DNA of 64,000 nucleotides from positions 141,724 to 205,723 of the forward strand of contig JAKAWT010000002.1 in the NCBI GenBank assembly GCA_021816845.1, read 5' to 3'. Numbering within the stretch: the first letter of the stretch is position 1; each line of letters opens with the position of its first letter. Both the position numbers and the translations under genes were made by a program. This DNA is from a bacterium. Its GTDB lineage: Bacteria; Patescibacteriota; Dojkabacteria; JAKAPS01; JAJZLI01. This document shows positions 1-64,000 of the stretch, in pieces. The notes under the pieces are model-generated. The model was not told the origin of the DNA and searched no databases. It saw only the letters and a list, made by a program, of their open reading frames with translations.

Positions 1-1
1 A

Positions 2-187
2 AGTCGGGATATAGACAAAATATTTGACAGGTTTTATAGAGGAAAGAATACGAAAAACTTTGATGGTTCTGGTTTAGGACTCTCTTTAGCTAAATCAATT
101 ATTGAGAAAAATAAAGGTACAATATTAGTTGAAAGTACTGTTTCAAAAGGAACTAAGTTTGAAATCTCGTTTCCAGAGTTCAAATGA
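2..187 (+). CDS. Sensor histidine kinase, C-terminal HATPase_c fragment (5' end outside window)
   Basis: Frame 2 translation ...DGSGLGLSLAKSIIEKNKGTILVESTVSKGTKFEISFPEFK* shows the G2 box (GxGLGL) of histidine-kinase ATPase domains. Stop at 185-187. Confidence 0.6.
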   Translation, partial: SRDIDKIFDRFYRGKNTKNFDGSGLGLSLAKSIIEKNKGTILVESTVSKGTKFEISFPEFK

Positions 188-333
188 TGAAATTTCACTA
201 TAAATTAGCCTTATGAGTACTTTATTTGATCATAATATTGCCTTTGTAGTAACTTAAAATACCCTATATATATATTTATGTTTACATAATACATCTCTTT
301 ATGTATAATAATTTAGATCTGCCTTAATTTAAT

Positions 334-1713
334 TTGATTATCTTAATGTTTGATATTGATGATGTGGTTAGACCTCGGATATGGGGTCTTGATTTTAAAA
401 CTAAACTAAATATATTTGCTCAACTCTATAATTCATTACAAACATACCTTGATGATAGGTCTGTACTACTCTCTTACTATATACAAAAATCTAATAGGGT
501 CGTAACAAAAATCAACTTTATAAAGGTTAATTTGTTACAAAAGTTCTATTTTGAGAGAGGATCTTTATATAAACCTTTATTGATGTTTTCAATCTTATCT
601 ATATTCATCTTCTCATTTTTTATGTTTTTTATGATGCATATAAATGATATGAACAATAAGAGTATAGGTATTAAGAAAGCCTACGCTATAAAAGCTAATA
701 TTCAAAATAGTATTCTATCAGATGTGAGTTCAGAGACCTCAGGAAATAATTTAACTAAATCAAGCGTAAAATCTGATAATTATGCATTAATAAATCTGTA
801 TACAGTAAAAAATGGTGATACTTTGCAGTCTATAGCAAAACAATTTAATACATCAGCCAATGTTATACAATGGTCAAATAATCTAAAATCATCCTCTATT
901 TATCCTGGTCAGAAGCTTAACATAGTCCCTGTTCCAGGAAGTACATATACAGTGCAACCTGGTGATACACTCCAATCTATATCGACAAAGTTTAATGTTC
1001 CTGAGAGTAGTATTGAAAGCTGGAATACATTAAGTTCTTCCACAACTATATCAATAACTGCAGGTACAGTAATATTTATTCCTAGTCAAACATTGTCTCC
1101 TACGGTAACGACACCATCAAATGTTAATAATCTTAGTCAAAATAATACAGCGCCACAGTCTTCTACTACTACGTTGCCCCAAGCTTCAGCTACTGGTACG
1201 CAGCTAGCTCAAATATCAAGTAATGTATCTTCAAAGCAGCATATTGTAGCCACTCCAGAGGGTTATTATTATAACCAAGGTAATCCTGCTTGGGCTAATA
1301 TAGATGTAGGTTACAGTGGCTATACTATTGGAGAAGTTGGATGTTTAATAACGGCTGTAGCTATGGATGCCAAATATTATGGTTATAATGTTACTCCAGC
1401 TACAATAGCAGAAAATCCATCTAATTTTGAGGGGCCATTATATAACTGGAATGGTCTTGGAATCTTCAATGTTACACCTCTTGGAAGCTTATTTGGAGGT
1501 TATGTAAACTGGGGAGAGATAAATGCTCAACTTAGTCAAGGTCACCCTGTCGTTGTATCAGTCGGATATGGCTATCACTATGTGTTATTGACTCAGGTTC
1601 TATCTAATGGAGAATATTTAATGAATGATCCTGCTCTAGGACCAAATTTGATTTTTAACCAACACTATTCCATATCATCTGTGACTCAAGCCGTATTATT
1701 CACCCCTAACTAA
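334..1713 (+). CDS. Membrane-anchored cell-wall-binding protein with two LysM domains and a C-terminal papain-like (C39-like) cysteine peptidase domain
   Basis: Two LysM repeats (YTVKNGDTLQSIAKQFN..., YTVQPGDTLQSISTKFN...). Hydrophobic anchor LLMFSILSIFIFSFFMFFMM; a possible later start is ATG 584. C-terminal region has Cys (EVGCLITAVAM) and His (GYHYVLLTQV) arranged as in C39-like peptidases. Thr/Ser/Pro-rich linker. Confidence 0.6.
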   Translation: MIILMFDIDDVVRPRIWGLDFKTKLNIFAQLYNSLQTYLDDRSVLLSYYIQKSNRVVTKINFIKVNLLQKFYFERGSLYKPLLMFSILSIFIFSFFMFFMMHINDMNNKSIGIKKAYAIKANIQNSILSDVSSETSGNNLTKSSVKSDNYALINLYTVKNGDTLQSIAKQFNTSANVIQWSNNLKSSSIYPGQKLNIVPVPGSTYTVQPGDTLQSISTKFNVPESSIESWNTLSSSTTISITAGTVIFIPSQTLSPTVTTPSNVNNLSQNNTAPQSSTTTLPQASATGTQLAQISSNVSSKQHIVATPEGYYYNQGNPAWANIDVGYSGYTIGEVGCLITAVAMDAKYYGYNVTPATIAENPSNFEGPLYNWNGLGIFNVTPLGSLFGGYVNWGEINAQLSQGHPVVVSVGYGYHYVLLTQVLSNGEYLMNDPALGPNLIFNQHYSISSVTQAVLFTPN

Positions 1714-1770
1714 ATTGTAATGTTGTTCCTGAGGTATTGTATATAGTATAATCCTATATTATCTATATTA

Positions 1771-3114
1771 GTGTTTATTATGGAGGAAGAAAAGATAATA
1801 TATGAAGGACATACTGAACGATTAGATGTACCAAGAGATTTTAAGTTTGGTGCTGGGGTTTCTGGTATGCAAGTAGAAGGTGATGATTATAATAGCGACT
1901 GGTCTGATAATTCCCCATTTGGGAGAACTGCACAAAAAAGGGCTAGAGATGCTTCTCAAAGTACAGATCACGGTAATAATGCAGGAAGAGAATTACCTCA
2001 AGAGCTATGGGATAGGATAAAATCTAAAGCTAAAGATCCAGATAATTATGTAAGAGGAAAGTCTATTGGCTGGGAAGACGATGGTTATAAAGAAGATTTA
2101 GATATAGCTCAAGATCTAGGTTTATCTATGGTGCGTACATCTATAGAACGTTCAAGGTTAGAGCCTGTAGAGGGTGAGTTTGATCCAAAAGCTATCCTTC
2201 ATTATAGACAGTTTATAGAGGATTGTAGAGAAAGAGGGATTGAACCTGTGATAACTTTATTTCATTTTGCAAATCCCTTATGGTTATCAAAAAAAGGAGG
2301 ATTTGAATCTCAAGAAGTGGCTCAGAATTTTGCAAATTATGTAGAAAAGTTATTACAAGAATTAGATAGAGATATAAAACATATTATTATACTTAACGAA
2401 CCTGAAATGTATGTATTTATGGGATATCTATACGGGGGTTGGCCACCAGAAAAGAAAAATAGTCTTATTACTGCACTCAAAGTTAGAAGAAATTTAATCG
2501 AAGCACATAAGAGATCCTATCAAAAAATTAAATCATATGAAGATTCCATAGAAGTTTCAACATCTGTGAACCTTGTCGATGTGGAACCTAAATCTAGAAA
2601 TATACAGGATAGATTAGGTGCAAAGTTATTCAGTAGGTTAAATAATACTTTTCTGCCTAAAATCAAGGGAGATATTGATTTTATAGCCCTAAATCATTAT
2701 ATGCATAATGTTAAAAAGGGTTTAGATCCACGTAGTGGTAATTTCCAAAACGAGGATAGTGAACCAATATCAGATTTAGGCTGGTATATAAATCCAGAAA
2801 GTATTTACAACATTATTATGTCTCTAAAAAAATATGATTTACCTATAATGGTTAGTGAGAATGGTCTTGCAGATTCAGAGGATAGGTTAAGACCTTGGTT
2901 TTTAAAAGAAAGTATTTATCAAGTAATGAGAGCTATACATGAAGGAGCCGATGTTAGGTCATATCTCCATTGGTCACTAGTAGATAATATTGAACTACAT
3001 GAAGGTAAATGGCCTAGGTTTGGTCTTATTGGCGTTGATTATGATACAGGAGAGAGAACTATAAGATGGAGTGCTAGAGAATATAAAAGAATAATAGCAT
3101 TAAGAAAAGTTTAA
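1771..3114 (+). CDS. Glycoside hydrolase family 1 (beta-glucosidase-like)
   Basis: N-terminal FKFGAGVSGMQVEG (GH1 FxxGxAxxxxQxEG), acid/base TLNEP-like IILNEPEMY, nucleophile motif VSENG (I/VTENG). About 70 aa insertion after the N-terminal motif. Confidence 0.75.
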   Translation: MFIMEEEKIIYEGHTERLDVPRDFKFGAGVSGMQVEGDDYNSDWSDNSPFGRTAQKRARDASQSTDHGNNAGRELPQELWDRIKSKAKDPDNYVRGKSIGWEDDGYKEDLDIAQDLGLSMVRTSIERSRLEPVEGEFDPKAILHYRQFIEDCRERGIEPVITLFHFANPLWLSKKGGFESQEVAQNFANYVEKLLQELDRDIKHIIILNEPEMYVFMGYLYGGWPPEKKNSLITALKVRRNLIEAHKRSYQKIKSYEDSIEVSTSVNLVDVEPKSRNIQDRLGAKLFSRLNNTFLPKIKGDIDFIALNHYMHNVKKGLDPRSGNFQNEDSEPISDLGWYINPESIYNIIMSLKKYDLPIMVSENGLADSEDRLRPWFLKESIYQVMRAIHEGADVRSYLHWSLVDNIELHEGKWPRFGLIGVDYDTGERTIRWSAREYKRIIALRKV

Positions 3115-4776
3115 TTACATTTTATCTACTGTTTTTATACCCAAAAGTTCTAACCCTTCTTTTATCGTATCCATAGTCTTTTTAGTAAGCATAAGTCTTG
3201 AATTTTTAACTTCTTCCTTCTCTTTTAGTATATTATATTTTTGATATATACCATTGTACAATCTTGCTATATCAAGTAAATATTCTGCAAGTATGTTAGG
3301 TGATAATTTAGCATCCTCTATAATATTGTTAAAATGGTATAACTTTCTGAGCAAAAGAATTTCTTCTTGTTCATTGAATATCAAATTATCTTCCTTTGAT
3401 GTTATCCCTCTAGTGAGGCTTTTACACCTTACATAGGTATACTGGAGGTATACAGATGTATTACCATTAAAATCAAGTAAAGTTTTCCAATTAAATTCAG
3501 TATCTTTAGAGTAATGTTTTTTTAGAATATTAAATTTAATAGCTCCCACAGCTATATTCTCAATGACACTTTTGTCATTTATTCCTCTTTTTACCATTAT
3601 ACTCTGTGTCTCTTTTTCGACCTCTTTTATTACTTCCTCTACAGTTATAATATTCCCTTTTCTAGTAGATAATTTTTCTTTATTTTGTAATTTTACGAAC
3701 CCATTGAATATAAGATATATTTTCGCTTCTTTCGTATACCCAAGCATTGTTGTTGCTTTTACCATCTGTTCAATTGCATGTTTCTGCTCCACTCCTATCT
3801 CATAAATTATAATATCCTTCCCCATATTCTCACATCTATATTTTAATGCAGCAATATCTCTTGTTGAATACAAAGTTGTACCATCAGATTTTTGTATTAG
3901 TAAAGGAACTTTTTCTCCAGTATCTATAACTACACTTCCATCTTTATCTCTTTTTGCAATTTTTCTTTTAAGTGCATCTTTTATAATTTTTTTTGAAGAA
4001 GCTTCATAAAAACTTTCGCCATGCTGATTCACGAATTTTATATCAAGTATTTTATATATTCTCTCGAGTTCTTTAATACTCCAAGATTTATAATCATCCC
4101 AAAGTTTCACTAATTTAGGATCACCTTCCTGCAATCTTTTAAAATATACTTTTCCCTTATCTTTTAGTTCATTATCATCTTCCTCTTCCTTATGGAATCT
4201 AATATACAGTTTTAAAAGTTCTTCACTTTTATTTTTCTCTATTTTTTTACTATCTCCCCAACTTTCTACAGCATACAATAATTTTCCAAATTGTGTTCCC
4301 CAATCTCCTAAATGGTTCTCATTAACAGTATCATAATTTAGATATTTATATATTCTATATATTGAATCCCCCACTATTGTAGATACCAAATTCCCTATAT
4401 GTAGTGGTTTTGCAACATTTGGTGACGAATATTCAACAATAACCTTCTCGTTTTTTTTCTCTATGATTCCTTTTGTAAAAAGATTTTTTATCAATGTATC
4501 TTTAGGTATCCATATATTTATGAATCCATCTTTAACTGTGCACTCAAAACCTTCCAAATATGATTTTATATTTTCTGCAATTGTATTTGGATTTTCATTA
4601 AGTTTCTTTGCAAGTATAAGTGCTATATTTGTAGAATAATCACCATGGCTTTGCGCTGGTACAGTTATTTTTGGTATAAATGAAGGTACCAAAGTATCTA
4701 TGTTATATTGACTCTTTAGTATATAAATTAGTTTATTTTTAATCTCTTCTTTCATTAATATAGAATCCTTTAACAA
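3115..4776 (-). CDS. argS: Arginyl-tRNA synthetase
   Basis: Class I HIGH motif (PLHIGNLVSTIVGD). ArgRS N-terminal add-on domain and C-terminal DALR-like anticodon-binding region. 553 aa. Confidence 0.9.
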   Translation of the reverse strand: MLKDSILMKEEIKNKLIYILKSQYNIDTLVPSFIPKITVPAQSHGDYSTNIALILAKKLNENPNTIAENIKSYLEGFECTVKDGFINIWIPKDTLIKNLFTKGIIEKKNEKVIVEYSSPNVAKPLHIGNLVSTIVGDSIYRIYKYLNYDTVNENHLGDWGTQFGKLLYAVESWGDSKKIEKNKSEELLKLYIRFHKEEEDDNELKDKGKVYFKRLQEGDPKLVKLWDDYKSWSIKELERIYKILDIKFVNQHGESFYEASSKKIIKDALKRKIAKRDKDGSVVIDTGEKVPLLIQKSDGTTLYSTRDIAALKYRCENMGKDIIIYEIGVEQKHAIEQMVKATTMLGYTKEAKIYLIFNGFVKLQNKEKLSTRKGNIITVEEVIKEVEKETQSIMVKRGINDKSVIENIAVGAIKFNILKKHYSKDTEFNWKTLLDFNGNTSVYLQYTYVRCKSLTRGITSKEDNLIFNEQEEILLLRKLYHFNNIIEDAKLSPNILAEYLLDIARLYNGIYQKYNILKEKEEVKNSRLMLTKKTMDTIKEGLELLGIKTVDKM

Positions 4777-4923
4777 ATTTTAACACACACACAGTATTTT
4801 TTATATGTTTTTGACTACATTTTTCATTTAACTTATAATATTATTAATCCCCCATTGATGTAATTTAGATTATTTTGGAGTTCTACTATTACTGGAGAAC
4901 AAATAGAAATACAACATGATTTT

Positions 4924-6723
4924 GTGAAGGAAGATTTTGTACAGATGGAATTTCCTTTTGGTTATGAGATTCCTTATTTTGTTGAAGAATTTAGTGAAGA
5001 GGAAAAAAATATATTACGACCATTTTTTTCTAATTTAACTGAACCAATATATATAATGCATAATTTACCAGAAGAGATAATTGGGGCTTTATCATCAAGA
5101 TATTCTAGATCTACAAAATCTCTAAGAAGGCTTTTTCTTGATGAATATATAAGTCCAATATTGCATCCAGAGGATACTCCAGAGTGGGCTCACGAAAATA
5201 GTCTAGAGAAAAAATCACGTATTGATGTTAAGGATAATCTTTCTAAACTAATTGAATTTTTAAATTTAAGAGGTGATTTAGATAGCGTTTTAAATGTGAA
5301 AAAGGGTAGAGAATTTTTTGAAAAATGGCTAGCATTATATGGAGATGATTCTATTGCTGAGATGGGGAATCTTCATATATGTATAGAAGGTGTTTCTAAT
5401 GTAGCAACCAATGTTATTGAATCACAAAGAGTGGGAGTATCTCCGATTGAGAAATCTTCAAGATACGTGTCTTTTGGAGATCAAAGAAAAGATTCTAAAT
5501 ACCAATATGTTGTACCTGATATTATAGATGTAGGATTAAAGCAGGAGTATATAGAGGTTATGGATGAATTATTTGGACTATATTCTACATTATCACCACT
5601 ATACCTTGAATATATTAAAGATAAATATCCCAAAGGAAGTGATGAGACTGATAGTTCTTTTAATTCGTCACGCTCATCCAAAAGGTTTGATGATTTAAGA
5701 GATATACTTCCCTTTTCTACCCAAACATCATTGGCAATAAACTGCAATGGTAGAGCTTTAGAAGGCTTAATTAACAAGATGTTAGCATCAGAAAATCTTG
5801 AGGTTATTACAATAGCAGATAAAATGATACAAGAAGTTTCAAAAGTAGCTCCTTCATTTTTAAAAAGGGTTAAAACTACAAGAGGAGAAGAAGTACAATA
5901 TTATAGAAGAGATTTAAGATCTCTTAGTAGGGGGTCTCTTAGTAGCTTATTTCAATATAGCAGTGAATCTAGAAAAAAACCTGACAATTTTGTAACATTT
6001 ATTGATTCGACTAATAATGCTGAGAGAAAAGTCCTAGCATCTTATCTTTATGGTGATAATATTGTTGGTGCTTCTTATGGAGATATTATTAGAAAAGTTA
6101 ATAAATTATCTGATAATGAAGTATCCAAAATTTTTAAGACATTATTTGATAAAAGAGAACGATTTGATAGATTAAACAATGGTGATAAGATCAAACGCGA
6201 AGTTGTAAGGTTTCGAAAAGTACCTAGAGCCTTTGAAGTGGCATCCTATGCTTTTAGTGTGATAGCAAGGGGTGGAGATTTCAGAGATTTACATAGACAC
6301 AGACAATTAACATCACAAAGGAGTATTTTTACAACATCTCTTGGTTATGACTTTGATCAAGATGTTATAGAATCTCCTTTTTTTGAAGATATAAAAAGAG
6401 TCTTTTCTAAAGTTGATAGTCTATGTAAAAAATTGTATCAAGAATCTCCCGAATCTTCTCAATATGCTGTTCCATATGGTTATATGCAAGAATGGTATAT
6501 AAATGCTACAGCAAGAGAAATATTTTGGATGGTTGAGCTTCGAACTGGTCCTCAAGGGAGACCACATTATAGAAAGATAATGCAACAGATGGCAAAGATT
6601 GTTAAAGATAGAGATCCTTCCCTATTTTCAGGGTTACACTGTGATTTCTCAGATTACCATATTGCAAGAAGAGAATCCGAAATAAAGATTGAGAACAAAA
6701 TGAAAAAGATTAAAAGAAAATAA
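4924..6723 (+). CDS. thyX: Flavin-dependent thymidylate synthase (ThyX) family protein, unusually long (599 aa) with N-terminal extension
   Basis: C-terminal about 220 aa carry the ThyX signature FEVASYAFSVIARGGDFRDLHRHRQLTSQRS (RHRx6-7S). The N-terminal about 380 aa have only a degenerate ThyX-like stretch (ALSSRYSRS). GTG start at 4924; alternative ATG at 4945. Confidence 0.65.
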   Translation: MKEDFVQMEFPFGYEIPYFVEEFSEEEKNILRPFFSNLTEPIYIMHNLPEEIIGALSSRYSRSTKSLRRLFLDEYISPILHPEDTPEWAHENSLEKKSRIDVKDNLSKLIEFLNLRGDLDSVLNVKKGREFFEKWLALYGDDSIAEMGNLHICIEGVSNVATNVIESQRVGVSPIEKSSRYVSFGDQRKDSKYQYVVPDIIDVGLKQEYIEVMDELFGLYSTLSPLYLEYIKDKYPKGSDETDSSFNSSRSSKRFDDLRDILPFSTQTSLAINCNGRALEGLINKMLASENLEVITIADKMIQEVSKVAPSFLKRVKTTRGEEVQYYRRDLRSLSRGSLSSLFQYSSESRKKPDNFVTFIDSTNNAERKVLASYLYGDNIVGASYGDIIRKVNKLSDNEVSKIFKTLFDKRERFDRLNNGDKIKREVVRFRKVPRAFEVASYAFSVIARGGDFRDLHRHRQLTSQRSIFTTSLGYDFDQDVIESPFFEDIKRVFSKVDSLCKKLYQESPESSQYAVPYGYMQEWYINATAREIFWMVELRTGPQGRPHYRKIMQQMAKIVKDRDPSLFSGLHCDFSDYHIARRESEIKIENKMKKIKRK

Positions 6724-7401
6724 TTACTTTTGAGTTTTATTTTGCATCATTTGTCTTCCAATAAATGCAATAACTAAAAGTCCCAATATTACAAGTATTA
6801 TATCTTCAGTTGTAGAAGAGTTATTTTTTGTAGTAGTTTTAGCTGGGGCGATGTTTTTTTGTAAAGAATTTGTTGGAGTTGCTATCACCCACCCAACCAT
6901 TGATACTGGATTCTGATGTGTTAGGGTGGTTCCTATTATCGTTGCTAAAACTGGGTTTTGAACAACTTTTAGTGGAGTTGTTGGAGTCACATTATAATAA
7001 ACACTCTTTGAATCTATATTACTATTTTTTACTGATATTGTTAGAGGTTTTTTGAATGCACCTATTAGTTCTCCGTTGGATGAGCTAGTCACTTTGAATG
7101 CAAAATTTGTAACTAAAGTATTTCCTTTTGGTAATAATTTACTAAAAGTATTATCCATACCCATTAATAATTCAAATTTTGCATTCTCTCCAAATGCTCC
7201 AACTGGGATTGTTACTGTTATTCCATCAGATGTAAATGTATAACTTTTAGCATTATTAACATTTACAGTTTTTAAAACATTTGGGAAACCGAGTTTAGAA
7301 AAATTTGGAATTACTGTAGTCGCAGCAAATGCAGTTGATGTGAAAAAATATGAAACTGCAAACAAACTTGTAAAAAATACAGATAATTTAATTCTCTTCA
7401 T
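6724..7401 (-). CDS. Secreted/tail-anchored hypothetical protein (signal peptide plus C-terminal TM plus basic tail)
   Basis: N-terminal signal peptide MKRIKLSVFFTSLFAVSYFFTSTAFA. Ser/Thr-rich region, C-terminal TM ILVILGLLVIAFIG followed by RQMMQNKTQK. Confidence 0.5.
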   Translation of the reverse strand: MKRIKLSVFFTSLFAVSYFFTSTAFAATTVIPNFSKLGFPNVLKTVNVNNAKSYTFTSDGITVTIPVGAFGENAKFELLMGMDNTFSKLLPKGNTLVTNFAFKVTSSSNGELIGAFKKPLTISVKNSNIDSKSVYYNVTPTTPLKVVQNPVLATIIGTTLTHQNPVSMVGWVIATPTNSLQKNIAPAKTTTKNNSSTTEDIILVILGLLVIAFIGRQMMQNKTQK

Positions 7402-7494
7402 AATTCTTACTTTGTTAAATGATTCTGTACTATTTTAACATCAATGATCAGTTATATCAACAATATTTGAGTTTTGCAGTATACAATGGTATAA

Positions 7495-8355
7495 ATGCAC
7501 AATATGGAATTTCAACATAATGAAATGTTAGAGGAATATGGTAATTTCAAGGTATCTGTTATAGATGGTATTGATGGATCAGGAAAAGGTTCTGCAACAG
7601 AGGAAATGGCAGAGATAATTTCAGGTTTAGGATATAACGTATTAACTGTAGACTATCCCCAGTATGATGCCTTGTGGGGTCAAATAATACAGAAACTTCT
7701 TGATACTGATGATCCAACTATTGACATATACCAAAGAATGGCTATATATGCTCTAAATAGATTAGAAAGTGTACCTTCTCTAAAAGCACAAATGAAAGAT
7801 ATAGGCTCTTTTTATAATACTACATATGTACTTTTTGATAGATTCATAACATCCAATGCTATGACATGTGCATATTACTCAAAAAAAGACCCAAAAATAT
7901 TAGATGATATTGAATCATTATATAAGTTCATGTTTGATTTAGATTCTACTTTTCTATCCATCCTCCATATTCCTGATTTTCATGTTGTTGTTCCTACAAT
8001 TGATCATGGAAAGGCTATGCAGGCTGTGGAGAAAGATACTCAAAGGAGTGGGACTGATTTGTATGAACAAGTGGATATTTTAAAATTGGGTAATAGGATA
8101 TATCATGAATTTGCTGTACTTGATCCACGGAGATTTACTCTTTTAAATCAAGATTCTTCATATGGTAGAAGAATGTCGAGAGATAGGATAGCACGTGAGA
8201 TTATTAAGATCCAATTCGGTGAGATAGCAGAATATGGGGATAGGAAAGGGAGAGTTTATAGATTCCAATTTGACCAATCTAAAGTAGATACCTCTTTATT
8301 TAAACCTATATTAGATAGATTCCCTTCATTAAGATTACTGAATCCATATAAATAG
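7495..8355 (+). CDS. tmk: Thymidylate kinase-like P-loop nucleoside/nucleotide kinase
   Basis: P-loop IDGIDGSGKGS and a DRFITSN motif resembling the Tmk DRYxxS motif. Directly downstream of thyX. Longer (286 aa) than typical Tmk. Confidence 0.55.
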   Translation: MHNMEFQHNEMLEEYGNFKVSVIDGIDGSGKGSATEEMAEIISGLGYNVLTVDYPQYDALWGQIIQKLLDTDDPTIDIYQRMAIYALNRLESVPSLKAQMKDIGSFYNTTYVLFDRFITSNAMTCAYYSKKDPKILDDIESLYKFMFDLDSTFLSILHIPDFHVVVPTIDHGKAMQAVEKDTQRSGTDLYEQVDILKLGNRIYHEFAVLDPRRFTLLNQDSSYGRRMSRDRIAREIIKIQFGEIAEYGDRKGRVYRFQFDQSKVDTSLFKPILDRFPSLRLLNPYK

Positions 8356-8370
8356 ATTTATATTTAATAT

Positions 8371-9765
8371 TTGAATTTAAAAATTTTTTTATATAATATA
8401 TGTTTTATGGATGAATCAATTTTTAAAGCTTACGATATACGAGGTATTTACAAAGATCAGATAAATGAAGATATCGTTTCAAGAATAGGTTATTTCTTCG
8501 TAAAATATGGTAATTTAAAGAATATATGTGTTGGTAGAGACATAAGATCGTCTTCTCCATCACTATTTCAGAGTTTTATAAAAGGTGCTATTTCTGCAGG
8601 AGCTCAAGTTACAGATATAGGTATCATATCTACAGACATGATGTACTTTGCTGCAGGATATTACAAATTTGATGGGGGTGCTCAAATTACTGCGTCTCAC
8701 AACCCAAAAGAATATAATGGTGTCAAATTAGTACTAAAAAATGTAGATCCTATATCTGGAGATAACGGTATGTATGAATTACGTGATATGGTAAAAGATA
8801 GTTTTCTTCATGATATAGGTTATGTAGATACTATAGAAACAACAAAAATAGATATACTTAACGATTATGTTGATCATGTACTATCCTTTGTAGACAAAGA
8901 TAAACTAAATGGCTTGAAAGTAGTCGTAGATGCAGGTAATGGTGTGGCTGGATATGTAGTGGATGCTATATTTAAAAGATTGAATTGTGAGCTCATCAGT
9001 ATGTATTTTGAACCTGATGAAAATTTCCCCAATCACCCCGCTAATCCTATGGAAGAAGCTAATCTTAAGGATATAGAAGATAAAGTTATTGAGGTGCATG
9101 CAGATTTGGGGATAGCCTTTGATGGAGATGCTGATAGATGCGGTTTTGTTGATAACAATGGTGTTTCATCAACGGGTTATTTTATAACAGCCCTACTCTC
9201 GAAAAATATATTAATTAAAAATAAAGGAGCTAAAATAATACATGATCCAAGACAGATTTGGGCTATAGATGACACTGTAAAAGAGATGGGAGGTATACCA
9301 ATTATATCTAAAGCAGGGCATTCATTTATTGCAGCTAGAATGAAAAAAGAAGATGCTATATTTGCAGGTGAAATAAGCTCTCATTTCTATTTTAGAGATA
9401 ACTTTTATTCAGATAATGGAATGATTCCTATGCTTATGATGATGGAACTTCTGAAGGCTCAGCATACTTCTTTCTCTTCTCTACTCTCGTACTACAGATC
9501 AAAATATTTCACATCTCCAGAGATAAATTATGATGTCCAAGATACAGATAGTGTACTTAATAGTGTAGAAAAGAAATATTCAGATAATGGTGACTGTAAA
9601 ATCTCACATATTGACGGTTTGTCAGTAGATTTTAGTGATTGGAGATTTAATTTAAGAGGTTCTAATACTGAACCACTTGTTAGGCTTAATTTAGAGGCAA
9701 AATCTAAGGATCTTCTAGATTCACATCTTAAAGAAGTAGAAAATTTTATTAAAGAAGATATTTAA
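8371..9765 (+). CDS. Phosphoglucomutase/phosphomannomutase (alpha-D-phosphohexomutase)
   Basis: Active-site TASHNPKEYNGVK (phosphoserine loop), metal-binding DGDADR, four-domain length. Probable true start ATG 8407 (MDESIFKAYDIRG). Confidence 0.85.
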   Translation: MNLKIFLYNICFMDESIFKAYDIRGIYKDQINEDIVSRIGYFFVKYGNLKNICVGRDIRSSSPSLFQSFIKGAISAGAQVTDIGIISTDMMYFAAGYYKFDGGAQITASHNPKEYNGVKLVLKNVDPISGDNGMYELRDMVKDSFLHDIGYVDTIETTKIDILNDYVDHVLSFVDKDKLNGLKVVVDAGNGVAGYVVDAIFKRLNCELISMYFEPDENFPNHPANPMEEANLKDIEDKVIEVHADLGIAFDGDADRCGFVDNNGVSSTGYFITALLSKNILIKNKGAKIIHDPRQIWAIDDTVKEMGGIPIISKAGHSFIAARMKKEDAIFAGEISSHFYFRDNFYSDNGMIPMLMMMELLKAQHTSFSSLLSYYRSKYFTSPEINYDVQDTDSVLNSVEKKYSDNGDCKISHIDGLSVDFSDWRFNLRGSNTEPLVRLNLEAKSKDLLDSHLKEVENFIKEDI

Positions 9766-9871
9766 TAAATGTCCTTTTAGTGAGTCATTTGTTTCCCAGT
9801 GATTAACCTATAGTTTCAAGGTAAATACTATAGGTATTGATATGTATTGTCATTTAATATAAATTATTATT

Positions 9872-10594
9872 ATGTTAGAAATTAATAATCTCTCAAAATC
9901 ATTTAACGGTAGAAAGGTTCTTCATGATATCAACATTAAGGTCAAAGAAGGTGAAATATATGGGTTTTTAGGCCCTAATGGTGCAGGAAAAAGTACAACA
10001 GTAAAAATAATGGCAGGTATATATATACAAGATAGTGGTAATGTACTAGTAAATGGTCAAGATAATAGAAATATCAATGTCAAAAAGATTATTGGATATA
10101 TGCCTGATGAGCCATATGTATATGAAAGACTCAATGCAAAAGAATTCTTATCTTTTGTAGCAGATATATATGATATTCAAGATAAAGATAGAAAAATCAA
10201 AGAAGCGTTGAATCTTTTTGATACAGATGAAAATTTGGACTCTGATGATTCAAATTTAAATATAGAAAACCTTTCTAGAGGTTCTAGGCAAAAGCTTGTT
10301 ATTGCAGCTACATTGATGCATGATCCTAAGATTTTGATAATAGATGAGCCTTTAATAGGTCTAGATCCTAAATCAGTAATCCAGTTTCAGGCTATATTAG
10401 AGAATTTTTCAAAAAATAAGGGGATTATATTTCTATCAACTCATTCACTAGATATAGCATCTAAGATTTGTACTAAGATTGGTATAATCAATCATGGGAA
10501 AATTATTGATGAAGGTACCATAGATGAATTAAAAGATCAAACTAAGAAAAATAATTTAGAAGATGTCTTCTTAAAACTTACATATGAAGAGTAA
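9872..10594 (+). CDS. ABC transporter ATP-binding protein
   Basis: Walker A GPNGAGKST, ABC signature LSRGSRQKL, Walker B ILIIDEP. Confidence 0.85.
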   Translation: MLEINNLSKSFNGRKVLHDINIKVKEGEIYGFLGPNGAGKSTTVKIMAGIYIQDSGNVLVNGQDNRNINVKKIIGYMPDEPYVYERLNAKEFLSFVADIYDIQDKDRKIKEALNLFDTDENLDSDDSNLNIENLSRGSRQKLVIAATLMHDPKILIIDEPLIGLDPKSVIQFQAILENFSKNKGIIFLSTHSLDIASKICTKIGIINHGKIIDEGTIDELKDQTKKNNLEDVFLKLTYEE

Positions 10595-12143
10595 ATATTT
10601 CATTAAGTATGCATTACTTGCAAATTCAAAATATTTCAAAGAAAAAAATATCGCAAGGAAAATTGTTATCATATTATTTTTTCTTGCAGTCATAGCTTTA
10701 TTATTGATAGAATTTATACTTTATTTCTTTCTTCTTACCATACTCAAACAACATAATGTTAATATTGATGTTGTAAATGCAATAATATCAGATTCACTGT
10801 TTTTTATATTTATATTCTCACTTATATCATCATGTGCATTGCTTTTTAAAACATTCCTTATCAATCCTTTCGAAAGTTATATTCTAACATTTCCAGTGTC
10901 TAAAGAAGATATCATAATATCAAAAATTTCACATATATTCTTTACAAATATACTAATAATATCTCTTTTTTCATCTCCAATAATATTTACATACATATAC
11001 ATATATAACATACAATTTTTTAACATACCTTTCCTTATTTTGATCATTATACTGTTTATCCTATCTTCTATATTTGTTACTTTATTTGATGCTATATGGG
11101 TTATGATTACCAATCAAATATTACCTACACTAAAGGAAAATATAAAGACAAACTTTTCTTTAATAGTGATACTTTTTCTAGCATTTCTCCTAGCTTTAAA
11201 AAGTATTCCAAATTTAGAACTGTTATCTAAATCAAAAAATGTTGCTATGTTTACCAATATAATGATGCAATCAAAACCTCTAAGCATACTACCTTCCAGT
11301 CTTATATCTAACGTCTTAAGTTTTAGAGACTATACACAACTTGCCATTCTGATTTTTGAGGTAATAGTTCTGTATATTATTTTTGTTTTTCTTTCAAAAA
11401 AAGTTGTCTTTAAGTTATCAACACAGATAAAATCTGATAGGAATATTAAGTATTTTAAGAACTTTATTCTAAATAAAGAGCTGAATAATTTCTTTAAACA
11501 GGAGAAAAATCTAATCAATTCTCTATCAATATTTTTCCTTTTAGTAATATTTATAGCCTTAATAATAAGTATAGGAAATGCTAATATATCTTTGAAATAC
11601 TATAGTTTATTTTATGTGTTAATTCTCGGAAGTTTCGCCTATATATTAACCCTTTTGTCATTATATTTTATTTTTCCATCTTTATCTATGGAGAAAAAAG
11701 GAGGATGGATAATATTTCAGGCACCAATAAAAAGAAGTGTTATATTAAAATATAAATACATAGCATCAACTGTATTTATGTTTGTACAGACCATAGTATT
11801 ATATTTGATTTTTCAATTTTTTCTAAATTTTAAAGGAAACTATTTTTATTATTTTATAGTATTCACAATAATGACATTTATAACAATTAATATAATATTT
11901 TTATCACTAGGTACTATTTCCCCTAATTTTAAAAATAGAAGTCTCCAGGATTTGTCCACTACCCCATCAGCTTTATTTGCAACTTTCTTAAGTGTTTTTT
12001 ATATAGTATTTCTACTATATATATTATATAAATATGGATTTTTGTTATCTTTGATCCTAATGGTTATAATATCAGGATTCATCATTTTGGTATTAATGAA
12101 TAAAGCATTTTCGAAAATTAATACTATGGATATTGATTTCTGA
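10584..12143 (+). CDS. ABC-2-type permease / polytopic membrane protein
   Basis: 519 aa, very hydrophobic with more than 10 predicted TM segments. Overlaps the ABC ATPase stop by 11 nt (translational coupling). Confidence 0.55.
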   Translation: MKSKYFIKYALLANSKYFKEKNIARKIVIILFFLAVIALLLIEFILYFFLLTILKQHNVNIDVVNAIISDSLFFIFIFSLISSCALLFKTFLINPFESYILTFPVSKEDIIISKISHIFFTNILIISLFSSPIIFTYIYIYNIQFFNIPFLILIIILFILSSIFVTLFDAIWVMITNQILPTLKENIKTNFSLIVILFLAFLLALKSIPNLELLSKSKNVAMFTNIMMQSKPLSILPSSLISNVLSFRDYTQLAILIFEVIVLYIIFVFLSKKVVFKLSTQIKSDRNIKYFKNFILNKELNNFFKQEKNLINSLSIFFLLVIFIALIISIGNANISLKYYSLFYVLILGSFAYILTLLSLYFIFPSLSMEKKGGWIIFQAPIKRSVILKYKYIASTVFMFVQTIVLYLIFQFFLNFKGNYFYYFIVFTIMTFITINIIFLSLGTISPNFKNRSLQDLSTTPSALFATFLSVFYIVFLLYILYKYGFLLSLILMVIISGFIILVLMNKAFSKINTMDIDF

Positions 12144-12166
12144 TATTTTCACCTAATGTTTCTATT

Positions 12167-13396
12167 TTAGTATTTAATTTTATCTATAGGGAATATATTG
12201 AATTCTTCTTCGTTCCTTTTTTTTATCTCCACTCCACCACTCTCTAAACTTCTCTTAGTTACTAGAATCCTCAGAGGTATTCCTATCAGGTCTGCATCTT
12301 GTAATTTCTCACCAATACTTATATTTTCTCTATCATCAAATAAAATAGATTTACCTTCTTTTTCCAATTTTTCTGCTATCTTAGTTACTATATCAAGATT
12401 TTCATTACCCACATTTATAATATGAATATCATATGGTGCTATGGATTTTGGCCAAACTATACCATTTTTATCATTAAATTTTTCTACTATTATCCCCATT
12501 AATCTACTTATCCCTATACCATAACAACCCATATAGACTTCTTTATTTTTGTTATTTTCATCTTTGAATAGGTAATTAAATGGTTTGGAGTATTTTGTAT
12601 CAATCTGAAAAATATTCGCTGCTTCAGAAGCCTTTACTGGTTTAGTAGATTCTCTTAGATCCTTTGGTACTATTTCTTCATTATAGTAAATATTATTTTT
12701 AGAATCATAATAAATACTGTCTTCTCCTGTATTACATCTAACTTGAAACTCTGTGGAGTAATTTTTTGTGAAATCTCCTCCAGATGCTAAAACTTCTACA
12801 GTATCATTTTCAAGTTCTAATTTTTTGAAAATATTCCAATAATATTCTTTTACATTATCAAAATATTCTTCTAAATCTTTTTTACTCTTATGGAAACTAT
12901 ATAAATCTTTCATTATGAATTCTCTTCCACGTAATAGTCCTGATTTTGGTCTTTTTTCATTTCTAAATTTTGTTTGTATCTGATATATAGCAAATGGTAG
13001 GTCTTTATAACTGGAGTTATATTCTTTAGCTAGAGGTGTAACGATTTCTTCGTGAGAAGGGTTTAGAATGTATTCGCCCTCACTACCTTCTTTAGATAAT
13101 TTATTCCCTCCACTTGCTTTAAGTATAACGTCAAAACTATCTAACCTACCTGTTATTTCCCATATATTGGTAGGAGATATAGAAGGCATTAAAATTTCAT
13201 TTGAAATTTTATCCATTTCTTCTCTTATTATGTTCTCTATTTTTGATATTACTTTTAGTCCTAAAGGTAAATATGTGTAAACTCCAGCCATTTCTTGATT
13301 TATGAAGCCTGATTTTTGGAGAAGTGTAGCATTTATAGAATCAAATTCTTTTGCTTCTTTATTAGTTTTTCCAAATAATTTTGAATATCTTTGCAT
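12167..13396 (-). CDS. proS: Prolyl-tRNA synthetase, minimal bacterial-type form without editing insertion
   Basis: N-terminus MQRYSKLFGKTNKEAKEFDSINATLLQKSGFINQEMAGVYTYLPLGLKV matches the ProRS N-terminus. Class II motifs and a C-terminal class II anticodon-binding domain (DIHIINVGNE...). At 409 aa it implies no INS editing domain. Confidence 0.8.
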   Translation of the reverse strand: MQRYSKLFGKTNKEAKEFDSINATLLQKSGFINQEMAGVYTYLPLGLKVISKIENIIREEMDKISNEILMPSISPTNIWEITGRLDSFDVILKASGGNKLSKEGSEGEYILNPSHEEIVTPLAKEYNSSYKDLPFAIYQIQTKFRNEKRPKSGLLRGREFIMKDLYSFHKSKKDLEEYFDNVKEYYWNIFKKLELENDTVEVLASGGDFTKNYSTEFQVRCNTGEDSIYYDSKNNIYYNEEIVPKDLRESTKPVKASEAANIFQIDTKYSKPFNYLFKDENNKNKEVYMGCYGIGISRLMGIIVEKFNDKNGIVWPKSIAPYDIHIINVGNENLDIVTKIAEKLEKEGKSILFDDRENISIGEKLQDADLIGIPLRILVTKRSLESGGVEIKKRNEEEFNIFPIDKIKY

Positions 13397-13531
13397 TGTT
13401 TTTCAACCTAGATCTTCTATTATATCATTATGTACAATAAAGAGGAACGAGACTATCTAGTTATTAGAATCCAGACTAAATTATATTTATAGTTTGATAA
13501 AACCTTTTAAATAGGATAAAATCTCTTTATC

Positions 13532-14980
13532 ATGGCAACATTTGATGAGTTAAGACAACAAAGACTAGATAAACTTAAACTTCTTAAGGATAAGGGTATA
13601 GATCCCTACCCCATAAGATCTAGGAAAGATTATACTAATAAAGAAGCCTTAGATAATTTCACTAAATTTGAAAATAAAACAATATATCTTACCGGCAGGG
13701 TTGTAGGAATAAGATCTCATGGTAAAATATCATTTTTTGATATTGAAGATGACAGTTCGAAGATACAACTTTTTTTATCTTTAAAAAGTACAAAAAATTA
13801 TGATTTATTAGAGCTCTTCGATTTAGGTGATCATATAGAAGCAAAAGGGACTCTATTTAAAACGAGTGCTGGAGAGATAACTTTGAATGTTGAAGAGTAT
13901 AAAATGCTTTCTAAATCAATACGTCCTCTTCCAGGAGAACATTTTGGATTACAAGATGAAGAGGAAAAAGTACGAAAAAGATATGTGGATCTTATAACAA
14001 ATAAAGAGCTAAAGGAAAAATTAAGGTTAAAATCAAAGTTTTTTCAGGCATGCAGAGACTATTTATTGAAGGAAAACTTTCTGGAAGTTGATACACCAAT
14101 ACTTGAGCTTATCCCTGGTGGAGCTGAAGCTGAACCTTTTATGACTCACCATAACTCTCTAAACCAAGATCTATATTTAAGAATAGCATTAGAACTTTAT
14201 TTAAAAAGACTTATGGTTGCAGGATTTGATAAAGTTTTTGGAATAGGCAAAGTTTTTAGGAATGAAGGTATGAGTATGCAACATCTTCAGGAATTTACAA
14301 TGATGGAATGTTACTGGGCATATTCAGACTATGAAGATATGATGGAATTTGTTCAAGGTCTATATACATATATGATTAAAGAAACTTTTGGTACACTGAT
14401 CATTAAATATAAAGATGAAGAGATAGATTTTACTCCACCATGGCCTAAGGTGAAATACTCTGAATTAATGAAAGAAGTTGGATGTGATCTTTCAGAATAT
14501 GACACATTGGAGAAATTGAGGAAAAAAGGATTGGAAATAGGATTATCTGATGATAGTAAATTAGATAAGAATAGATGGATAGATAGAATATATAAAAAGA
14601 TAGCAAGACCAACTTTAAAAGGTCCTGTATTTTTAATAGATCATCCAATAGAAATATCTCCTCTTGCAAAATCAAAAAGAGATAACTCTGCATTTGTTGA
14701 TAGATTCCAAGTATTGATGTTTGGGGCTGAGGTTGGTAATGCATTTTCTGAACTTAATGACCCAATTGATCAATTAAATAGATTTAAAGAGCAACAAAAT
14801 ATGAGAGATAAAGGTGATAAAGAGGCTCAAATGATGGATCAAGATTTTATAGAAGCATTAGAATATGGTATGCCTCCAGCTTCTGGATTTGGAGTAGGTC
14901 TTGAAAGATTTTTTATGATTGTTGCTAATTTATCTAATATAAGAGAAACAGAATTCTTCCCTATTATTAAAAAAGTTTAA
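13532..14980 (+). CDS. lysS: Lysyl-tRNA synthetase, class II
   Basis: N-terminal OB-fold anticodon domain, class II catalytic core (FRNEGMSMQHLQEFTMMECYWAY; GMPPASGFGVGLERFFM motif 3). Confidence 0.9.
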   Translation: MATFDELRQQRLDKLKLLKDKGIDPYPIRSRKDYTNKEALDNFTKFENKTIYLTGRVVGIRSHGKISFFDIEDDSSKIQLFLSLKSTKNYDLLELFDLGDHIEAKGTLFKTSAGEITLNVEEYKMLSKSIRPLPGEHFGLQDEEEKVRKRYVDLITNKELKEKLRLKSKFFQACRDYLLKENFLEVDTPILELIPGGAEAEPFMTHHNSLNQDLYLRIALELYLKRLMVAGFDKVFGIGKVFRNEGMSMQHLQEFTMMECYWAYSDYEDMMEFVQGLYTYMIKETFGTLIIKYKDEEIDFTPPWPKVKYSELMKEVGCDLSEYDTLEKLRKKGLEIGLSDDSKLDKNRWIDRIYKKIARPTLKGPVFLIDHPIEISPLAKSKRDNSAFVDRFQVLMFGAEVGNAFSELNDPIDQLNRFKEQQNMRDKGDKEAQMMDQDFIEALEYGMPPASGFGVGLERFFMIVANLSNIRETEFFPIIKKV

Positions 14981-14981
14981 A

Positions 14982-15010
14982 AAACTCATCAATAATACTA
15001 TGAGTTGACA
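14982..15010 (+). terminator. Possible weak intrinsic terminator after lysS
   Basis: Inverted repeat AACTCAT-n10-ATGAGTT immediately after the lysS stop, followed by an A/T-rich stretch. The stem is AT-rich, so confidence is low. Confidence 0.25.
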
Positions 15011-15406
15011 AAAATTATTACTTCTTTTAAAATAAGTGTCTTAATTTATCTATTAAAAAAAATGTCTCCAGAAATTTTTACAAATCTGCATCAGCTAGGA
15101 AACCCAGATTCTCAGCACCCAGATGATTCAATTATAGTGGATAGTCATAAGAATACATATGCTTTAGGATTAGCTTTAGAGGCTTCTGAAATGGATAAAA
15201 ATGGAGATTTAAATCCAGATGGTTCACTTGTTAAATATACTGATATTATAGATATATTAATAGCTAGGATAAAAAGAAAAATGTGTTTAGATATTTCTAG
15301 AAAAGAAATGATTTGTCATGTTGCACAGCATAAAATTAGTACTGAAGATGATGAGAACAAAATATTTGCTGAAATAGAACGTAAATGGGTTGGTAGTCTT
15401 TATTAA
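15005..15406 (+). CDS. Hypothetical protein
   Basis: ORF only; no recognisable motifs. Confidence 0.25.
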   Translation: MTKIITSFKISVLIYLLKKMSPEIFTNLHQLGNPDSQHPDDSIIVDSHKNTYALGLALEASEMDKNGDLNPDGSLVKYTDIIDILIARIKRKMCLDISRKEMICHVAQHKISTEDDENKIFAEIERKWVGSLY

Positions 15407-15445
15407 TAGTTCTTTATGGACTTTCTAAATTAATAGGATTAATTA

Positions 15446-16027
15446 TTAAAGTTCTCCATTTATGTATCTAACAATCTCATTCCAAGAATAAACCCTTTTA
15501 GTATTTTTGATTTTTTTCATATCTTGATTCCATGGAGCATCAAATATTAAGGTTTCAATACCTAGAGATGATACCTCTATAACATTCTCTACTGCATCAT
15601 CTATAAAAATATTAATATTTAAATTATTACATACCTCTGCTTTTGATCTTATTTTATCATTATCATACCCTGTAAAATGTACATCTTTATAATATCCTTT
15701 AAAATGGATATCTAGATTTTTTAGAGTTCTATCTTTTAAAAATAATGATCTTGCTGTTATTAGGTATATATCATGATTTTTAGATAGTTTGGCCAATCCT
15801 GCCTTTGATCCCTGGATTGGTTTAAGATTTAGAAATTTTTCAGAATTATGCCACTTCTTTAATTTTAATTCATATTCTTCTATAGAATCCCACACGTTAT
15901 GAAGTGCATAGATTTCATTTATGGGCAAAGATTCTTTTTTAGAATCATATATGTACTTGAGTGATGATATCTCATCTAATATAACATTATCAATATCAAC
16001 ACCAATTTTTAATCTTTTTCTTATCAT
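15446..16027 (-). CDS. HAD-superfamily 5'(3')-deoxyribonucleotidase-like phosphatase
   Basis: N-terminal DxDxV nucleophile motif (KIGVDIDNVILD) as in the NT5C family; 193 aa. Confidence 0.55.
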   Translation of the reverse strand: MIRKRLKIGVDIDNVILDEISSLKYIYDSKKESLPINEIYALHNVWDSIEEYELKLKKWHNSEKFLNLKPIQGSKAGLAKLSKNHDIYLITARSLFLKDRTLKNLDIHFKGYYKDVHFTGYDNDKIRSKAEVCNNLNINIFIDDAVENVIEVSSLGIETLIFDAPWNQDMKKIKNTKRVYSWNEIVRYINGEL

Positions 16028-16059
16028 TAAGTTTTATTAAAAGGATTTATATAAAAGTA

Positions 16060-17409
16060 TTATAAGTTGCTTACCAATTGCTGATACAAAGCAACGTATT
16101 TTTCTGCAGATCTACCCCAAGAAAAATCTTCATTCATTGCTGTTTGTATCATTTCATCCCATTTTGGGGTATTGAACATGGATAATGCCTCTTTTAGAGT
16201 GTTTACTAAACTCAATGGGGAATATTCTTCAAATGTAAATCCAGATACCAAACCTTCTACTGAGTCCTTAAGTCCTCCAGTCGATCTTACAATAGGCAGT
16301 GTTCCATACTTCATTGCAATCATTTGTGTTAATCCAGATGGTTCATATCTTGAAGGTATTATTAATGCATCAGCACCTGCATATATTTTTTCAGCTAATG
16401 TTATATCAAAAGTGATATCAGCAAATAAAGAAGGATCCTTTGTTCCTAGAATCTGTAGTTGATCTTCAAAATCTTTGGCTCCTGTACCCAATATGATGAA
16501 ATTTGCATTTTTATTCTCTAGAGTCTCCATAGCTTTGATCAATATATCAATACCTTTCTGATAATCTAGTCTTGATATAAAAGCAAAAAGAGGAGCATCA
16601 GTGCTAAATTTTAAATGTAATTCATCAATAAGTCTTTTTTTGTTTTCCAGTTTTCCCATCTTATAATTGGATATATTATATTTGGAATAAATTTTATCAT
16701 CCTTATCTGGATCATAAATTGAATAATCTATTCCATTCAATATTCCATATAAATTACTTTTTCTAAGTTCCATAAAATCTTCTATCTCTCCTCCGTATTC
16801 TTTTGTTAATATCTCTTTAGCATAAGTAGAAGATACTGTGGATACAATATTTGCATTTAATACACCTTGTAATAGAAGATTAATTTGGTTATCTGATTTA
16901 TCAATCTCTATAGTTGAATGATATTTTTGAAGCTTTAATGCATCTAATATTTCAAGTGAATATCTTCCTTGGTAGGCTGGACCTAAATTATGTATAGTTA
17001 ACATAGTTTTTACATTATTTAATCCTATGTCTTTTAGAAGTATAGGTATTAATGATGTGTGATAATCATTTATATGGACAATATCTACTCTTCCAAATTT
17101 TTCATCTTTTATGTCTTGAACTACCTTTTGTGAAAACATTGCAAATCTTATAGGGTCATCTGGATATCCATAAACGTTATCTCTTGATGAAAAATATTCT
17201 GGTATATCTATATAATTAATTTTTACATCTGAACCAGGGATTGTTGCAGGCTGTGGTGTAGGTATTATTTTATATTTAGGTATTACTACTTGTATATTAA
17301 TAAAGTCTAATAAACATTTTGGTAAAGCCCCTGCAACATCTGCAAGACCACCTACCTTTATTATTGGTGCAAGCTCAGATGAAACAAATAAAACATTAAT
17401 TTTGTCCAT
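16060..17409 (-). CDS. glgA: Glycogen/starch synthase (GT5, GlgA-like), paralog a
   Basis: N-terminal KVGGLADVAGALPK (KxGGL motif). GT-B fold length, C-terminal E-x7-E region (SRYEPSGLTQM). Confidence 0.8.
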   Translation of the reverse strand: MDKINVLFVSSELAPIIKVGGLADVAGALPKCLLDFINIQVVIPKYKIIPTPQPATIPGSDVKINYIDIPEYFSSRDNVYGYPDDPIRFAMFSQKVVQDIKDEKFGRVDIVHINDYHTSLIPILLKDIGLNNVKTMLTIHNLGPAYQGRYSLEILDALKLQKYHSTIEIDKSDNQINLLLQGVLNANIVSTVSSTYAKEILTKEYGGEIEDFMELRKSNLYGILNGIDYSIYDPDKDDKIYSKYNISNYKMGKLENKKRLIDELHLKFSTDAPLFAFISRLDYQKGIDILIKAMETLENKNANFIILGTGAKDFEDQLQILGTKDPSLFADITFDITLAEKIYAGADALIIPSRYEPSGLTQMIAMKYGTLPIVRSTGGLKDSVEGLVSGFTFEEYSPLSLVNTLKEALSMFNTPKWDEMIQTAMNEDFSWGRSAEKYVALYQQLVSNL

Positions 17410-18826
17410 GTTTTTTATTATAGCCTATTATTCCTTTTTGTTTCAAATAAAGATTGTTTATTCTTTTTCTGAACTCTTCTGCTCTTTTAAAATTTAATTT
17501 TTCTGCTGATTCAAGCATTTGCTTTTCAAGATGTTTTATTATGCTATCATATTCTTTAGGATCAGCATCATATGATTTAGTTTCAATAATTTCACCAGCT
17601 TCTTCATCAAAATTATTTGCCATTCTATCTATAACTCCTTCTCTTTGCCATGCAAATGCAGTAAATATTATGTCTTTATATAAATTTATTGCCCTTTTTT
17701 TATCTTCATCCTCCAAATCAGGTAAGTTAAGGATACTCTCTCTAAGTTCATATGCTCCCTTTTCTATCATTTCTATACTCCACCATGGTCTTGCTGAAGC
17801 CCACCAATATTGATCGGAATGTATTGCTTTATCAAGGATACTTCGTGCTCTATACCATTGTTTTTCTTTTATACTAAGCTTTCTATTCTTATCATTCAAG
17901 TCGTTAAACCTATATTTTGAGGTACTAACTTTTTCTATTGCAAAATGTGTAAGCTGCCATTGCATTTGATTTACTTTATTATCGCGATTTAACCACCTTT
18001 GGTATGGTTGGTCTTTTAATAGTTCCGTTGGGATTAAAGCCCAAGTAGAGGGAACTATTGATACACTATCTCCAATTTTAAAAGAATCTAGTAGATCCTC
18101 ATATCTTGCAGTTTTGATCTTATCAGACTTAAATATATCCTCAAGTAGTAATTCAAGCCCTGGTCTGTGATGGCCAAATGTTTCTCCATCCATTGCTGTT
18201 GGCAGATAAATATTCTGATTAATCAAGTCTTTTATTTCTGCTAAGAATATATTTCCATTTTCAAGTTGTGCAGATAATATTTTAAAACTGATATCTCTAT
18301 CTCTAAAAAAACCTACCATGTTGGTTCCTTTAATTTTATATAATACGTCATGTTTTATATCACCTTTATCTTTTTCAAAGGCTAACTCATCAAATAACAT
18401 CCATTTATAACCCATCTTTGAAACAACATTAACAACTTTTTCTGATATTCCAAGTTCAGGAGAAAAAAAACCTTTTGGGTTATATAAAGGTCCATATACT
18501 GATTTGTTTATTTTATGGTTTAATTCTATCTGCCTTATTATTTCATCCTCTGGGATTAGTGGAAGGAATGCATGATATGCTGCTGAATCAGTTAATTCTA
18601 TTTGTCCTCTTTCAAGTAATAACTTTATATCCTCAATCAGGTTATAATACTTATATTTTATAAATAACTCTGTAAGTGATGCGTTTATATTTAATGTGAT
18701 TTTACCTTTTGTATTTTCTTTTAAGGTATTTAGAATAACACTATAACTTTCATCTGCTATAAGATCTAGCATTTCTTTTGTTTGAGTGGGTGGTTGATAT
18801 ATGTGTAGAAAATTTGCCCAAATCAT
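17396..18826 (-). CDS. Glycoside hydrolase family 57 protein (alpha-glucan branching/processing), paralog a
   Basis: GH57 region 1 NFLHIYQPPTQ (HxHQP-like), GQIEL, and a candidate nucleophile Glu (FSPELGI) and acid/base Asp (AMDGETFGHH). Overlaps the upstream GT5 by 14 nt. Confidence 0.75.
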   Translation of the reverse strand: MIWANFLHIYQPPTQTKEMLDLIADESYSVILNTLKENTKGKITLNINASLTELFIKYKYYNLIEDIKLLLERGQIELTDSAAYHAFLPLIPEDEIIRQIELNHKINKSVYGPLYNPKGFFSPELGISEKVVNVVSKMGYKWMLFDELAFEKDKGDIKHDVLYKIKGTNMVGFFRDRDISFKILSAQLENGNIFLAEIKDLINQNIYLPTAMDGETFGHHRPGLELLLEDIFKSDKIKTARYEDLLDSFKIGDSVSIVPSTWALIPTELLKDQPYQRWLNRDNKVNQMQWQLTHFAIEKVSTSKYRFNDLNDKNRKLSIKEKQWYRARSILDKAIHSDQYWWASARPWWSIEMIEKGAYELRESILNLPDLEDEDKKRAINLYKDIIFTAFAWQREGVIDRMANNFDEEAGEIIETKSYDADPKEYDSIIKHLEKQMLESAEKLNFKRAEEFRKRINNLYLKQKGIIGYNKKHGQN

Positions 18827-18829
18827 ATA

Positions 18830-20239
18830 TTAATTTTTATTTCCTAAATTTAATTTTTCTTGTTTGATTTCCTCTATCCTAGTTTTTAACTTATCTGCTA
18901 TGTCATACTCTCTATTTTTTGATGCATTGTACATTTCTTTTTCTAATCTTTTTATTGCTTTATCATATCCATTTGGATCTGCTTTTTTATTTGAAATTTC
19001 TTTATTGCGTTCATCAAGAAAAAATTGTGATGATAGTTTTTTTATTTTTCCTTCCCTTTCCCATGCTATGGCAGTTAGAATAATATCTTCATAATATGAT
19101 CTTCCTTTATCTTTGTCTGATTTTTCTGTGTCCGGGACTAAATCGATTACTACTGAAAGGTTATATGCACCTCTTTCAATCATTTCTATATCCCATACAG
19201 GTTTTGCTGATGCAAAAAAGAATTGGTCATGGTATAGGGATTGATCGAGCAAGTATCTCGCTTTTAGCCATGTTTTTTCCCTTTCTTGAAGATAAGTATA
19301 ATCTATATCTACAATATAAGGATCTTCAATTTGATATATAGAATTATACACAGATTTGAATGCTAAATTAAGTAATCTCTGTTGCAATTGATGAATTTTA
19401 TTATCTTTACTCATCCAACGTTCAAAAGAATTTTGTTCATTATATAAAGGTACAGTCCATGTACTTTGGTTAGGTTTTATATCAAATCTTTTTTTAATCT
19501 TAATTATTAAATCTTTAAACAAGATATAGTGTAGAGATTTTTGATTATATAGATATTCAAACATTTTTATATACCCTATTCTTTGATGTCCAAAAGTTTC
19601 TCCATCTTCTCCTGTATATAAGAACTCACCATTTTTTATTTTATTTTCAAATGAAGATATTAAATCTTCTTTCTTCTCCATTTGGGCAGTTAGGATATAA
19701 AAGCTAGATGCTCTATCTCTTATAAAAATATCTAGTCCATCGTTTTTATATATACATGAATGATCTATCTTTCCATTTATTGCAGTTTCATCAAGTAGTA
19801 TGTATTTATAGCCTGAAGATTCTAATCTAATATTTTTGATAACATCAAAAGATTTTTGGTCATATGCCATTGCTGTAGGTAGAAAACCTAATGGTTCATA
19901 GTTTTTAAAATACATTTTATTAATTTTTCTATTTAACAATATTTGCCTTTCAATTTCTTTTTTAGGTAACATTGGAAGGAACGCTTGGTAAGCTGGAGTG
20001 TCTATAAATTCTATTTGCCCTTGTAATGATAATTGAGATATTGTATCAAGTAAGCCAGTATACCCTAATTTATATAAAGTTTCTGTTAAACCTGCATTTA
20101 TTACAAGATTAATTTTTGCATTCTTATTATTTTTAATAACATTAAATAGAGGTATATAGCTTTCTTCAATAACCTTCTTTAGGATTTCATCTTTTTGTGT
20201 AGGTGGTTGATAAATGAATATCAGATTAGTCCAGTTCAT
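18830..20239 (-). CDS. Glycoside hydrolase family 57 protein, paralog b (possibly catalytically altered)
   Basis: Same architecture as paralog a (NLIFIYQPPTQ, GQIEF, EDGETFGHQ). The position aligned to the nucleophile Glu reads PTAMA. Confidence 0.7.
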   Translation of the reverse strand: MNWTNLIFIYQPPTQKDEILKKVIEESYIPLFNVIKNNKNAKINLVINAGLTETLYKLGYTGLLDTISQLSLQGQIEFIDTPAYQAFLPMLPKKEIERQILLNRKINKMYFKNYEPLGFLPTAMAYDQKSFDVIKNIRLESSGYKYILLDETAINGKIDHSCIYKNDGLDIFIRDRASSFYILTAQMEKKEDLISSFENKIKNGEFLYTGEDGETFGHQRIGYIKMFEYLYNQKSLHYILFKDLIIKIKKRFDIKPNQSTWTVPLYNEQNSFERWMSKDNKIHQLQQRLLNLAFKSVYNSIYQIEDPYIVDIDYTYLQEREKTWLKARYLLDQSLYHDQFFFASAKPVWDIEMIERGAYNLSVVIDLVPDTEKSDKDKGRSYYEDIILTAIAWEREGKIKKLSSQFFLDERNKEISNKKADPNGYDKAIKRLEKEMYNASKNREYDIADKLKTRIEEIKQEKLNLGNKN

Positions 20240-20241
20240 GA

Positions 20242-21768
20242 TTAGAATATTTGATAGTTCATCCCTAATTTGTCTATTGGTCCATTAGTTATATTCATTG
20301 CTCTTATATATATATCTATATATTTCCTTGCAGAATTCTCCCAAGAGAAATCTGTTTTCATTGCGGATTCTACTATTTTTCTCCATAACCCTATATTATT
20401 ATACTGATCTATCGCCCTTACTATCGTACCATATAAGGAATATGGATTATAATTATCAAATAAGAATCCATTACCAGAAATATTCTCCATATTAAAATCT
20501 GTAATAGAATCTGATAATCCACCTATGTTTCTTGCAATTGGAATACAACCATATCTCATTGATTCCATTTGTGTTATTCCTGATGGTTCAAATCTTGAAG
20601 GTATTAGTATCATATCGGCGCCAGAAAATACTTTTTTAGGCAAAATAAAATCAGCCATCAAATGAGTTCCAACCCTTTTTGGGTATTTCTTTTCTAATTT
20701 CTGAAAGTATGATATGTATCTCCCATCTCCACTTCCTATTATTACAAACTGTATATCTTTGTATTCTAGAAAAAGTGGATCCAGTATTTCTATTACAAGA
20801 TCTAATCCTTTCTGATCATCTAATCTTGTAACCATAGAAAGTATAGGGCCATTAGATTTTTCTAAGTCAAATTCTTTTTGTAGAGCAACTTTATTAATAT
20901 GTCTTTTTATTGAACTTCTCCAATCATAATTTTCTACAACATTTATGTCTGTTTCAGGATTCATATATGTATAATCTATACCATTCAATATCCCTACTAA
21001 TTTAGTTCTAACTTCCTTTAAAAGATGTTCTAGTCCTTCTGAGTATTCAGGAGTTAAAATTTCCTTGGAGTATTTTTCAGAAACTGTTGATACTATATCA
21101 GCATACATTATTGCCCTTCTCATAAAATTTTGTTTTTGTAATGCTGGATCAAACAAATCTGCTATCTCTCCTCTCCCATTATCAAAATCTAGATCATTGG
21201 TATTTTTATGATCAAATAATCCTTGATGTACTATATTGTGTATACTAAATACTGTAGATATCTTTGATAGTTTTGGGTCATCTTTATAATTTACTTTTAA
21301 CAAATTTGGGATGTGTCCTGTATGCCAATCTGCACAATTTATTACATCTGGAACCCATGTAGATATCTTTAGAAACTCCATTATTGATAATGATAAAAGA
21401 AGAAATCTGATATGATCATCAGAATATCCATATACATTTGATCTAGTTTCATAGAACTCCTTGTTCTCTATAAAATATACAATAGGTTCTTCTTCACTTT
21501 CTTGGTAAACTTTTATATTGCAAATTATATCTCTTTGTGATTGTGTTGGTATCTTCAATCCTTCATATAACATTTTAAGGGGATACCTTTCTTCGTCAAT
21601 ATTCCCATATTTAGGCATTATTATTCTTGCATCTACACCTTCTTTTTTTAATGCTTTTGTAAGAAAATATGATACCTGTCCAAGACCACCTACGCCAGCG
21701 TAAGGGTAAACTTCAGCAGAGGTATATAATAATTTTATATTGTTCCTAATTTTCATTAAAGAATTCAT
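20242..21768 (-). CDS. GT5 glycogen-synthase-like glycosyltransferase, paralog b
   Basis: N-terminal AGVGGLGQV (the KxGGL motif with Lys replaced). GT-B C-terminal half with SRFEPSGITQM. Confidence 0.7.
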   Translation of the reverse strand: MNSLMKIRNNIKLLYTSAEVYPYAGVGGLGQVSYFLTKALKKEGVDARIIMPKYGNIDEERYPLKMLYEGLKIPTQSQRDIICNIKVYQESEEEPIVYFIENKEFYETRSNVYGYSDDHIRFLLLSLSIMEFLKISTWVPDVINCADWHTGHIPNLLKVNYKDDPKLSKISTVFSIHNIVHQGLFDHKNTNDLDFDNGRGEIADLFDPALQKQNFMRRAIMYADIVSTVSEKYSKEILTPEYSEGLEHLLKEVRTKLVGILNGIDYTYMNPETDINVVENYDWRSSIKRHINKVALQKEFDLEKSNGPILSMVTRLDDQKGLDLVIEILDPLFLEYKDIQFVIIGSGDGRYISYFQKLEKKYPKRVGTHLMADFILPKKVFSGADMILIPSRFEPSGITQMESMRYGCIPIARNIGGLSDSITDFNMENISGNGFLFDNYNPYSLYGTIVRAIDQYNNIGLWRKIVESAMKTDFSWENSARKYIDIYIRAMNITNGPIDKLGMNYQIF

Positions 21769-22837
21769 TTTCTATTGCCTTTTTTGTATCTTCTGGAAAC
21801 CTATCTATCACAAATCTTCCCATCAATTCTGAATATGCAAGATCAGATTGACGAGGCATTATCATTATGTACATTCCAGCATTGGTTTTACTGTTTGTTC
21901 TTTTTCCTAAAAAATTAATATTTAAGCTTCTAATTCCAGCATTAACATCTTCTCCATCCTTATTTTTAAATTTCATTAAAGAAAGAGCTCTTAATACTTT
22001 ATACAGTATATTCGATAACTCTTCAATATAATCTTCATTTAATGAAAATAAATTTCCTATTTCTCTATTTTTTGCTTGTATTTGTATTTCATCTTTGAAT
22101 CTTGGTGAAAATGGCGTAAATACTATAAAATTATCTGTCTCATGTATGACTAGACTGCTAGATCTTAAAGCTTGATTATATAAATCTATATAGTCTACAC
22201 CCTTTTTGAAAAACTTATTTATGATATCCTCATATCTATCATATAAGGGAAAGAAACTATTTTTATATACAGCTCCAATCTGTGCATGTAAATGAGGTTG
22301 ACTTGCACCTGCAGGATATTTTTCTTTATCAGTACCAAAATTGATTCCTGCTGCAATCTGATTAACATTATCTTTTAGAGTAATTTCTTTAGATCTTTTT
22401 GATAATGCAGAAATGAGCCCAAATATGTGTTTTCTCTCTATATCTTTTATATCATCTATATGATCTTTCAAAACTATAAGATCATGAAATCCTGGATTGA
22501 ATGCAAAAGGATTTGGGGCTTGATAAACTCCCCATTCATCATACTCCACAATAGGGTGAGCAACATCATCAAGATTGTCAAATAAACAGTACCCTTCTTT
22601 GATATCTTCAGGTGTTTTAATATCTGGTTGTGGTCTTTTTGACCTAGAGTATGAAATTAAGGTTGAATGATTTAAAAAAGGATCTACCCTCTCAACTACT
22701 TGATCTGATACGACATTCCCTTTTAGTGTAACCTCTTCTTCAGTTTTCTTTACAAATTCTATAAAGTATGGAGGTGTTTCAGTTATAAGGCTCTGCTTAC
22801 TATCTTCGTTGCTATTAAAAGGTATTGATTTAATCAT
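21746..22837 (-). CDS. HIT-superfamily GalT-like hexose-1-phosphate nucleotidyltransferase / NDP-glucose phosphorylase
   Basis: HxHxQ active-site motif (PHLHAQIGA) typical of galactose-1-P uridylyltransferase branch-III HIT enzymes. Overlaps GT5b by 23 nt and is first gene of the minus-strand glycogen operon. Confidence 0.6.
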   Translation of the reverse strand: MIKSIPFNSNEDSKQSLITETPPYFIEFVKKTEEEVTLKGNVVSDQVVERVDPFLNHSTLISYSRSKRPQPDIKTPEDIKEGYCLFDNLDDVAHPIVEYDEWGVYQAPNPFAFNPGFHDLIVLKDHIDDIKDIERKHIFGLISALSKRSKEITLKDNVNQIAAGINFGTDKEKYPAGASQPHLHAQIGAVYKNSFFPLYDRYEDIINKFFKKGVDYIDLYNQALRSSSLVIHETDNFIVFTPFSPRFKDEIQIQAKNREIGNLFSLNEDYIEELSNILYKVLRALSLMKFKNKDGEDVNAGIRSLNINFLGKRTNSKTNAGMYIMIMPRQSDLAYSELMGRFVIDRFPEDTKKAIENEFFNEN

Positions 22838-22987
22838 GTGTTTATTAGGTTTTTGAATCTACTATTGCAAGATTAATATAACAGATTTAGAATCATTGTA
22901 CAATAATTATTTAATGTAATGTTAATTATTTTTAAATATAAAATAATTATATGTTCACCAATATATTATAGCGAGTAAAGTAATAGG

Positions 22988-23632
22988 ATGGTTATTAAAA
23001 AATATTTTTTAAGTATAGTTCTAATCACAGCATTATTTCTGTATTTGATGCCTCTATCCTTATATGCTGCTTCTAACAATAATATCCCTTTAAATACTGT
23101 TTCAGTAGGTACATTAGGTGGTGCAGTCCAAAGTGGTAACGTCACAGTATCTTTTCCATCTAATGAATTTCCGGTTAGTGAAAATGTAGCCTTATCACCT
23201 GTGGGTAATAGTTTTCTACCAGAGTCAGTTCCTTATGTAGTTGAGTCTTTTAGTATTTCAGTTGGATCTGATGGTCCACTTAATAGTAGGGATTTGACAT
23301 TACCAAGAGAGATACAGATACAAGTTACTCACGTACACGCAGCATATCTATATATATGGGATGCAATACGAAACAGATGGTTTCTCCTTACTAACGTACA
23401 ATATAAAAATAATACAGTCACAGGATATACACTTATGAGAGGGGGAACTTTTATAGCAACAAGCCAAGAATTATCTTCTTCATTTGCATCAAACAGTCCA
23501 ATATCCCAGTCTACTAATTCTACTAATGTTCCGATATATGATGGATTTGGATCAATAATAAAATATACTGCAATAGTTATTGTTATATTTGTAATTATTG
23601 GATTTTTCTATTATAGGAGGAGAAAAAATTAA
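22988..23632 (+). CDS. Secreted/tail-anchored hypothetical protein
   Basis: Signal peptide (LITALFLYLMPLSLYAAS), C-terminal TM (AIVIVIFVIIGFFYY) plus RRRKN tail. Confidence 0.5.
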   Translation: MVIKKYFLSIVLITALFLYLMPLSLYAASNNNIPLNTVSVGTLGGAVQSGNVTVSFPSNEFPVSENVALSPVGNSFLPESVPYVVESFSISVGSDGPLNSRDLTLPREIQIQVTHVHAAYLYIWDAIRNRWFLLTNVQYKNNTVTGYTLMRGGTFIATSQELSSSFASNSPISQSTNSTNVPIYDGFGSIIKYTAIVIVIFVIIGFFYYRRRKN

Positions 23633-23639
23633 AAAAATA

Positions 23640-24308
23640 CTATCTGGTGTCCTTAACCCCAATTTTTGGACAAATATCTTTTAATATACATTCATTACAT
23701 TTAGGATTTTGAGCTATACATGTAGCTCTGCCATGCGCTATTATCAAATCAGAGAAGTGTAGATAAGAAGATTTTTCAACAATTTTATTTAAAACAATTT
23801 CTATCTTTAAAGCTGATTTACTCTTTATCAATTTCTTTCCTATTAGTCCTAATCTTCCGGATAGTCTGATCATATGCGTGTCAACAACAACCCCAGTATT
23901 AAAAGAGAAAGCATTCATCAAGACAACATTTGCAGTTTTCCTTCCTATACCTGGTAATTTTACTAATATATCCATACTCTCAGGAACTTTTCCATCATAA
24001 TGGTCTACAATAACAGTTGCTAAGTTTTTTATATTTTTTGCTTTATTTTTATAAAAACCAGTAGAATATATATCTTTTTGAAGCTCATCTATATTGGCAT
24101 TTTTAAAATCTAGAGGTGTTTTGTATTTTTTAAATAAATCTTTTGTAACAATATTAACCCTTTTATCTGTACATTGGGCAGATAAAATTGTTGCTATTAA
24201 AAGTTCAAATGGATTTTTAAAATTTAAAGAAATTTTGGCATTAGGGTATAAAATATCTAATCTTGTTATTATTTCTTTAATATATTCTTTTTTATTTTTT
24301 ATCATCAT
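23640..24308 (-). CDS. nth: Endonuclease III (DNA glycosylase/AP lyase)
   Basis: HhH-GPD motif LVKLPGIGRKTANVV with catalytic Lys. C-terminal 4Fe-4S Cys cluster CIAQNPKCNECILKDICP. Confidence 0.85.
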   Translation of the reverse strand: MMIKNKKEYIKEIITRLDILYPNAKISLNFKNPFELLIATILSAQCTDKRVNIVTKDLFKKYKTPLDFKNANIDELQKDIYSTGFYKNKAKNIKNLATVIVDHYDGKVPESMDILVKLPGIGRKTANVVLMNAFSFNTGVVVDTHMIRLSGRLGLIGKKLIKSKSALKIEIVLNKIVEKSSYLHFSDLIIAHGRATCIAQNPKCNECILKDICPKIGVKDTR

Positions 24309-24335
24309 AATACTTTAGGATCTAAATTATGTAAT

Positions 24336-24554
24336 CTAGATCTTGGATATAATATATATGATTATTGTTAATATTATAGATAGCAATATAGAGAAAGTTA
24401 AGGGAAAATAAAAATTAAAATCTCCTTTTTTAAAAACAAAATTACCTGGAATATCATTCCAAATATTAGGAATGTGCGATTTTTCAGCAAGATAAAGTAC
24501 TATTCCTACTATAGTTATAAATAATCCTATGACTATGAATATTTTACCATACAT
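24336..24554 (-). CDS. Small two-TM membrane protein (DUF2905-like)
   Basis: 72 aa with two hydrophobic helices flanking a NFVFKKGDFNFYFP loop. Confidence 0.4.
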   Translation of the reverse strand: MYGKIFIVIGLFITIVGIVLYLAEKSHIPNIWNDIPGNFVFKKGDFNFYFPLTFSILLSIILTIIIYIISKI

Positions 24555-24569
24555 AACATTATTATAACA

Positions 24570-24938
24570 TTATGCAACTATAAAAATGGATATAAGTAGT
24601 ATTATAAATACAGTTAAAGTAGTTATAGATAATATATAATCTTTATTTTTTAAAAATAGAAAAATTGACAGTAACACTCTTGTAACTGGAGTAATGATCA
24701 AAATTATAATAGGAATAAATAACAAAGTTAAAAATGAAAAGTGTCCAAATATAAAATTCAGAAAAGTGAAAGTATTTTGATAAGATCCTGTGTAATAATT
24801 CACACTACCTCTAATAAATATTAAAATAAGATCAATCAGTGCTAAAGATATACTTATCAACACTCCAGTTCTAAGTGTATAACCTATTATTATTTCCATA
24901 TCTTTATTTCTAGGTTTATCAACTTTCGATTTATTCAT
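24570..24938 (-). CDS. Small membrane protein (DUF1634-like), partner of TauE/SafE
   Basis: 122 aa, multi-TM. Overlaps the upstream TauE gene stop by 4 nt. This family commonly accompanies DUF81/TauE. Confidence 0.4.
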   Translation of the reverse strand: MNKSKVDKPRNKDMEIIIGYTLRTGVLISISLALIDLILIFIRGSVNYYTGSYQNTFTFLNFIFGHFSFLTLLFIPIIILIITPVTRVLLSIFLFLKNKDYILSITTLTVFIILLISIFIVA

Positions 24939-25771
24939 AATATATTCATTGCTCTTAAAATCATTTCTATTGCTATAACTAATATAACTAATATAAATAT
25001 TTTCTTTAAATATACATTAGATGTGTTACCAATTAATTTAGTTCCATAATATGATCCCACAAATACACCAATCATTACAGGTATTGCAATATATGGATCT
25101 ATGTATCCATTTATAAGATATATGAATGCACTGGCAGCTGCAGTCACACCAATCATCATGTTAGATGTTGTAGTTGATACTTTCATCGGAAGTTTCATAA
25201 CATCATCTAAGGCCAAAACTTTAAACACTCCACTCCCTATTCCCAAAAGTCCAGATATTAATCCGGCTATATACATTATTACAAACCCTCCTGGTATATT
25301 TGTTACATTGTAGTGCAAAGTTTTATTTTGTTTTTTATCATAATATGATGATGATAATTTTAAATAGTTCGCAATATTATCATTTTTAACATTTTCATCA
25401 ACTTCTTGATCCCTATTTTTTAAGAGAGGAAGTATTGATATTAAAAGAACAAATGCAAATATATAAAGTAAAACAGTAGTATTTAATATACCCATGATTT
25501 CTGCTCCAGTTATTGCTCCTATAGTTGTTGCAATCTCTAAAAGCATGCCTACTCTTATGTTTATTATTTTATCTTTTAGATAAACTGATGCAGCAGAAGA
25601 AGATGTTGCTATTACAGATATGATGCTTGCTCCAATAGCAATTTTAATATTTATATGAAATATGAGGATAAGAATAGGTATTATTACAATTCCACCACCA
25701 ATTCCTACTAATGCTCCTATAATGCCTGCAAGGATGGAAAATACAATTATCCCAAAATAAAAAATTAACAT
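24935..25771 (-). CDS. TauE/SafE (TSUP, DUF81) family sulfite/anion exporter
   Basis: Duplicated 4-TM halves with glycine-rich motifs (LVGIGGGIVIIPIL ... LLGIGSGVFKV). Confidence 0.7.
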   Translation of the reverse strand: MLIFYFGIIVFSILAGIIGALVGIGGGIVIIPILILIFHINIKIAIGASIISVIATSSSAASVYLKDKIINIRVGMLLEIATTIGAITGAEIMGILNTTVLLYIFAFVLLISILPLLKNRDQEVDENVKNDNIANYLKLSSSYYDKKQNKTLHYNVTNIPGGFVIMYIAGLISGLLGIGSGVFKVLALDDVMKLPMKVSTTTSNMMIGVTAAASAFIYLINGYIDPYIAIPVMIGVFVGSYYGTKLIGNTSNVYLKKIFILVILVIAIEMILRAMNIL

Positions 25772-25802
25772 AACAATATATTAAACGTTATTATTGATGA
25801 TT

Positions 25803-28541
25803 TCAAATATGATTAATATTAAAAATATTATAATTCGTATTAATATCATACTTCATAAAAATGTTAAGTGTTTCAACTGATTGTTTTAGTCTCCCTGTCT
25901 TGAAATATAATAGAGATAAAATAGCGTTATTATTATCTAGATTATTTGTGAAATATACCATGTTATTACCGTAGAAATTAGTTTGAAATATTATTTTTTG
26001 ATTATATATTTGTTTTTGTATTTTATTATTATGAATCTCAAAATATGGTATCAATGCTGCATATAAAACCAATGATTCTTGATAATCACGTATTTGACCA
26101 TTTATTGAATACTGTGAAAATATTATGTGAGAATCATTCCATTGATTAATGAAAAATTTAGTTTTCTTAATATAATTATATGCTTCCTTACTATTATTTA
26201 AATAATAGTCTAGACCAGCGTTCCATAATACCTGATAAGCATCAAGAGCAAATCTAGTTGAAATATTTGACTCACCAAATCTTCCATTATTGTTAATAAT
26301 ACAGTAATTCACTGGTAAGTATATATTTTTATTATTTAGTGTAGAACAATTATTTATAACTCTATATGATGTATTTACTATGTTACTCCAGTCGTGTGAA
26401 GGATCAACAAAAGCAAAAATCCTGTATTGGTAAGGAGCTAAATATGAAGGATTGAGTATGTAGGAATTATTATTCTTAGCCCAATCACCAGCGATGACAT
26501 ATCTTTGATTATTTATTTTGACGGTTTCATTTTTCCATATGCTATTTAGGATAGCTTTTGCCTTAATAATATAATAGCTTTTTCTCCACTTATATGCTGC
26601 TAATATTAATGAATATGCAATATTTTGATCTGCATTTACAGAAGATTTTGTATTTATAACTCCATAACTTCCATTTGCATGTTTTCCCCATGAACTCACA
26701 AAAAGATTGTAATGTGGTGCTGAAGCATCTCCAGTCTTAGTCATATTTCCATATGTCCAATTTAAGATATTATTAAACATATTTTGTTTATTCATATATA
26801 AAGTATTTAGGAGTGCATATGATTGGAATTTGGAGGAAGTGATATTTGATTTTGTAGAAACATTGCCTATATAGTTTAAATATTTAATTTTGTAATATGA
26901 CCAAAATTCATTTAAAATTAAATTTTCTGTATCTAAGTTTGACTTGTAATATATGTTACTAGTTAATTTACCTGTTAACACGGGTATATTAGTCATATTT
27001 ATATTATTTTCTAAAGTAAATGTTTTAACTTTAGTTTTATTAAATTTTAGAATCTCATAATCTTTGTTATTTATAATTTTGTAATAATAATTGTAAAAAT
27101 TTTTATCAGATATCCCATATAATTGAGATTTTGGATAATGTTTATTAATTATAATATAATTAGTATAAATCCATGGTTCCTTTGTGAGATATTTGTTGTT
27201 ATTGATTTCATTTGTTGTTATTAAAAATTTATAATTTATTTTTATATTTTGTAATAATTCTGAATCATCATTAATATTTGCAAGGACGAATCCACTTTTA
27301 TAATCTTTTTGAAATTTATCTACTGTAGTTTTGAAATAACTTCCATAATTATGTTTATATATTTTATTATGGTTGTTTAAATAATAAGATTGATATTCTA
27401 TATTTAATAATGAGAATATAATCACTAATATAAACAATGTGTATTTAAAATATCTTTTTAGATATATATTATTTTTATAATCTATTGATGCAAAAAATAT
27501 TGCTGGAGGAATCGCAATAAATGGAAGTAGTAGCAAAGTTAATTCTCTGTTTGGATTTTGTAAAAATATAGATAATACTAAAAATAATAATGGTATTAAA
27601 ACTAGTATCAATATGATTATTGAGTTATGTTTGTTAGTTTTTTTTATCCTAAAGAAAAAGCATGCATAAGAAAATATTGAAAGTATAATAAAGAATAGTC
27701 CATATATTGAGACTATATTTTCTGCCAAATGAATTAGATTTATTAATATATTTTGTGAATTTATTACTAGATTATAGTTGATGTTTCCAATGAAATTTTT
27801 ATAAATATAATAGTTATAAATTAATATATACAATATTGGTATTATTGCAATAAACAAGAATAGTATAATTGTTGCTTCAATTTTTTTAATGTCTTCGTAT
27901 TTACATTTTTTTTCAAAGTAAATAAATAATGGGATTATAATTATATATATTATTGATATAATATTTAATAGAATTAATCCTGCAGTTAAAACACTTATTA
28001 GGAATAATTTCATCTTTCTATTAGTATTATTCCATGTTATTAGATAATAGAAGAGCATTATGGATAGCAATGAGTAAATTATAAAATGTGACCCTGAAGA
28101 AACAAAATATAATATATTGGGATTGAATGTAATTATTAAAGATGATAGTAACCCAGCAATTTTATTTTTAGTTATATATTTTATTAGAATATATAAATAT
28201 ACATTCAAAATTGAAAAAAATATTATATTTGGTATTGCTAAAGAAATTCCCGAATTTAATAAATATTGATTTATAGAAAATATTGAGAATATTATATTAT
28301 ATAGTAAGTGATAAGATCCTAATTGTAGTGACCCAGTATAAATTTTATCTAAGAAAATTTTAGTATTTTCTAATTGTATGTTTGAATAATTGCTTAAAAT
28401 TAGTAAATTACTCTTTACTAAAAAATATGTATAAAATGAGGATATTAGAAAAGAATATATAAATATAATCCTCTTTATAGGTGATTTGTTAATATTTAAT
28501 TTTTTTGAACTTAATTCTTTAATTTTATATGCTATATTCAT
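25803..28541 (-). CDS. Large polytopic membrane protein with C-terminal extracytoplasmic GH8-like (BcsZ-type endoglucanase) domain
   Basis: About 14 TM helices in the first 400 aa. C-terminal about 350 aa contain GH8-like motifs (SSWGKHANGSYGV; NADQNIAYSLILAAYKW; ILNPSYLAPYQYRIFA). Start overlaps the stop of the upstream GT2 by 4 nt. Confidence 0.5.
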   Translation of the reverse strand: MNIAYKIKELSSKKLNINKSPIKRIIFIYSFLISSFYTYFLVKSNLLILSNYSNIQLENTKIFLDKIYTGSLQLGSYHLLYNIIFSIFSINQYLLNSGISLAIPNIIFFSILNVYLYILIKYITKNKIAGLLSSLIITFNPNILYFVSSGSHFIIYSLLSIMLFYYLITWNNTNRKMKLFLISVLTAGLILLNIISIIYIIIIPLFIYFEKKCKYEDIKKIEATIILFLFIAIIPILYILIYNYYIYKNFIGNINYNLVINSQNILINLIHLAENIVSIYGLFFIILSIFSYACFFFRIKKTNKHNSIIILILVLIPLLFLVLSIFLQNPNRELTLLLLPFIAIPPAIFFASIDYKNNIYLKRYFKYTLFILVIIFSLLNIEYQSYYLNNHNKIYKHNYGSYFKTTVDKFQKDYKSGFVLANINDDSELLQNIKINYKFLITTNEINNNKYLTKEPWIYTNYIIINKHYPKSQLYGISDKNFYNYYYKIINNKDYEILKFNKTKVKTFTLENNINMTNIPVLTGKLTSNIYYKSNLDTENLILNEFWSYYKIKYLNYIGNVSTKSNITSSKFQSYALLNTLYMNKQNMFNNILNWTYGNMTKTGDASAPHYNLFVSSWGKHANGSYGVINTKSSVNADQNIAYSLILAAYKWRKSYYIIKAKAILNSIWKNETVKINNQRYVIAGDWAKNNNSYILNPSYLAPYQYRIFAFVDPSHDWSNIVNTSYRVINNCSTLNNKNIYLPVNYCIINNNGRFGESNISTRFALDAYQVLWNAGLDYYLNNSKEAYNYIKKTKFFINQWNDSHIIFSQYSINGQIRDYQESLVLYAALIPYFEIHNNKIQKQIYNQKIIFQTNFYGNNMVYFTNNLDNNNAILSLLYFKTGRLKQSVETLNIFMKYDINTNYNIFNINHI

Positions 28542-30064
28542 TTGTTCACAAGATTTACAATAGGAATTAATGTCTTATTTTCATTTATAATATGCTTTCC
28601 ATGAGTAGTTTTTTCCCAAGAGTAAGGATTGATCACAATTTGATACATGGCTCTAATAGTAGCTATAGAAAGTACTATCCAGTAAATTGGAGATAAAAGT
28701 ATATATTTAACAATTGAAAATCTATCTCTAGAATATGATCCTATCAAATTTAGATATGTAAAGATCAAGTTACCCAGTACAAATGATATAATAGAGATAA
28801 TAAGTATCGGTTCTGGGAAGGATTCCTTAATAAGTGGTGATGATGTGATAAACCATATTAGAAGTAGTACCCAATAAATAAAATTAAATGCATTTACAAT
28901 AACTGTTCCAGGGACTGTTATTAGAAATCCAATAAAATTTTTCCATCCTCCAAGTTCATTTTTAGTTCTTATAGGTTCTCTTAGGTTAACTATACTAGTT
29001 TGTATGAACCCTTTCATCCATCTTGTCCTTTGTTTGATCCAACTATTTATATCTGACGTTGCTTCCTCTTTACTCATAGAATCTAATATACTTGTTCTAT
29101 AACCATTTCTCCTTAATCTAATACCTATATCACAGTCTTCTGCTACATTATAAGGATCCCAACCTCCTATATCTTTTATTGCAGATATTCTAAAGTGTGT
29201 ACTATGGCCTGATAAAGGGATTGGAAAATCAAATTTTTGTAATCCAGGTAAGAATAAATCATAGTAAAATGAAAATTCGCTATTGAATAAACCAGTTATT
29301 ATATTTTGATCTGCATTATAATGATCTAATCTTGTTTGAAAACATGCAATGTCTGGTTTCTTTAAGAATGCTAAATATGCTTTTTTAAGTTGATTTTTAT
29401 CTGGGATTATTTCCGCATCATAAATTACTAAAAACTCTCCTTTTAATTCTTGTAATGCTACATTTAAAGCTTTGGGTTTAGTTTTGGGTTCTACATTTGG
29501 TAGTATAAGTTTTCTAAAATTAGATGGGAAGTTTGCCCTATCTATTGCAGCTATAGTCTCATCATCATATTCTTCTAATGTTATTATAAATTCTACTTTG
29601 TCTTTAGGATAATCAATATCCATCATAGCTTTTTTGATTTGGTTAACAACCTCACTTTCTTTATATAATGGTATAATTACTGAATAATATGGTAAATCAT
29701 TCTCATTGATTAAGCCTATATCTTTATTAGATATATGTATAAAATCTGTTGTCTTAGATTTTAATACTACAATCACTTTGAAAATCATGAAAATGAAATA
29801 AGTTATTGCTATAAATGACGAGATATATATGTATATAGAAATATTACTGAAGTATGATAACAATGTTAAAGAAATTAATATTATGGCAATAATTATAGCT
29901 AAATTTTCTATTGGTTCTTTGTAAATATGTCTTTTTGAAGAATAGATTAATGGTAAATATAAATAATCTTGAGTATTTTTATAATTTACTGTATAGAATT
30001 TTTCTAGTCTAGGAATAGACATTATTTTTTTTACTATATTCTTTAGATTATTATATATAACCAT
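28538..30064 (-). CDS. Processive family-2 glycosyltransferase (cellulose/chitin/hyaluronan-synthase-like beta-glycan synthase)
   Basis: N-terminal TMs, GT-A core with DAE (D,D,D) motifs and the processive-synthase signature QRTRW (QxxRW), then C-terminal TM bundle. No PilZ domain evident. Confidence 0.7.
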   Translation of the reverse strand: MVIYNNLKNIVKKIMSIPRLEKFYTVNYKNTQDYLYLPLIYSSKRHIYKEPIENLAIIIAIILISLTLLSYFSNISIYIYISSFIAITYFIFMIFKVIVVLKSKTTDFIHISNKDIGLINENDLPYYSVIIPLYKESEVVNQIKKAMMDIDYPKDKVEFIITLEEYDDETIAAIDRANFPSNFRKLILPNVEPKTKPKALNVALQELKGEFLVIYDAEIIPDKNQLKKAYLAFLKKPDIACFQTRLDHYNADQNIITGLFNSEFSFYYDLFLPGLQKFDFPIPLSGHSTHFRISAIKDIGGWDPYNVAEDCDIGIRLRRNGYRTSILDSMSKEEATSDINSWIKQRTRWMKGFIQTSIVNLREPIRTKNELGGWKNFIGFLITVPGTVIVNAFNFIYWVLLLIWFITSSPLIKESFPEPILIISIISFVLGNLIFTYLNLIGSYSRDRFSIVKYILLSPIYWIVLSIATIRAMYQIVINPYSWEKTTHGKHIINENKTLIPIVNLVNK

Positions 30065-30297
30065 TTTCTATAAGGTAGTAATACATAGATATATTATTAT
30101 TTATACAATATAAATTAATATTTAGTAATAAACAATAAGTCGTAATTATATATTATTATGAGATAAAATTCAACCTTGTATTATATATAATAAGTGGCCA
30201 TAAATATGAAATCTGTTTTTCAGAATATATATTTATTAGTTTCAATTGATTATTTTAAAAATTGAGATTTTAGAATATTGATTATATAGTGAATATA

Positions 30298-31227
30298 TCA
30301 AACCTTAGGGTTTAAACCTTCTATAAAATGCATAGCATCCATTGCTGCTATACAACCAAGACCAGCAGATGATATTGCTTGTTTGTATTTAGGATCAGAT
30401 ACATCGCCTGCAGCAAATACACCAGGGACATTTGTTTTTGTAAACTCATGGACTTTTATGTACCCATTATTATCTGTATCAATAAATTCTCTAAATATCT
30501 CTGTATTAGGTGTATGTCCTATTGCTATGAATACACCTTGTACTTTAATATCATTAATACTATTCGTTTTATTATTCAAAACTTTTACTCCTTCTACAAT
30601 ATTTTCGCCATAAATATCTTGAAGTTCAGAGTTAAATAATATCTCTATTTTAGGATCTTTCAAAACTCTATCTTGCATAATTTTAGATGCTCTAAATTCG
30701 TCTCTTCTGTGAACAAGATATATTTTTTTTACAAATTTTGTGAGAAATAAAGACTCTTCCATTGCACTATCCCCACCCCCAACTACAACTATATCTTTAT
30801 CCTTAAAAAATGGTCCATCACAAGTAGCACAACCAGATACTCCCTTTCCCATCAATCTTGTTTCTCCGTCAAGTCCTAGCCATTTTACAGATGCTCCTGT
30901 AGAAATAATTACTGTTCTAGTCTTAAATTGTTTATCTTCAGTAAAAATGGTAAAGGGTCTATTTGAAAAGTCAACTTTTACTACCGTACCATCTTCAAAT
31001 ATAACACCAGTATTTTCTGCCTGTTTTTGCATTTTTAGCATTAGCTCTGGTCCCAATATGCCATTTTCAAATCCTGGATAGTTTTCAACTAAAGATGTTA
31101 TTGTAAGCTGTCCTCCTGGAGTACTCCCTGATACTAGTATAGGTTTCAAATCAGATCTTGCTGCGTAAATCCCTGCAGTTAATCCTGCAGGTCCAGATCC
31201 TAAAATAACAACGTTTTTAATATCCAT
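30298..31227 (-). CDS. trxB: Thioredoxin-disulfide reductase
   Basis: FAD motif GSGPAGLTAGIY, redox-active CATC (GVSGCATCDGPFF), NADPH motif VVGGGDSAMEE. Confidence 0.9.
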   Translation of the reverse strand: MDIKNVVILGSGPAGLTAGIYAARSDLKPILVSGSTPGGQLTITSLVENYPGFENGILGPELMLKMQKQAENTGVIFEDGTVVKVDFSNRPFTIFTEDKQFKTRTVIISTGASVKWLGLDGETRLMGKGVSGCATCDGPFFKDKDIVVVGGGDSAMEESLFLTKFVKKIYLVHRRDEFRASKIMQDRVLKDPKIEILFNSELQDIYGENIVEGVKVLNNKTNSINDIKVQGVFIAIGHTPNTEIFREFIDTDNNGYIKVHEFTKTNVPGVFAAGDVSDPKYKQAISSAGLGCIAAMDAMHFIEGLNPKV

Positions 31228-31466
31228 AATTAAAAATCTTATAACACATTTATTCTACCATAGTAAGTACATAAAAACGAAATACACTGAAGGTTATATA
31301 CTAATTAATGGTACATTCATATTTTAATAGTATCTTAATGATAGTGAAGATATAAGAACAAGCAGCGCGTTGTAAATATTATTCACTAAAATTAATTTTA
31401 TCTATACAAAAGTATGTATATGAAAATAAAGGATATGAAATTACGGAGAATTATAGATATATTAGT

Positions 31467-31497
31467 AGTAAGGGGGAGCCGAGTTGGGGCTCCCTTC
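31467..31497 (+). other. Isolated GC-rich stem-loop (GGGAGCC-GAGTTGG-GGCTCCC) in divergent promoter region between trxB and the GT-C membrane protein gene
   Basis: 7-bp perfect GC stem in a region that is otherwise more than 75% AT. No adjacent ORF ends here, so it is not an obvious intrinsic terminator. Confidence 0.4.
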
Positions 31498-31554
31498 CAT
31501 TTTCTTGAGTAATCATATAACATTCAGTTGTATTATTCCTATAATTAGTTAGTT

Positions 31555-33060
31555 ATGAATAGATATCTTAAAATATTCCCTTTTTTGTTAACAATACTTT
31601 TAAGACTACCTGCATTTTATGAACCTCATTGGTATGAAGATACAGGTATGTATTCAGCTATAGGTGTGGCTTTAAACCATGGTGCGATATTATATAATAC
31701 TGTATTTGATAATAAAACACCTTTTATTTATTATCTATATGCTTTGTATGAACGTATTCCATTATCTTTGACACTTGTTTATCAATCTGTTTCTTTAGTT
31801 CTTGCTCTACTTACCCAATACTTTATTTTTAAAATAGCTCAACTAAAATTTGGTAATAAAGTGGCATTGATATCATCAATATTGTTTGCTCTACTTATAG
31901 GTAGTGTTTTTTTAGAAGGAACATTAGCTAACGCAGAAAACTATTATATGTTCTTTTCTGTACTATCTATATATATAATTCTGAAGAATGTTCCTGATAT
32001 AAGTTTTCTAAAATTATATATCGCAGGTTTAATTATAGGCCTTGGATTAATGTTCAAAGTGTCAGTTATATTTGATGCATTCTTTATTGTTGTATATTTC
32101 TTCTTCATATTTGATTTTAGAAAATACTTCAAATCGTCATTTTTTTACACCTTAGGTTTGTTCACCCCACTAAGTATTTTTCTAATTTATGAATTTTTTA
32201 CAAATAACCTAGTGAATACTATATATGCGATATTTCTATATAATTTTGGTTATGTTGAAAAAGCAAAACCATTCCTTGGATTATCAATAGTAGAATTTCA
32301 AACTATATTACTTTTTCTAATTCTATTTTTATTTTTTGTATTTTATAAAAAAAGGAAAATTAGAGAAATAAATCTTTTTATATATTTATGGGTTACTGTA
32401 GATCTATACAGTGTATATCTATCAGGAAGACCCTATTTCCATTATCTTCTCCAAATAGCTTTACCACTATGTATTCTACTCTCGTACTATATATACAGGA
32501 TATATCAAGAAAAATGGTATAAAAAAATACTTATTATATTTCTTGTTAGTATATCTATATATCTTGGAGAACTATATTTTTTTAGATCAGAGCTCTCATG
32601 GCAAATATTTCAACAACTACAGTTTAAATATGACTATTATCCTAATTCTTATGCATATATGTTAGGTCGAGAGAAGAGTTCACAGTATAACTCTATTTTT
32701 ATATATAATACCAATGTTATATTTGAGAAAACTGAACAAAATGCAAATATAGTATATCAAATTGCCGATACATTAAAATCACTAAATGTTCAAGGTAAGA
32801 GAATATTTATAATGGGTAATTTTCCTTGGGATTACTATATGACAAAATCTATCCCTGGTGAAAAATACGTAGTAGATTTCCAGATAATAGGAAAGAAAAG
32901 ACAAAATACTGTTATGTCAGAAATACAAAAGAACAAACCATATCTTATACTCTATTATAACGATAGTTATGGATTTTCTGGATTAACAAACTTTATTAAT
33001 AGGTACTACAGATTAGCAAAAATCTCTAAGGGAGCCTACTTTTATGTAATTAAAAGTTAG
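31555..33060 (+). CDS. Polytopic GT-C-type membrane glycosyltransferase (GT39/GT83/ArnT-like)
   Basis: 501 aa, more than 10 TMs. Acidic first-loop motif (HWYEDTG) reminiscent of the GT-C DxD/ExD loop. Confidence 0.4.
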   Translation: MNRYLKIFPFLLTILLRLPAFYEPHWYEDTGMYSAIGVALNHGAILYNTVFDNKTPFIYYLYALYERIPLSLTLVYQSVSLVLALLTQYFIFKIAQLKFGNKVALISSILFALLIGSVFLEGTLANAENYYMFFSVLSIYIILKNVPDISFLKLYIAGLIIGLGLMFKVSVIFDAFFIVVYFFFIFDFRKYFKSSFFYTLGLFTPLSIFLIYEFFTNNLVNTIYAIFLYNFGYVEKAKPFLGLSIVEFQTILLFLILFLFFVFYKKRKIREINLFIYLWVTVDLYSVYLSGRPYFHYLLQIALPLCILLSYYIYRIYQEKWYKKILIIFLVSISIYLGELYFFRSELSWQIFQQLQFKYDYYPNSYAYMLGREKSSQYNSIFIYNTNVIFEKTEQNANIVYQIADTLKSLNVQGKRIFIMGNFPWDYYMTKSIPGEKYVVDFQIIGKKRQNTVMSEIQKNKPYLILYYNDSYGFSGLTNFINRYYRLAKISKGAYFYVIKS

Positions 33061-33092
33061 ATCTATGAAGTTTAGATTAACAGAGTTACAAC

Positions 33093-34631
33093 TCAAGGTA
33101 TACTTGCTGTTGTAGAATTTAATGTTGGATAAGTTGGTGTAGGAAAATTTACAATTGGTAGATTATTATTTTGTATGTAGTCCATAATAAGCCTATGTGC
33201 CATAGGTCCAGTTTGGAATGCTCCTACTGCATATTGTGACATTAATGAATCATTTATATTTCCTGCCCATACCCCAACTGAAAGTTGTGGTATAAACATA
33301 TAATCTGTAATATCTCTAGGTCCATTTGATGTACCATCTTTAGATCCATATGGTCTTCCTTGAACAGAATAGTAATAGGTGTGTGATCCATATAGAGGTT
33401 CTTTTAATGCTGTATCACCAAGTACTGCGTCCATCTCTGCAACAGCGTTAGCATCTAATATCCTATTTTTTGGAGGATTAGTATTATTTAGGATTGTTTG
33501 ATTGTTATATACAATTTTAATAAAGGGTGTTGATTGAGCATAATAGCCTCCATTATCAAGAGCATTATATGCTCCAACCATTCTAACCAATGGTACCCCT
33601 GCAGCACCTAGTACTAAAGGTAATCCTACATATACTTTTGGATTTAGTTGTATTCCTTCCTTTATAAGTGTATTGAACCCGTTTTGATAACCTATCCTTG
33701 CAAGCATTTTAATTGCTGGGATATTAATAGATTGATTTATTGCTCTGTCTATAGAAACCCATCCAACAGTGTATCCTTCATAGTCTGTAGGACAATAATT
33801 ACCATAACATATAGGTGAATCATCAATCATTGTCTGAGGAGAGTACCCCATTTCAAATGCTTTAACATAAATTAATGGTTTCATAGCTGATCCCTGTTGC
33901 CTTGGTACATCTGCCATATTAAGGTAAGCTCCATAATTAGGACCTCCTATCATTGCAAGCACATATCCATTTGTTGGGTTATCTGCTACCAACGCTGCTG
34001 AATCAGCTCCTATTGGAACATCATATTTTTGAAAATCACTTGTTACTATTTGTTGAGCAAGTGTATTCAAGGTTGGGTCTACTGTGGTGTACACTTGTAA
34101 TCCACCTAGAAGAAGATATTTTTGATAATTTTGATATAGTTTATGAATTACATATTCTGTAAAATATGGTGTGTGAAGAATACTAAAATACGGAGTATTA
34201 GTATTTTGATTTGCTAGTGCTATATCATTTTTCGTTATTGCACCCCCATTATATAAAAACTGCATAAAGTCATTTTTTGCTTTCATAGCTAAAGATAACG
34301 TATCTGGATTTGATGAATATGGAGGAATATTTATAAGATGATAAAGTATAGAATCTCCTGCATATGCTGAAGGATTAGAAACATATTGATATGCTTTCAT
34401 TTCTGGCCCATATATTTTACCTATAATCTCATTGTTAGATGCATATATTGTAGTCGCAGCTTTTGGTGGAGATAAACTTTCTACTGGGTTAAATCCATTA
34501 AATGAGGTAAATTGTATAGCTGGGCCAGTAACCGTTTTAAACAGTGTATAAATTATACTAGCAAGTAAAAATATTAATGGTACTGCTATAAATTTAATTG
34601 TTGATTTTAGAATTTTACTTTTCAATTCCAT
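33093..34631 (-). CDS. Penicillin-binding-protein-like transpeptidase with degenerate N-terminal glycosyltransferase-like region
   Basis: N-terminal TM. Transpeptidase motifs SAMK (SxxK), SIN (SxN) and KDGT (KTG-like). Alignable to class A PBPs (TVDPTLNTLAQ; AALVADNPTNGYVLAMIGG), but GT51 motifs (EDxxFxxHxG, RKxxE) are not recognisable. Confidence 0.6.
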   Translation of the reverse strand: MELKSKILKSTIKFIAVPLIFLLASIIYTLFKTVTGPAIQFTSFNGFNPVESLSPPKAATTIYASNNEIIGKIYGPEMKAYQYVSNPSAYAGDSILYHLINIPPYSSNPDTLSLAMKAKNDFMQFLYNGGAITKNDIALANQNTNTPYFSILHTPYFTEYVIHKLYQNYQKYLLLGGLQVYTTVDPTLNTLAQQIVTSDFQKYDVPIGADSAALVADNPTNGYVLAMIGGPNYGAYLNMADVPRQQGSAMKPLIYVKAFEMGYSPQTMIDDSPICYGNYCPTDYEGYTVGWVSIDRAINQSINIPAIKMLARIGYQNGFNTLIKEGIQLNPKVYVGLPLVLGAAGVPLVRMVGAYNALDNGGYYAQSTPFIKIVYNNQTILNNTNPPKNRILDANAVAEMDAVLGDTALKEPLYGSHTYYYSVQGRPYGSKDGTSNGPRDITDYMFIPQLSVGVWAGNINDSLMSQYAVGAFQTGPMAHRLIMDYIQNNNLPIVNFPTPTYPTLNSTTASIP

Positions 34632-34635
34632 ATAT

Positions 34636-34908
34636 TTAATTATCTAAATCTTGATCTAGATCCGGATATAGGTCCACTTCTTCTAATTCTTTATTTATAA
34701 GAGTAATTTTATTTTTTGTACTATTCAAATACTTAATACATTCCTTATATAGTTTTGTTCCTTCTTCTATTTTTTTTATTTGATCTTCAATTGTTAATTC
34801 ATCATTTTCAAGTTCTTGTATTATACTTTCGAATCTTTCATATTTTTTAGAGAAGCTTATTTCAGAATTTTCTTTATTTTTTATATTATTGATATTTTTT
34901 TTAGCCAT
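34636..34908 (-). CDS. xseB: Exodeoxyribonuclease VII small subunit
   Basis: 90 aa coiled-coil protein (FSKKYERFESIIQELENDELTIEDQIKKIEEGTKLYKEC). Overlaps the xseA stop by 8 nt. Confidence 0.7.
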   Translation of the reverse strand: MAKKNINNIKNKENSEISFSKKYERFESIIQELENDELTIEDQIKKIEEGTKLYKECIKYLNSTKNKITLINKELEEVDLYPDLDQDLDN

Positions 34909-36187
34909 TACCTTTCTTATCCAAAATATTACTTTCTAGTTCTCCTTTAGCAAGTTTAACTTTTACTATGTCTCCAATCTCGATATCTACGATAGATTTT
35001 ATTATTTTATCATCCTTATATACAATAGAATATCCTTTATCTAAGATATATAATGGGTTTATAGAATTGAGTATTGTAATTTTATTATTAATCAAATCAA
35101 TCTTATTGTCAATCATATTTTTCACATTTATAAATTGTATTCTGATTTTATTTTTCATATCTATTCTAATATTATATAAGGAATTTACTTTATCCTTCAA
35201 AAAGTAAGAAGATTCTTTCAGATATTGTATTTTTTCATTAATAGAATATTCTATATTACTTTTTGAACGCAACATTAAATTTTCTATTAGAGTGTATTGA
35301 CCTACTATTTGAGAATTAGATTTTGCTATTTCTGTTTGTATACATTTTTTTAGATACAGAGCAATATCATCTTTTTGCGGGGCTAGAATATTTGCTGCAT
35401 CTGTAGGTGTTATAGCATGTACATCTGATACTAGATCAGAGATAGAAATATTTCCTTCATGTCCCACTGCCGATACTATGACTTTTTTAGATTTATATAT
35501 ACTATCTGCTAGAAGTTCAGAATTAAATGGCATCAGATCTTCTATTGATCCCCCACCTCTAGTTATAACTATTACTTCTATATTTTTCATTTTTTCAAAA
35601 TATTCTATTCCTTGAATTATTTCCTTCACCGCTGTATCCCCTTGGACTTTTACATCATAAAGGTAAATGTGAGTTACAGGGAACCTTTTTTTATATGTAT
35701 TTAGAAAATCTCTATATGCCATTGAATGTTTGTCCAAGGATGTTACCACCCCTATTTCTAGAGGGAATCTTGGTGGTTGTTTTTTTCTATCATCACTAAA
35801 ATATCCCTTATTTAAAAGTTTAACTTTCAATTGTTCTATTTTTTGATAGATGTCTCCATCACCTATTATTTTTATATCTTCCAGTACAAGTTGAAAGGTT
35901 GCTCTCTTTTCAAACAAAGATAATGTTCCTTTAACTATAATCTCAGATCCTTCTTTCATGGAGTCTCTATATTTTAATACCTTCTGTCCAAAGTCTACAC
36001 ACCTTATAGAAGATGTTTCATCTTTAAGTGTGATAAATACCCAGTTTTCTTTAGTTATAGTTAATTCTGCAATTTCTCCTTGAATAAAAATACTACTGAA
36101 ATTTTCTCTTAAGTGTTTGGATACAAATTTATTTATTTGACTAACTGTAAAAATGTCTTCTTCAAACATGATTGTTATTACTTTCAA
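34901..36187 (-). CDS. xseA: Exodeoxyribonuclease VII large subunit
   Basis: N-terminal OB fold (IFIQGEIAELTITKENWVFITLKDETSSIRC), central catalytic region (VITRGGGSIEDL), C-terminal coiled coil. Likely start MFEEDIF at 36166. Confidence 0.8.
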   Translation of the reverse strand: MKVITIMFEEDIFTVSQINKFVSKHLRENFSSIFIQGEIAELTITKENWVFITLKDETSSIRCVDFGQKVLKYRDSMKEGSEIIVKGTLSLFEKRATFQLVLEDIKIIGDGDIYQKIEQLKVKLLNKGYFSDDRKKQPPRFPLEIGVVTSLDKHSMAYRDFLNTYKKRFPVTHIYLYDVKVQGDTAVKEIIQGIEYFEKMKNIEVIVITRGGGSIEDLMPFNSELLADSIYKSKKVIVSAVGHEGNISISDLVSDVHAITPTDAANILAPQKDDIALYLKKCIQTEIAKSNSQIVGQYTLIENLMLRSKSNIEYSINEKIQYLKESSYFLKDKVNSLYNIRIDMKNKIRIQFINVKNMIDNKIDLINNKITILNSINPLYILDKGYSIVYKDDKIIKSIVDIEIGDIVKVKLAKGELESNILDKKGNG

Positions 36188-36512
36188 GATATTCTTTTAG
36201 TGCTAATGCATTATTATACTCTGATGATGATGAATAGATTAAAATAATATCTTTATCCTCACTAAGGTCTATGATTTTATCTATATTACCTTTATTATTA
36301 TGTAGTTCTGTAAAATATTTTTTTCTAAACTCATCCCATTTTAAAGGATCATGATTAAACCAAACTCTTAGTCCATCTGATGGAGCTATCTCTTTTAACC
36401 ATAAATCGACTTTTAAATCCTTTTTCTTGACACCCCTTGGCCAAAATCTCTCTACAAGTATCCTGTAGCCACTAGTATTTATTCTATCATAAGCTCTATT
36501 TAGCATGATCAT
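36162..36512 (-). CDS. DUF488 (YeaO-like) family protein
   Basis: LVERFWPRGVKKKDLKVDLWLKEIAPSDGLRVWFNHDPLKWDEF matches the DUF488 signature (WPRG...W...APS..LR.WF.HDP). Confidence 0.6.
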   Translation of the reverse strand: MIMLNRAYDRINTSGYRILVERFWPRGVKKKDLKVDLWLKEIAPSDGLRVWFNHDPLKWDEFRKKYFTELHNNKGNIDKIIDLSEDKDIILIYSSSSEYNNALALKEYLESNNNHV

Positions 36513-38182
36513 TAATTTAATATTTTTGTTTGATATAAATTTTGTATTATAAAACCACGTTTCTTGTAATATTCTCTTGTCCCAATTCCAGATATAACTG
36601 ATAAACGATCAAATCCATTATCTTTTGCAATCTTCTCAGCTTTAATTAACAACTTTGTACCAATACCTAAATGTTGGGCTGATTTCTCTAAATCTTGATT
36701 AGATATATCATGAATTCCTAATGCTTGCCCGTATACATGTACTTCTCTTATTATTGCACTATTATTTAATTCATCCAGATAATGACCTTTATCTTTAGGT
36801 ATAGATAATCTTAAAAATCCTAAGAGTTTAGATCCAGGTCTAGATTCGGATGACTTATCGATTGTATTATAGGATAAGAATTTTTCAAAAGTTTTTGTTG
36901 TTTCATATTCATATACATCATATGTAACATCTCCTATATTACTATCTTTTATTTCTCGACAACGTATGCACTCACATTTTAAACCTTTTTCTTTCATTCT
37001 CTGTTGGACAATTTGTCTTAAGTTTGTTTTTTTATTACCATCCATTATGTATGTTGATGGAATATCTCTAATAATTCTATTTATTCTGGAGTATTTTTTA
37101 ACTTGGGATTTTGCATGGATTAGAATGTCTATTAATTCTTCCTCAGAGTATGGTTGGTATTTTTTTGATTTCCAATAGTCATATAATTCTGCTGTCTCAA
37201 TTATTGAGCAAGGATATATCTTTATTTCATCTGGCATATATGATTTATCTTTATATATGGTTTCAATATCTAATTTATCTATATCAGAGATTGATCCATA
37301 TAAATTTGGCATCCAATGTATCTGTATTTTAAATCCAAAACTACGTAATATGTCTATAGCATTCTTTTGATCTTTGGATGTCTCTCCTCGTTTATTGATT
37401 TCTAATATTCTATCATTTGTACTTTGTATTCCAAGTTGTATTTTGGTAGCACCAAGTTCTCTTAAATGCTTTGCCTCAGGATTACTTATCCTATCTGGTC
37501 TTGTCTCTAATGTTATTCCTATACACCTATATTTAGAGTTTTGATTAATTTCTTGTGCACTCTTAAGCATCCTTATATTCCAATCTGCTGGTGGATCTAT
37601 CTCATCTTGGTGAGTGTCAAAATTAACAACATTCTTTGTATATTTTGCTGTTCTATATTTATATTTAAATTCATTCATTGCATCTAGACATCTTTTTATA
37701 AACCATTCCTGGTATATTCTTGGGTATACAGACCATGTTCCACCTAAAACTAAGAGTTCTATTTTTTCAGTTTTGTGCCCTATATTTTGTAAAGCTTGAA
37801 TTCTATTTTTAACTTGAAGATAAGGATCAAATTTATTCATTAGTGCTCTTTGAGCACCTGGTTCACGTGATAAATAACTTTTTGGCATCATCACGTCATC
37901 TGGACAAAAAATACATTTTCCTGGACATGGAAAAGGTTTAGTTAATACTGTTATAGGTACTACTCCAGATATTGTCCTTATAGGTTTCATTTGAATTTTT
38001 TGGATTAGAGAGTAATCCTCTTTAATATTTCTATCTTTACATAATTTTTTATATAGAGTTATGACTCTACTTTGTGATAAATTATGCTCTCTAAGTAGTG
38101 TCCTTATATTAACTTCTGGGTTATCAAGAAGTGTTTCTATTATATCCTGGTTTGAAAAATTTAAAGGTAAAGGCTGTGACAT
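36512..38182 (-). CDS. elp3: Elp3-like radical SAM / GNAT acetyltransferase (tRNA wobble uridine modification family)
   Basis: Radical SAM cluster motif CPGKCIFCP (Cx4Cx2C) in the N-terminal half. C-terminal GNAT domain (HQGLGTKLLIKAEKIAKDNGFDRLSVISGIGTREYYKKRGF). 556 aa as in archaeal/bacterial Elp3. Confidence 0.8.
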   Translation of the reverse strand: MSQPLPLNFSNQDIIETLLDNPEVNIRTLLREHNLSQSRVITLYKKLCKDRNIKEDYSLIQKIQMKPIRTISGVVPITVLTKPFPCPGKCIFCPDDVMMPKSYLSREPGAQRALMNKFDPYLQVKNRIQALQNIGHKTEKIELLVLGGTWSVYPRIYQEWFIKRCLDAMNEFKYKYRTAKYTKNVVNFDTHQDEIDPPADWNIRMLKSAQEINQNSKYRCIGITLETRPDRISNPEAKHLRELGATKIQLGIQSTNDRILEINKRGETSKDQKNAIDILRSFGFKIQIHWMPNLYGSISDIDKLDIETIYKDKSYMPDEIKIYPCSIIETAELYDYWKSKKYQPYSEEELIDILIHAKSQVKKYSRINRIIRDIPSTYIMDGNKKTNLRQIVQQRMKEKGLKCECIRCREIKDSNIGDVTYDVYEYETTKTFEKFLSYNTIDKSSESRPGSKLLGFLRLSIPKDKGHYLDELNNSAIIREVHVYGQALGIHDISNQDLEKSAQHLGIGTKLLIKAEKIAKDNGFDRLSVISGIGTREYYKKRGFIIQNLYQTKILN

Positions 38183-38236
38183 ATTAGTATCTAATAAATG
38201 TTTTTTTGCTGATGTATAATTATATCATATATAAAA

Positions 38237-38872
38237 ATGCATCTTATGAATGAACATACGCTACTTAAAATTAATAAGGATTTTTATAGGAACTATGCTG
38301 AATCATTTAATAAATCTCGCAAAAATATCTGGAGTGAATTTGATGTAATTCTAAAATATATAAATTCTGATGATTACATTTTAGATGTAGGTTGTGGAAA
38401 TGGAAGATTCTCTAAATTTTTTAATAAGGATAAATATATAGGAATTGATTTTTCTACACCACTACTTAAAAAAGCAAAAACATATAATCCTTTATATAGA
38501 TATATTAATGCTGATATAACAAAACAGGGTTGGGAGGAAAAAATAAATAGTAAATTTGATGTTGTGATACTTATTGCTGTTCTCCACCATATTCCATCAT
38601 ATAAATTGCGAATTGAAGTACTTGAGGGGGTAAAGACAATTTTGAATAAAAATGCTATAATAGTAATATCTTTGTGGCATTTTCAAAAAAACAGTTCTAA
38701 ATTTAGAAATATAGGTGATAATAATTACCTGGTATCATGGAATAAAGAGACATATAGATATGTATGCTATATTGAAGATTGTGAAATTGAAGAATATATT
38801 AAAATTTTAAAATTAAAAGTACTTCACAAATTTAATGCAAGAGATAATATTTATTATATATTGAGAACATAA
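38237..38872 (+). CDS. Class I SAM-dependent methyltransferase
   Basis: Motif I ILDVGCGNGRFS; Rossmann-fold length 211 aa. Confidence 0.7.
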   Translation: MHLMNEHTLLKINKDFYRNYAESFNKSRKNIWSEFDVILKYINSDDYILDVGCGNGRFSKFFNKDKYIGIDFSTPLLKKAKTYNPLYRYINADITKQGWEEKINSKFDVVILIAVLHHIPSYKLRIEVLEGVKTILNKNAIIVISLWHFQKNSSKFRNIGDNNYLVSWNKETYRYVCYIEDCEIEEYIKILKLKVLHKFNARDNIYYILRT

Positions 38873-38886
38873 AGGATCTAGATCCA

Positions 38887-39804
38887 ATGATAGTAAAAAT
38901 TTCAAAAAATAAAAAAGTAATAAGTTCATTCTTTCTATTTATATTAATAATTATTATAGTTATATTGTCATTCTCCAAATTATTAGCATATTTAAAATTT
39001 CCTGCAACATTGCATGATATTGCCCTTGCTATAGTTGTATTCTTGATTGGATATTTTATTATCAATTTTATAGATGAAAGGATTATTAAATCTATAGAAA
39101 AGTATTCAAGAAGGAAGCAAGTTAATATGTTAAGTTTTATTTTTCTTATAGTCTCTTATATTGTTTTAATAATTGTTGTTCTTGATATATTAAATATAAA
39201 TATAACAAATATACTTTTAGGGGGTGCTTTTTTGGGTGTAATATTGGCTGTTGCCTCTCAATCCATGCTATCGAATCTATTTGGAGGTATTATTATATTA
39301 TTATTTAGACAATTTGATCCAGGAGATAAAATTAAAATTACTACATGGCAGTTTAGCTTTTTACTCCCAGCTTACCCTAATAAATTCTTTTCTAAAGATT
39401 TAGTACTACCTGGCTATGTAGGCACAATAGATACTACTGGATTTTTCTATACTACTTTTATAGGTGATGATGGAATTCCTTTTAAAATTCCTAATAGTAT
39501 ATTAATACAAGCATCTATTTTAAAATTAGATGATATAAAATATTTAAACGTACAGATTAAATATGAAATAAAAAAAGAACTGTCTTTTACAAAAGCTAGA
39601 AATATAATAAAAGATGTAATAGAAAAAACTAAGAAAGATCACGGTTTTGAAGTAAATAACTTTGACATCTATATAGATGAAACCTCACTTATAACATATG
39701 TTGTTGTAATAAAGATCAATGTACAAAATATTGAATCAGATTTCAGTATAAAGACTACTGTACTAGAAATGCTTATTGATAAAATAGATTCCAACTATTC
39801 CTAG
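38887..39804 (+). CDS. mscS: Small-conductance mechanosensitive channel (MscS family)
   Basis: Three N-terminal TMs, pore helix LGGAFLGVILAVASQSMLSNLFGGIIILLFRQFDPGDKI typical of MscS TM3, then beta-domain. Confidence 0.75.
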   Translation: MIVKISKNKKVISSFFLFILIIIIVILSFSKLLAYLKFPATLHDIALAIVVFLIGYFIINFIDERIIKSIEKYSRRKQVNMLSFIFLIVSYIVLIIVVLDILNINITNILLGGAFLGVILAVASQSMLSNLFGGIIILLFRQFDPGDKIKITTWQFSFLLPAYPNKFFSKDLVLPGYVGTIDTTGFFYTTFIGDDGIPFKIPNSILIQASILKLDDIKYLNVQIKYEIKKELSFTKARNIIKDVIEKTKKDHGFEVNNFDIYIDETSLITYVVVIKINVQNIESDFSIKTTVLEMLIDKIDSNYS

Positions 39805-39860
39805 ATATTACATAATTAAAGTCATTTGGTAAATTATATAGGTTATGATATAATTGCTTT

Positions 39861-40274
39861 ATGGAGATGGAAGAATTTGTTACAACTGAGGGAATAGTGG
39901 TTTTATCTACAGAACTAGGCAGATATGAGTGTCTATATGATGAATTTGGTAAGATTAGAAAAAAAACATATATTGTACCAGATGGAGAAAAGAGGGAGTA
40001 TCATTTTGATATTTTTGGTAAACTTATAAAAGAAGTATCTGTTTCTTCTAGTGGACAACAAAGTATATCTGAGTATATACATGATGATAAAGGCAAATTG
40101 ATAGCTAAAGTTAACCATCTAAATGGTAGAGAGTATAAATATATATATGATGAAAATGGGCGTCCTATAGGAGCTATGTATACTGATAAAAATAAACATA
40201 GGACACTAACAGAATACATATATAATGATGAAGGAATATGTATAAATAGGGTTAGGACACCTATAATAAAATAA
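39861..40274 (+). CDS. Small cytoplasmic YD-repeat protein, paralog 1
   Basis: Repeated YxYDxxG(R/K) units (SEYIHDDKGKLIAKV; YKYIYDENGRPIGAMY; TEYIYNDEGICINRV). No signal peptide; 137 aa. Confidence 0.5.
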   Translation: MEMEEFVTTEGIVVLSTELGRYECLYDEFGKIRKKTYIVPDGEKREYHFDIFGKLIKEVSVSSSGQQSISEYIHDDKGKLIAKVNHLNGREYKYIYDENGRPIGAMYTDKNKHRTLTEYIYNDEGICINRVRTPIIK

Positions 40275-40289
40275 ATGTTATAAAGTTAA

Positions 40290-40742
40290 ATGAATGTAGA
40301 GTCAATACAATATAATCAAGATAGTGATGTAGATACTTTTGTAGTTGAAGATGTTCTTGTTAGAAAAGAATTCGGAGTAGATGGAGTCGTATCAAAGGAG
40401 GTGGTAACATTCCCTGATGGAAAAATACACTCTAGGGAATATTATAGAACAGAAAAAGGAATTATTTCTAAGATAGTGGATTATTATTCTAGTATAGGAA
40501 CGACAGAATCTCTACATGATGACGAGGGACGAATTAGATCAAAAATTTTCAATCCAATTTACGGAGACAGTATTGAACATAGGTATGACAGATATGGTAG
40601 GGTTACTATGGAAATTAGAGTTTCACCTAATGGAGCTTTAAGCACTATTAAATATACTCGTGATAAAGAAGGTAACATAGTGAGGTTAACAAGTATAACT
40701 AAAAGAGAAATTGTAAAAGATATATTTACAAATGCAGACTAA
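40290..40742 (+). CDS. Small cytoplasmic YD-repeat protein, paralog 2
   Basis: Same repeat type (SLHDDEGRIRSKIF; HRYDRYGRVTMEI; YTRDKEGNIVRLT). 150 aa, 15 nt downstream of paralog 1. Confidence 0.5.
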   Translation: MNVESIQYNQDSDVDTFVVEDVLVRKEFGVDGVVSKEVVTFPDGKIHSREYYRTEKGIISKIVDYYSSIGTTESLHDDEGRIRSKIFNPIYGDSIEHRYDRYGRVTMEIRVSPNGALSTIKYTRDKEGNIVRLTSITKREIVKDIFTNAD

Positions 40743-40766
40743 TATTCCTAAAGAAATTGAAAACTG

Positions 40767-41783
40767 TTATTCTTTTTTTAAAGAATTAATTCCCTTATTT
40801 AGTGTTTTTATTATATCTGCTTTGGTTTGGTGAGTTAGAAAACTACATGCGTTTTTATGTCCTCCCCCATTAAAATCCCCAAATTCTCTTAATCTAAATA
40901 AATCTAATTCATTAGAATAAGGATTCCCTCTGATTGATAGTATAGTAAAATCTTGTTGTTCACTAGCAATAATAAATATTGAATAATCTTTAAATGTTGT
41001 TTGAAAATTGTTTCTATACATATCCCTAATTTGTTTTAAATCTTCATTATTTATTTTTAATTTTTTCATCATAGTTTTACTTATATAAAGTAATATATAT
41101 CTAGGTCTTTTATGGAATACTGTCCTTTTTATAAACTCAATTAGATATGGTACCTGCTTTTCAGTAGTATTATCAAAATATTGGTCCATTAATTTTTGAT
41201 AGTCAACGCCAATCTCTAAAAGATCAGATGTATACCTTAGTGTTTTTGGGGTTATTTGCCATCTAAAAAATCCTGTATCTGAGGCTATTGCATAATATAA
41301 AAGTTCAGCTTCTTCAACTGTAGGAATATAACCTTCACTTTTCAAAAATTCATATAAAAGTTCTCCCGTTGAGGATGCACCTTCATCATAAATACTATAC
41401 TTTGCATATTGTTGGTTTGATGCGTGATGGTCTATAGCTATAATAGGTGTACCTGGTGGAAAATGGAAATCAGGATATTTTTCGCTACTGTACACTTGAG
41501 ATAGATTACCAGTATCTACAGTCATTATAAGGTCATATTGTGATAAATCTAATTTTGCTATGTTTGCAGGTTTTATCTCGTCAATGAAACTTAGAAAATT
41601 GAACCTAGCATCTATTCTTTTATTTGAATATAAATCAGCTATCTTGTATAGACTTTCTAGATACCTTCTTAAAACTATACCAGAACCAATGCTATCACCA
41701 TCAGGTTGAGACATTAATATTAATATCTTATCTGATTTTACTATTAAGTCTTTTATTTTTTTTATATTATCTTTATTATCCAT
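40767..41783 (-). CDS. DHH-family phosphoesterase (NrnA-like oligoribonuclease / pAp phosphatase)
   Basis: DHH motifs (DGDSIGSG; IAIDHHASN) and a C-terminal DHHA1-like GGGH (FNGGGHKNA). Confidence 0.75.
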   Translation of the reverse strand: MDNKDNIKKIKDLIVKSDKILILMSQPDGDSIGSGIVLRRYLESLYKIADLYSNKRIDARFNFLSFIDEIKPANIAKLDLSQYDLIMTVDTGNLSQVYSSEKYPDFHFPPGTPIIAIDHHASNQQYAKYSIYDEGASSTGELLYEFLKSEGYIPTVEEAELLYYAIASDTGFFRWQITPKTLRYTSDLLEIGVDYQKLMDQYFDNTTEKQVPYLIEFIKRTVFHKRPRYILLYISKTMMKKLKINNEDLKQIRDMYRNNFQTTFKDYSIFIIASEQQDFTILSIRGNPYSNELDLFRLREFGDFNGGGHKNACSFLTHQTKADIIKTLNKGINSLKKE

Positions 41784-41797
41784 TTAATTTAGATCCA

Positions 41798-42652
41798 TTA
41801 TTTTGTACTCTCTACCCTAACCCAAATATCTTTGAATTTCAATTTTCTAATTCTAATATCTATAGTAATAATTAACCATAGGTATATTCTCATTAAAAAA
41901 AGACACATTAGATAGTAGTATTCCTTTATATTTTTTGGGTATTTAAAAAATAACTTAATACCCCCTATAGCCTCCTTCTTAAAACTCCTAGTTTTAACTT
42001 CTATATATTTTTGTGTGTAACCTCCTGTCGATCTACGCTTTTGTTTTAACCAATCACTAATTGTAGTTGGATATTTTACATAAACTTTAGCTTTGTCAGT
42101 ATACCTTATTTTATATCCTTTAGTATATATTTTATATGAAATATATCCATCTTCAGAGAATATATCTTTTGGTATTTTTCCTATTAATGATTTTCTTACA
42201 GCCATTAAATATCCTGTTCCTTCAAAATATTCTCCATTTCTATTTTTTTCTTCACGCATTGAATTTGCAGCAAAAACAAGAAAATGTGACCAGAACCCAA
42301 GCATAGAATTTCTATTATTTACTGATATAACTTTTCCTGTTACAAGACCGGTTTTACTATCAAAAAGTTTTGTGATCTCTTTTAGTGCATTATTTGATAC
42401 ATATACATCTCCATCAGTCAAAAAAATGATTTCTTCTTTTATCTTTGAGAATGCTAAATTTAAAGCTTGAGGTTTACCTTTTCCTTTATCTTGTATAATT
42501 TTTATTGTTTTAACTTCGAGACTTTTATTTTTTAATTCTAAATCTTTGTTTGGGGTTACTATGTATATAGGTACTTTGTAGGAAGAAAATGATTTAATAG
42601 CCTTATTTATATCTTCTTTTCCGGAAGTTGTTATTAATACAGAAAAATTCAT
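41798..42652 (-). CDS. Family 2 glycosyltransferase (non-processive)
   Basis: GT-A fold: LITTSGKED..., DxD motif FLTDGDVYV. Confidence 0.65.
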   Translation of the reverse strand: MNFSVLITTSGKEDINKAIKSFSSYKVPIYIVTPNKDLELKNKSLEVKTIKIIQDKGKGKPQALNLAFSKIKEEIIFLTDGDVYVSNNALKEITKLFDSKTGLVTGKVISVNNRNSMLGFWSHFLVFAANSMREEKNRNGEYFEGTGYLMAVRKSLIGKIPKDIFSEDGYISYKIYTKGYKIRYTDKAKVYVKYPTTISDWLKQKRRSTGGYTQKYIEVKTRSFKKEAIGGIKLFFKYPKNIKEYYYLMCLFLMRIYLWLIITIDIRIRKLKFKDIWVRVESTK

Positions 42653-42736
42653 ATAAGGATTATATAATATTTATGGTTTTAATGCTATTTTAGAACATTA
42701 AAAGGTTTAAAATAATTTTATTGTTTTATGCTATAT

Positions 42737-43078
42737 TTAAGGTGTTGCAGAAATAGTAGTTCCATTTTTTAGCTTAAGGAGATATTCTACTGTATTATTG
42801 CTATTAGTGCTTTTTCTAATTGTTGCATCTAGTTTTTTTGCTAATTTACATATTTTTTCAGGGCTTTTGCAAGTATTTATTTTTTTTGTTGTATTTATAG
42901 AATTTGTAGGTTTTTTAAATGCTATAACAAAAAATATCAAAGATAGAGTAATGAATAACATAATTCCCAATATGATTATTGTATTAACTTGCCACTTTTG
43001 TATACCTCCTATATTTTCTATATTTGTGGTTTTTATATTTTCACCTTTACTTGTATTGTTCATATTAACGATTCTCAA
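42737..43078 (-). CDS. Small membrane-anchored hypothetical protein
   Basis: 113 aa, single TM (IIILGIMLFITLSLIFFVIAF). Start overlaps the xth stop (ATGA). Confidence 0.35.
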   Translation of the reverse strand: MRIVNMNNTSKGENIKTTNIENIGGIQKWQVNTIIILGIMLFITLSLIFFVIAFKKPTNSINTTKKINTCKSPEKICKLAKKLDATIRKSTNSNNTVEYLLKLKNGTTISATP

Positions 43079-43884
43079 AACTCTATATTACAGCCAACAG
43101 GGCAATGGTCAGAACCATATATCTCATTATATATTGTACTATTTATTAAATTCTTCTTTAAATTTTTACTTATCATTATATAGTCAATTCTCCATCCTAC
43201 ATTCCTTTCTCTTGCGCGTGATATAGGATCCCACCATGTATAATTATCAGGTTCTTTATTAAAATGTCTGAATGAGTCTATAAATCCCAAATCTATAAAA
43301 GCGTCCATAACTTTTCTTTCTTCTGGTAAGAATCCAGAGATATTACTATTTGCTTCTGGTCTTTTTAAATCTATAGCTTTATGTGCAATATTAAAATCTC
43401 CCATGACGATTATTTTTTCTCCCTTATCTAACAGAGTCTTTAGATACACCATCAATTCTTCAAAAAATTTCATTTTATAATTTAATCTTATAGAATCTTT
43501 TTTTCCATTTGGAAAGTATATATTAAAAAGTCTGAATTCATCATATATAGTTTCAATTACTCTTCCCTCAATATCAAATTTATCTATACCAATACCTAGT
43601 TTAAAATCTTTGGGTTTTTTGCTAGAGAATGTTGCTACCCCACTATATCCTTTTCTGTCTGCAGAGTTATATATTGTATGATATCTATTAAAACATTTCG
43701 GTAATTCTTTAAGTTGATTTTTTTCTACCTTTATCTCTTGTAATCCTAAGATATCAGGTTTTTCTTTTTCTATAAATTCATCAATTCCCTTCTTTAGAAT
43801 GGCTCTAAAACCGTTTACGTTCCATGAAATTATTTTATACCTACTCATAATTCCTATTATATTAGAAAACTTTTTTTTTATCAC
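43075..43884 (-). CDS. xth: Exodeoxyribonuclease III (AP endonuclease, EEP family)
   Basis: N-terminal KIISWNVNGFRA (WNxNG). EEP motifs (ILGLQEIK; MGDFNIAH; SDHCPV). Confidence 0.85.
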   Translation of the reverse strand: MIKKKFSNIIGIMSRYKIISWNVNGFRAILKKGIDEFIEKEKPDILGLQEIKVEKNQLKELPKCFNRYHTIYNSADRKGYSGVATFSSKKPKDFKLGIGIDKFDIEGRVIETIYDEFRLFNIYFPNGKKDSIRLNYKMKFFEELMVYLKTLLDKGEKIIVMGDFNIAHKAIDLKRPEANSNISGFLPEERKVMDAFIDLGFIDSFRHFNKEPDNYTWWDPISRARERNVGWRIDYIMISKNLKKNLINSTIYNEIYGSDHCPVGCNIEF

Positions 43885-43918
43885 TATACTAGACTTTTTT
43901 TAGAAAAACCATTATGAT

Positions 43919-44359
43919 ATGTTCATGAATCCAAATATACCAAATATGTATCCCCCAATTAATCAGAATAATCAAGGTCAACAAAACCAAGCTTATCAAC
44001 CTCAACAACCTCAGGAGGTTGATGACCCTATATTGTCTGTAAATATGGCTGTTAGGACTATGACTATATTAAGACCTATATCTCCAATACAGTATAATAT
44101 TCAGGCTAGATCTATTGAGAAAGTCACTTTACATTTGCACGGCATTACGAAAAGTATTGAAGTTATAGGAGTGAAAACTATTGATCAAGTTAATATAGAA
44201 CAGGGAATATTTTTTGGTAGGGTTAGAATAATACATATGGACAAGAGTGAAATTAGAATAGATCAAATATCAAAATCAAACGCTATGAAAGTGAAAACTT
44301 TCTTCGAACAGGTTGTAGCATTCCAAAGAAGTCATGTTGTGAACGTAACTGGGGACTAG
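43919..44359 (+). CDS. Hypothetical protein with Q/N-rich prion-like N-terminus
   Basis: Residues 1-33 MFMNPNIPNMYPPINQNNQGQQNQAYQPQQPQ; C-terminal about 110 aa predicted beta-rich domain. Confidence 0.35.
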   Translation: MFMNPNIPNMYPPINQNNQGQQNQAYQPQQPQEVDDPILSVNMAVRTMTILRPISPIQYNIQARSIEKVTLHLHGITKSIEVIGVKTIDQVNIEQGIFFGRVRIIHMDKSEIRIDQISKSNAMKVKTFFEQVVAFQRSHVVNVTGD

Positions 44360-44369
44360 TTTTTCTAGA

Positions 44370-45362
44370 TTAATCAATATTCACATACATCAATTTTTTA
44401 TACTTATCCCTATGTTCTCTAATATCTTTTTTGAGTTTGAGATCATAATCAAGAGAATATTCTACTTTCTGATTATTTATAAATTTAGCATTCACGAATC
44501 TTACTTTATTAATTATTTTATATTTATAATTTTTTAAAGATATTTGTTTTCGTGATACCTGTTTTGGTTTTAAATCTTTATTTAGTTTGCTAATTAATAA
44601 ATTGATTTTAGTATCTTTAGTTTTTTTTATTTTATTAAAAACATATTGATCATATTCTAATAAATCACTCTCTTTTATTATGGATAGTTTTAAAGCTCTC
44701 TTTATAACATCAGAAAGGATATAATATGAAGTTCTGTTAACAATATTGTTGTATATATTTATATCTAGATTGAGAAAATCTCTGCTATATTCTATTGCTA
44801 TATCCTTATCATCAAACATTATTTCATTGTTATACTTTATTAAATGTTTGAAATATTTTTTTGCTTTACTTTTCTTATTTTGGTATACATATAAACTTCT
44901 TAGAGAATAGTCTATTCTGTCTGCACAAATATCAGGTAATGGTTTTTCAAGAAGAGTAAAATTTTTTTCATTCTCTATATAGTCTACATTAAGATTATAC
45001 TTTTTTAAAATGTTAAGAATATTAGATTTATATATGTAATCTTTTTTTATAAGCTCGTGATAGCTTTCTTTGTTTTCATCTTTTTTATATACAACATCTC
45101 CAACATGTGAGAATGCAGTATGCGAGATATCATGTAGGAGTGCTGCTATTTGTTCATTCAGAGAACCACCAAGATATCTTATTAAAAGCATACATCCAAT
45201 TGAGTGATCATATCTTGAAAAATCTTTATGAATTTTTAAAATATCAATAGTTCCGCCTTGTGTTACTTTTTTTAATCTTATGATACTTGGATCTTTTAAA
45301 AGTTCTACAATAACTTTGTCTTCAATTTTAAATTGACCATATATAGAATCTCTTACTATCAT
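44370..45362 (-). CDS. HD-domain phosphohydrolase, SAMHD1/dGTPase-like (COG1078-type)
   Basis: Motifs RYDHSIGCMLL, LLHDISHTAFSH (HD), DRIDYSLRS, matching dNTP triphosphohydrolase-type HD proteins; 330 aa. Confidence 0.65.
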   Translation of the reverse strand: MIVRDSIYGQFKIEDKVIVELLKDPSIIRLKKVTQGGTIDILKIHKDFSRYDHSIGCMLLIRYLGGSLNEQIAALLHDISHTAFSHVGDVVYKKDENKESYHELIKKDYIYKSNILNILKKYNLNVDYIENEKNFTLLEKPLPDICADRIDYSLRSLYVYQNKKSKAKKYFKHLIKYNNEIMFDDKDIAIEYSRDFLNLDINIYNNIVNRTSYYILSDVIKRALKLSIIKESDLLEYDQYVFNKIKKTKDTKINLLISKLNKDLKPKQVSRKQISLKNYKYKIINKVRFVNAKFINNQKVEYSLDYDLKLKKDIREHRDKYKKLMYVNID

Positions 45363-45401
45363 GATGTAGTATAGATAAAATAGATTTTTATTACAATAAA
45401 A

Positions 45402-45995
45402 TCAGGATCTGTATTTTTCTATTGCCATTTTCAAAACAATTTGTTCTTGTTTTGGTAATTTTACTTTTGGGTCTATAGTTGGATTTAATATTCTTTCTAA
45501 TAATTGTATTTCTGGAGTTTGTCTATGATATCCTCTTATATCTACCTCTTCATCCCCTTTATCTATATATATCTCTGGTATTCCTATTCTCCTGTTTTCC
45601 AATATACCATTCTTCAAATCTTCTCCAATAGAGTGGAATTTTAATTTATCTAATTCTGTTAAATCAAAAATTATTCTGTATAAATGGGTATTATTTTCAT
45701 CAGCATTATCTGTAAAGACCATTTCCATTTTTGTGTATTTTAATTTGTTAGGATCTATTATGTGTTTTACTTTATAAACGTATCCACTTAATGAGACTGC
45801 AAAACCTTTTTTTGATATAGTTCTTGTAACTTCAAAATTAAATATTCCTGGTATTTCTGGATCTTCTATTGTTTTAACTTGTGGCGGAATTTTTCTTAAA
45901 TCAAGATACATATCAAATAAAGATCTATATATCTCTTCTGTTGGATAAGTATTTCTTTCTATAGGTCTATTTGTAAAATCTTCTTGCTCATTCAT
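45402..45995 (-). CDS. Hypothetical protein (upstream partner of HD phosphohydrolase)
   Basis: 197 aa ORF, no recognised motifs; 39-nt spacer to the HD gene on the same strand. Confidence 0.35.
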   Translation of the reverse strand: MNEQEDFTNRPIERNTYPTEEIYRSLFDMYLDLRKIPPQVKTIEDPEIPGIFNFEVTRTISKKGFAVSLSGYVYKVKHIIDPNKLKYTKMEMVFTDNADENNTHLYRIIFDLTELDKLKFHSIGEDLKNGILENRRIGIPEIYIDKGDEEVDIRGYHRQTPEIQLLERILNPTIDPKVKLPKQEQIVLKMAIEKYRS

Positions 45996-46090
45996 AATAT
46001 ATATTTAAAAGGATTATACTAAACCTATAATATATTGTCAAAAAAACAATATTTTTATTCTTTATCTAAATAATATATTATATATACATA

Positions 46091-46744
46091 ATGGTTTATA
46101 ATGAAACTGATTTAACAATATATTTGATTAGACATGCAGAGGCTACTAACAATATACATCCTGAATTTATATCTGGTAGGACTTATACTGCAGAATTAAC
46201 TAAGAGAGGTATAGAACAGAGTATTTTTTTGGGAGAGAGATTGCTAAAAGATAATATTTTTTTCAATACTGTTTATTCATCACCAATAAAAAGAGCTTTA
46301 GATACAGCAAATATTGTATCAACAATATTGTCTATAAAAACCAATGCTATCATAAAGGTAGACTCACTAGAGGAGCTTGATTTTGGAGATTGGGAAGGTA
46401 GACCAGCTAGTACTATATACACAAAAGAGATACTTAAATCTATTAAGGATCATGGAGATTTTTTTACACCACCAAATGGGGAATCAAAAGCTATGGTAGA
46501 GAGAAGAGTATCAGAATGGTTTGATACCACAATTTTAAAGAATAAGAAATATTTGAATTCAAAAACAAAGATTGCTATATTCACACATAGTTTTGTTATA
46601 AATGTTCTCCTACATCATATATTAAAGTTTGATGATAGAGCTATATCTAGGATAGAAACTTCCCCATCCAGTGTATCTATTCTCCATTACAAAGACGACA
46701 GCTTTTCTGTAGTATCAGTTAATGATATTTGTCATCTTGCTTGA
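46091..46744 (+). CDS. Histidine phosphatase superfamily (phosphoglycerate-mutase-like) protein
   Basis: Catalytic RHAE motif (IYLIRHAEATNN), second His region (IFTHSFVIN). Confidence 0.7.
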   Translation: MVYNETDLTIYLIRHAEATNNIHPEFISGRTYTAELTKRGIEQSIFLGERLLKDNIFFNTVYSSPIKRALDTANIVSTILSIKTNAIIKVDSLEELDFGDWEGRPASTIYTKEILKSIKDHGDFFTPPNGESKAMVERRVSEWFDTTILKNKKYLNSKTKIAIFTHSFVINVLLHHILKFDDRAISRIETSPSSVSILHYKDDSFSVVSVNDICHLA

Positions 46745-46749
46745 TGAGT

Positions 46750-47334
46750 CTAATTTTTAAGTCTACTTTCTCTTGGCTCTTTTAGTGTTTTTGCCCACCA
46801 CTCAATATCTTCTATAGTTGCATCAAGATGTGCTGCTTCTTTTGTTTCTTCTTTTAAAAGCCCTTTATCATCAATTTGAGTGAATATTAAAGGAATATGT
46901 ACAGATGAACGTATAGGAATCATTTGAAGTTCAATTAAGACTAATCTTAATTGTTCTACAGCTCTAATACCACCAGATATACCTCCATATGACACAAATG
47001 TTGCAGGTTTTAATCTCCATTCATTATAAAACGTGTCAATCATATTCTTTAGTACTCCAGTATAGCCATGGTTATATTCGGGCATTACAAAAATAAAACC
47101 ATCAGCTTCATTTATTTTTTTTGATAATTTTTCTAAATCTCCAGTGTATCCAGGATTATCCATATATGTAGGATTCATAGCTAAATTAAAAAATGGAATA
47201 TTATATTCCTTGAGATCTATCCCCTCTACATTAATGTTAGGATTTTTTGAAGCCTCATTAACTACCCAGCTAAAAACTTTTTCTCCTAATCTATTATCTC
47301 TTGTACTGCCTAAAATTATTTTTATATTTGTCAT
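46750..47334 (-). CDS. NAD(P)H-dependent FMN reductase / flavodoxin-like fold protein
   Basis: IKIILGSTRDNRLGEKV... and FVMPEYNHGYTGVLKNMID match the NADPH-dependent FMN reductase family. Confidence 0.7.
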   Translation of the reverse strand: MTNIKIILGSTRDNRLGEKVFSWVVNEASKNPNINVEGIDLKEYNIPFFNLAMNPTYMDNPGYTGDLEKLSKKINEADGFIFVMPEYNHGYTGVLKNMIDTFYNEWRLKPATFVSYGGISGGIRAVEQLRLVLIELQMIPIRSSVHIPLIFTQIDDKGLLKEETKEAAHLDATIEDIEWWAKTLKEPRESRLKN

Positions 47335-47441
47335 AATTCTCCTCCTTAACCTAAGTTCTTAGACTTTGGTCCTCTAAAATAAATATATCTTAGTATACAT
47401 TTTATACTTCATTTTGTAAAGTACTTACAAAAAGTATAGTA

Positions 47442-47777
47442 TTGAAATTCTTTATTTTGTGGTATAATATATCTTTAATGAACATCAATTGTGGAGTAGA
47501 AAAGACAATGAAAATAATAGGCAAGAAATGGTCTATCCTTATACTTCGTGATCTTTTTGATGGGAAGAGAAGATTCTCTCAACTTCTTTTATCTTTAGAT
47601 GATATTTCTCCAAGAACTTTATCTTTAAGGTTAAAAGAGTTCGAAAAAAATAAAATTATTACTAAAAAGGTTTATAAGGAAATACCATTACATGTAGAAT
47701 ACTCTCTTACTAAGAAAGGTGAATCACTACACGAAATTATAAAAGACCTAAGATGTTGGGGTGAAGAGTTTGGCTAA
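47442..47777 (+). CDS. HxlR-family winged-helix transcriptional regulator
   Basis: CGVEKTMKIIGKKWSILILRDLFDGKRRFSQL matches the HxlR signature (CPxExxLxxIGGKWxxxIL). Divergent from the FMN reductase gene, the classic HxlR target arrangement. Start may be ATG 47478. Confidence 0.75.
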   Translation: MKFFILWYNISLMNINCGVEKTMKIIGKKWSILILRDLFDGKRRFSQLLLSLDDISPRTLSLRLKEFEKNKIITKKVYKEIPLHVEYSLTKKGESLHEIIKDLRCWGEEFG

Positions 47778-47791
47778 ACTGGTTTAGGAAA

Positions 47792-48529
47792 CTAGTTTCT
47801 TAAAAATTCTAAAGTTCTCTCCAATGAGTCATCTGCTGCCTCCTTGTTATACATGTTTTTATTCGTATCATTAAAGAAAGCATGCCCACAGTTTTTATAT
47901 ATTACATATTGAAACTCTTTGTTATACTCATCCATTTTAGCTTGTATAGAACTCACTGAATCTACAAGATCTTTATCGTGTTCTCCATAGAATGCAAGAA
48001 TAGGAGTATTTAAATCTTTTATACTATCTAGATTAGTAGGAAATCTGCCATAGTAAGGTATGGCTCTTTTTAAACCTTTCTCTCTTAGTGCTAATGAGTA
48101 AGCATAAGTGCCCCCAAAACAAAATCCTATTATAGAGACATTTCCATCTGTATTGTCATTATTTTTTAAATATTCAAAACAATCTTCAAGCTTATTTGTC
48201 GTAATCTCTCCAAATTCTTTTGAGTTTATAGGAGCCAAGATTTCTCTCATCTTTTTTTGTGCCTCATCTTTCTTTTCTGGATCTCTCATTTCATCTAATA
48301 TACTTTGATCTATTTTCCCTTCTATACCAGTTCCACTAAGTAGGTCAGGAGCAAGAACCACAAAACCTTCATTTTTATATCTTTCTGCAACATCTTTAAT
48401 ATGATCATTTAATCCCCATATTTCATGAACAATAATTAAGACTTCATGTTTGAGCTCATCATCTGGATAAGTAAAATAACAAGGGATTGGTCCTTCTTTG
48501 GTATCTATATTAATCATTTTATTATTCAT
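47792..48529 (-). CDS. Dienelactone hydrolase family alpha/beta hydrolase
   Basis: Nucleophile elbow GFCFGG, DLH-like length and HEIWGLNDHIKDVAERY region. Confidence 0.65.
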   Translation of the reverse strand: MNNKMINIDTKEGPIPCYFTYPDDELKHEVLIIVHEIWGLNDHIKDVAERYKNEGFVVLAPDLLSGTGIEGKIDQSILDEMRDPEKKDEAQKKMREILAPINSKEFGEITTNKLEDCFEYLKNNDNTDGNVSIIGFCFGGTYAYSLALREKGLKRAIPYYGRFPTNLDSIKDLNTPILAFYGEHDKDLVDSVSSIQAKMDEYNKEFQYVIYKNCGHAFFNDTNKNMYNKEAADDSLERTLEFLRN

Positions 48530-48570
48530 ACCTATAGATAGTATGTATACTATATTAATAACAGATTAAT

Positions 48571-49284
48571 TTAGTCTCTTATTTGGATTTTTATAAAGGC
48601 TTCAGCATACTTATATTTTCTTGATTCTCTACCTACCATCTCACTCATCATCATTATATGTGACTTCAGGTTCTCAAAATTATCATACTGACTTTTATGC
48701 TGTTTCAACGCTTCAATTTTTAATTCTAAAGTATCATTTATATCAATAAACGTATTAAGTCCATCTCTATCAAAACTAACTAGATACAACTCTTTTACTT
48801 TGTGAGGTTCTAGACCTTCTTTTAGAAGCTCTGGATATGACATTAGGTTTCTTGAATATGGGAATACAGAAAACATTGTAGCTTTTCCTGCTTCAATATG
48901 ATCGGGATGGTTGATATATCCAAATTCAGCATTATATAAAATTTTAGGATCCATTGTTATTACAATATCAGGTTTTATAGTCCTTATGATCCTTACTATT
49001 TTCTCCCTCACTTCATCGTTATCCTTCAACTCACCATCTTTAAAATGACCAAAAAATACCTCTTTAACTCCCAATACCTTTGCTGCATTCTGCTCTTCAC
49101 TTGCTCTTATTTTTGCAAGATCACGGCTTTTAGTACCTTCAATATTTGATCCCCTACTTCCATCTGTTAGAATAAGGTAATATGCGATAGCACCTTCCTT
49201 AATCCATTTTGATATTGTTCCAGAGCATCCAAACTCTAGATCGTCTTCATGTGCAGATACAGCCAAAATAATTTTATCTTTCAT
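48571..49284 (-). CDS. PIG-L/LmbE family N-acetylglucosaminyl deacetylase
   Basis: Zinc-binding motifs AVSAHEDDLEFGCSGT and HPDH. Confidence 0.75.
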   Translation of the reverse strand: MKDKIILAVSAHEDDLEFGCSGTISKWIKEGAIAYYLILTDGSRGSNIEGTKSRDLAKIRASEEQNAAKVLGVKEVFFGHFKDGELKDNDEVREKIVRIIRTIKPDIVITMDPKILYNAEFGYINHPDHIEAGKATMFSVFPYSRNLMSYPELLKEGLEPHKVKELYLVSFDRDGLNTFIDINDTLELKIEALKQHKSQYDNFENLKSHIMMMSEMVGRESRKYKYAEAFIKIQIRD

Positions 49285-49323
49285 TATATTCTTAAAAAAA
49301 TAATTGGATTGTTTACCTTAGTC

Positions 49324-49530
49324 TTATCCTATCCTCTCTTCGAGTGCTTCATCTATAATATCCTTCATGTCCCTTGGGTCTCCTCTTTCTCTTGCTTGTT
49401 GCACTATGTTTAACAGTGGTTCCGGAATATTAAAGCTAGGGTTTTCTCCTCTATACTTTTTATGACGGAATATCGGCCTATTAACACGAATGCCTATAGG
49501 TGGTAATGGTTCAAATCTTTCACTCTCCAT
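49324..49530 (-). CDS. Small hypothetical protein (68 aa)
   Basis: ORF only; basic N-terminal half, acidic helical C-terminus (DMKDIIDEALEERIG). Confidence 0.3.
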   Translation of the reverse strand: MESERFEPLPPIGIRVNRPIFRHKKYRGENPSFNIPEPLLNIVQQARERGDPRDMKDIIDEALEERIG

Positions 49531-49597
49531 AATTCGTATTATAATACAATTCTCTATAAATATTCAATTACTGGTTCTTCTTAATCCCACATACATA

Positions 49598-49921
49598 TCA
49601 TTCCAGTATCATACTTCTATTTAATAGTGCATAATAACCTTCATATAGAACTCCAAATAGAGTCTCTGATAACTTATCATTCATATGGTGTGCTCTATCC
49701 TGAGAATTCTTAGATAACACAGATAGTTCTACCAATATATCATCTAAACTTGTGTCTGATTTGAATAATTCTGTCTGAAGAGATACTAGTAATACTCCAA
49801 CTTGATGTCCCAAAGCTTTATTTTCAGTGTCACTATATATTTGTGATACTTCATGAAATTTAGATCGGATACTATCTATCGGTGATTTCTCTTGTACTTG
49901 TAATGCTGTTTCTTGCTCCAT
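49598..49921 (-). CDS. Small hypothetical helical protein (107 aa)
   Basis: ORF only; upstream of the 68-aa ORF on the same strand. Confidence 0.3.
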   Translation of the reverse strand: MEQETALQVQEKSPIDSIRSKFHEVSQIYSDTENKALGHQVGVLLVSLQTELFKSDTSLDDILVELSVLSKNSQDRAHHMNDKLSETLFGVLYEGYYALLNRSMILE

Positions 49922-49960
49922 ACTGTATTATATAATAAAATAAATTAGTATAATGATATC

Positions 49961-50710
49961 ATGTATAAAATTGTATTAGTAGGGTCTGGAGAATTCACAT
50001 CTTCAATGTATGAAGTTGATAAATTTTTGATTTCTCAATTTCAAAAAAAAATAAAAGTTATGATAATTCCAACTGCAGCAGGACAGGAAAAAGATTATAG
50101 AAAATGGATATTAGATGGTAAAAAACATTTTGATCAGTTCAACATTGAATCTGTGGGAGTTGATATAATAAAAAAAGAAGATGCTTTCAGGGAGGATTAT
50201 ATAAAGTTACTAGATGATGTAGATTTTGTATATTTTTCAGGTGGGGATCCTATTTATCTTTTAAATACTTTGAAAGGAACTCCGTTCTTGAATACTGTAA
50301 TAGATTATTATAATAACGATAAAGTGATAATAGCTGGCTCATCAGCTGGAGCTATGATTATGGGAAGTTTTGTTCCATCAAATTTATTTAAAAACCTAAT
50401 CACCTTAAAAGGATTAAATATAGAATGGAATGAATCTTTAGGTCTAGTAAACTTTATTATTATTCCCCATTTTGACAGATTCTCGAAGATTATAAATTTT
50501 AATGGGTTTGTAAGTAAATATTTTAAAAATAAATTTATAGGAGAGTTAGAAAATACTAATATAATTGGTATTGATGAAAATACTGCACTAATAAGTAAGA
50601 ATAGTGTAGAATTTAAAGTGATGGGCAAATCCAAAATTCATCTGTTCTCTAAAAATCTAAAGGAAGAATATAAATCTGGAGATATATTCAATATTAATAA
50701 CTTGCTATAA
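49961..50710 (+). CDS. Peptidase S51 family (dipeptidase E / cyanophycinase-like)
   Basis: FSGGDPIYLLNTL and nucleophile region IAGSSAGAMIMG match Peptidase_S51. Confidence 0.7.
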   Translation: MYKIVLVGSGEFTSSMYEVDKFLISQFQKKIKVMIIPTAAGQEKDYRKWILDGKKHFDQFNIESVGVDIIKKEDAFREDYIKLLDDVDFVYFSGGDPIYLLNTLKGTPFLNTVIDYYNNDKVIIAGSSAGAMIMGSFVPSNLFKNLITLKGLNIEWNESLGLVNFIIIPHFDRFSKIINFNGFVSKYFKNKFIGELENTNIIGIDENTALISKNSVEFKVMGKSKIHLFSKNLKEEYKSGDIFNINNLL

Positions 50711-50740
50711 AATTGTATCTGATGCTATCATCAGTATACA

Positions 50741-51382
50741 ATGTTTGATGTTATATTTAATAGAATATTATCATTCAAAAATATATCTACTAAAAACTCA
50801 ACGCCGAGCTTTATAAGAGATTTTATATATAGTCAGCTATCCTTGTTATTATTTTTGTTTGTATGTTTTCTAATTACACCTATAGTCGTATTTACCAATG
50901 AGGGTGTTAGCGCTTTTGGAGTTAATATACAAACTATAGTTCCATATGCAATTGGATACTTTTTATGTAGTTATTTCCTTGGTAGGTCAGTCAAGTATAT
51001 GATACATGATGGTGAACCATATAAATTAATATTTTATGCTATAAATTCTATAGCAATATTATTTATTGCTTTAGTATTCACTCCATATGCTATAAATACA
51101 CCTTTTAACTGGATACATACTATTATATCAACATTATTATTCCTAATAGAACTTGGTCTTGCGATTTATTTAATATCATTTAGTAAGAAAAAATTTATAA
51201 ATATATTACTAATTATTGGTCAAATACTATCTGGGATTATTGCCATGTTTTCGGTAAACCCTTCTTCAGTAACACCTGGAGGATTGGATCTTCTATTGCA
51301 AGGTGAAGTACTCTTCCAACTATTTTTTGTATCTATAATACTAAATACTTTATCTAAATATAAATTTAATTATATTAATTAG
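50741..51382 (+). CDS. Polytopic membrane hypothetical protein
   Basis: 213 aa, about 6 TM helices. Confidence 0.4.
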   Translation: MFDVIFNRILSFKNISTKNSTPSFIRDFIYSQLSLLLFLFVCFLITPIVVFTNEGVSAFGVNIQTIVPYAIGYFLCSYFLGRSVKYMIHDGEPYKLIFYAINSIAILFIALVFTPYAINTPFNWIHTIISTLLFLIELGLAIYLISFSKKKFINILLIIGQILSGIIAMFSVNPSSVTPGGLDLLLQGEVLFQLFFVSIILNTLSKYKFNYIN

Positions 51383-51638
51383 AATTAGTTGATTTCTTCC
51401 CTGAAAAAGACCTTCCTATGGCTATAAGGATTACTGCACCAATGAAAGCTACTAGTATACTGTATAAATTAAATCCTGTAACTCCTGAAGCTCCAAAAAA
51501 ATTCATAACAAAGCCTCCTACAAAAGCTCCTACTATACCTAAGATTATATCCATAATGACTCCACCCGATCCCTTAGAAACCATTGATGCTAACCATCCT
51601 GCAATTAATCCCAAAATAATCCATGTTACTATACTCAT
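51375..51638 (-). CDS. GlsB/YeaQ/YmgE family transglycosylase-associated small membrane protein
   Basis: MSIVTWIILGLIAGWLASMV... glycine-zipper TM pattern typical of this family; 87 aa. Confidence 0.65.
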   Translation of the reverse strand: MSIVTWIILGLIAGWLASMVSKGSGGVIMDIILGIVGAFVGGFVMNFFGASGVTGFNLYSILVAFIGAVILIAIGRSFSGKKSTNSN

Positions 51639-51725
51639 AAATGTGTTATTAAAATATGCTACAGTCTAACTGTTTAACATTAATTTTAGATTAAATATAG
51701 ATTAATTATAATAACTAGAAAAATA

Positions 51726-52646
51726 TTGAAAAATTATGTAGAATCGTATCTTATGAATAGAGTAATTCTTTATTATAAATATATAAAAATAGATAATCCT
51801 AAAGCTTTTTTGAAAAGTCAGAAAAAACTTTGTTTAAGATTAAATCTCAAAGGTCGTATCATTATATCCTGGGAAGGTTTAAATGGAACATTATCAGGAT
51901 TAAAAAATAACATAGAGATTTATAAAAATATCTTACTAGAAGATACAAGGTTTGAAGATATTGTATTTAAAGAGAGCGATATTAAAGGTGATATATTTCC
52001 AAAACTATCAATAAAAATAAGAGATGAGATAGTGACATTGAAAGAAAAAATTGATATTGTATCTGAAAACAGTCTCAAAGGGAAATATATATCTCCTGAA
52101 GATTTCCATGATATAGTTTTAAATAAAGATGGAGATACCATAATTTTAGATGCTAGAAATAACTATGAATCTTTAATAGGAAGATTTAAAGGTGCCTTAA
52201 CCCCTGATATTGACAATTTTAGAGATTTACCAGGATATATAGAAAATCTCAAAGAATATAGAGATAAAAAAATTGTAATGTATTGTACAGGAGGTGTTAG
52301 ATGTGAAAAAGCATCTGCTCTACTTATAAAGAGAGGATTTAGAAATGTTTATCAGTTAAAAGAAGGTATACTAAATTATGCTAAATATTATCCAGAAGAT
52401 TTTGAAGGAAAATGTTATGTCTTTGATAAAAGAATATCAGTACCTCTAGATAAAAATAATGTAAAAATAATTTCAAAATGTAAACACTGTAACATCATAT
52501 CTGATATTTATATAAATTGTGCTAACAAACAATGTAATATGCAATTTATATCATGTAAAAATTGTATTGAGAAATTTCATCACACATGTTCATTAGATTG
52601 TAAAAGTTTTATCACTATCCATAGTTTTAAAAATTTAAATAAATAA
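51726..52646 (+). CDS. trhO: Rhodanese-domain protein of the UPF0176/TrhO family (tRNA U34 hydroxylase-like)
   Basis: Active-site loop YCTGGVRCEKASA within a rhodanese domain. N-terminal YceA-like domain, C-terminal Cys-rich tail. Confidence 0.7.
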   Translation: MKNYVESYLMNRVILYYKYIKIDNPKAFLKSQKKLCLRLNLKGRIIISWEGLNGTLSGLKNNIEIYKNILLEDTRFEDIVFKESDIKGDIFPKLSIKIRDEIVTLKEKIDIVSENSLKGKYISPEDFHDIVLNKDGDTIILDARNNYESLIGRFKGALTPDIDNFRDLPGYIENLKEYRDKKIVMYCTGGVRCEKASALLIKRGFRNVYQLKEGILNYAKYYPEDFEGKCYVFDKRISVPLDKNNVKIISKCKHCNIISDIYINCANKQCNMQFISCKNCIEKFHHTCSLDCKSFITIHSFKNLNK

Positions 52647-52707
52647 CATATAAATTTTGGCTTTTTTAAAATAATATTTTATATGTTATTGTAAAAATAA
52701 ATATGTT

Positions 52708-55700
52708 ATGATAGTATCACCTGCAATGTATAAGTATAAAATATTTATAACGTTACTTGTAATATTATTCCTTGCCCCATTATTACACACTAATGCTTTT
52801 GCACAAAGCTATACACCTTCTGAGGTTAGATCCATGAGTGTAGATTCCAAAATAGTTCCAACAGGAAATGGTACTGGTTACTATATAGTATCGAACCAAG
52901 GGATAGTTCAATCTCTAGGATCTGCTAAATATTATGGAGGATTAAATAATATAGCTGTAGTACCAAATCATAATGTTGTAGATATGGTTGTAACACCAAA
53001 TGATGGAGGTTATTATATTTTAACTCAAGACGGAGGTGTTTATAACTTTGGAAATGCTCAGTTCTATGGATCTCTATATAACGTACAGACTGTACCAGTA
53101 AGAGTTGCTGTAAGCATGAAACTTACAACAACAGGAAATGGATATTATATAATGACACAAGAAGGTGGTGTATACACCTTTGGTGATGCAGTGTTCCAAG
53201 GGTCTGCATATACTTACCAGAATTCTCCTACAGTTAATGCTGTATCTTTCCAAGTAACAAATGGAGGTTACTATATCCTAGAGCAAAATGGTGGTGTATA
53301 TACTTTTGGTAGTGCACCTTTCTATGGATCAATGTTTAATGTAGTGGGGAATATTAACAGAACATCAATTGGTATGCAGTTAACTTCTCAAGGTTATATG
53401 ATACAAACTTCTGATGGTGGGGAGTATACATTTGGTAATGCACAGTTTTATGGAACTATCTTTAATATTGTAAATCCTCAATCAACAGTAGTTTCAGATA
53501 CAGCAGTACTTCCAGGAGATGGAGGTTATTACGTTCTTGTATCCAGTGGAGCAGTATATACATTTGGTGATGCAATATATCTTGGTAATTACACAACTTT
53601 GGGAATTTCTAATATAGGGGTTATTACAAATACAGGACCTTTAACGGTTACTGGAGATACTGCTTTGAATGGCAATCTATCTGTTATGGGTGTTATTACA
53701 GCACCATTACTTGATATAAACAATATCAATATATTAAGCAATATATATTTTACAGGTTCAAATCCACAGATAGATACAGGATCAAATTCTCTTACTTTTA
53801 ATGGTAATGGTTCTACAGGTAGTGTATGTTTCTTTAAATGTGCAAATAACGTATCTTCAGGAGGTTCCCTATCACTTCTTGGTGGAGAGTTACTTGGTGG
53901 AAATCTTAATGTAGGTGGGAGTAGTACTAATATACTAAATGGTAATACTGAGTTTAAAGATAACCTAACAGTATCTGGTAATACAAATACTTCTGGTATA
54001 ACGAATACTGGTCTTCTTACAAACAATGGTAATACTATGCTGAATGGAACTTTGAATATAACAGGAAATACAACTTTAAGTAGTAATTTACAGGTTAGCG
54101 GTAATACAAATACTCACGGTATAACGAATACAGGTTCATTGTTTAATGGTGGAAATTTATTTGTTGCTGGTAATGTATTTGTTAGAAATAATCTAGAGGT
54201 ACTCCATAATGTACATATAAATCATAATCTAAAAGTTAAAGGTCATACCAAGACTCATGGTATATATAATAAAGGAACGTTGAGGAATAATGGCATTATA
54301 GAAGCTTTTGGTACTAGAAGAACTAGATATACTTCTTTGGTTTCATTTGGTAAAACAAAGTTATTTGGTGAATTGAATGTTATCGGTCAAACTACAACTC
54401 GAGGTATAAAGAATAATGGGAATATTTCTAATAGTGGTGATTTATCAGTTCATGGAAACGTTGCATTCTTTTCTGATATGGAAGTAGCTGGTAGTACAAC
54501 TATTGGAGGCATATTAAATGTTACAGGCCAATCAACATTTGTTGGTAATGTTACTTTAGCTCAAGACCTCAATGTTGGAGGAATAACAACTACTAATGGG
54601 TTGATAAATAATGACAATTCGGGAATCACAGGTAATTTAAATGTTGGAGGTACTGGAACATTTGGAGGTAATTTAACTCTGACAGGCACCAATCCTCAAG
54701 TCAACTCTACAGGGTCAAATAATCTGACATTAAATGGTAATAGTAATACAGGAGATACATGTTTCTACTCATGCGGTAATAATATAATACCTAACGGATC
54801 TATATCATTCTTGGGTGGAGCCTTACTTGGAGGAAATCTTAATGTAGGTGGCAGCAGTACAAACATATTTAATGGAAATACAGAATTTAAAAATAATATT
54901 ACTGTATCTGGAAGTACAATAACTAATGGTGTAACTAATAATGGTTTGCTTACAAATAACGGGAATATTACATCTACAGGTACAGGAGTATTTTCTTCAT
55001 TTGTATCAGCATCTTTATATCAAATAGCTGGTGTTACAGTATTATCTAATGCAGGTACACAGAATATATTCTTAGGTCAGGCTGCAGGATTAAGTAATAC
55101 TACTGGATCTAATAACTCATTTATAGGTATGCAGGCAGGACAATATAACACGACAGGATCTAATAACACATTCGTGGGTCAAGATGCAGGATCAGGTTCA
55201 GGAATTCAACTTAATAATTCTACAGCAATAGGATACCAGGCATTAGTATCAGAGAGTAATGCAGTGGTACTTGGAGGTATAGGTTCAAATGCAGTAAATG
55301 TAGGTATAGGTACATCTACACCAAATGCAACATTAGAAATTACTGGGGTATCTGGTCAATCCCAAAATTATTTTGATATAACATCAAATGGAGCACCATC
55401 TGGTAATGTATTTTCTATAGATATGAATGGAAATGTAACTATATCTGGTCATATAATAGTACAAGGTGTAACACCAACATTAGTTGAATATCATGGTAAT
55501 ACAGCATCCTTGTCTGATGCCACAGATACATCAGGAGTCCTTCAGTTACAACTGAATGGTATAGCTGTTAGTGGATCAGAAGTTGAGGTTGTATTTGCAA
55601 AACCTTATCAAATTCCTCCTAATGTTGTAATATCACCTGATAATCCTCAAGCTGCGTTAGCATTTTCTAACCAAGATGCTTATGTCATATCATCTAAGAC

Positions 55701-55785
55701 AGGTTTTACTATAGTATTTGGTAGTTTCATTGGACCTCTACCTGCTCTATATGATTATCTTTGGACTTATCAAGTAATACAATAA
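52708..55785 (+). CDS. Large secreted surface protein: signal peptide, six-blade beta-propeller repeat region, duplicated Cys-containing beta-helical modules, and C-terminal phage-tail-fibre-like domain
   Basis: Signal peptide (LLVILFLAPLLHTNAFA). Six repeats of about 45 aa of the form GGYYILTQDGGVYTFGxAxFYGS. Two about 95-aa modules share TGSNxLTxNGN...C(F/Y)xxC...LLGGNLNVGGSSTNIxNGNTEFKxN. C-terminal GxxNT(T)GSNN(S/T)F(I/V)G repeats plus SNAVVLGG...VGIGTSTPNATLEITG resemble tail-fibre / endosialidase-chaperone-type domains. Confidence 0.6.
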   Translation: MIVSPAMYKYKIFITLLVILFLAPLLHTNAFAQSYTPSEVRSMSVDSKIVPTGNGTGYYIVSNQGIVQSLGSAKYYGGLNNIAVVPNHNVVDMVVTPNDGGYYILTQDGGVYNFGNAQFYGSLYNVQTVPVRVAVSMKLTTTGNGYYIMTQEGGVYTFGDAVFQGSAYTYQNSPTVNAVSFQVTNGGYYILEQNGGVYTFGSAPFYGSMFNVVGNINRTSIGMQLTSQGYMIQTSDGGEYTFGNAQFYGTIFNIVNPQSTVVSDTAVLPGDGGYYVLVSSGAVYTFGDAIYLGNYTTLGISNIGVITNTGPLTVTGDTALNGNLSVMGVITAPLLDINNINILSNIYFTGSNPQIDTGSNSLTFNGNGSTGSVCFFKCANNVSSGGSLSLLGGELLGGNLNVGGSSTNILNGNTEFKDNLTVSGNTNTSGITNTGLLTNNGNTMLNGTLNITGNTTLSSNLQVSGNTNTHGITNTGSLFNGGNLFVAGNVFVRNNLEVLHNVHINHNLKVKGHTKTHGIYNKGTLRNNGIIEAFGTRRTRYTSLVSFGKTKLFGELNVIGQTTTRGIKNNGNISNSGDLSVHGNVAFFSDMEVAGSTTIGGILNVTGQSTFVGNVTLAQDLNVGGITTTNGLINNDNSGITGNLNVGGTGTFGGNLTLTGTNPQVNSTGSNNLTLNGNSNTGDTCFYSCGNNIIPNGSISFLGGALLGGNLNVGGSSTNIFNGNTEFKNNITVSGSTITNGVTNNGLLTNNGNITSTGTGVFSSFVSASLYQIAGVTVLSNAGTQNIFLGQAAGLSNTTGSNNSFIGMQAGQYNTTGSNNTFVGQDAGSGSGIQLNNSTAIGYQALVSESNAVVLGGIGSNAVNVGIGTSTPNATLEITGVSGQSQNYFDITSNGAPSGNVFSIDMNGNVTISGHIIVQGVTPTLVEYHGNTASLSDATDTSGVLQLQLNGIAVSGSEVEVVFAKPYQIPPNVVISPDNPQAALAFSNQDAYVISSKTGFTIVFGSFIGPLPALYDYLWTYQVIQ

Positions 55786-55786
55786 T

Positions 55787-56440
55787 TTAGTTATTCTTAT
55801 AATTCTTTAATATTGAAAAAGCTTTATCAACGTCAGTACCACTAAATACTATTGTTAGTTCTTGATATGTTGATATTATATCTGTGAAACTTATATTATT
55901 CCAAGTTAGAAGTTTTAGTATAGAGTAATATACTCCTGGTGTATCCACAGTCTCCTTTGACAATAATATAGTTATAGATGATAGATTGTTTATTCTTGAG
56001 ATTAACCTCTCACCATAAAAGATAGTTTCTACATTTTTTGCTATCTCATTCCCTACCACTAGCATTGTTTCTCGTACACCCTGAGTTAGATTACACAACA
56101 CATCTTTCCTTTTTTCTGAAACAAGGAATATTTTTTTATATTTCTCTACAATAGTATCAGAATTTAGATATGTAAATTCAACTAAATCAGAACGCACAGT
56201 AAGTCCGTTAAAATTTACTATGTTCTCAATATTTACTTTCTTTTGTTTTAAGTTTTTACTAATTCTTTTTAAGGCCATTACTATAGAACCTCTTGTTATA
56301 TCCTTCATAAGGTCATCCTCAATTTGAGGTTTTATTTCTCTTGCAAGAGCAGAATAACTAATTATGCCTCTTGATAAACCATCTTCTAAAAGAGGTTGTT
56401 TTTTTACTAAATTTTGCACTACTTCAGATGTACTTAACAT
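55787..56440 (-). CDS. ACT-domain-like putative regulatory protein, divergent from lysW
   Basis: 217 aa. C-terminal halves resemble tandem ACT-type ligand-binding modules (SITILLSKETVDTPGVYYSILKLL...). Assignment is by pattern only. Confidence 0.3.
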   Translation of the reverse strand: MLSTSEVVQNLVKKQPLLEDGLSRGIISYSALAREIKPQIEDDLMKDITRGSIVMALKRISKNLKQKKVNIENIVNFNGLTVRSDLVEFTYLNSDTIVEKYKKIFLVSEKRKDVLCNLTQGVRETMLVVGNEIAKNVETIFYGERLISRINNLSSITILLSKETVDTPGVYYSILKLLTWNNISFTDIISTYQELTIVFSGTDVDKAFSILKNYKNN

Positions 56441-56523
56441 GTTACAAATGTAACATTATATATTAATTTTGTCAAATTATTTTAAAAATTTGACCTTATT
56501 TTGTATATACGTATAATAGGCTT

Positions 56524-56703
56524 ATGAATATTAAAGTGATTTGTCCAGTATGTGATGCAGATATACTACTTAATAATGATACCAAGGTGTCTGAAGTTAT
56601 TAAATGTACTGAATGCGGAACAGAGCTTGTAGTTGATAAAATTGATGGAACGGATACACTACTATCTATAGCTCCTGAGGTTGAAGAAGATTGGGGGGAA
56701 TAG
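56524..56703 (+). CDS. lysW: Amino-group carrier protein LysW (AmCP)
   Basis: Hand-translated 59 aa MNIKVICPVCDADILLNNDTKVSEVIKCTECGTELVVDKIDGTDTLLSIAPEVEEDWGE. Zn-ribbon CxxC...CxxC and the diagnostic C-terminal EDWGE tail. Below the cutoff of the supplied ORF track. Confidence 0.8.
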   Translation: MNIKVICPVCDADILLNNDTKVSEVIKCTECGTELVVDKIDGTDTLLSIAPEVEEDWGE

Positions 56704-56705
56704 GT

Positions 56706-57557
56706 ATGTTTACTCTTGGTATACTACATTCCACCATTAGATCTGAAGAGAAACTATTAGATAAAGAAGCACAAAGTAGAGGTATTAAGGTAGAACTTAT
56801 TGATGTTAGAAACAAAATTCTAAGCCCCAATTTTAATAATTTTAAGATTGATGTTGCTCTTGAAAGGTGTGTATCAACAGTTCAGGGATCATACGCAATA
56901 AGTTTTCTAGAATCCTTGAATATTAAAGTCATAAACTCTTCCTTGGTAGCGAATATTTGTCAGGATAAGTTTCTGACATCATTAGTTTTAAATAAGGCTA
57001 ATGTTAATACTCCGCCATTTGCATTAGTATTCAGCGTAGATGAAGCTAAGGAAGCTGTAAGAGGGCTTGGTGGATTTCCCATTGTTATAAAACCAAATCT
57101 AGGCTCTTGGGGTCGATTACTTGCAAAAATAAATGATGATGATGCACTAGAATCTGTTATTGAACATAAGAATGTACTTGGTTCTCCACAACAAAAACCC
57201 ATATATATTCAAAAATATATAGATAAACCAGGTAGAGATATACGAGTTTTTGTTATAGATGGTAAGGCTATATGTGCAATTTATAGACAATCCAACCATT
57301 GGATTACCAATACAGCAAGAGGTGGTAAGGCTTTAAATTGTCCATTAACAAAGGATCTTATTGATATATCCAAAAATACTTCTATAGCTTGTGGAGGAGG
57401 TATTTTAGCCATAGATGTATTCGAGACTGATAATGGTCTTAGTATCAACGAGGTTAACCATACTATGGAATTTAAAAATTCAGAAATACCTACAGGGGTT
57501 AGTATTTCTGGTGCAATTATAGATTATTGTATAAAGGTATACAAAAATTATGATTAA
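56706..57557 (+). CDS. lysX: RimK/LysX-type ATP-grasp ligase (LysW--amino acid ligase)
   Basis: ATP-grasp fold (PIVIKPNLGSWGRLL; IYIQKYIDKPGRDIRVFVIDGK; EVNHTMEF). Starts 3 nt after the lysW stop; probable start ATG 56706. Confidence 0.75.
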   Translation: MFTLGILHSTIRSEEKLLDKEAQSRGIKVELIDVRNKILSPNFNNFKIDVALERCVSTVQGSYAISFLESLNIKVINSSLVANICQDKFLTSLVLNKANVNTPPFALVFSVDEAKEAVRGLGGFPIVIKPNLGSWGRLLAKINDDDALESVIEHKNVLGSPQQKPIYIQKYIDKPGRDIRVFVIDGKAICAIYRQSNHWITNTARGGKALNCPLTKDLIDISKNTSIACGGGILAIDVFETDNGLSINEVNHTMEFKNSEIPTGVSISGAIIDYCIKVYKNYD

Positions 57558-58677
57558 AGTTTCAATTATTGGTGGATCTGGATATGCAGGAGGAGAATTA
57601 CTAAGGATTCTTCTAAACCACCCAAAAGTTACAATAGGACAAGTCACTTCTAGACAATTTGCTGGAGAATTAGTCTCATCTGTTCACCCAAATTTAAGAA
57701 AAATGACCAATTTAACATTTACCCATCCAGATGGTTCCCATCCAGATGGTTCCCATCCAGATGGTTCCCGTCCAGATGGACATCCAGATGTATATCCAGA
57801 TAATTTATCACATTGTGACCTTCTTTTTGTAGCTTTACCCAATGGTATATCAATGGGTAAAATGAGAAATTATATGGATGTTGCAGATAGAATCATTGAT
57901 CTTGGATCAGATTTTAGAATTCATGATAAAGATATCTTTTCAAAATGGTACAAGAAAAATCACGAAGATCCAGAATTACTTAATAAATTTGTATATGGTA
58001 TCACAGAACTACACAGAAAAGAGATAAGAGAAGCTAAATATGTGTCATGTGGAGGTTGTGAGGCAACTGCCTCTATACTTGCTCTATACCCACTTTATAA
58101 GAACAATATTATTAAGGACGAAGTAGTAATAAATGCTATCATGAGTAGTTCCCAATCCGGAATGTCAGTATCCTTATCATCCCATCATCCAGAACGTTCT
58201 GGAGTAGTAAGGTCATATATGCCAACTGGACACAGACATACAGCAGAGATAGAACAAGAGTTAGTAGGGATAAAACCATTAATATCAGCTACATCCATTG
58301 ATATAGTCAGAGGACTACATGTTACAATAAACACCACACCAAAAATTCCAATCACAGAAAAAGATATCTGGAAAATCTACAGACAAGAATATGGAGATGA
58401 ACCATTTATAAGGATAGTAAAAGAGCGTAGTGGAATCTATAGATACCCAGAACCAAAGATCTTGCAAGGCACTAACTATTGTGATATCGGGTTTGAACTT
58501 GACACAAGCCTGCTTGACACAAGTCCACCTGGTACAAGTACAAATAGACTAGTTATAATGGCTGCTATAGATAATTTGGTTAAAGGTACAGCAGGACAGG
58601 CAGTACAAGATATGAATGTGATGTTTGGGTTTGAAGAACGAGAAGGACTAGAATTTACAGGCTTACACCCTATATAA
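57550..58677 (+). CDS. argC: N-acetyl-gamma-glutamyl-phosphate / LysW-aminoadipyl-phosphate reductase (ArgC/LysY) with internal HPDGS tandem-repeat insertion
   Basis: MIKVSIIGGSGYAGGELLRIL NAD-binding N-terminus, catalytic Cys region VSCGGCEATAS, C-terminal dimerisation domain. Overlaps lysX by 8 nt. Confidence 0.85.
   Translation: MIKVSIIGGSGYAGGELLRILLNHPKVTIGQVTSRQFAGELVSSVHPNLRKMTNLTFTHPDGSHPDGSHPDGSRPDGHPDVYPDNLSHCDLLFVALPNGISMGKMRNYMDVADRIIDLGSDFRIHDKDIFSKWYKKNHEDPELLNKFVYGITELHRKEIREAKYVSCGGCEATASILALYPLYKNNIIKDEVVINAIMSSSQSGMSVSLSSHHPERSGVVRSYMPTGHRHTAEIEQELVGIKPLISATSIDIVRGLHVTINTTPKIPITEKDIWKIYRQEYGDEPFIRIVKERSGIYRYPEPKILQGTNYCDIGFELDTSLLDTSPPGTSTNRLVIMAAIDNLVKGTAGQAVQDMNVMFGFEEREGLEFTGLHPI
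57723..57806 (+). repeat. In-frame tandem repeat (15-nt unit CCATCCAGATGGTTC x3 plus degenerate copies) encoding HPDGS-HPDGS-HPDGS-RPDG-HPDVYPD inside argC/lysY
   Basis: Directly visible perfect 15-nt tandem copies at about 57723-57767, followed by two diverged copies. Confidence 0.85.
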
Positions 58678-58682
58678 AGATT

Positions 58683-60311
58683 ATGAATGTATCAGAACTT
58701 ATAGTTAAAATATTAGAAAATGAAGGAGTTGATACTATTTTTGGTATTCCTGGAGAAGAAAATGTGACTTTTATGGAAGCTTTATATAAAAGTCATATCA
58801 GGTATATACAAACTGCAGATGAGAGAGGTGCAGCTTTTATGGCTGCCTCATATGGAAGATTACGTGAAAAACCAGGTGTTGTGTTTACAACATTAGGACC
58901 TGGAGCATTGAATATCCCAAATGGGGTATCATTCGCCAATATGGCAGGTATACCACTAATAGCATTAACCTGGCAAAGAGGCATTATACAAAGTAATAAA
59001 GATAACGGTTTCATGTATGTAGATATAAAAAAGGTTTTAAAACCAATAGTGAAATACCAAAGTACTATATCATCTTCTAAAGATGTTATAAATACAATAC
59101 AAAAAAGTTTTTTAATATCAAAAACTCCTAGTCAAGGATCATGCCATATTGAAATACCAGAAGATATTGGAAAACAACAGGTTAAAGAAGATATAATACT
59201 GAAAAAGCCAGTTGTCATAAAATCAAAAAAAATCAATCTTCCAGACATAAATAAAGCTGGGGATATAATTTCAAGTTCCAAAACTCCTCTTATACTTATA
59301 GGTTTTAATGCTAGTAATAATCAAGTAGCTAGGTTAATTAGAGACTTTTCTCAAAAAGCAGATATACATGTTATTACTACTCCTATGGCTCAAGGTATGC
59401 TACCATCTGACCATCCCCTATCCTTGTATTCACTTATTCATACTTCAGATACCCTACTTCAAAAATACTTAAATAGTGTTGATACTATTATATCAATTGG
59501 CTATAACCCAATTGAATTTTCTCCTAGATTTTTTAACAGCAATAAATCTAAGAATATAATACATATAAATTCAGTAAATGCTAAAATTCATCCAAACTAT
59601 ACCCCACAAATAGAAATAATTGGGAAAATTGATGAGGCTTTGGAATTATTGATAGAAAGAGTTGATAAAAAAGAAGGATCTTCAATAGTATTAAATGAAC
59701 TTAAAGAAAAACTAATAAAAAAAAGAAACCATGATTATGCATATCCTATAAAACCAGAATATTTGGTAAATATGCTAAAAAGGGTATCTAGAAACGCTAT
59801 CATAGTACATGACAATGGGATGCATAAACTATGGGTAACCAAGTTTTTTCGCCCTGATAACCCTAATCAAATTATTCTTGATAATGCACTAGCCAGTATG
59901 GGATCTGGAGTTCCCAATGGTATATCTACAAAGTTAATGTATCCAGAGAAAGATGTGATTGTTAATACTGGGGAGGGTGGACTATTAATGTGTCTTGGTG
60001 AGATTTCTACTGCTATATCATTAGATATTGCAATTGTAATATTGGTTTGGCGTGATGGAGGCTATGGAATGATCAATTGGCATCAAAAATCAAATAATCT
60101 ACACTCTTTTGGTGTAACTGTGAAAAGTCCTGATTTTGTGAAATTTATAGAAAGTTTTGGGGGCGTTGGGTATAGAATCAATAATGCTAAAGAATTAGAA
60201 GGTGTCCTTATTAAAGCTTTAAATAATAATAAGTTAACCATTATAGATTGTCCAGTTGATTATTCTGAGAATATTAAAGTATTTAATAAAAATAATTATG
60301 AAGAGGATTAG
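58683..60311 (+). CDS. Thiamine-diphosphate-dependent enzyme of the acetolactate synthase large-subunit family
   Basis: N-terminal Pyr domain (LIVKILENEGVDTIFGIPGEENVTFMEAL...TADERGAAFMAASYGRLREKPGVVFTTLGPGALN) and central FAD/TH3-like domain. C-terminal PP domain has a divergent metal motif GEGG-x24-RD in place of GDG-x24-NN. Confidence 0.8.
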   Translation: MNVSELIVKILENEGVDTIFGIPGEENVTFMEALYKSHIRYIQTADERGAAFMAASYGRLREKPGVVFTTLGPGALNIPNGVSFANMAGIPLIALTWQRGIIQSNKDNGFMYVDIKKVLKPIVKYQSTISSSKDVINTIQKSFLISKTPSQGSCHIEIPEDIGKQQVKEDIILKKPVVIKSKKINLPDINKAGDIISSSKTPLILIGFNASNNQVARLIRDFSQKADIHVITTPMAQGMLPSDHPLSLYSLIHTSDTLLQKYLNSVDTIISIGYNPIEFSPRFFNSNKSKNIIHINSVNAKIHPNYTPQIEIIGKIDEALELLIERVDKKEGSSIVLNELKEKLIKKRNHDYAYPIKPEYLVNMLKRVSRNAIIVHDNGMHKLWVTKFFRPDNPNQIILDNALASMGSGVPNGISTKLMYPEKDVIVNTGEGGLLMCLGEISTAISLDIAIVILVWRDGGYGMINWHQKSNNLHSFGVTVKSPDFVKFIESFGGVGYRINNAKELEGVLIKALNNNKLTIIDCPVDYSENIKVFNKNNYEED

Positions 60312-60312
60312 C

Positions 60313-61638
60313 ATGAATTATTTGATAGATAGTTTTCTAAATTATGGGTTATGTAGTAATAAAGCCTGTCAATTATATATGTCTCCATTCTATTCAGAGC
60401 AAAGATGCCCTATCTGTAATGAACCATCTATTATCCCATCACAGCTTGCACCAATAATAAATAAAAATTCAACAGGTAACATTTATAAACGGTATTTTAA
60501 AGACTATGTCGTGGAGACAATAGATAAAAATGATTTTCTAGAATTATCTAATGGTATAGGTAATACAGATATGATACTGAATAAAAATTTACAAAAATGG
60601 ACAGGAGTAAATAACTTATACTTAAAAGAAGAATATTCTAATCAATCTGGATCCTTCAAAGATAGAGGTACCTTTATGGCAATAGCGTTACTAGAGAAGA
60701 AAAATAATTATAACCCCTTTATACTTGGTACCGTATCTACGGGTAATATGGCAATATCAACTGCGTATATGGTTAATTATATAAACATAGAAACTGGATC
60801 TAAGCTTAAAAGTTTTGTTGTTATAGATAAAGATACTAGGGATGAAAAAATTATGGAGATAGAAAAAGCAGCTGGTAAAACTGGTACTACAATTTTTATA
60901 GTTGATGGTAAATATTACAAATTACATAAAGAAGTATATAAAGCATGTCTTAGATTAAGGGAAGGTAAAGTTAGTGCCTATGCTCAATTAACAGATGATA
61001 TATTTCGCATATCTGGTTATGCCACTTTATTTGGAGAAATTGTTGAACAGGTTAATACACCTGACATAATTATTCTACCTGTTGCATCAGGTGCTTTGTT
61101 TAGGGTTGCTGTTTTTGCACTCGAGTCTTTATATAAAAATAAATATATTAAAAAAATTCCTCACGTGGTATTAGTTCAGGAACAAGGTGCAGACCCTATT
61201 GTTCAGTCCTTCCAGAACAATTTATCCAATATATCCAATATAGAGAATCTTGTCATTAAAAAAAATAATTTTCAAAATAGGCTGATAGCTAGTGGAATTG
61301 ATGTTAGTTTTTCTCACAGTGGATTACCAACTTTAGATATATTAAAGGAGAATTATCACAAATGTATTAGTGTGACATCAAATGAAATAAAATGTGCTTA
61401 TGATGAATTGAACAAAGAAGGTATTTTTGCTGAAGAAGCTTCTGCTGCAGCACTCGCTGCTGTATTAAGATTAAGAAAAGATTCATATATAAAAGGAAAT
61501 ATGGAAGTTGTGTGTGTGCTCACTGGAGGGAACATTAATAAGAGACAAATTAAGGATTCTGGAAATAATTCAAAAAGAGTTTTTTGTAATATAAAGGATC
61601 TTCAAGAAGTAATTATAAGTACATTTAATAATGGATAA
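60313..61638 (+). CDS. Threonine-synthase-like PLP (fold type II) enzyme with N-terminal zinc-ribbon
   Basis: PLP-lysine motif SFKDRG and a glycine-rich loop region. N-terminal CSNKAC...CPIC Zn-ribbon. SD-like AAGAGGA 6-12 nt upstream; start 2 nt after the ThDP-enzyme stop. The supplied ORF track starts at 60256 in the same frame. Confidence 0.75.
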   Translation: MNYLIDSFLNYGLCSNKACQLYMSPFYSEQRCPICNEPSIIPSQLAPIINKNSTGNIYKRYFKDYVVETIDKNDFLELSNGIGNTDMILNKNLQKWTGVNNLYLKEEYSNQSGSFKDRGTFMAIALLEKKNNYNPFILGTVSTGNMAISTAYMVNYINIETGSKLKSFVVIDKDTRDEKIMEIEKAAGKTGTTIFIVDGKYYKLHKEVYKACLRLREGKVSAYAQLTDDIFRISGYATLFGEIVEQVNTPDIIILPVASGALFRVAVFALESLYKNKYIKKIPHVVLVQEQGADPIVQSFQNNLSNISNIENLVIKKNNFQNRLIASGIDVSFSHSGLPTLDILKENYHKCISVTSNEIKCAYDELNKEGIFAEEASAAALAAVLRLRKDSYIKGNMEVVCVLTGGNINKRQIKDSGNNSKRVFCNIKDLQEVIISTFNNG

Positions 61639-62884
61639 TATACATTCACTAGTAGAGAATATAAGAAAGGATGAAGAAGAATCTGTTAATACGTTACATC
61701 TTACAAGTAATGAGAATAGAACATCTAAACTTGCACAGTCTTTTTTATCTTCTCCTTTATCTTTTAGATATATTTTTGGATCAACCCCTAGTGATGTTGT
61801 TGAGACTGTCACAGGCCTTATGTTGAAGGGTATGCCAGGTGTTGTGAGCTTTGATAATATTGCTCAACAGGTAGCACAAGAGATGTTTCATGCTTCTTTA
61901 TCTAATTTTAGACCAACTTCTGGTCTGCACACAACTTTTTGTACAATAACTGGTGCTACTGATGTCGGTGATGTGATTTATTCTATAGATCCAGAGGATG
62001 GAGGTCATTTTGCAACAAGACACTTGGTACAGCGTTGTGGTAGAAAGTCTGAATTTATACCATGGGATAACAATAATTTATCTTTGAATCTAGATCTCTT
62101 TAAAAAGAAGATTAAAAAGATACCTCCAGATGTAATATTATTTGAACATGGAACACCACTATTTAACCTTCCTATAATGGAAGTTAGAGAGATTGTTGGA
62201 GATAAAGTGTTGATAGTTTATGATGCGTCACACACATTAGGCCTTATCGCTGGAGGTTTTTTTCAAGATCCACTTAGAGAGGGTTGTGATATATTACAAG
62301 GGAATACACACAAAACATTTCCAGGTCCTCAGAAAGGGATGATACATTTTAAAAATCTAGAATTTGGCCAGAAAGTTATTAAATCTATTGGTGATGGACT
62401 TGTATCGAGTCAACACTTACATCATGCAATTGCTGAGTATATTACAGTTTTAGAGGTTAAAGAATTTGGACATGAATATGCTAAACAAATGATTTTAAAT
62501 GGGAAAAAACTTGCTGAAAGTCTAGCTCAGGAAGGATTTGATCTTTTCAACAGGGATGGTGTATATACTACATCTCATGAATTACTTATTAAAGGTAGTT
62601 CAACGGGAGGACATTTTCAAGGATGCAGGAGGCTACTTCAATCAGGAATTAGTGCTAATGCTAGAGTAGCATTCAAAACTGAGGTCGTAAGGTTAGGAAC
62701 ACAAGAAGTTACAAGGAGAGGTATGATGGAAGGTGATATGGAATATATAGCGAAACTATTTAGGAGAATTATATTAGATAAAGAACCGATTGATAATGTT
62801 AAGAAAGATGTTATTTCTTTTAACAATAGTTTTCTAAATATACATTATTCATTCGATAAGGAATTTAATTATTGGCAATATTAA
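61631..62884 (+). CDS. Serine hydroxymethyltransferase-like PLP (fold type I) enzyme, divergent
   Basis: SHMT-alignable blocks (LTSNENRTS; GGHFATRH; DASHTLGLIAGG...THKTFPGPQKGMI with the PLP-Lys in THKT). Lacks a clear canonical folate-binding N-terminal block. Overlaps the upstream gene by 8 nt (ATGGATAA). Confidence 0.7.
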   Translation: MDNIHSLVENIRKDEEESVNTLHLTSNENRTSKLAQSFLSSPLSFRYIFGSTPSDVVETVTGLMLKGMPGVVSFDNIAQQVAQEMFHASLSNFRPTSGLHTTFCTITGATDVGDVIYSIDPEDGGHFATRHLVQRCGRKSEFIPWDNNNLSLNLDLFKKKIKKIPPDVILFEHGTPLFNLPIMEVREIVGDKVLIVYDASHTLGLIAGGFFQDPLREGCDILQGNTHKTFPGPQKGMIHFKNLEFGQKVIKSIGDGLVSSQHLHHAIAEYITVLEVKEFGHEYAKQMILNGKKLAESLAQEGFDLFNRDGVYTTSHELLIKGSSTGGHFQGCRRLLQSGISANARVAFKTEVVRLGTQEVTRRGMMEGDMEYIAKLFRRIILDKEPIDNVKKDVISFNNSFLNIHYSFDKEFNYWQY

Positions 62885-63702
62885 CTATGTTACTTATAAA
62901 AATTGGAGGAGGAGAAAAAATTAATATTGATTATATATCTCAAGATATAAGGACTCTTATTAAGGAAGGAAGAAAAGTAATAATAGTACATGGAGCAAGT
63001 GCTACAAGAGATAAAATAGCAAAGAGACTTAATATTCAAACACGAACGATTACTTCACCTTCCGGTATAAGTAGTGTTTACACAGATGGGGATGCAATTG
63101 ATGTATTTTTGATGGCATATGCGGGGTTAATTAATAAAAAGATAGTTGCAAATCTTCAAAAACATAATGTTAATGCTATTGGATTATCTGGTGTTGATGG
63201 TAGATTATGGGAGGCAAAAAGGAAAAATTCTGGATATTTTATTGAAAATGAGAAGACAATGTTTTATAAGGATAATCTAACAGGTAGAGTAGATAAAATT
63301 AATGTATCTTTATTAAATTTGCTGCTTGATAATAAATATGTTCCTGTAATTTGTCCTCCAGCAATCAGCTTTGAAAATGATATTGTGAACACTGATAATG
63401 ATTTTGCAACTGCAACAATGGTTAGGGAGTTAAAGATAAATGAGATGGTTGTTTTATTTGAAGCTCCGGGAATATTGAGGGATTTAAATGACAAATCAAG
63501 TGTTATAAAAAAAATCAAAAAATCTGAAATAGATGAATATATGGTCTATGCTCAAGGAAGGATGAAGAAAAAGTTATTAGGGACAAAGAAAGCTTTCGAG
63601 TCTGATCTTTTTGAAAAAATGTATTGTGGAGATGGTAGGGTGAAACATCCTATCATTAATGTTTTAAATGGTAAAGGGACAACCATAGATTATGGATATT
63701 AA
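62872..63702 (+). CDS. lysZ: Amino-acid kinase family protein (LysZ/ArgB-type, LysW-aminoadipate/glutamate kinase)
   Basis: LIKIGGGE and VIIVHGAS motifs of the acetylglutamate-kinase family; 276 aa. Overlaps the upstream gene by 13 nt. Confidence 0.75.
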   Translation: MAILTMLLIKIGGGEKINIDYISQDIRTLIKEGRKVIIVHGASATRDKIAKRLNIQTRTITSPSGISSVYTDGDAIDVFLMAYAGLINKKIVANLQKHNVNAIGLSGVDGRLWEAKRKNSGYFIENEKTMFYKDNLTGRVDKINVSLLNLLLDNKYVPVICPPAISFENDIVNTDNDFATATMVRELKINEMVVLFEAPGILRDLNDKSSVIKKIKKSEIDEYMVYAQGRMKKKLLGTKKAFESDLFEKMYCGDGRVKHPIINVLNGKGTTIDYGY

Positions 63703-63709
63703 TGTAAAG

Positions 63710-64000
63710 GAACAACAGTATGTCATAAATACATACACAAATAGAAAAATAACTTTAGTTAGAGGAGATTTGGTGTATCTTTTTGATAGTAATAATGAGA
63801 AATATTTAGATTTTATGACCAATTATGGTGTTAACATTTTTGGATACAACCAAAAAACAATAACTGTAGGATTATCTGATCAATTAAGACAATTAACAAC
63901 ACTGCATGGTAGCTTTACAAATGATATTAGAGCTAGAGCATCAGAGGAGATAATAAAACGTTGTGGAGGACTATATAGTGGAGTATTTTGGTCCAATTCT
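63710..64000 (+). CDS. lysJ: Class III aminotransferase (LysJ/ArgD-type), 3' end outside window
   Basis: N-terminus VRGDLVYLFDSNNEKYLDFMTNYGVNIFGY matches the ArgD/LysJ start (RGxGxxLxDxxGxxYLDFxxGxxVxxxGH). Confidence 0.65.

Follow-up and report, generated by a model that had tools for sequence, protein, structure and literature searches.

What glucan pathway is encoded by a compact bacterial operon that carries two GT5 synthases and two GH57 proteins in mirrored order, led by a GalT-like HIT gene, and are both members of each pair still enzymes? The question is raised by the minus strand of the window (the whole 64,000-nucleotide stretch of DNA that was analysed), where five tightly packed genes at 16060-22837 encode the HIT protein, GT5b, GH57b, GH57a and GT5a (Table 1). 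Successive junctions measure -23, +2, +3 and -14 nt. A preliminary description of the sequence had listed these genes as co-directional ORFs and had cited motifs for each product; strand, coordinates and all of the motifs were recovered exactly. We lean modestly towards reading the region, together with the enzyme roles proposed below, as a single lineage's form of an operon, widespread among Patescibacteria (CPR), for a glycogen-type α-1,4-glucan.

Table 1. Positions of the operon genes, their diagnostic residues and the upstream leader in the window.
Feature	Positions	Strand	Length	Remark
AT-rich intergenic leader upstream of operon	22838-22987	minus		Promoter-like hexamers
HIT/GalT-like gene	21746-22837	minus	363 aa	First gene of operon
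HIT active-site motif H182-L-H184-A-Q186	22280-22294	minus		H184 = predicted nucleotidyl-accepting His
GT5b gene	20242-21768	minus	508 aa	
GT5b motif A24-G25-VGGLGQV	21673-21699	minus		Replaces KXGGL; G25 at Lys column in 7/7 orthologues
GH57b gene	18830-20239	minus	469 aa	
GH57b codon A123	19871-19873	minus		GH57 nucleophile Glu column; Ala/Ser in 7/7 orthologues
GH57b UVR motif (UvrB/UvrC-type helical hairpin), residues 426-461	18857-18964	minus		PF02151, 23.0 bits (cut-off 21.5)
GH57a gene	17396-18826	minus	476 aa	
GH57a codon E124	18455-18457	minus		Predicted catalytic nucleophile; aligns to Glu of T. litoralis 4-α-glucanotransferase WLTERV
GH57a UVR motif, residues 428-459	17450-17545	minus		PF02151, 24.5 bits
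GT5a gene	16060-17409	minus	449 aa	

The same five-gene order is found in seven related Patescibacteria loci (L001, L004-L008 and L011), whose proteins are 44-71% identical to those of the window, and dN/dS values of 0.025-0.11 in two pairs of close genomes indicate purifying selection on each of the five genes. Given this recurrence and the low dN/dS, the arrangement is not a product of chance. The leader contains one pair of promoter-like hexamers (22902-22875, TGTACA-16-TATATT with TG), which is a consensus match only; promoter consensus matches are fewer in the leader than in shuffled sequence, and an Rfam search of it returned no match.

In metagenome loci of Patescibacteria, GT5 genes lie on both sides in 24 of 35 with full context. 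A HIT gene is present in 22 of the 35, always together with both GT5s, and the complete set (GT5-GH57-GH57-GT5 plus HIT) occurs in 19. The mirrored layout is thus the usual Patescibacteria arrangement and is not peculiar to the window genome. No description of the GT5-GH57-GH57(UVR)-[APH-like kinase]-[PHP]-GT5-HIT operon was found in the searchable literature. The window shares its five gene families and mirrored layout; GT5a is the predicted orthologue of the 'downstream' GT5 in these operons, and GH57a of their GH57-UVR gene. However, the window clade has no intact short GH57 (approximately 407 aa), and the slot is filled by a GH57-UVR duplicate lacking the nucleophile. Furthermore, the window HIT gene is extremely divergent and comes first in the operon rather than last; in the window clade, the upstream GT5 belongs to a Lys-less type and the kinase and PHP genes are absent. 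Compared with E. coli glgBXCAP, the window operon likewise relies on GT5 glycogen synthase of the ADP-glucose type (the window GT5s align with the E. coli and A. tumefaciens enzymes), and an α-1,4-glucan is again the presumed product. However, GlgC, the GH13 enzymes GlgB and GlgX and the GT35 enzyme GlgP are missing from the operon, which instead encodes a HIT nucleotidyltransferase along with two paralogous GT5s and two GH57s.

GH57a and GH57b both pass the PF03065 model (98.6 and 72.2 bits, respectively). GH57a carries the motifs FSPE124LG and MD213GETFGHH, with E124, D213, H8 and H85 all present, and has at least 2888 homologues, many of which bear the name 'UvrB/UvrC motif-containing protein'. 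In the family profile, the consensus GffppEmaY is aligned to GVWLTERVW of the T. litoralis 4-α-glucanotransferase (TLGT) and to GIWLAECGY of AmyC, and the consensus amDgEtfGh to pyDtElFGH of branching enzymes. The Glu of WLTERV is taken here to be the TLGT nucleophile E123, and the Asp of pyDtElFGH is presumably the acid/base. Together with a GH57a/GH57b alignment (40% identity) that is ungapped at the nucleophile site, these profile alignments uphold the placement of the catalytic Glu in the preliminary description. The UVR motif is common to both copies; the family profile has a match in the C-terminal domain of UvrB (E 1.7e-5), and the region forms helices 422-441 and 445-468 in the structure model of GH57b. 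GH57a scores 17-21 bits against branching-enzyme models with cut-offs of 920-1000, and its sequence fingerprint matches no described GH57 subfamily. As judged from its sequence, GH57a is a catalytically complete member of a large Patescibacteria GH57-UVR family.

GH57b has PTA123MA and ED212GETFGHQ at the corresponding sites. The nucleophile column holds Glu in 100% of 67 GH57 family members and in each of the 113 further GH57 proteins encoded at 80 related metagenome loci; among short GH57 partners, 28 of 28 retain the five residues tested. In the seven GH57b orthologues, 16 family-invariant positions are altered without exception, among them the nucleophile Glu, both active-site His and three Trp (the CSR-5 Trp residues), and no conserved shifted Glu was found in any of them. 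The loss of the nucleophile, as first noticed in the window sequence, is therefore confirmed and extends to further residues. The best non-orthologous match of GH57b is GH57a of its own clade, and neighbour-joining grouped GH57b with the GH57a clade in 91 of 100 bootstraps and with the short GH57 in 4. These comparisons show GH57b to be a lineage-specific tandem duplicate of GH57a that has been maintained since the nucleophile Glu and some 15 other invariant residues were lost. Since GH57b is a true duplicate that has lost the nucleophile, it is reasonable to see the two GH57s as the catalytic and the non-catalytic member of a pair, and GH57b is predicted to be a conserved non-catalytic partner in which the active site is dismantled and the GH57 fold kept.

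Asp212/Glu214 and the DGETFGH acid/base motif are nevertheless kept in GH57b, so a residual or altered activity is possible. Engineered glycosynthases use the same two replacements, Ala and Ser, and a neofunctionalised GH57b could combine Asp212/Glu214 with a pocket opened by Ala/Ser, drawing on an activated donor or an externally supplied nucleophile in a glycosynthase, phosphorylase-like or inverting reaction. Consistent with this, the remodelling is coordinated and conserved (the same 16 positions in every orthologue, with the acid/base motif retained), and purifying selection on GH57b equals that on GH57a in strength. However, both substrate-binding His and three cleft Trp have also gone, which favours loss of the -1 subsite over its retuning, and over longer distances GH57b diverges faster than GH57a (window and L001 share 44% identity in GH57b but 61% in GH57a). 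GH57 'like' proteins whose catalytic residues are missing are also said to have been described by Janecek and Blesak in 2011. Such proteins form a known recurring class that is presumed non-enzymatic and in which activity has never been shown (Martinovicova and Janecek, 2018; PMC6037648). Neofunctionalisation is thus decidedly unlikely. As a presumed non-catalytic partner, GH57b resembles the 'like' proteins in its GH57 fold, conserved sequence regions and incomplete catalytic machinery. It differs from them in belonging to the unclassified GH57-UVR subfamily rather than to the α-amylase, 4-α-glucanotransferase, APU-CMD or branching-enzyme groups, in losing only the nucleophile of the catalytic pair (Glu to Ala/Ser, with the Asp kept), and in standing in tandem with its predicted-active parent within a synthase operon.

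The GT5 pair has a different history. Both synthases exceed the cut-off of the NCBIfam glgA model TIGR02095 (328 bits), GT5a with 442 bits and GT5b with 460 bits. GT5a reads K18-VGGLADV, and all of its orthologues retain K18 and an aromatic residue at the E. coli Y355 column. Its best matches are the downstream GT5s of three other loci (L017, L018 and L015), and its N-domain has a deletion of approximately 20 residues relative to the A. tumefaciens and E. coli glycogen synthases. GT5a is predicted to be a canonical KXGGL glycogen synthase in a structurally shortened copy. For GT5b, Lys is found at the G25 column in none of 115 motif-bearing homologues among the best 120 matches (49-71% identity), and its homologues are mostly annotated as Patescibacteria glycogen synthases. 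The aromatic residue at the Y355 column is absent from GT5b and the Lys-less subfamily, with the catalytic residues kept; GT5b retains the positions that we take to be equivalent to E. coli D137, H161, R300, K305 and E377, and aligns end to end with residues 2-476 of the E. coli enzyme. The KXGGL Lys contacts the ribose and a Tyr or Phe stacks on the adenine, an aromatic that is displaced in one UDP-glucose-preferring GT5, CpGBSSI (Nielsen et al., 2018; PMC6086201). In CpGBSSI, as in GT5b, adenine stacking by the usual aromatic is absent, a feature linked in CpGBSSI to an altered donor preference; GT5b, however, has no aromatic at that column at all and also lacks the Lys.

The preliminary description had proposed that each pair consists of a canonical and an impaired copy, with GT5b and GH57b as non-catalytic or heteromeric partners. 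GH57b fits this model, GT5b is indeed without both the Lys of KXGGL and the aromatic that stacks on adenine, and the gene order runs GT5b-GH57b / GH57a-GT5a. The extension to GT5b is not supported, however: GT5a shares only 33% identity with GT5b, the two come from different, widely co-occurring GT5 lineages, the Lys-less state is common to all 115 closest motif-bearing homologues from many CPR groups, GT5b preserves its catalytic motifs and resembles E. coli glycogen synthase over its full length, its glgA score exceeds that of GT5a, and the dN/dS of GT5b is the lowest in the operon (0.025). The model is very improbable for both pairs at once, and its canonical-plus-diverged scheme stands for the GH57 pair only. 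GT5b instead appears to be a member of a large Lys-less Patescibacteria synthase subfamily and not a degraded duplicate. The comparison shows two putatively non-redundant GT5 synthases, old paralogues rather than recent duplicates.

The supply of the glucosyl donor turns on the HIT protein. The segment GASQPHLHxQIGA is invariant in 16 HIT homologues, except for one Ala-to-Ser change at x, and aligns on SHSHSQ of the Arabidopsis ADP-glucose phosphorylase At5g18200 (1z84), the best solved-structure match by sequence (E 8e-6, 28.6 bits). The AlphaFold model (pLDDT 79.8, pTM 0.85) retrieved 2h39/1z84 first (E 8e-16, TM 0.65/0.75), followed by class I GalTs. Both At5g18200 and the window protein have the HxHxQ motif and the two-half-barrel GalT architecture; the window HIT, however, is approximately 20% identical, has CxxD (CLFD) in place of the zinc-site CxxC, is longer by some 45 residues at the N-terminus, carries two insertions and lacks the PNPF-GFHD loop. 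Its family is tiny (16 close homologues), its identity to other CPR GalT-like proteins is 23-31%, and a 43%-identical homologue in L003 does not adjoin glycogen genes. The window HIT is related to ADP-glucose phosphorylase, though very divergent; it combines the fold of GalT and ADP-glucose phosphorylase with an unbroken H-x-H-x-Q motif. In both sequence and structure matches, the protein first noted as GalT-like seems closer to ADP-glucose phosphorylase than to Leloir GalT. An ordinary role in galactose use as a Leloir-pathway GalT, with an incidental glycogen-gene neighbourhood, is hardly credible. Weak NCBIfam GalT matches (26 and 18 bits) and the annotation of some homologues as galactose-1-phosphate uridylyltransferase point that way, but the scores are far under the cut-offs (102 and 448 bits), neither galK nor galE lies near the gene, and the gene stays linked to GT5/GH57 genes in the seven loci of the clade, as do related HITs in 22 of 35 loci elsewhere. 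Moreover, ADP-glucose phosphorylase is a far closer match to these related HITs than E. coli or human GalT is: for operon-linked HITs from other CPR lineages, the scores are 173 and 138 bits with At5g18200 and 59-69 bits with E. coli GalT.

The absence of glgC from the window, noted from the start, was confirmed among ORFs of at least 150 aa, in which neither glgC nor any other NTP_transferase was detected (Pfam scans of 46 of 50; motif scan of all frames of that length). Likewise, neither the window nor 1.34 Mb of related loci (flanks 8-10 kb) contained a nucleotidyltransferase of GlgC size. Only three RmlA-like genes occur across the related loci, all of them in loci without HIT, and this complementary pattern suggests that HIT supplies the donor. 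A catabolic or housekeeping role would run the opposite way: HIT would phosphorolyse ADP-glucose to ADP and Glc-1-P, draining the donor or, with a reversible GT5, mobilising glucan without GT35 phosphorylase, and NDP-glucose would come from a pyrophosphorylase elsewhere. Cellular Pi/Glc-1-P ratios favour the phosphorolytic direction, and the operon has no glycogen phosphorylase gene. In addition, a characterised HIT homologue is described as phosphorolytic on ADP-glucose, with a Km of 7 µM (PMC4136846). Against this role, the HIT gene is fixed within synthase operons of many CPR lineages, and the RmlA-like nucleotidyltransferases stand only beside HIT-less operons. A catabolic HIT is unlikely, though it deserves some weight.

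In the scheme that we favour, with HIT on the supply side, the protein would form a covalent His184-NMP intermediate and interconvert glucose-1-phosphate and NDP-glucose, most likely as ADP + Glc-1-P <-> ADP-Glc + Pi. Glc-1-P could be made by the PGM/PMM encoded at 8371-9765 in the window. Coupled to the synthase, this reaction is energetically equivalent to a phosphorylase run backwards, and net synthesis would therefore need a high Glc-1-P/Pi ratio. GT5a would elongate with ADP-glucose, GT5b may elongate or prime with a differently recognised donor, and GH57a would remodel chains by branching, transfer or hydrolysis. GH57b may serve as a partner of GH57a that binds glucan without catalysis, the two associating via their UVR helical hairpins. 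In plants, the isoamylases ISA1 and ISA2 form a heteromer of an active and an inactive paralogue in glucan metabolism; GH57b would likewise be a predicted-dead paralogue kept beside an active one in a storage-glucan pathway, although the fold is GH13 there and GH57 here, and the proposed hairpin interface has no counterpart. For this lineage of Patescibacteria, the HIT protein would thus replace GlgC as the supplier, or the buffer, of the synthase donor.

The five minus-strand genes of the glycogen operon, led by the gene for the GalT-like HIT protein, are closely packed in the AT-rich window (GC ~29%), with junctions of -23, +2, +3 and -14 nt in operon order (table). Near-identical proteins carry names that assign the window to a Patescibacteria (CPR) genome. 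The five genes encode the HIT protein, two glycogen synthase homologues (GT5b and GT5a) and two GH57 proteins (GH57b and GH57a). This five-gene order is retained in every related locus of sufficient length (L001, L004-L008 and L011), and the window proteins are identical to those of L001 at 51% (HIT), 67% (GT5b), 44% (GH57b), 61% (GH57a) and 67% (GT5a) of positions. In two close genome pairs, dN/dS ranges from 0.025 to 0.11 across all five genes. Given the conserved order and these ratios, the five genes are functional members of a single operon. Every motif quoted in the preliminary description was found in the five open reading frames, which confirms its observation of the operon. Promoter-like sites were scarcer than in shuffled sequences, and neither the promoter nor the terminator scan was informative; no regulatory RNA or tRNA was found in the window. 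A gene for an NT5C-like 5'-nucleotidase/phosphatase of the HAD family follows GT5a on the same strand after a gap of 32 nt and may therefore be co-transcribed with the operon; it does not adjoin the operon in L001 or L004. An unusually long ThyX-domain protein and a thymidylate-kinase-like protein are encoded near each other in the window, and the pair recurs near the operon in L004, which suggests local synteny across the clade.

Coordinates of the operon genes and other features in the window and in numbered related loci
Feature	Sequence	Position	Strand	Length (aa)
HIT/GalT-like	window	21746-22837	minus	363
GT5b	window	20242-21768	minus	508
GH57b	window	18830-20239	minus	469
GH57a	window	17396-18826	minus	476
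GT5a	window	16060-17409	minus	449
NT5C-like phosphatase	window	15446-16027	minus	193
GH1 glycosidase	window	1771-3114	plus	
ThyX-domain protein	window	4924-6723	plus	599
Thymidylate-kinase-like	window	7495-8355	plus	
PGM/PMM	window	8371-9765	plus	
AT-rich membrane ORF	window	25803-28541	minus	912
GT2 glycosyltransferase	window	28538-30064		
Elp3-type protein	window	36512-38182	minus	556
ORF without Pfam match	window	52708-55785	plus	1025
Amino-acid biosynthesis block	window	56691-63702	plus	
HIT homologue P0015	L003	10001-11008		
ThyX/thymidylate-kinase-like pair	L004	3410-6101		
Kinase/PHP region	L015	9384-11261		
Kinase/PHP region	L016	9551-11526		
Kinase/PHP region	L017	9386-10378		
UVR-motif ORF	L019	10079-10879		266
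RmlA-like	L025	12002-12733	minus	within 243-267
RmlA-like	L044	12092-12895	minus	within 243-267
RmlA-like	L065	5257-6012	minus	within 243-267

Several other genes in the window are of separate interest. One protein combines radical SAM, Radical_SAM_C and GNAT acetyltransferase domains, which is the architecture of Elp3 (tRNA wobble-uridine modification) and is uncommon in bacteria. Genes for a LysX/RimK-type ATP-grasp protein, a semialdehyde dehydrogenase, a TPP enzyme, a PLP enzyme, SHMT and an amino-acid kinase all run in one direction and form an amino-acid biosynthesis cluster, which would not be expected in a metabolically reduced CPR genome. One open reading frame of 1025 aa has no match in Pfam. 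Another, of 912 aa, is very AT-rich (22% GC), apparently encodes a multi-pass membrane protein and overlaps the gene for a GT2 glycosyltransferase.

The arrangement of the operon was surveyed across Patescibacteria using the GH57-UVR family as an anchor; 80 metagenome loci were fetched, and the 35 with enough flanking DNA were counted. A GT5 gene lies upstream in 34 of the 35 and GT5 genes on both sides in 24, while a GalT-like HIT gene is present in 22, always with both GT5s. Two GH57 genes occur in 20 loci and the complete set in 19. The commonest order, for which genome examples include a Kerfeldbacteria contig, is GT5 (~490 aa), short GH57 (~407 aa, no UVR motif), GH57-UVR (~459 aa), variably an APH-like kinase and a PHP protein, GT5 (~490 aa) and HIT (~311-360 aa). 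Thus, the mirrored layout to which the preliminary description drew attention is the normal Patescibacteria arrangement and no peculiarity of the window. The APH-like kinase (maltokinase-type fold family, ~330 aa; PF01636, 27 bits in L017) stands between GH57-UVR and the downstream GT5 in most other Patescibacteria operons and is often accompanied by the PHP phosphoesterase (~290 aa; PF02811, 55 bits in L015). This region was seen in L015-L017 and in many of L021-L100; both genes are absent from the window. In L019 (Wildermuthbacteria), only one open reading frame with a UVR motif lies between the two GT5s, possibly a GH57-UVR gene that has been truncated or frameshifted.

Both GH57 proteins of the window score above the PF03065 threshold, are assigned the (beta/alpha)7-barrel GH57 fold and carry a UVR motif (PF02151; 24.5 bits in GH57a and 23.0 bits in GH57b, gathering score 21.5). 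GH57a has at least 2888 homologues, which are Patescibacteria GH57 proteins of 450-480 aa with a UVR tail, often annotated merely as 'UvrB/UvrC motif-containing protein'. Catalytic residues were assigned with a profile built from 68 family members. Its consensus GffppEmaY aligns with GVWLTERVW of the T. litoralis 4-alpha-glucanotransferase (TLGT) and GIWLAECGY of AmyC, its consensus amDgEtfGh aligns with pyDtElFGH of GH57 branching enzymes, and its last ~60 positions match the UvrB C-terminal domain (E 1.7e-5). We take the TLGT Glu to be the nucleophile E123 and the aligned Asp of the branching enzymes to be the acid/base. The residue assignment made in the preliminary description agrees with this alignment, which puts the family Glu on the Glu of TLGT WLTER.

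The nucleophile Glu of CSR-3 is present in GH57a (E124) and in 7/7 of its orthologues. GH57b has A123 at this column, with Ala or Ser in 7/7 orthologues, so its reported lack of the nucleophile holds. The same column is Glu in all of 67 family members and in 113/113 GH57 proteins from the 80 related metagenome loci. The loss of Glu in GH57b is exceptional. The short GH57s of other operons keep all tested catalytic residues (28/28). Furthermore, of 126 columns with at least 90% conservation across the family, 16 differ in every GH57b orthologue, including H8 (CSR-1), H85, S337, W341, W342 and W348. The proton-donor Asp motif of CSR-4 (DGETFGH, aligned with DtElFGH of branching enzymes) is kept in both proteins, with D212 and E214 in GH57b. 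A shifted nucleophile was rejected because no conserved acidic residue occurs near column 123 in the seven orthologues, and the acidic residue at approximately +5 was dismissed as a substitute because GH57a has the same residue. Nor is GH57b a decaying pseudogene, given that its reading frame is intact in seven genomes with dN/dS of 0.05-0.10; the values for the two genome pairs (0.095 and 0.051, versus 0.069 and 0.047 for GH57a) are no more relaxed than those of its paralogue. Structural searches with the GH57b model did not discriminate among GH57 subfamilies. The identification of GH57a as a bona fide branching enzyme is unsupported by NCBIfam models (20.6 and 17 bits against NF041133 and NF041566, cut-offs 1000 and 920) or by sequence fingerprints, in which position 23 of CSR-4 is Leu in branching enzymes and Thr in GH57a (PMC6037648).

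By its position in the operon, GH57b might be taken for an orthologue of the common short GH57, but it groups with its own lineage's GH57a in 91/100 neighbour-joining bootstraps and with the short GH57s in 4/100, and it carries the UVR tail that the short GH57s lack. The short GH57s and the GH57b proteins each form one clade in 100/100 bootstraps. An exhaustive search of 1.84 billion representatives returned only two orthologue clusters for GH57b, and its next best match was a GH57a orthologue. On these bootstrap values, the place that the active short GH57 has in other operons is taken in this lineage by a tandem GH57-UVR duplicate, the catalytic centre of which was later lost. GH57 'like' proteins that lack catalytic residues have been described before (PMC6037648), and GH57b is a new, well-dated instance from a subfamily unclassified in that study.

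The two GT5 proteins share 33% identity, and both exceed the TIGR02095 (glgA) cut-off of 328.45 (442 bits for GT5a, 460 bits for GT5b) and match PF08323 (177 and 209 bits, respectively). The motifs DWH/DYH, IHN, RLDxQKG and PSR[FY]EPSG are in register with the E. coli and A. tumefaciens glycogen synthases in both, which thus have the residues D137, H161, R300, K305 and E377 that we take to be the catalytic and phosphate-binding positions of the E. coli enzyme. GT5a, with an N-domain that is ~20 residues short, has K18-VGGLADV and an aromatic residue at the adenine-stacking column in all orthologues (Phe in GT5a itself). It is closest to the downstream GT5 of other operons, where Lys and the aromatic residue are found in 33/36. 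GT5b aligns with residues 2-476 of E. coli glycogen synthase and has G25 at the KXGGL Lys column (E. coli K15) in 7/7 orthologues. Among the motif-bearing sequences of its best 120 homologues (49-71% identity; Nealson-, Wildermuth-, Portnoy-, Pacebacteria and others), Lys occurs in 0/115, the column being occupied by Ser (52), Thr (34), Gly (8) or Ala (5). In the metagenome set, 19/45 upstream GT5s are Lys-less, with only one downstream case. At the column of E. coli Y355 (AtSSIV Y390), GT5b has Ala (LMADF), and its subfamily has P, S or A with an aromatic residue two positions later. Nielsen et al. (2018; PMC6086201) reported that the KXGGL Lys contacts ribose, that Tyr/Phe stacks on adenine, and that this aromatic is displaced in one GT5 that prefers UDP-glucose.

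Since Lys loss is a family trait, the Y355 aromatic is gone and the catalytic motifs are kept, GT5b is best read from its sequence as a probable active synthase with a remodelled nucleotide pocket, and not as a degenerate duplicate. That GT5b is a dead enzyme was rejected on the same catalytic motifs, the full-length E. coli alignment, the subfamily-wide trait and the low dN/dS. The earlier proposal of one altered copy in each pair therefore stands for GH57b, whose nucleophile is gone, but not for GT5b. The Lys-less subfamily is routinely annotated "glycogen synthase", and because its pocket is remodelled, metabolic reconstructions may assume the wrong donor specificity for it.

A search of 5.8 billion clusters returned 16 close homologues of the HIT protein, a tiny family. 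The family core, G177-A-S-Q-P-H182-L-H184-x-Q186, is conserved in these 16, with one Ala-to-Ser change at x (185), and R50, R65, R68-P and PNPFAFN..G-H118 show little or no variation in the family alignment. Domain scans gave only weak DcpS_C and GalT scores, with no match to PF01087 or PF02744, and scores against curated class I GalT models (including TIGR00209) were far below the cut-offs (18.3 versus 102.1 and 26.1 versus 448 bits). The only relative of solved structure found by sequence was the Arabidopsis ADP-glucose phosphorylase At5g18200 (E 8e-6). A structure model (pLDDT 79.8, pTM 0.85) has the GalT-type two-domain fold, and Foldseek placed the same protein first (2h39/1z84; E 8e-16, TM 0.65/0.75), with class I GalTs just behind (1gup/1hxq; 1e-14). 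The operon-linked HITs of L018 and L015 match At5g18200 at 173 and 138 bits, far above their scores with E. coli GalT (59-69 bits) and human GalT (38-46 bits). By sequence comparison, the window HIT and these two appear to rank nearest to ADP-glucose phosphorylase (EC 2.7.7.36), with At5g18200 as the top match. At the zinc site (Cys-x-x-Cys, His and His), the window protein has C84-L-F-D87 with H118 and H182 present; the motif in other operon-linked CPR HITs is CPFC, CPFE or lost. Compared with other CPR GalT-like proteins, the window HIT is extended at its N-terminus, lacks one loop, carries two insertions and reads CLFD for CPFC. Linkage of the family to glycogen genes is not universal, as its most distant member (P0015, 43% identity) has no adjoining GT5 or GH57 gene and is followed by trmD.

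The reported absence of glgC from the window was borne out, as no NTP_transferase was found among its open reading frames of at least 150 aa. Related loci totalling 1.34 Mb yielded just three RmlA-like nucleotidyltransferase genes (PF00483, 185 bits for the one in L025), all ~2 kb from the GT5/GH57 genes of HIT-less operons; HIT and RmlA-like genes may thus have a complementary distribution, on three cases only. A four-domain PGM/PMM is encoded 6 kb from the last gene of the operon and is a possible source of glucose-1-phosphate. This gene and one for a GH1 glycosidase are situated upstream of the operon region.

In the proposed mechanism, HIT would interconvert glucose-1-phosphate and NDP-glucose via a His184-nucleotidyl intermediate. 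Its most likely reaction would be ADP + glucose-1-phosphate <-> ADP-glucose + Pi, by which it would replace GlgC. GT5a would use ADP-glucose, and GT5b would use a differently recognised donor or have a primer-forming role. GH57a would branch, transfer or trim chains, and GH57b would bind glucan and pair with GH57a via the UVR hairpins. In UvrB, the C-terminal hairpin serves as a dimerisation module. By our own reasoning, the HIT and synthase reactions sum to a phosphorylase in reverse, so the HIT step may serve equally to drain or mobilise glucan, a direction that we consider unlikely. A wider proposal, put forward tentatively and with low confidence, is that Patescibacteria glucan is made, or reversibly mobilised, without GlgC and at no cost in ATP. 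An ADP-glucose-phosphorylase-type HIT would turn ADP and glucose-1-phosphate straight into ADP-glucose for the GT5 synthases, with ADP as a recycled cofactor, and HIT and GT5 working in reverse would be an ADP-dependent 'phosphorylase'. In this lineage, the naturally nucleophile-less GH57 would moreover be a dedicated non-catalytic or new-chemistry subunit.

All gene families involved are known, and there are precedents both for GH57 proteins without a nucleophile and for paired glycogen synthases. Literature searches returned nothing specific on CPR glycogen operons, GH57-UVR fusions, DUF4921/DUF4931 or bacterial ADP-glucose phosphorylase. A conserved Patescibacteria operon coupling GT5 and GH57 to an ADP-glucose-phosphorylase-like HIT at the point where GlgC is expected, a large Lys-less GT5 subfamily, and the exchange, in this lineage, of an active GH57 for a duplicate predicted to be dead all appear to be undescribed in the searchable literature. 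GH57b is a clean natural example of a glycoside hydrolase that has become a predicted pseudoenzyme. Its origin maps to the base of its lineage, and it sits next to a parent gene that appears to be still active, so it lends itself to studies of the rise of non-catalytic subunits. Patescibacteria make up a large share of bacterial diversity, and their carbon-storage metabolism is essentially uncharacterised. The main point of interest is a testable GlgC-independent route: with five small soluble proteins, glucose activation in energy-poor cells becomes a direct in vitro question, and such a route would give a first physiological role to the ADP-glucose phosphorylase family, the function of which in plants is still unclear.

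Follow-up and report, generated by a model that had tools for sequence, protein, structure and literature searches.

Synthase-dependent exopolysaccharide systems (cellulose, PNAG, alginate, hyaluronan) consist of a GT2 enzyme and a co-polymerase such as BcsB, PgaD or Alg44, and a GT-C-fold partner that joins a processive synthase to lipid-linked-sugar chemistry lies, to our knowledge, outside that catalogue. The pssA-E/pssZ system of Listeria and the ydaJ-N system of B. subtilis have BcsB-like co-polymerase subunits, GGDEF-I-site c-di-GMP receptors and a separate GH8 protein, and no GT-C partner. CslA-GlxA-CslZ of Streptomyces forms an apical beta-(1,4)-glycan system with a membrane-associated GH6 glucanase encoded alongside (PMC9040799). 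In the clostridial CcsZABHI system, CcsA carries a PilZ domain, CcsB is a 2-TM CBM11-like protein, and the hydrolase is an active GH5 enzyme (PMC7710045). NfrB of E. coli, finally, is a c-di-GMP-activated MshEN-GT2 with its MshEN at the C-terminus and with NfrA and YbcH as partners (PMC8669469).

The locus analysed here comprises two genes on the minus strand of a 64-kb window (the whole stretch of DNA under study), and within the overall explanation that we favour it is probably an operon of two genes on the chromosome of a Patescibacteria (CPR) bacterium with a tiny genome. A reading made earlier from the sequence only had placed a QRTRW-bearing GT2 next to a GH8-carrying membrane protein, and its coordinates, strand, gene lengths and ATGA overlap were all confirmed. 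The features referred to below are:

28538..30064, (-) strand: GT2 synthase, 508 aa, with a cytoplasmic GT-A domain between 2 N-terminal and about 3-4 C-terminal TM helices
29018..29032, (-) strand: QRTRW motif of the GT2, aligning with QRIRW of E. coli BcsA
28538..28541, (-) strand: ATGA stop/start overlap of 4 bp (translational coupling of the GT2 and the 912-aa protein), also present in L001-L004
25803-28541, (-) strand: 912-aa protein with a polytopic membrane domain followed by GH8 at the C-terminus
27372..28541, (-) strand: residues 1-390 of the 912-aa protein, a membrane domain with GT-C fold that has its N-terminus inside and crosses the membrane about 11 times
26982..27344, (-) strand: extracytoplasmic alpha/beta juxtamembrane domain of the 912-aa protein (residues 400-520), common to stand-alone partner proteins
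25932..26936, (-) strand: GH8-fold (BcsZ-like) domain of the 912-aa protein (residues 536-870)
26829..26831, (-) strand: Lys571 codon, at the position of BcsZ Glu55 (GH8 proton donor) in the GH8 alignment
30065..30297, (-) strand: intergenic region upstream of the GT2, 233 bp, AT-rich, probably the promoter region

A TTGAAT-17-TATAAT match was located upstream of the GT2 at 30173-30145, in a sequence where promoter-like matches did not rise above the shuffled-sequence level. The genes neighbouring the GT2 encode TrxR, the GT-C-GH8 protein, TauE and DUF1634. The identical protein sequence was found on 8 contigs that come from independent assemblies, which rules out an assembly artefact.

Comparison with described systems

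The module resembles the Bcs system (BcsA-BcsB-BcsZ-BcsC) in the D, DxD, ED and QxxRW motifs of its GT2, for which BcsA is the nearest solved relative, and in its GH8 domain, a hydrolase-family domain on the outer side of the membrane with BcsZ as its nearest structure. It differs, however, in having a GT-C-fold protein as partner and no PilZ, BcsB or BcsC, and in a GH8 domain that is fused, membrane-anchored and devoid of the catalytic Glu. Its GT2 moreover has about 6 TM helices versus 8, contains PLSGHS where BcsA has FFCGS, and stays below the curated BcsA/CelA equivalog cutoffs TIGR03030 / NF008558 (83 vs 699 bits, the CelA cutoff, and 73 vs 992 bits).

Like the Streptomyces cluster, the module is built on a monoderm cellulose-synthase-like GT2 without BcsB, and GH6 adjoins it in CPR relatives; in contrast, the window holds no GlxA oxidase, LPMO or GH6, and the Streptomyces cluster no GT-C partner or GH8. 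With the Listeria and B. subtilis systems it shares a synthase-type GT2 accompanied by a GH8-fold protein in bacteria without an outer membrane. The clostridial system is similar as a Gram-positive cellulose synthase whose non-BcsB membrane partner bears an extracellular glycan-binding domain, and in its membrane-tethered glycoside hydrolase. NfrB is likewise a GT2 exopolysaccharide synthase under MshEN control, and MshEN is carried by non-CPR members of the window GT2's family, but not by the window GT2 itself. Three-component glycosylation systems (a GtrB/ArnC/DPMS-type GT2, the GtrA flippase and a GT-C protein such as GtrII, ArnT, YfhO or PMT) have the partner's GT-C fold in common with the module, and relatives of the module show fused or adjacent DPMS/GtrB/ArnC-like domains. 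Those systems, however, contain neither a BcsA-like synthase nor a glycoside hydrolase, and the window lacks the GT-C outer-face residues, a polyprenyl-P-sugar synthase and GtrA.

The GT2 and its GT-C partner are a conserved pair

A GT2 followed by a GT-C partner was found as a conserved pair in Patescibacteria, Bacillota, Actinomycetota and Chloroflexota, extending from Patescibacteria to Paenibacillus, Actinoplanes and Anaerolineae. The partner was present in 66 of 84 loci and followed the GT2 directly in at least 48 of them; the window protein, immediately downstream of the GT2 on the same strand, matched the local partner HMM at E 9e-156. GH8 occurred in 11 loci (fused in 7). The conserved unit is the GT2 plus its GT-C partner, with GH8 as an add-on of CPR-type loci. 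The fusion of a membrane domain to GH8 had been called unusual, but GT-C+GH8 fusions account for 57 of the 151 closest GH8 relatives; GT2-GH8 fusion proteins also exist, Amnibacterium carries a GH5 fusion, and GH6 adjoins the module in 6 loci.

DPMS/GtrB/ArnC-like polyprenyl-P-sugar synthase domains were fused to the synthase in 8 CPR loci and elsewhere either fused to the partner or encoded by a neighbouring gene, with GtrA also present at one relative locus (L008). Within the 64-kb window no polyprenyl-P-sugar synthase was detected (one may exist elsewhere in the genome), nor were GtrA and GH6. The c-di-GMP sensor MshEN was present in 43 of 59 extended GT2s, and non-CPR relatives carry it. 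Because it is absent from the window GT2, the c-di-GMP independence that the sequence-only reading had attributed to an export/trimming machine is plausible; the trimming and exporter parts of that proposal were not supported. The family of GT2 and GT-C partner appears uncharacterised, and the context in relatives (GH8, GH6, GH5, polyprenyl-phosphate-sugar synthase, MshEN) points to a beta-1,4-glycan that would be modified outside the cell.

The membrane domain has a GT-C fold and lacks its conserved polar residues

About 11 TM helices, rather than the 14 proposed earlier, were counted in the 912-aa protein (residues 22-386). This N-terminal membrane domain has a GT-C fold with oligosaccharyltransferases as best matches, and its homology to GT-C-fold glycosyltransferases does not support a role as novel exporter. 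Pfam PMT_2/PMT yielded no match in the window's protein; homologues do match PMT_2 (27/40) and PMT (21/40), P0003 weakly. All 39 other partners, drawn from four phyla, share the signature D52/W77/P79/E153/R193/R333/Y334, and only the window clade is without it; the window protein has Y52, Y77, L79, F153, N193, E333 and L334. Identity in the TM-domain alignment is about 20%, however, so that single columns, E153 and R333 above all, may be misassigned. Of the lost residues, the four polar ones (at positions D52, E153, R193 and R333) sit on the outer membrane face, and the GT-C catalytic acid of the first extracytoplasmic loop, Asp in 39 of 43 partner proteins, is Tyr52 in the window.

This bears on the possibility that the GT-C domain retains activity as a transferase or ligase, through different residues, and moves a lipid-linked sugar, or the lipid-linked polymer en bloc as OST or WaaL-type enzymes do, to an envelope acceptor. 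The dead GH8 domain would then bind the acceptor or glycan, as the C-terminal lectin-type domains do in Emb or PglB. The fold with its oligosaccharyltransferase matches, the polyprenyl-P-sugar synthases linked to the family, the retention of E222, N140-P141, G75, W170 and P456, and the purifying selection described below would all fit such an enzyme. Nevertheless, we regard this two-domain reading as unlikely, given that the four outer-face polar residues lost here are invariant in the 39 other partners and include the EL1 Asp defining GT-C catalysis, and that the window offers neither a polyprenyl-P-sugar synthase nor GtrA. In the GT-C as in the GH8 domain, catalysis could also have been taken over by a non-canonical residue.

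The GH8 domain keeps its fold and loses the proton donor

Both GH8-like sequence blocks quoted in the sequence-only reading are present, and the assignment was borne out by Pfam Glyco_hydro_8 (PF01270; 1.5e-25, 90.4 bits vs a gathering cutoff of 24) and by fold search. The AF2 model, with pLDDT >90 over most of the domain, shows an (alpha/alpha)6-barrel fold that Foldseek matched to BcsZ (9b87/3qxq) at E 6e-15 with a target TM-score of 0.77-0.81. The extracytoplasmic location of the domain was likewise supported. Against the BcsZ equivalog NF008305, the domain scored 108 bits, below the cutoff of 299. Listeria PssZ (6r2m) was also among the fold matches, and is an example of GH8-like enzymes that act on non-glucan polymers, which counts against a glucan reading.

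The sequence-only reading would have been refuted by a C-terminal domain without GH8 catalytic residues or fold, and comparison of catalytic residues showed this to be partly the case. On the one hand, fold, profile, the base Asp D767 (BcsZ D243), D638 (BcsZ D118) and most of the conserved cleft aromatics are retained. On the other hand, the proton-donor Glu (BcsZ E55 / CelA E95), a column with Glu in 125 of 142 GH8 domains, is replaced by Lys571, the Asp at the BcsZ D116 position (Asp in 127 of 142) by Asn636, and the equivalents of BcsZ W96, R246 and W221 are altered. The K571 and N636 changes are also present in an 81% identical ortholog (P0002 has Lys at the donor column). Substrate complexes of BcsZ and CelA have been obtained with their inactive variants, E55Q and E95Q respectively. 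Because both the donor Glu and the D116-position Asp have been replaced, a role of the domain as an active 'trimming' hydrolase is unlikely on these alignments.

Improbable as well is a 912-aa protein that acts as a BcsZ-type endoglucanase tethered to the membrane and exports polymer through its large TM domain, forming with the GT2 a minimal c-di-GMP-independent machine for synthesis, export and trimming. Such a machine would be in keeping with the GH8 fold and BcsZ-like profile match, the retained residues of the cleft, the purifying selection on the domain and the lack of PilZ or MshEN, but the donor and D116 replacements, the altered cleft positions and the inactivity of the E55Q and E95Q enzymes argue against the hydrolase, and the GT-C fold of the TM domain, not a known channel, against the conduit.

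The dN/dS ratio was 0.089 for the GT2, 0.18 for the TM domain and 0.080 for the GH8 domain, with 0.11-0.13 for neighbouring housekeeping genes. The GT-C and GH8 domains are under purifying selection despite their lost catalytic residues. All of the substitutions (E>K, D>N, D>Y, R>N/Q) go in the direction favoured by AT pressure in this extremely AT-rich genome, and some of them may be tolerated changes without functional meaning; this is countered by the GT2, in which the acidic, basic and Trp motif residues are all kept.

The GT2 resembles BcsA without PilZ or BcsB

The catalytic motifs of the GT2 are intact and align with those of BcsA: KPKALN (196), DAE (216-218), EDCD (309-312) and QRTRW (345-349), with DAE as a DxD variant that is invariant across the GT2 family alignment A3. 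Pfam assigned Glyco_trans_2_3 (1e-24), and the nearest solved structures were those of BcsA (4e-16 from the single sequence, 2e-23 from the family profile), the sole synthase among the PDB matches. With 50-61% identity to CPR homologues and every invariant residue of A3 kept, the protein belongs to the 'WDPYNV / KPKALNVA' family. No match was obtained with Pfam Cellulose_synt, scores fell far below the cutoffs of all named-family NCBIfam models, and the FFCGS acceptor-binding motif is absent, the aligned segment being PLSGHS. As the sequence-only reading had it, Pfam and NCBIfam searches revealed no PilZ in the GT2, which stops 35 residues past its last TM helix, and no BcsB gene among its neighbours. 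Together, these comparisons support a BcsA-like, QxxRW-bearing membrane GT2 without PilZ or BcsB.

The low NCBIfam scores, the PLSGHS segment and a weak Pfam Glyco_transf_21 match (4e-6) could instead suggest a non-processive enzyme making a glycolipid or lipid-linked primer (Glyco_transf_21 / HpnI-like) in a module that modifies membrane lipids or a cell-wall component, and the high conservation in CPR bacteria (55-60% identity) would suit such a housekeeping envelope role. We consider this quite improbable in view of the QxxRW and ED motifs, the 2+4 TM layout and the BcsA matches, the recurrence of the module with endo-acting polysaccharide hydrolases (GH8, GH6, GH5) and in GT2-GH8 fusions, and an MshEN-type c-di-GMP control that is typical of exopolysaccharide synthases. 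Finally, GH8 and GH6 are classical cellulase families and CPR bacteria often polymer fermenters, but that the GH8-bearing protein would be a catabolic cellulose- or chitosan-degrading enzyme (for an environmental or host substrate) beside the GT2 by chance is very hard to credit, being contradicted by the GT2-partner synteny across phyla and the missing catalytic Glu, as well as by the 4-bp translational coupling and the anchoring of the protein through an 11-TM GT-C domain.

A putative synthase with a probably non-catalytic partner

Overall, we think it probable that the window carries a reduced member of a widespread synthase-dependent glycan system, in which an active synthase would be combined with a non-catalytic glycan-binding scaffold. 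The GT2 would polymerise, presumably in a processive manner, a beta-linked glycan from UDP-sugar, a beta-1,4-glucan-like polymer being the best guess, and extrude the product through its own TM region. The second gene would encode the obligatory partner of the family, an 11-TM GT-C-fold protein with its C-terminal half outside the cell, which here carries a BcsZ-like GH8 domain as a fusion. Where the system is complete, the partner retains D52, E153, R193 and R333 and occurs together with a polyprenyl-phosphate-sugar synthase as well as GH8 and GH6 or GH5 enzymes; there, the partner probably uses lipid-linked sugar to glycosylate the emerging polymer or to process it in some other way, and the hydrolases would trim or release it.

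In the window lineage, the GT-C constellation, the GH8 acid Glu and the D116-position Asp all appear to have been lost. Since catalytic residues are missing from both domains that purifying selection nonetheless maintains, the 912-aa protein most likely acts outside the cytoplasm as a subunit without catalytic activity, coupled to the synthase in translation and presumably in complex with it. Its retained GH8 cleft would bind, guide or retain the nascent chain in a BcsB-like role, in a module that would operate without a c-di-GMP sensor.

More tentatively, the GT2 and GT-C pair might represent a previously unrecognised, phylum-spanning class of glycan secretion in monoderm and CPR bacteria, with the window as its doubly dead end-point. 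In that class, a lipid-linked-sugar-dependent GT-C protein might replace BcsB and, outside CPR, MshEN might replace PilZ, with GH8, GH6 and GH5 as accessories. The GT-C-GH8 pseudoenzyme would then be a glycan-holding subunit, possibly keeping a cellulose-like polymer on the episymbiotic cell surface. This hypothesis is directly testable in culturable, genetically tractable family members with MshEN c-di-GMP control. The window's 912-aa protein would itself be a clean natural two-domain pseudoenzyme kept by purifying selection. CPR envelopes and host attachment are poorly understood, and the module, with a GT2 that is 55-60% identical across CPR phyla, points to a conserved CPR surface glycan.

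The gene pair and its surroundings

Both open reading frames were found where the sequence-only reading had placed them, and the ATGA stop/start overlap described between them is present:

25803-28541, (-) strand: GT-C-GH8 gene, 912 aa (ORF)
28538-30064, (-) strand: GT2 synthase gene, 508 aa (ORF)

Neighbouring genes are of the housekeeping type (tRNA synthetases, thioredoxin reductase, endonuclease III, exonuclease VII), the GC content of the source genome is 22-33%, and the nearest relatives are Patescibacteria MAGs. The 912-aa protein occurs as an identical copy on 8 independently assembled contigs. A promoter/terminator scan (96 sites versus 78±9 expected) carries no information in DNA this rich in AT, PADLOC defence models gave 0 matches, and no NCBIfam model scored above cutoff for either protein.

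Further features were observed in the window:

16060-22837, (-) strand: alpha-glucan (glycogen-type) cluster just downstream
24570-25771, (-) strand: TauE/SafE-family exporter (278 aa, 3e-49) and DUF1634 membrane protein (122 aa)
31555-33060, (+) strand: second GT-C protein (501 aa; Pfam PMT_2, 2e-11)
52708-55785, (+) strand: 1025-aa ORF, for which a Pfam search returned nothing at E<=1e-4

The glycogen-type cluster was placed by synteny with positions 15659-22424 of the homologous locus L001, and contains two GT5/GT1 glycogen-synthase-like and two GH57 genes (precomputed Pfam matches of the L001 orthologues). The TauE/SafE and DUF1634 genes, which overlap each other, begin 31 bp past the end of the 912-aa gene and are syntenic with the module only in its closest relatives (L001-L003 and L091), not in other loci; this pair probably has no part in the glycan system. 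The PMT_2 gene lies ca. 1.5 kb upstream of the GT2 gene on the opposite strand, with synteny conserved in L001 and L002. It was rejected as a paralogue of the GT-C membrane protein that accompanies the GT2 in relatives (referred to as the partner), to which it is unrelated; it did not match the partner-family HMMs.

A BcsA-like synthase without PilZ or BcsB

The GT2 protein matched the membrane-GT2 Pfam families Glyco_trans_2_3 (1e-24) and Glyco_tranf_2_3 (7e-23) and indeed carries the processive-type QxxRW motif attributed to it. Specifically, its KPKALN, DAE, EDCD and QRTRW motifs align with HAKAGN, DCD, TED and QRIRW of E. coli BcsA, which is also its top match among solved structures (4e-16) and the only synthase found when a profile of 34 GT2-family members was compared with the PDB (2e-23). 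An orthologue of BcsA was ruled out by CelA and BcsA equivalog scores of 83 and 73 bits (cutoffs 699 and 992), by PLSGHS at the position of the BcsA FFCGS motif, and by the absence, as had been claimed, of a PilZ domain in the protein and of a BcsB gene nearby. Every invariant residue of the GT2 family is kept in this synthase, unlike in its partner. We regard the enzyme as probably processive; one of the main rival readings is a non-processive, glycolipid-making GT2.

A degenerate GT-C membrane domain

Residues 58-502 of the 912-aa protein are 29% identical to P0003, a stand-alone 510-aa protein with a weak PMT_2 match, whose gene directly follows that of a GT2 homologue and likewise overlaps it by 4 bp. 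The N-terminal part had been read as a 14-TM domain; a polytopic membrane domain was recovered, but model helices, hydrophobicity and the positive-inside rule yielded 11 TM helices. In this model the N-terminus would be inside and everything beyond residue 386 outside, so that an alpha/beta domain (400-520) and, as anticipated, the GH8 domain are predicted to be extracytoplasmic. To our knowledge, this topology agrees with all GT-C enzymes of known structure.

Residues D52, W77, P79, E153, R193, R333 and Y334 are kept in every one of 39 other partners, drawn from four phyla; in the window's partner they are replaced by Y, Y, L, F, N, E and L, respectively, a loss seen elsewhere only in its three nearest relatives (P0002, P0157 and P0003). 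GT-C active sites sit at the outer membrane face. The four lost polar residues are all on that face, and the retained E222 is cytoplasmic. Another of the main rivals holds that the GT-C domain is still active through other residues.

A GH8 domain lacking its proton donor

Pfam GH8 matched residues 536-783 of the 912-aa protein (1.5e-25), bearing out the family assignment; the BcsZ model reached 108 bits on residues 547-868, under its 299-bit cutoff. Comparison of 142 aligned GH8 domains revealed several changes in the window protein, all shared by an 81%-identical orthologue.

GH8 residues of the window protein (E. coli BcsZ numbering; column composition over 142 domains)
E55 (proton donor): Lys571; Glu in 125/142
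D116: Asn636; Asp in 127/142
W96: Ser616; changed
R246: Gln770; changed
W221: Tyr746; changed
D118: D638; kept
D243 (base): D767; kept

The conserved catalytic Glu/Asp set is thus only partly present: D638 and the base are retained, but the proton donor and D116 are replaced. Most cleft aromatics are retained, and SE(G/S)QSY is kept in other CPR (Patescibacteria) fusions and in stand-alone GH8s. An active GH8 trimming enzyme and a catabolic cellulase are the main rivals for this domain.

Relative to the L001 orthologue, dN/dS in the 912-aa protein was 0.18 (TM domain) and 0.08 (GH8 domain), with 0.09 for the GT2 and 0.11-0.13 for neighbouring housekeeping genes. These values, together with recurrence in 8 assemblies, rule out a decaying pseudogene. 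The critical substitutions are all in the G/C-to-A/T direction, which is consistent with an AT-driven genome where selection on catalysis has been relaxed but fold and binding are still selected for.

The GT2 and GT-C partner form a conserved unit

Word-indexed searches with the 912-aa protein and the partner alignment returned only 3 and 7 matches, because low-complexity, AT-rich stretches fill up the list of candidates; partner-side homologues were instead taken from an exhaustive representative search and a GT2-based genome scan. The GT2 family itself is sizeable and highly conserved: its word-indexed search yielded 1015 matches, with 55-60% identity across Parcubacteria, Saccharibacteria, Peribacteria, Doudnabacteria and others. 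The scan (one genome per species) revealed more than 596 GT2 loci, with identities to the window's GT2 of 50-61% in CPR members and 36-43% in Bacillota (Paenibacillus, Cohnella, Sporolactobacillus, Sulfobacillus), Actinomycetota (Actinoplanes, Nocardioides, Salinibacterium and others), Chloroflexota, Omnitrophota and other phyla. Local HMMs detected the partner in 66 of 84 fetched loci, and in at least 48 of them it is encoded immediately after the GT2; truncated contigs account for many of the rest. In several high-GC actinobacterial loci (L053, L068, L072, L076) the GT2 and its partner seemed to be joined in one protein, but this arose artefactually from stop-to-stop extension of an ORF in a different frame, and these cases were left out of the counts.

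Of the fetched loci, 11 contain GH8, either as a fusion with the partner (7) or encoded by the following gene (4). Each of the 11 lies within the 50-61% GT2 identity band, and one has a record title that labels it Gammaproteobacteria. Two MAG contigs labelled 'uncultured Gammaproteobacteria' (L013 and L018) encode GT2s 57% identical to the window's with CPR-type partners, and the taxonomic assignment of these bins seems questionable. In another locus (L010, 2318-6899), the GT2 is followed by two tandem partner paralogues, a stand-alone 570-aa GT-C protein and a 928-aa GT-C-GH8 fusion (P0126), both with the intact residue signature.

The fusion had been called unusual, which holds against textbook bcs operons but not in sequence space, where it is common: among the 151 best GH8 relatives (from an exhaustive search of 1.84 billion representatives), 57 have a GT-C-type N-terminal domain. 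These GT-C-GH8 proteins are of two kinds, PMT/PMT_2-like with the classical NDE...YTYWYDH motif versus the window's group. Three further proteins are GT2-GH8 fusions. Besides the GT-C type, the GH8 fusion architectures noted among the closest relatives (P0142, P0191, P0232, P0252 and P0183) comprised kinase plus GH8, GT2 plus GH8 (three) and a 2118-aa protein; the Ser/Thr protein kinase-GH8 (Pfam on alignment A2) is probably P0142, judged by its N-terminal sequence.

Accessory functions in related loci

A GH6 gene adjoins the module in six CPR loci, on top of GH8, and in Amnibacterium a GH5 domain of the cellulase family is joined to the partner. The 8 long (720-800 aa) CPR GT2s all have an additional GT2 domain at the N-terminus with best PDB matches to DPMS (1.4e-26), GtrB (7.5e-21) and ArnC (3e-19), which are polyprenyl-phosphate glycosyltransferases. 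Likewise, an ArnC-like domain (5e-16) forms the N-terminus of the Amnibacterium partner, L005 has a gene for a full-length homologue of ArnC (1.2e-49) lying two genes upstream from that of the synthase, and the L008 module is flanked by a DPMS-like GT2, a GtrA-family protein and a sugar-1-phosphate nucleotidyltransferase. Within the 64-kb window, no polyprenyl-phosphate-sugar synthase, GtrA or GH6 was detectable.

Outside CPR, 43 of 59 N-terminally extended GT2s bear MshEN c-di-GMP receptor domains. In GT2 homologues of up to ca. 1300 aa, from Pelolinea submarina (L059, 5343-9344) and other Chloroflexota and Bacillota loci, the synthase domain is preceded by multiple MshEN domains in tandem (5 stretches, 3e-61), which is an unusually large number of c-di-GMP sensors for an EPS-producing enzyme. 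Two related Patescibacteria loci (L004, 2816-6750; L005, 1-3854) encode, within a few kb of the module, a second synthase and hydrolase pair, a GT2 of ca. 770 aa (Glyco_trans_2_3) beside a GH18 protein with CBM_5_12, which looks like a chitin-synthase-like enzyme with a chitinase-like protein.

A proposed synthase-dependent glycan system in reduced form

We found no description of a GT2 plus GT-C (plus GH8) module in the literature; an Actinoplanes EPS paper considered as such (PMC13390465) concerns other clusters. In the full system, the BcsA-like synthase would extrude a glycan, proposed at family level to be of the beta-1,4 type because this substrate class is common to GH8, GH6 and GH5. 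The GT-C enzyme, supplied with polyprenyl-phosphate-sugar, may modify or transfer the glycan at the outer face, and the hydrolases may trim it, release it or open its path, the latter role having been proposed for the GH6 enzyme CslZ in Streptomyces (PMC9040799).

We read the window locus as an active, c-di-GMP-independent BcsA-like synthase with a doubly degenerate GT-C-GH8 protein. The latter is most likely a non-catalytic extracytoplasmic subunit that would bind or guide the glycan, presumably in complex with the synthase. Within this reading, the folds, motifs, lost residues, synteny and selection come directly from the analyses, whereas processivity, the identity of the product, formation of a complex and the binding role are inferred. 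The locus is a reduced member of a GT2 plus GT-C synthase-dependent glycan system that is apparently uncharacterised.

Follow-up and report, generated by a model that had tools for sequence, protein, structure and literature searches.

Tandem genes for two small, signal-less YD-repeat proteins in a patescibacterial genome, a candidate binding scaffold

Two adjacent genes, here called A and B, were identified in a stretch of 64,000 nucleotides of DNA (the window) and are real genes of a bacterium of the Patescibacteria (CPR). Each encodes a small protein of five YD-repeat units that is predicted to fold into an 11-strand beta-meander, an identity and architecture of which we are highly confident. 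The best overall explanation, to which we give a probability of roughly 40%, is that A and B are a real, co-transcribed pair of strips of YD wall acting as a hetero-oligomeric binding scaffold. To our knowledge, wherever YD repeats have been characterized so far, they build the wall of large containers and adhesins that are extracellular or secreted (Rhs, Tc toxins, WapA, and teneurins). The conserved, signal-less five-repeat pair, which is probably transcribed on its own, suggests that the YD module can also be maintained inside the cell as a tiny protein in its own right.

The gene pair, its repeats, and its relatives

Genes A and B lie 15 nucleotides apart on the same strand (Table 1) and are tandem paralogues, as an earlier note on this DNA had proposed. 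Their products are 30% identical in a BLASTP comparison (E value, 2e-10), and a profile-profile comparison with hhalign gave a probability of 95.8% (E value, 8e-9). In the best hhalign register, the two proteins are offset by two repeat units, residues 12 to 81 of A being aligned to residues 62 to 131 of B. A tandem duplication that preceded the divergence of the four sampled lineages would have given rise to the two genes. Fusion of the two proteins by read-through was also considered and was rejected: three stop codons lie between the genes, and the two genes are in the same frame in the window and in related locus L001 but in different frames in L005 and L008 (431-nucleotide offset). As the frame is shared in only some of the lineages, a fusion of this kind is not a conserved feature. 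An Rfam scan of the window detected no RNA element, and the window contains no tRNAs.

Table 1. Positions of the A-B unit in the window and of the YD units within each protein
Feature	Nucleotides	Strand	Residues	Remarks
Promoter-like site of the A-B unit	39826-39854	+		-35 TTGGTA, 17-nt spacer, extended -10 TGaTATAAT; 10/12 consensus match, with TG
Gene A	39861-40274	+	137 aa	ORF called at coordinates given beforehand
A, YD unit 1	39918-39989	+	20-43	
A, YD unit 2	39990-40058	+	44-66	
A, YD unit 3	40059-40127	+	67-89	
A, YD unit 4	40128-40199	+	90-113	
A, YD unit 5	40200-40271	+	114-137	
A-B spacer	40275-40289	+		15 nt, ATGTTATAAAGTTAA; two extra in-frame stops; no Shine-Dalgarno sequence
Gene B	40290-40742	+	150 aa	ORF called at coordinates given beforehand
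B, YD unit 1	40353-40424	+	22-45	Degenerate
B, YD unit 2	40425-40496	+	46-69	Degenerate
B, YD unit 3	40497-40568	+	70-93	
B, YD unit 4	40569-40637	+	94-116	
B, YD unit 5	40638-40706	+	117-139	

The repeats had been described as Rhs-type YD repeats, and the model searches bear this out. Protein A scored above the cutoff with both Pfam RHS_repeat (PF05593; 32.3 bits; cutoff, 22) and TIGR01643 YD_repeat_2x (20.5 bits; cutoff, 15.8), while the RHS_repeat score of B (17 bits) was below the cutoff. All seven family members scanned were matched by RHS_repeat (best E value, 1.1e-9). When the family profile was compared with proteins of solved structure, Rhs proteins came first (E value, 4.8e-11) and were followed by Tre23, Tse5, and teneurins (overall range, 5e-11 to 2e-3). 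One of the orthologues has already been annotated by JGI as a "YD repeat-containing protein."

Protein A contains five motifs of the form [YFH][DN]xxG[KRNI][LIVPC] (residues 26, 49, 74, 96, and 121), and B contains two canonical and three degenerate units, the spacing again being 23 to 25 residues. Shuffled A sequences contained a mean of 0.013 motifs; five were reached in none of 20,000 shuffles of A with either pattern or of B with the looser pattern, the patterns having been drawn up post hoc, after the sequence had been read. The three or four units per protein counted earlier are, by the motif count and the shuffles, an undercount, as A and B have five each. The description of the proteins as consisting of repeats only is accurate, since neither a toxin domain nor an Rhs-associated core was seen in the Pfam and NCBIfam scans. 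Their repeat sequences and predicted folds place both proteins in the YD/RHS-repeat superfamily.

The earlier note had also pointed to the possibility that members of the YwqK/MORN-variant antitoxin family, with a toxin gene next to them, had been misread as YD-repeat proteins. MORN_2 matched one of the seven family members, at an E value of 0.61, compared with RHS_repeat matches to all seven (down to 1e-9). No NCBIfam YwqK model matched at an E value of ≤10, no MORN chain was found in a PDB sequence search at an E value of ≤1, and no toxin gene is adjacent. Membership in this family is therefore disfavored and, in our estimate, extremely improbable.

Neither a signal peptide nor a lipobox nor a transmembrane segment was found in A or B when the sequences were read and their hydropathy was calculated (maximum 19-residue Kyte-Doolittle values, 0.58 for A and 0.78 for B). 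In-frame stop codons are located four codons 5' of the A ATG and directly 5' of the B ATG, so that an N-terminal extension is impossible for either protein. The absence of a signal peptide that had been noted for the pair is thus upheld, and both proteins are probably soluble and cytoplasmic, to judge from their sequences.

A family profile search of 1.84 billion representative proteins yielded 5,385 matches, which are dominated by Rhs-type giants of 1 to 7 thousand residues. Among the best 150 of the 5,385, only P0005 (B family, 252 bits) and P0001 (A family, 145 bits) were matched over their full length, and the rest were giant Rhs proteins or proteins of middle size. Fifty of the best 150 are shorter than 600 residues, all but one of them measuring 260 to 560 residues; a signal-like N terminus is present in 43 of these 50 and a lipobox in 39. 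Signal-less short YD-only proteins exist among the best 150 of 5,385 but are few (P0140, for example). These counts come from the best 150 of 5,385, a profile list in which short, diverged sequences would be expected near the bottom. Standalone cytoplasmic three-repeat proteins in tandem had been called unusual in the earlier note. A and B are unusual in being so small, in their cytoplasmic location, and in their arrangement as a tandem pair, but toxin-less YD-only proteins as such are not, as they are common in the best 150 and mostly exported. The tiny, signal-less, paired form was seen only in one narrow clade among the best 150 of 5,385 matches.

Other searches gave a similarly short list of relatives. 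Word-indexed homologue searches returned the orthologues and one lipoprotein, P0007, and a genome-contig scan returned only a sister metagenome-assembled genome and a giant Rhs toxin of Eubacterium uniforme. No relative was confirmed in pattern scans of metagenome contigs or in viral contigs, tblastn against phage genomes gave no match, and the only PHROGs match was a generic one to a YD-rich family of 2,333 positions (E value, 1.3e-4). A literature search on YD repeats in Patescibacteria/CPR found nothing relevant.

The predominance of export signals among the short YD-only relatives raises the alternative that A and B are surface proteins exported by a nonclassical route, miniatures of the exported YD lipoproteins that bind glycans or proteins of a host cell. 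Episymbiotic lifestyles are known in the group to which the organism belongs, which fits such a role. In addition, RHS repeats have been proposed to be carbohydrate binders (PMC3482391). However, A and B have neither a signal peptide, a lipobox, or a transmembrane segment nor room for one, and no secretion genes are linked to them. We regard export of this kind as unlikely.

Conservation, transcription, and genomic context

The intact pair occupies the slot between the genes for an MscS-type channel and a DHH phosphoesterase in the window and in three more lineages (L001 to L004, L005 and L006, and L007 to L010). Across the four lineages, the ORF lengths are nearly constant (135 to 138 residues for A and 147 to 150 for B). 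Orthologues of the window proteins in the other lineages are 67% to 69% (A) and 62% (B) identical, compared with 74% to 91% for the products of six flanking genes. In all pairwise comparisons, dN/dS was 0.25 to 0.48 for A, 0.20 to 0.38 for B, and 0.06 to 0.26 for the six flanking genes; relative to five of these six genes, the values for A and B are higher by a factor of 2 to 5, and they overlap the range of the adjacent methyltransferase gene. Both genes are under clear purifying selection that is more relaxed than that on most of the flanking genes. The faster evolution of A and B fits a partner-binding or accessory role.

A promoter-like site precedes A, and both of its hexamers are kept in the four lineages, with variation at one position of the -35 element (TTGGTA or TTGGTG). 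The aligned region from the 3' end of the MscS gene to the first codons of A (positions 39780 to 39875) has a mean column identity of 92%. Promoter-like matches are no more frequent here than in shuffled sequences, so the evidence for a promoter is its conservation. In L001, the element is retained although an insertion of 1.43 kb separates it from the MscS gene, which suggests that A and B probably form their own transcription unit; the two genes are probably co-transcribed. The extended -10 element (TGnTATAAT across the lineages) ends 6 nucleotides before the A ATG, so that a leaderless mRNA or one with a very short leader is predicted. Leaderless expression as a peculiarity of A was considered and discarded, as almost the whole genome lacks Shine-Dalgarno sequences (present in 4 of 58 ORFs) and starts of this type close behind a TATAAT are typical of it.

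This conservation bears on the suggestion, made in the earlier note, that the genes are what is left of a decayed Rhs element, in which case they would be functionless. The presence of nothing but YD repeats and dN/dS values above those of most neighboring genes are consistent with such an origin, and there is a precedent in orphan Rhs modules, which are known to have short YD stretches (bioRxiv 10.1101/2024.02.26.582050). The suggestion nevertheless does not stand. The ORFs are intact and of near-constant length in four lineages, dN/dS is well below 1, the promoter-like site is conserved, and complete, confident 11-strand folds are predicted for both proteins. The layout of an orphan Rhs locus is not seen either, as there is no DPxGL core, no toxin, and no immunity gene at the pair and no other YD ORF in the 64 kb. 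Decayed or orphan fragments are thus disfavored and, to us, very improbable.

The surroundings of the pair consist of housekeeping genes and give no hint of a function. The genes within about 10 kb include those for XseA/XseB, DUF488, an Elp3-like radical-SAM enzyme, a methyltransferase, MscS, DHH, GT2, ExoIII, and an HD protein, among others; the gene downstream of B encodes the DHH phosphoesterase and lies on the opposite strand. Elsewhere in the window are genes for aminoacyl-tRNA synthetases, for glycogen and glycan enzymes, and for amino acid metabolism. In none of the four lineages does a toxin gene lie next to the pair, and no secretion, PAAR/VgrG, or immunity genes were found near it. 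A further YD ORF was found neither in the 64-kb window nor in the flanks of the related loci. In L001, a ParE/YafQ toxin-antitoxin pair and a Fic gene have entered the neighborhood; they are separate insertions with partners of their own. A PADLOC defense scan of the pair gave no match.

Another explanation, close to the immunity-like or adaptor role suggested in the earlier note, is that A, B, or both are immunity- or antitoxin-like neutralizers that block a toxin, either endogenous or coming from a host or competitor; this would be a special case of the binding scaffold. The proteins are small, cytoplasmic, and repeat-only, they evolve faster than the products of all but one of the six flanking genes, and the gains in the L001 neighborhood point to an accessory or conflict-prone spot. 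Immunity proteins built of YwqK/MORN-variant hairpin repeats act in this way, albeit from a family to which A and B do not belong. In addition, all four of the B-family members tested matched Imm64 weakly (best E value, 3.7e-4). On the other hand, no toxin gene adjoins the pair in the four lineages, the L001 toxin-antitoxin and Fic genes have their own partners, and PADLOC gave no match. Two conserved paralogues with neither polymorphism nor polyimmunity arrays would also be an atypical immunity locus. By analogy and on these grounds, a neutralizer is conceivable but doubtful.

The identification of B itself as Imm64 (PF15600) was rejected. The match scored 16.8 bits against a cutoff of 25 and covered profile positions 14 to 78 of 207, B is predicted to be all-beta, and no ColD-type toxin is encoded nearby. 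Imm64 has an alpha+beta fold with DxEA and R motifs and is linked to the Tox-ColD toxin (PMC3482391). The match of B is probably spurious.

Predicted fold and a proposed mode of action

The AlphaFold2 models of A (pLDDT, 86.9; pTM, 0.72) and B (pLDDT, 83.9; pTM, 0.71) are both 11-strand beta-meanders with collinear strand maps, and they are confident although the underlying alignments were shallow. A sheet of antiparallel beta-hairpins, as in the Rhs/teneurin shell wall, is thus predicted for both proteins. Residues 1 to 10 of A form an acidic N terminus that is predicted to be disordered (pLDDT of <50), and predicted disorder in B extends over the N-terminal residues 1 to 13 and the C-terminal residues 139 to 150 (pLDDT of <50 at 1 to 10 and 142 to 150). 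In a Foldseek search with the A model, the OspA single-layer sheet (E value, 5e-7) and RhsA (7q97; E value, 2e-5) were retrieved; taken together, the A and B models come closest to this OspA sheet and to the shell wall of teneurins and Rhs proteins.

The two faces of each sheet were assigned by alternating the strand residues from the YD motif, that is, from the sequence register and not from model coordinates. The Tyr face of A carries 13 aromatic and 11 charged residues among 35, forming a ladder of tyrosines and other aromatic residues with Lys/Arg, and the opposite face has 16 aliphatic residues (Ile, Leu, Val, Met, or Cys) of 35. In B, 7 aromatic residues are on the Tyr face, compared with 14 aliphatic residues of 35 on the other. 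We infer that the sheets have two chemically distinct faces, one Tyr/aromatic and basic and the other mostly aliphatic. Among the orthologues of B, 8 of 35 positions vary on the Tyr face versus 17 of 35 on the aliphatic face (Fisher P = 0.045), and for A the corresponding numbers are 10 and 13 of 35 (P = 0.61); the asymmetry is marginal, with four sequences, three of them close. Single-layer sheets such as that of OspA can be stable with both faces exposed, and, given such sheets, the aliphatic face of A and B need not be buried.

In the explanation that we favor, each protein would be a short strip of Rhs/teneurin-type YD wall composed of five beta-hairpin units and 11 strands. At about one-tenth of the length of the matched Rhs core proteins of solved structure (1,065 to 1,530 residues), such a strip could not enclose a cargo, and for this reason it would be neither a toxin container nor the remnant of one. 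The aliphatic faces of A and B would be buried against each other or against another partner, the co-conserved paralogue being the obvious candidate, and the Tyr/basic face, the more conserved of the two, would be left as the ligand surface. Other hairpin-repeat sheets, such as the MORN/YwqK-type binders and the CPAP G-box, bind in such a fashion. On the basis of these sequence features and analogies, A and B are tentatively proposed to be a cytoplasmic hetero-oligomeric scaffold that binds proteins or peptides, the specific function being less probable than the broader explanation.

The strips might instead be self-assembling elements, in which the edges of A and B join, alternating or stacked, into a beta-sheet ribbon, a ring, or a small YD cage, in effect a split Rhs cocoon with no toxin. 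The OspA single-layer sheet is capped by globular domains. The predicted secondary-structure layout of A and B contains no globular capping domain, and the edge strands would be uncapped; structurally, the models are most similar to the Rhs shell wall and to OspA variants whose single-layer sheet has been extended. Two conserved paralogues of equal strand count would suit an alternating heteropolymer, and the promoter is strong-looking and conserved. However, the disordered charged termini (pLDDT of <50 at residues 1 to 10 of A and 1 to 10 and 142 to 150 of B) may cap the edges, and neither cargo nor accessory genes are linked to the pair. Self-assembly is therefore judged improbable.

In a bolder form of the proposal, the two proteins would together build a free-standing YD cage, ribbon, or binding platform in the cytoplasm, associating through their faces or their edges. 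We consider this rather unlikely. If true, the Rhs/teneurin wall module would for the first time be seen in a split, intracellular form with no toxin, here in an ultra-small symbiotic bacterium, and the minimal autonomous YD unit would be revealed. Should either scaffolding or self-assembly be borne out, the pair would offer a compact natural model for the stability of single-layer beta-sheets and for the nucleation of the YD wall, and one more function would be assigned among the many uncharacterized small proteins of Patescibacteria. In practical terms little is at stake, the family being restricted to one narrow clade.

Comparison with known YD-repeat and hairpin-repeat systems

The shells of Rhs, TcB-TcC, WapA, and teneurins (PF05593; TEN_YD-shell, PF25023) share with A and B the repeat family and the predicted hairpin-meander wall. 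Their core exceeds 1,000 residues, whereas A and B have five repeats in 137 and 150 residues and neither a closed cocoon nor an N-terminal plug. Unlike Rhs systems, A and B also lack an Rhs-associated core, a DPxGL autoprotease motif, a C-terminal toxin, PAAR, VgrG, and an immunity gene. The RHS core protein model NF041261 gave 15.3 bits against a cutoff of 2,000, direct reading showed that the DPxGL motif is absent from both proteins, and no toxin or core family matched in Pfam or NCBIfam at an E value of ≤10. With none of the shell length, the DPxGL core, the toxin, and the immunity gene present, A and B are not Rhs elements.

The best-scoring relatives that are not giants are short YD-only lipoproteins of 260 to 560 residues (for example, P0009, P0018, P0040, P0046, and P0007), which, like A and B, are toxin-less and consist mainly of YD repeats. 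They have a signal peptide and lipobox (39 of the 50 short proteins among the best 150 of 5,385), and a helical segment at the N terminus, and their repeats, such as YDYTYDANGNLIKEVYT, are nearly identical to one another. In contrast, A and B have no export signal, are at most half as long, have diverged repeats, and form a paralogous pair.

The OspA sheet and the G-box (TCP) domain of CPAP/SAS-4 are structural analogues of A and B only (8% to 16% identity), with no homology implied. The YwqK/MORN-variant (PF07661) immunity proteins differ from A and B in sequence family, and no gene for an LXG or other toxin lies beside A and B; nevertheless, they resemble A and B in their small size, their cytoplasmic location, their construction from hairpin repeats only, and their predicted sheet fold.

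Reading frame and origin of the gene pair

Genes A and B, the tandem paralogues built of YD repeats, are read in a common frame in the window (39861 to 40742) and in the related locus L001 (8001 to 8882), where the offsets from A to B are 429 and 432 nt, respectively, whereas the offset of 431 nt at the related loci L005 and L008 places the two genes out of frame. In the top alignment of the two proteins, residues 12 to 81 of A correspond to residues 62 to 131 of B, so that the register is off by two repeat units. This shift hints that the pair arose by unequal recombination inside a repeat array rather than by simple duplication of a whole gene.

Insertion and variable slot near the pair

The 1.43-kb insertion at the MscS gene of L001 encodes a toxin of the ParE/YafQ type together with a 91-aa partner, as well as an AHSA1-domain protein, and is flanked by a 39-nt direct repeat (6459 to 6497 and 7889 to 7927; 87% identical). 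The former 3' end of the MscS gene is still present upstream of gene A. What lies between the GT2 gene and the ExoIII gene differs among lineages, as listed in the table.

Features of the window and of related loci
Feature	Position	Strand	Description
ThyX-type ORF, 599 aa	4924-6723	+	two stretches matching Thy1; unusually long
Glycan-enzyme cluster	16060-21768	-	two starch/glycogen-synthase-like GT5 genes on either side of two GH57 genes
Glycan-enzyme cluster	25803-30064	-	912-aa GH8-containing protein, its gene overlapped by a GT2 gene
GT2-ExoIII slot, window	42737-43078		113-aa ORF with hydrophobic stretch
GT2-ExoIII slot, L001			Fic gene and two small ORFs
GT2-ExoIII slot, L005/L007			one protein, 257-262 aa, without Pfam match
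146-aa ORF	43919-44359	+	N-terminus rich in Gln/Asn/Pro (MFMNPNIPNMYPPINQNNQGQQNQAYQPQQPQ...)
1025-aa ORF	52708-55785	+	largest protein of the window without annotation
Insertion, 1.43 kb	L001:6459-7927 (GCA_027371855.1, DAHXLB010000011.1)		within the final codons of the MscS gene

Translation starts and other genes of the window

Shine-Dalgarno sequences are nearly absent: among all 58 window ORFs of at least 100 aa, only four have GGAG, GAGG, or AGGA at positions -18 to -3. Several start codons of the window lie within ~20 nt downstream of a TATAAT sequence, suggesting that leaderless or short-leader mRNAs are widespread in this genome.

The 1025-aa ORF matched no Pfam family at E values of ≤1e-5 and lacks YD repeats. 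The Pfam search also gave no match for the 146-aa ORF; L001 and the related locus L003 each have, in the equivalent place, a 146-aa ORF also without a Pfam match, paired with it by position and length. The ThyX-type ORF may encode a flavin-dependent thymidylate synthase that is internally duplicated or fused. The overlap of the GT2 and GH8 genes in the second glycan-enzyme cluster resembles the arrangement known for cellulose synthase.
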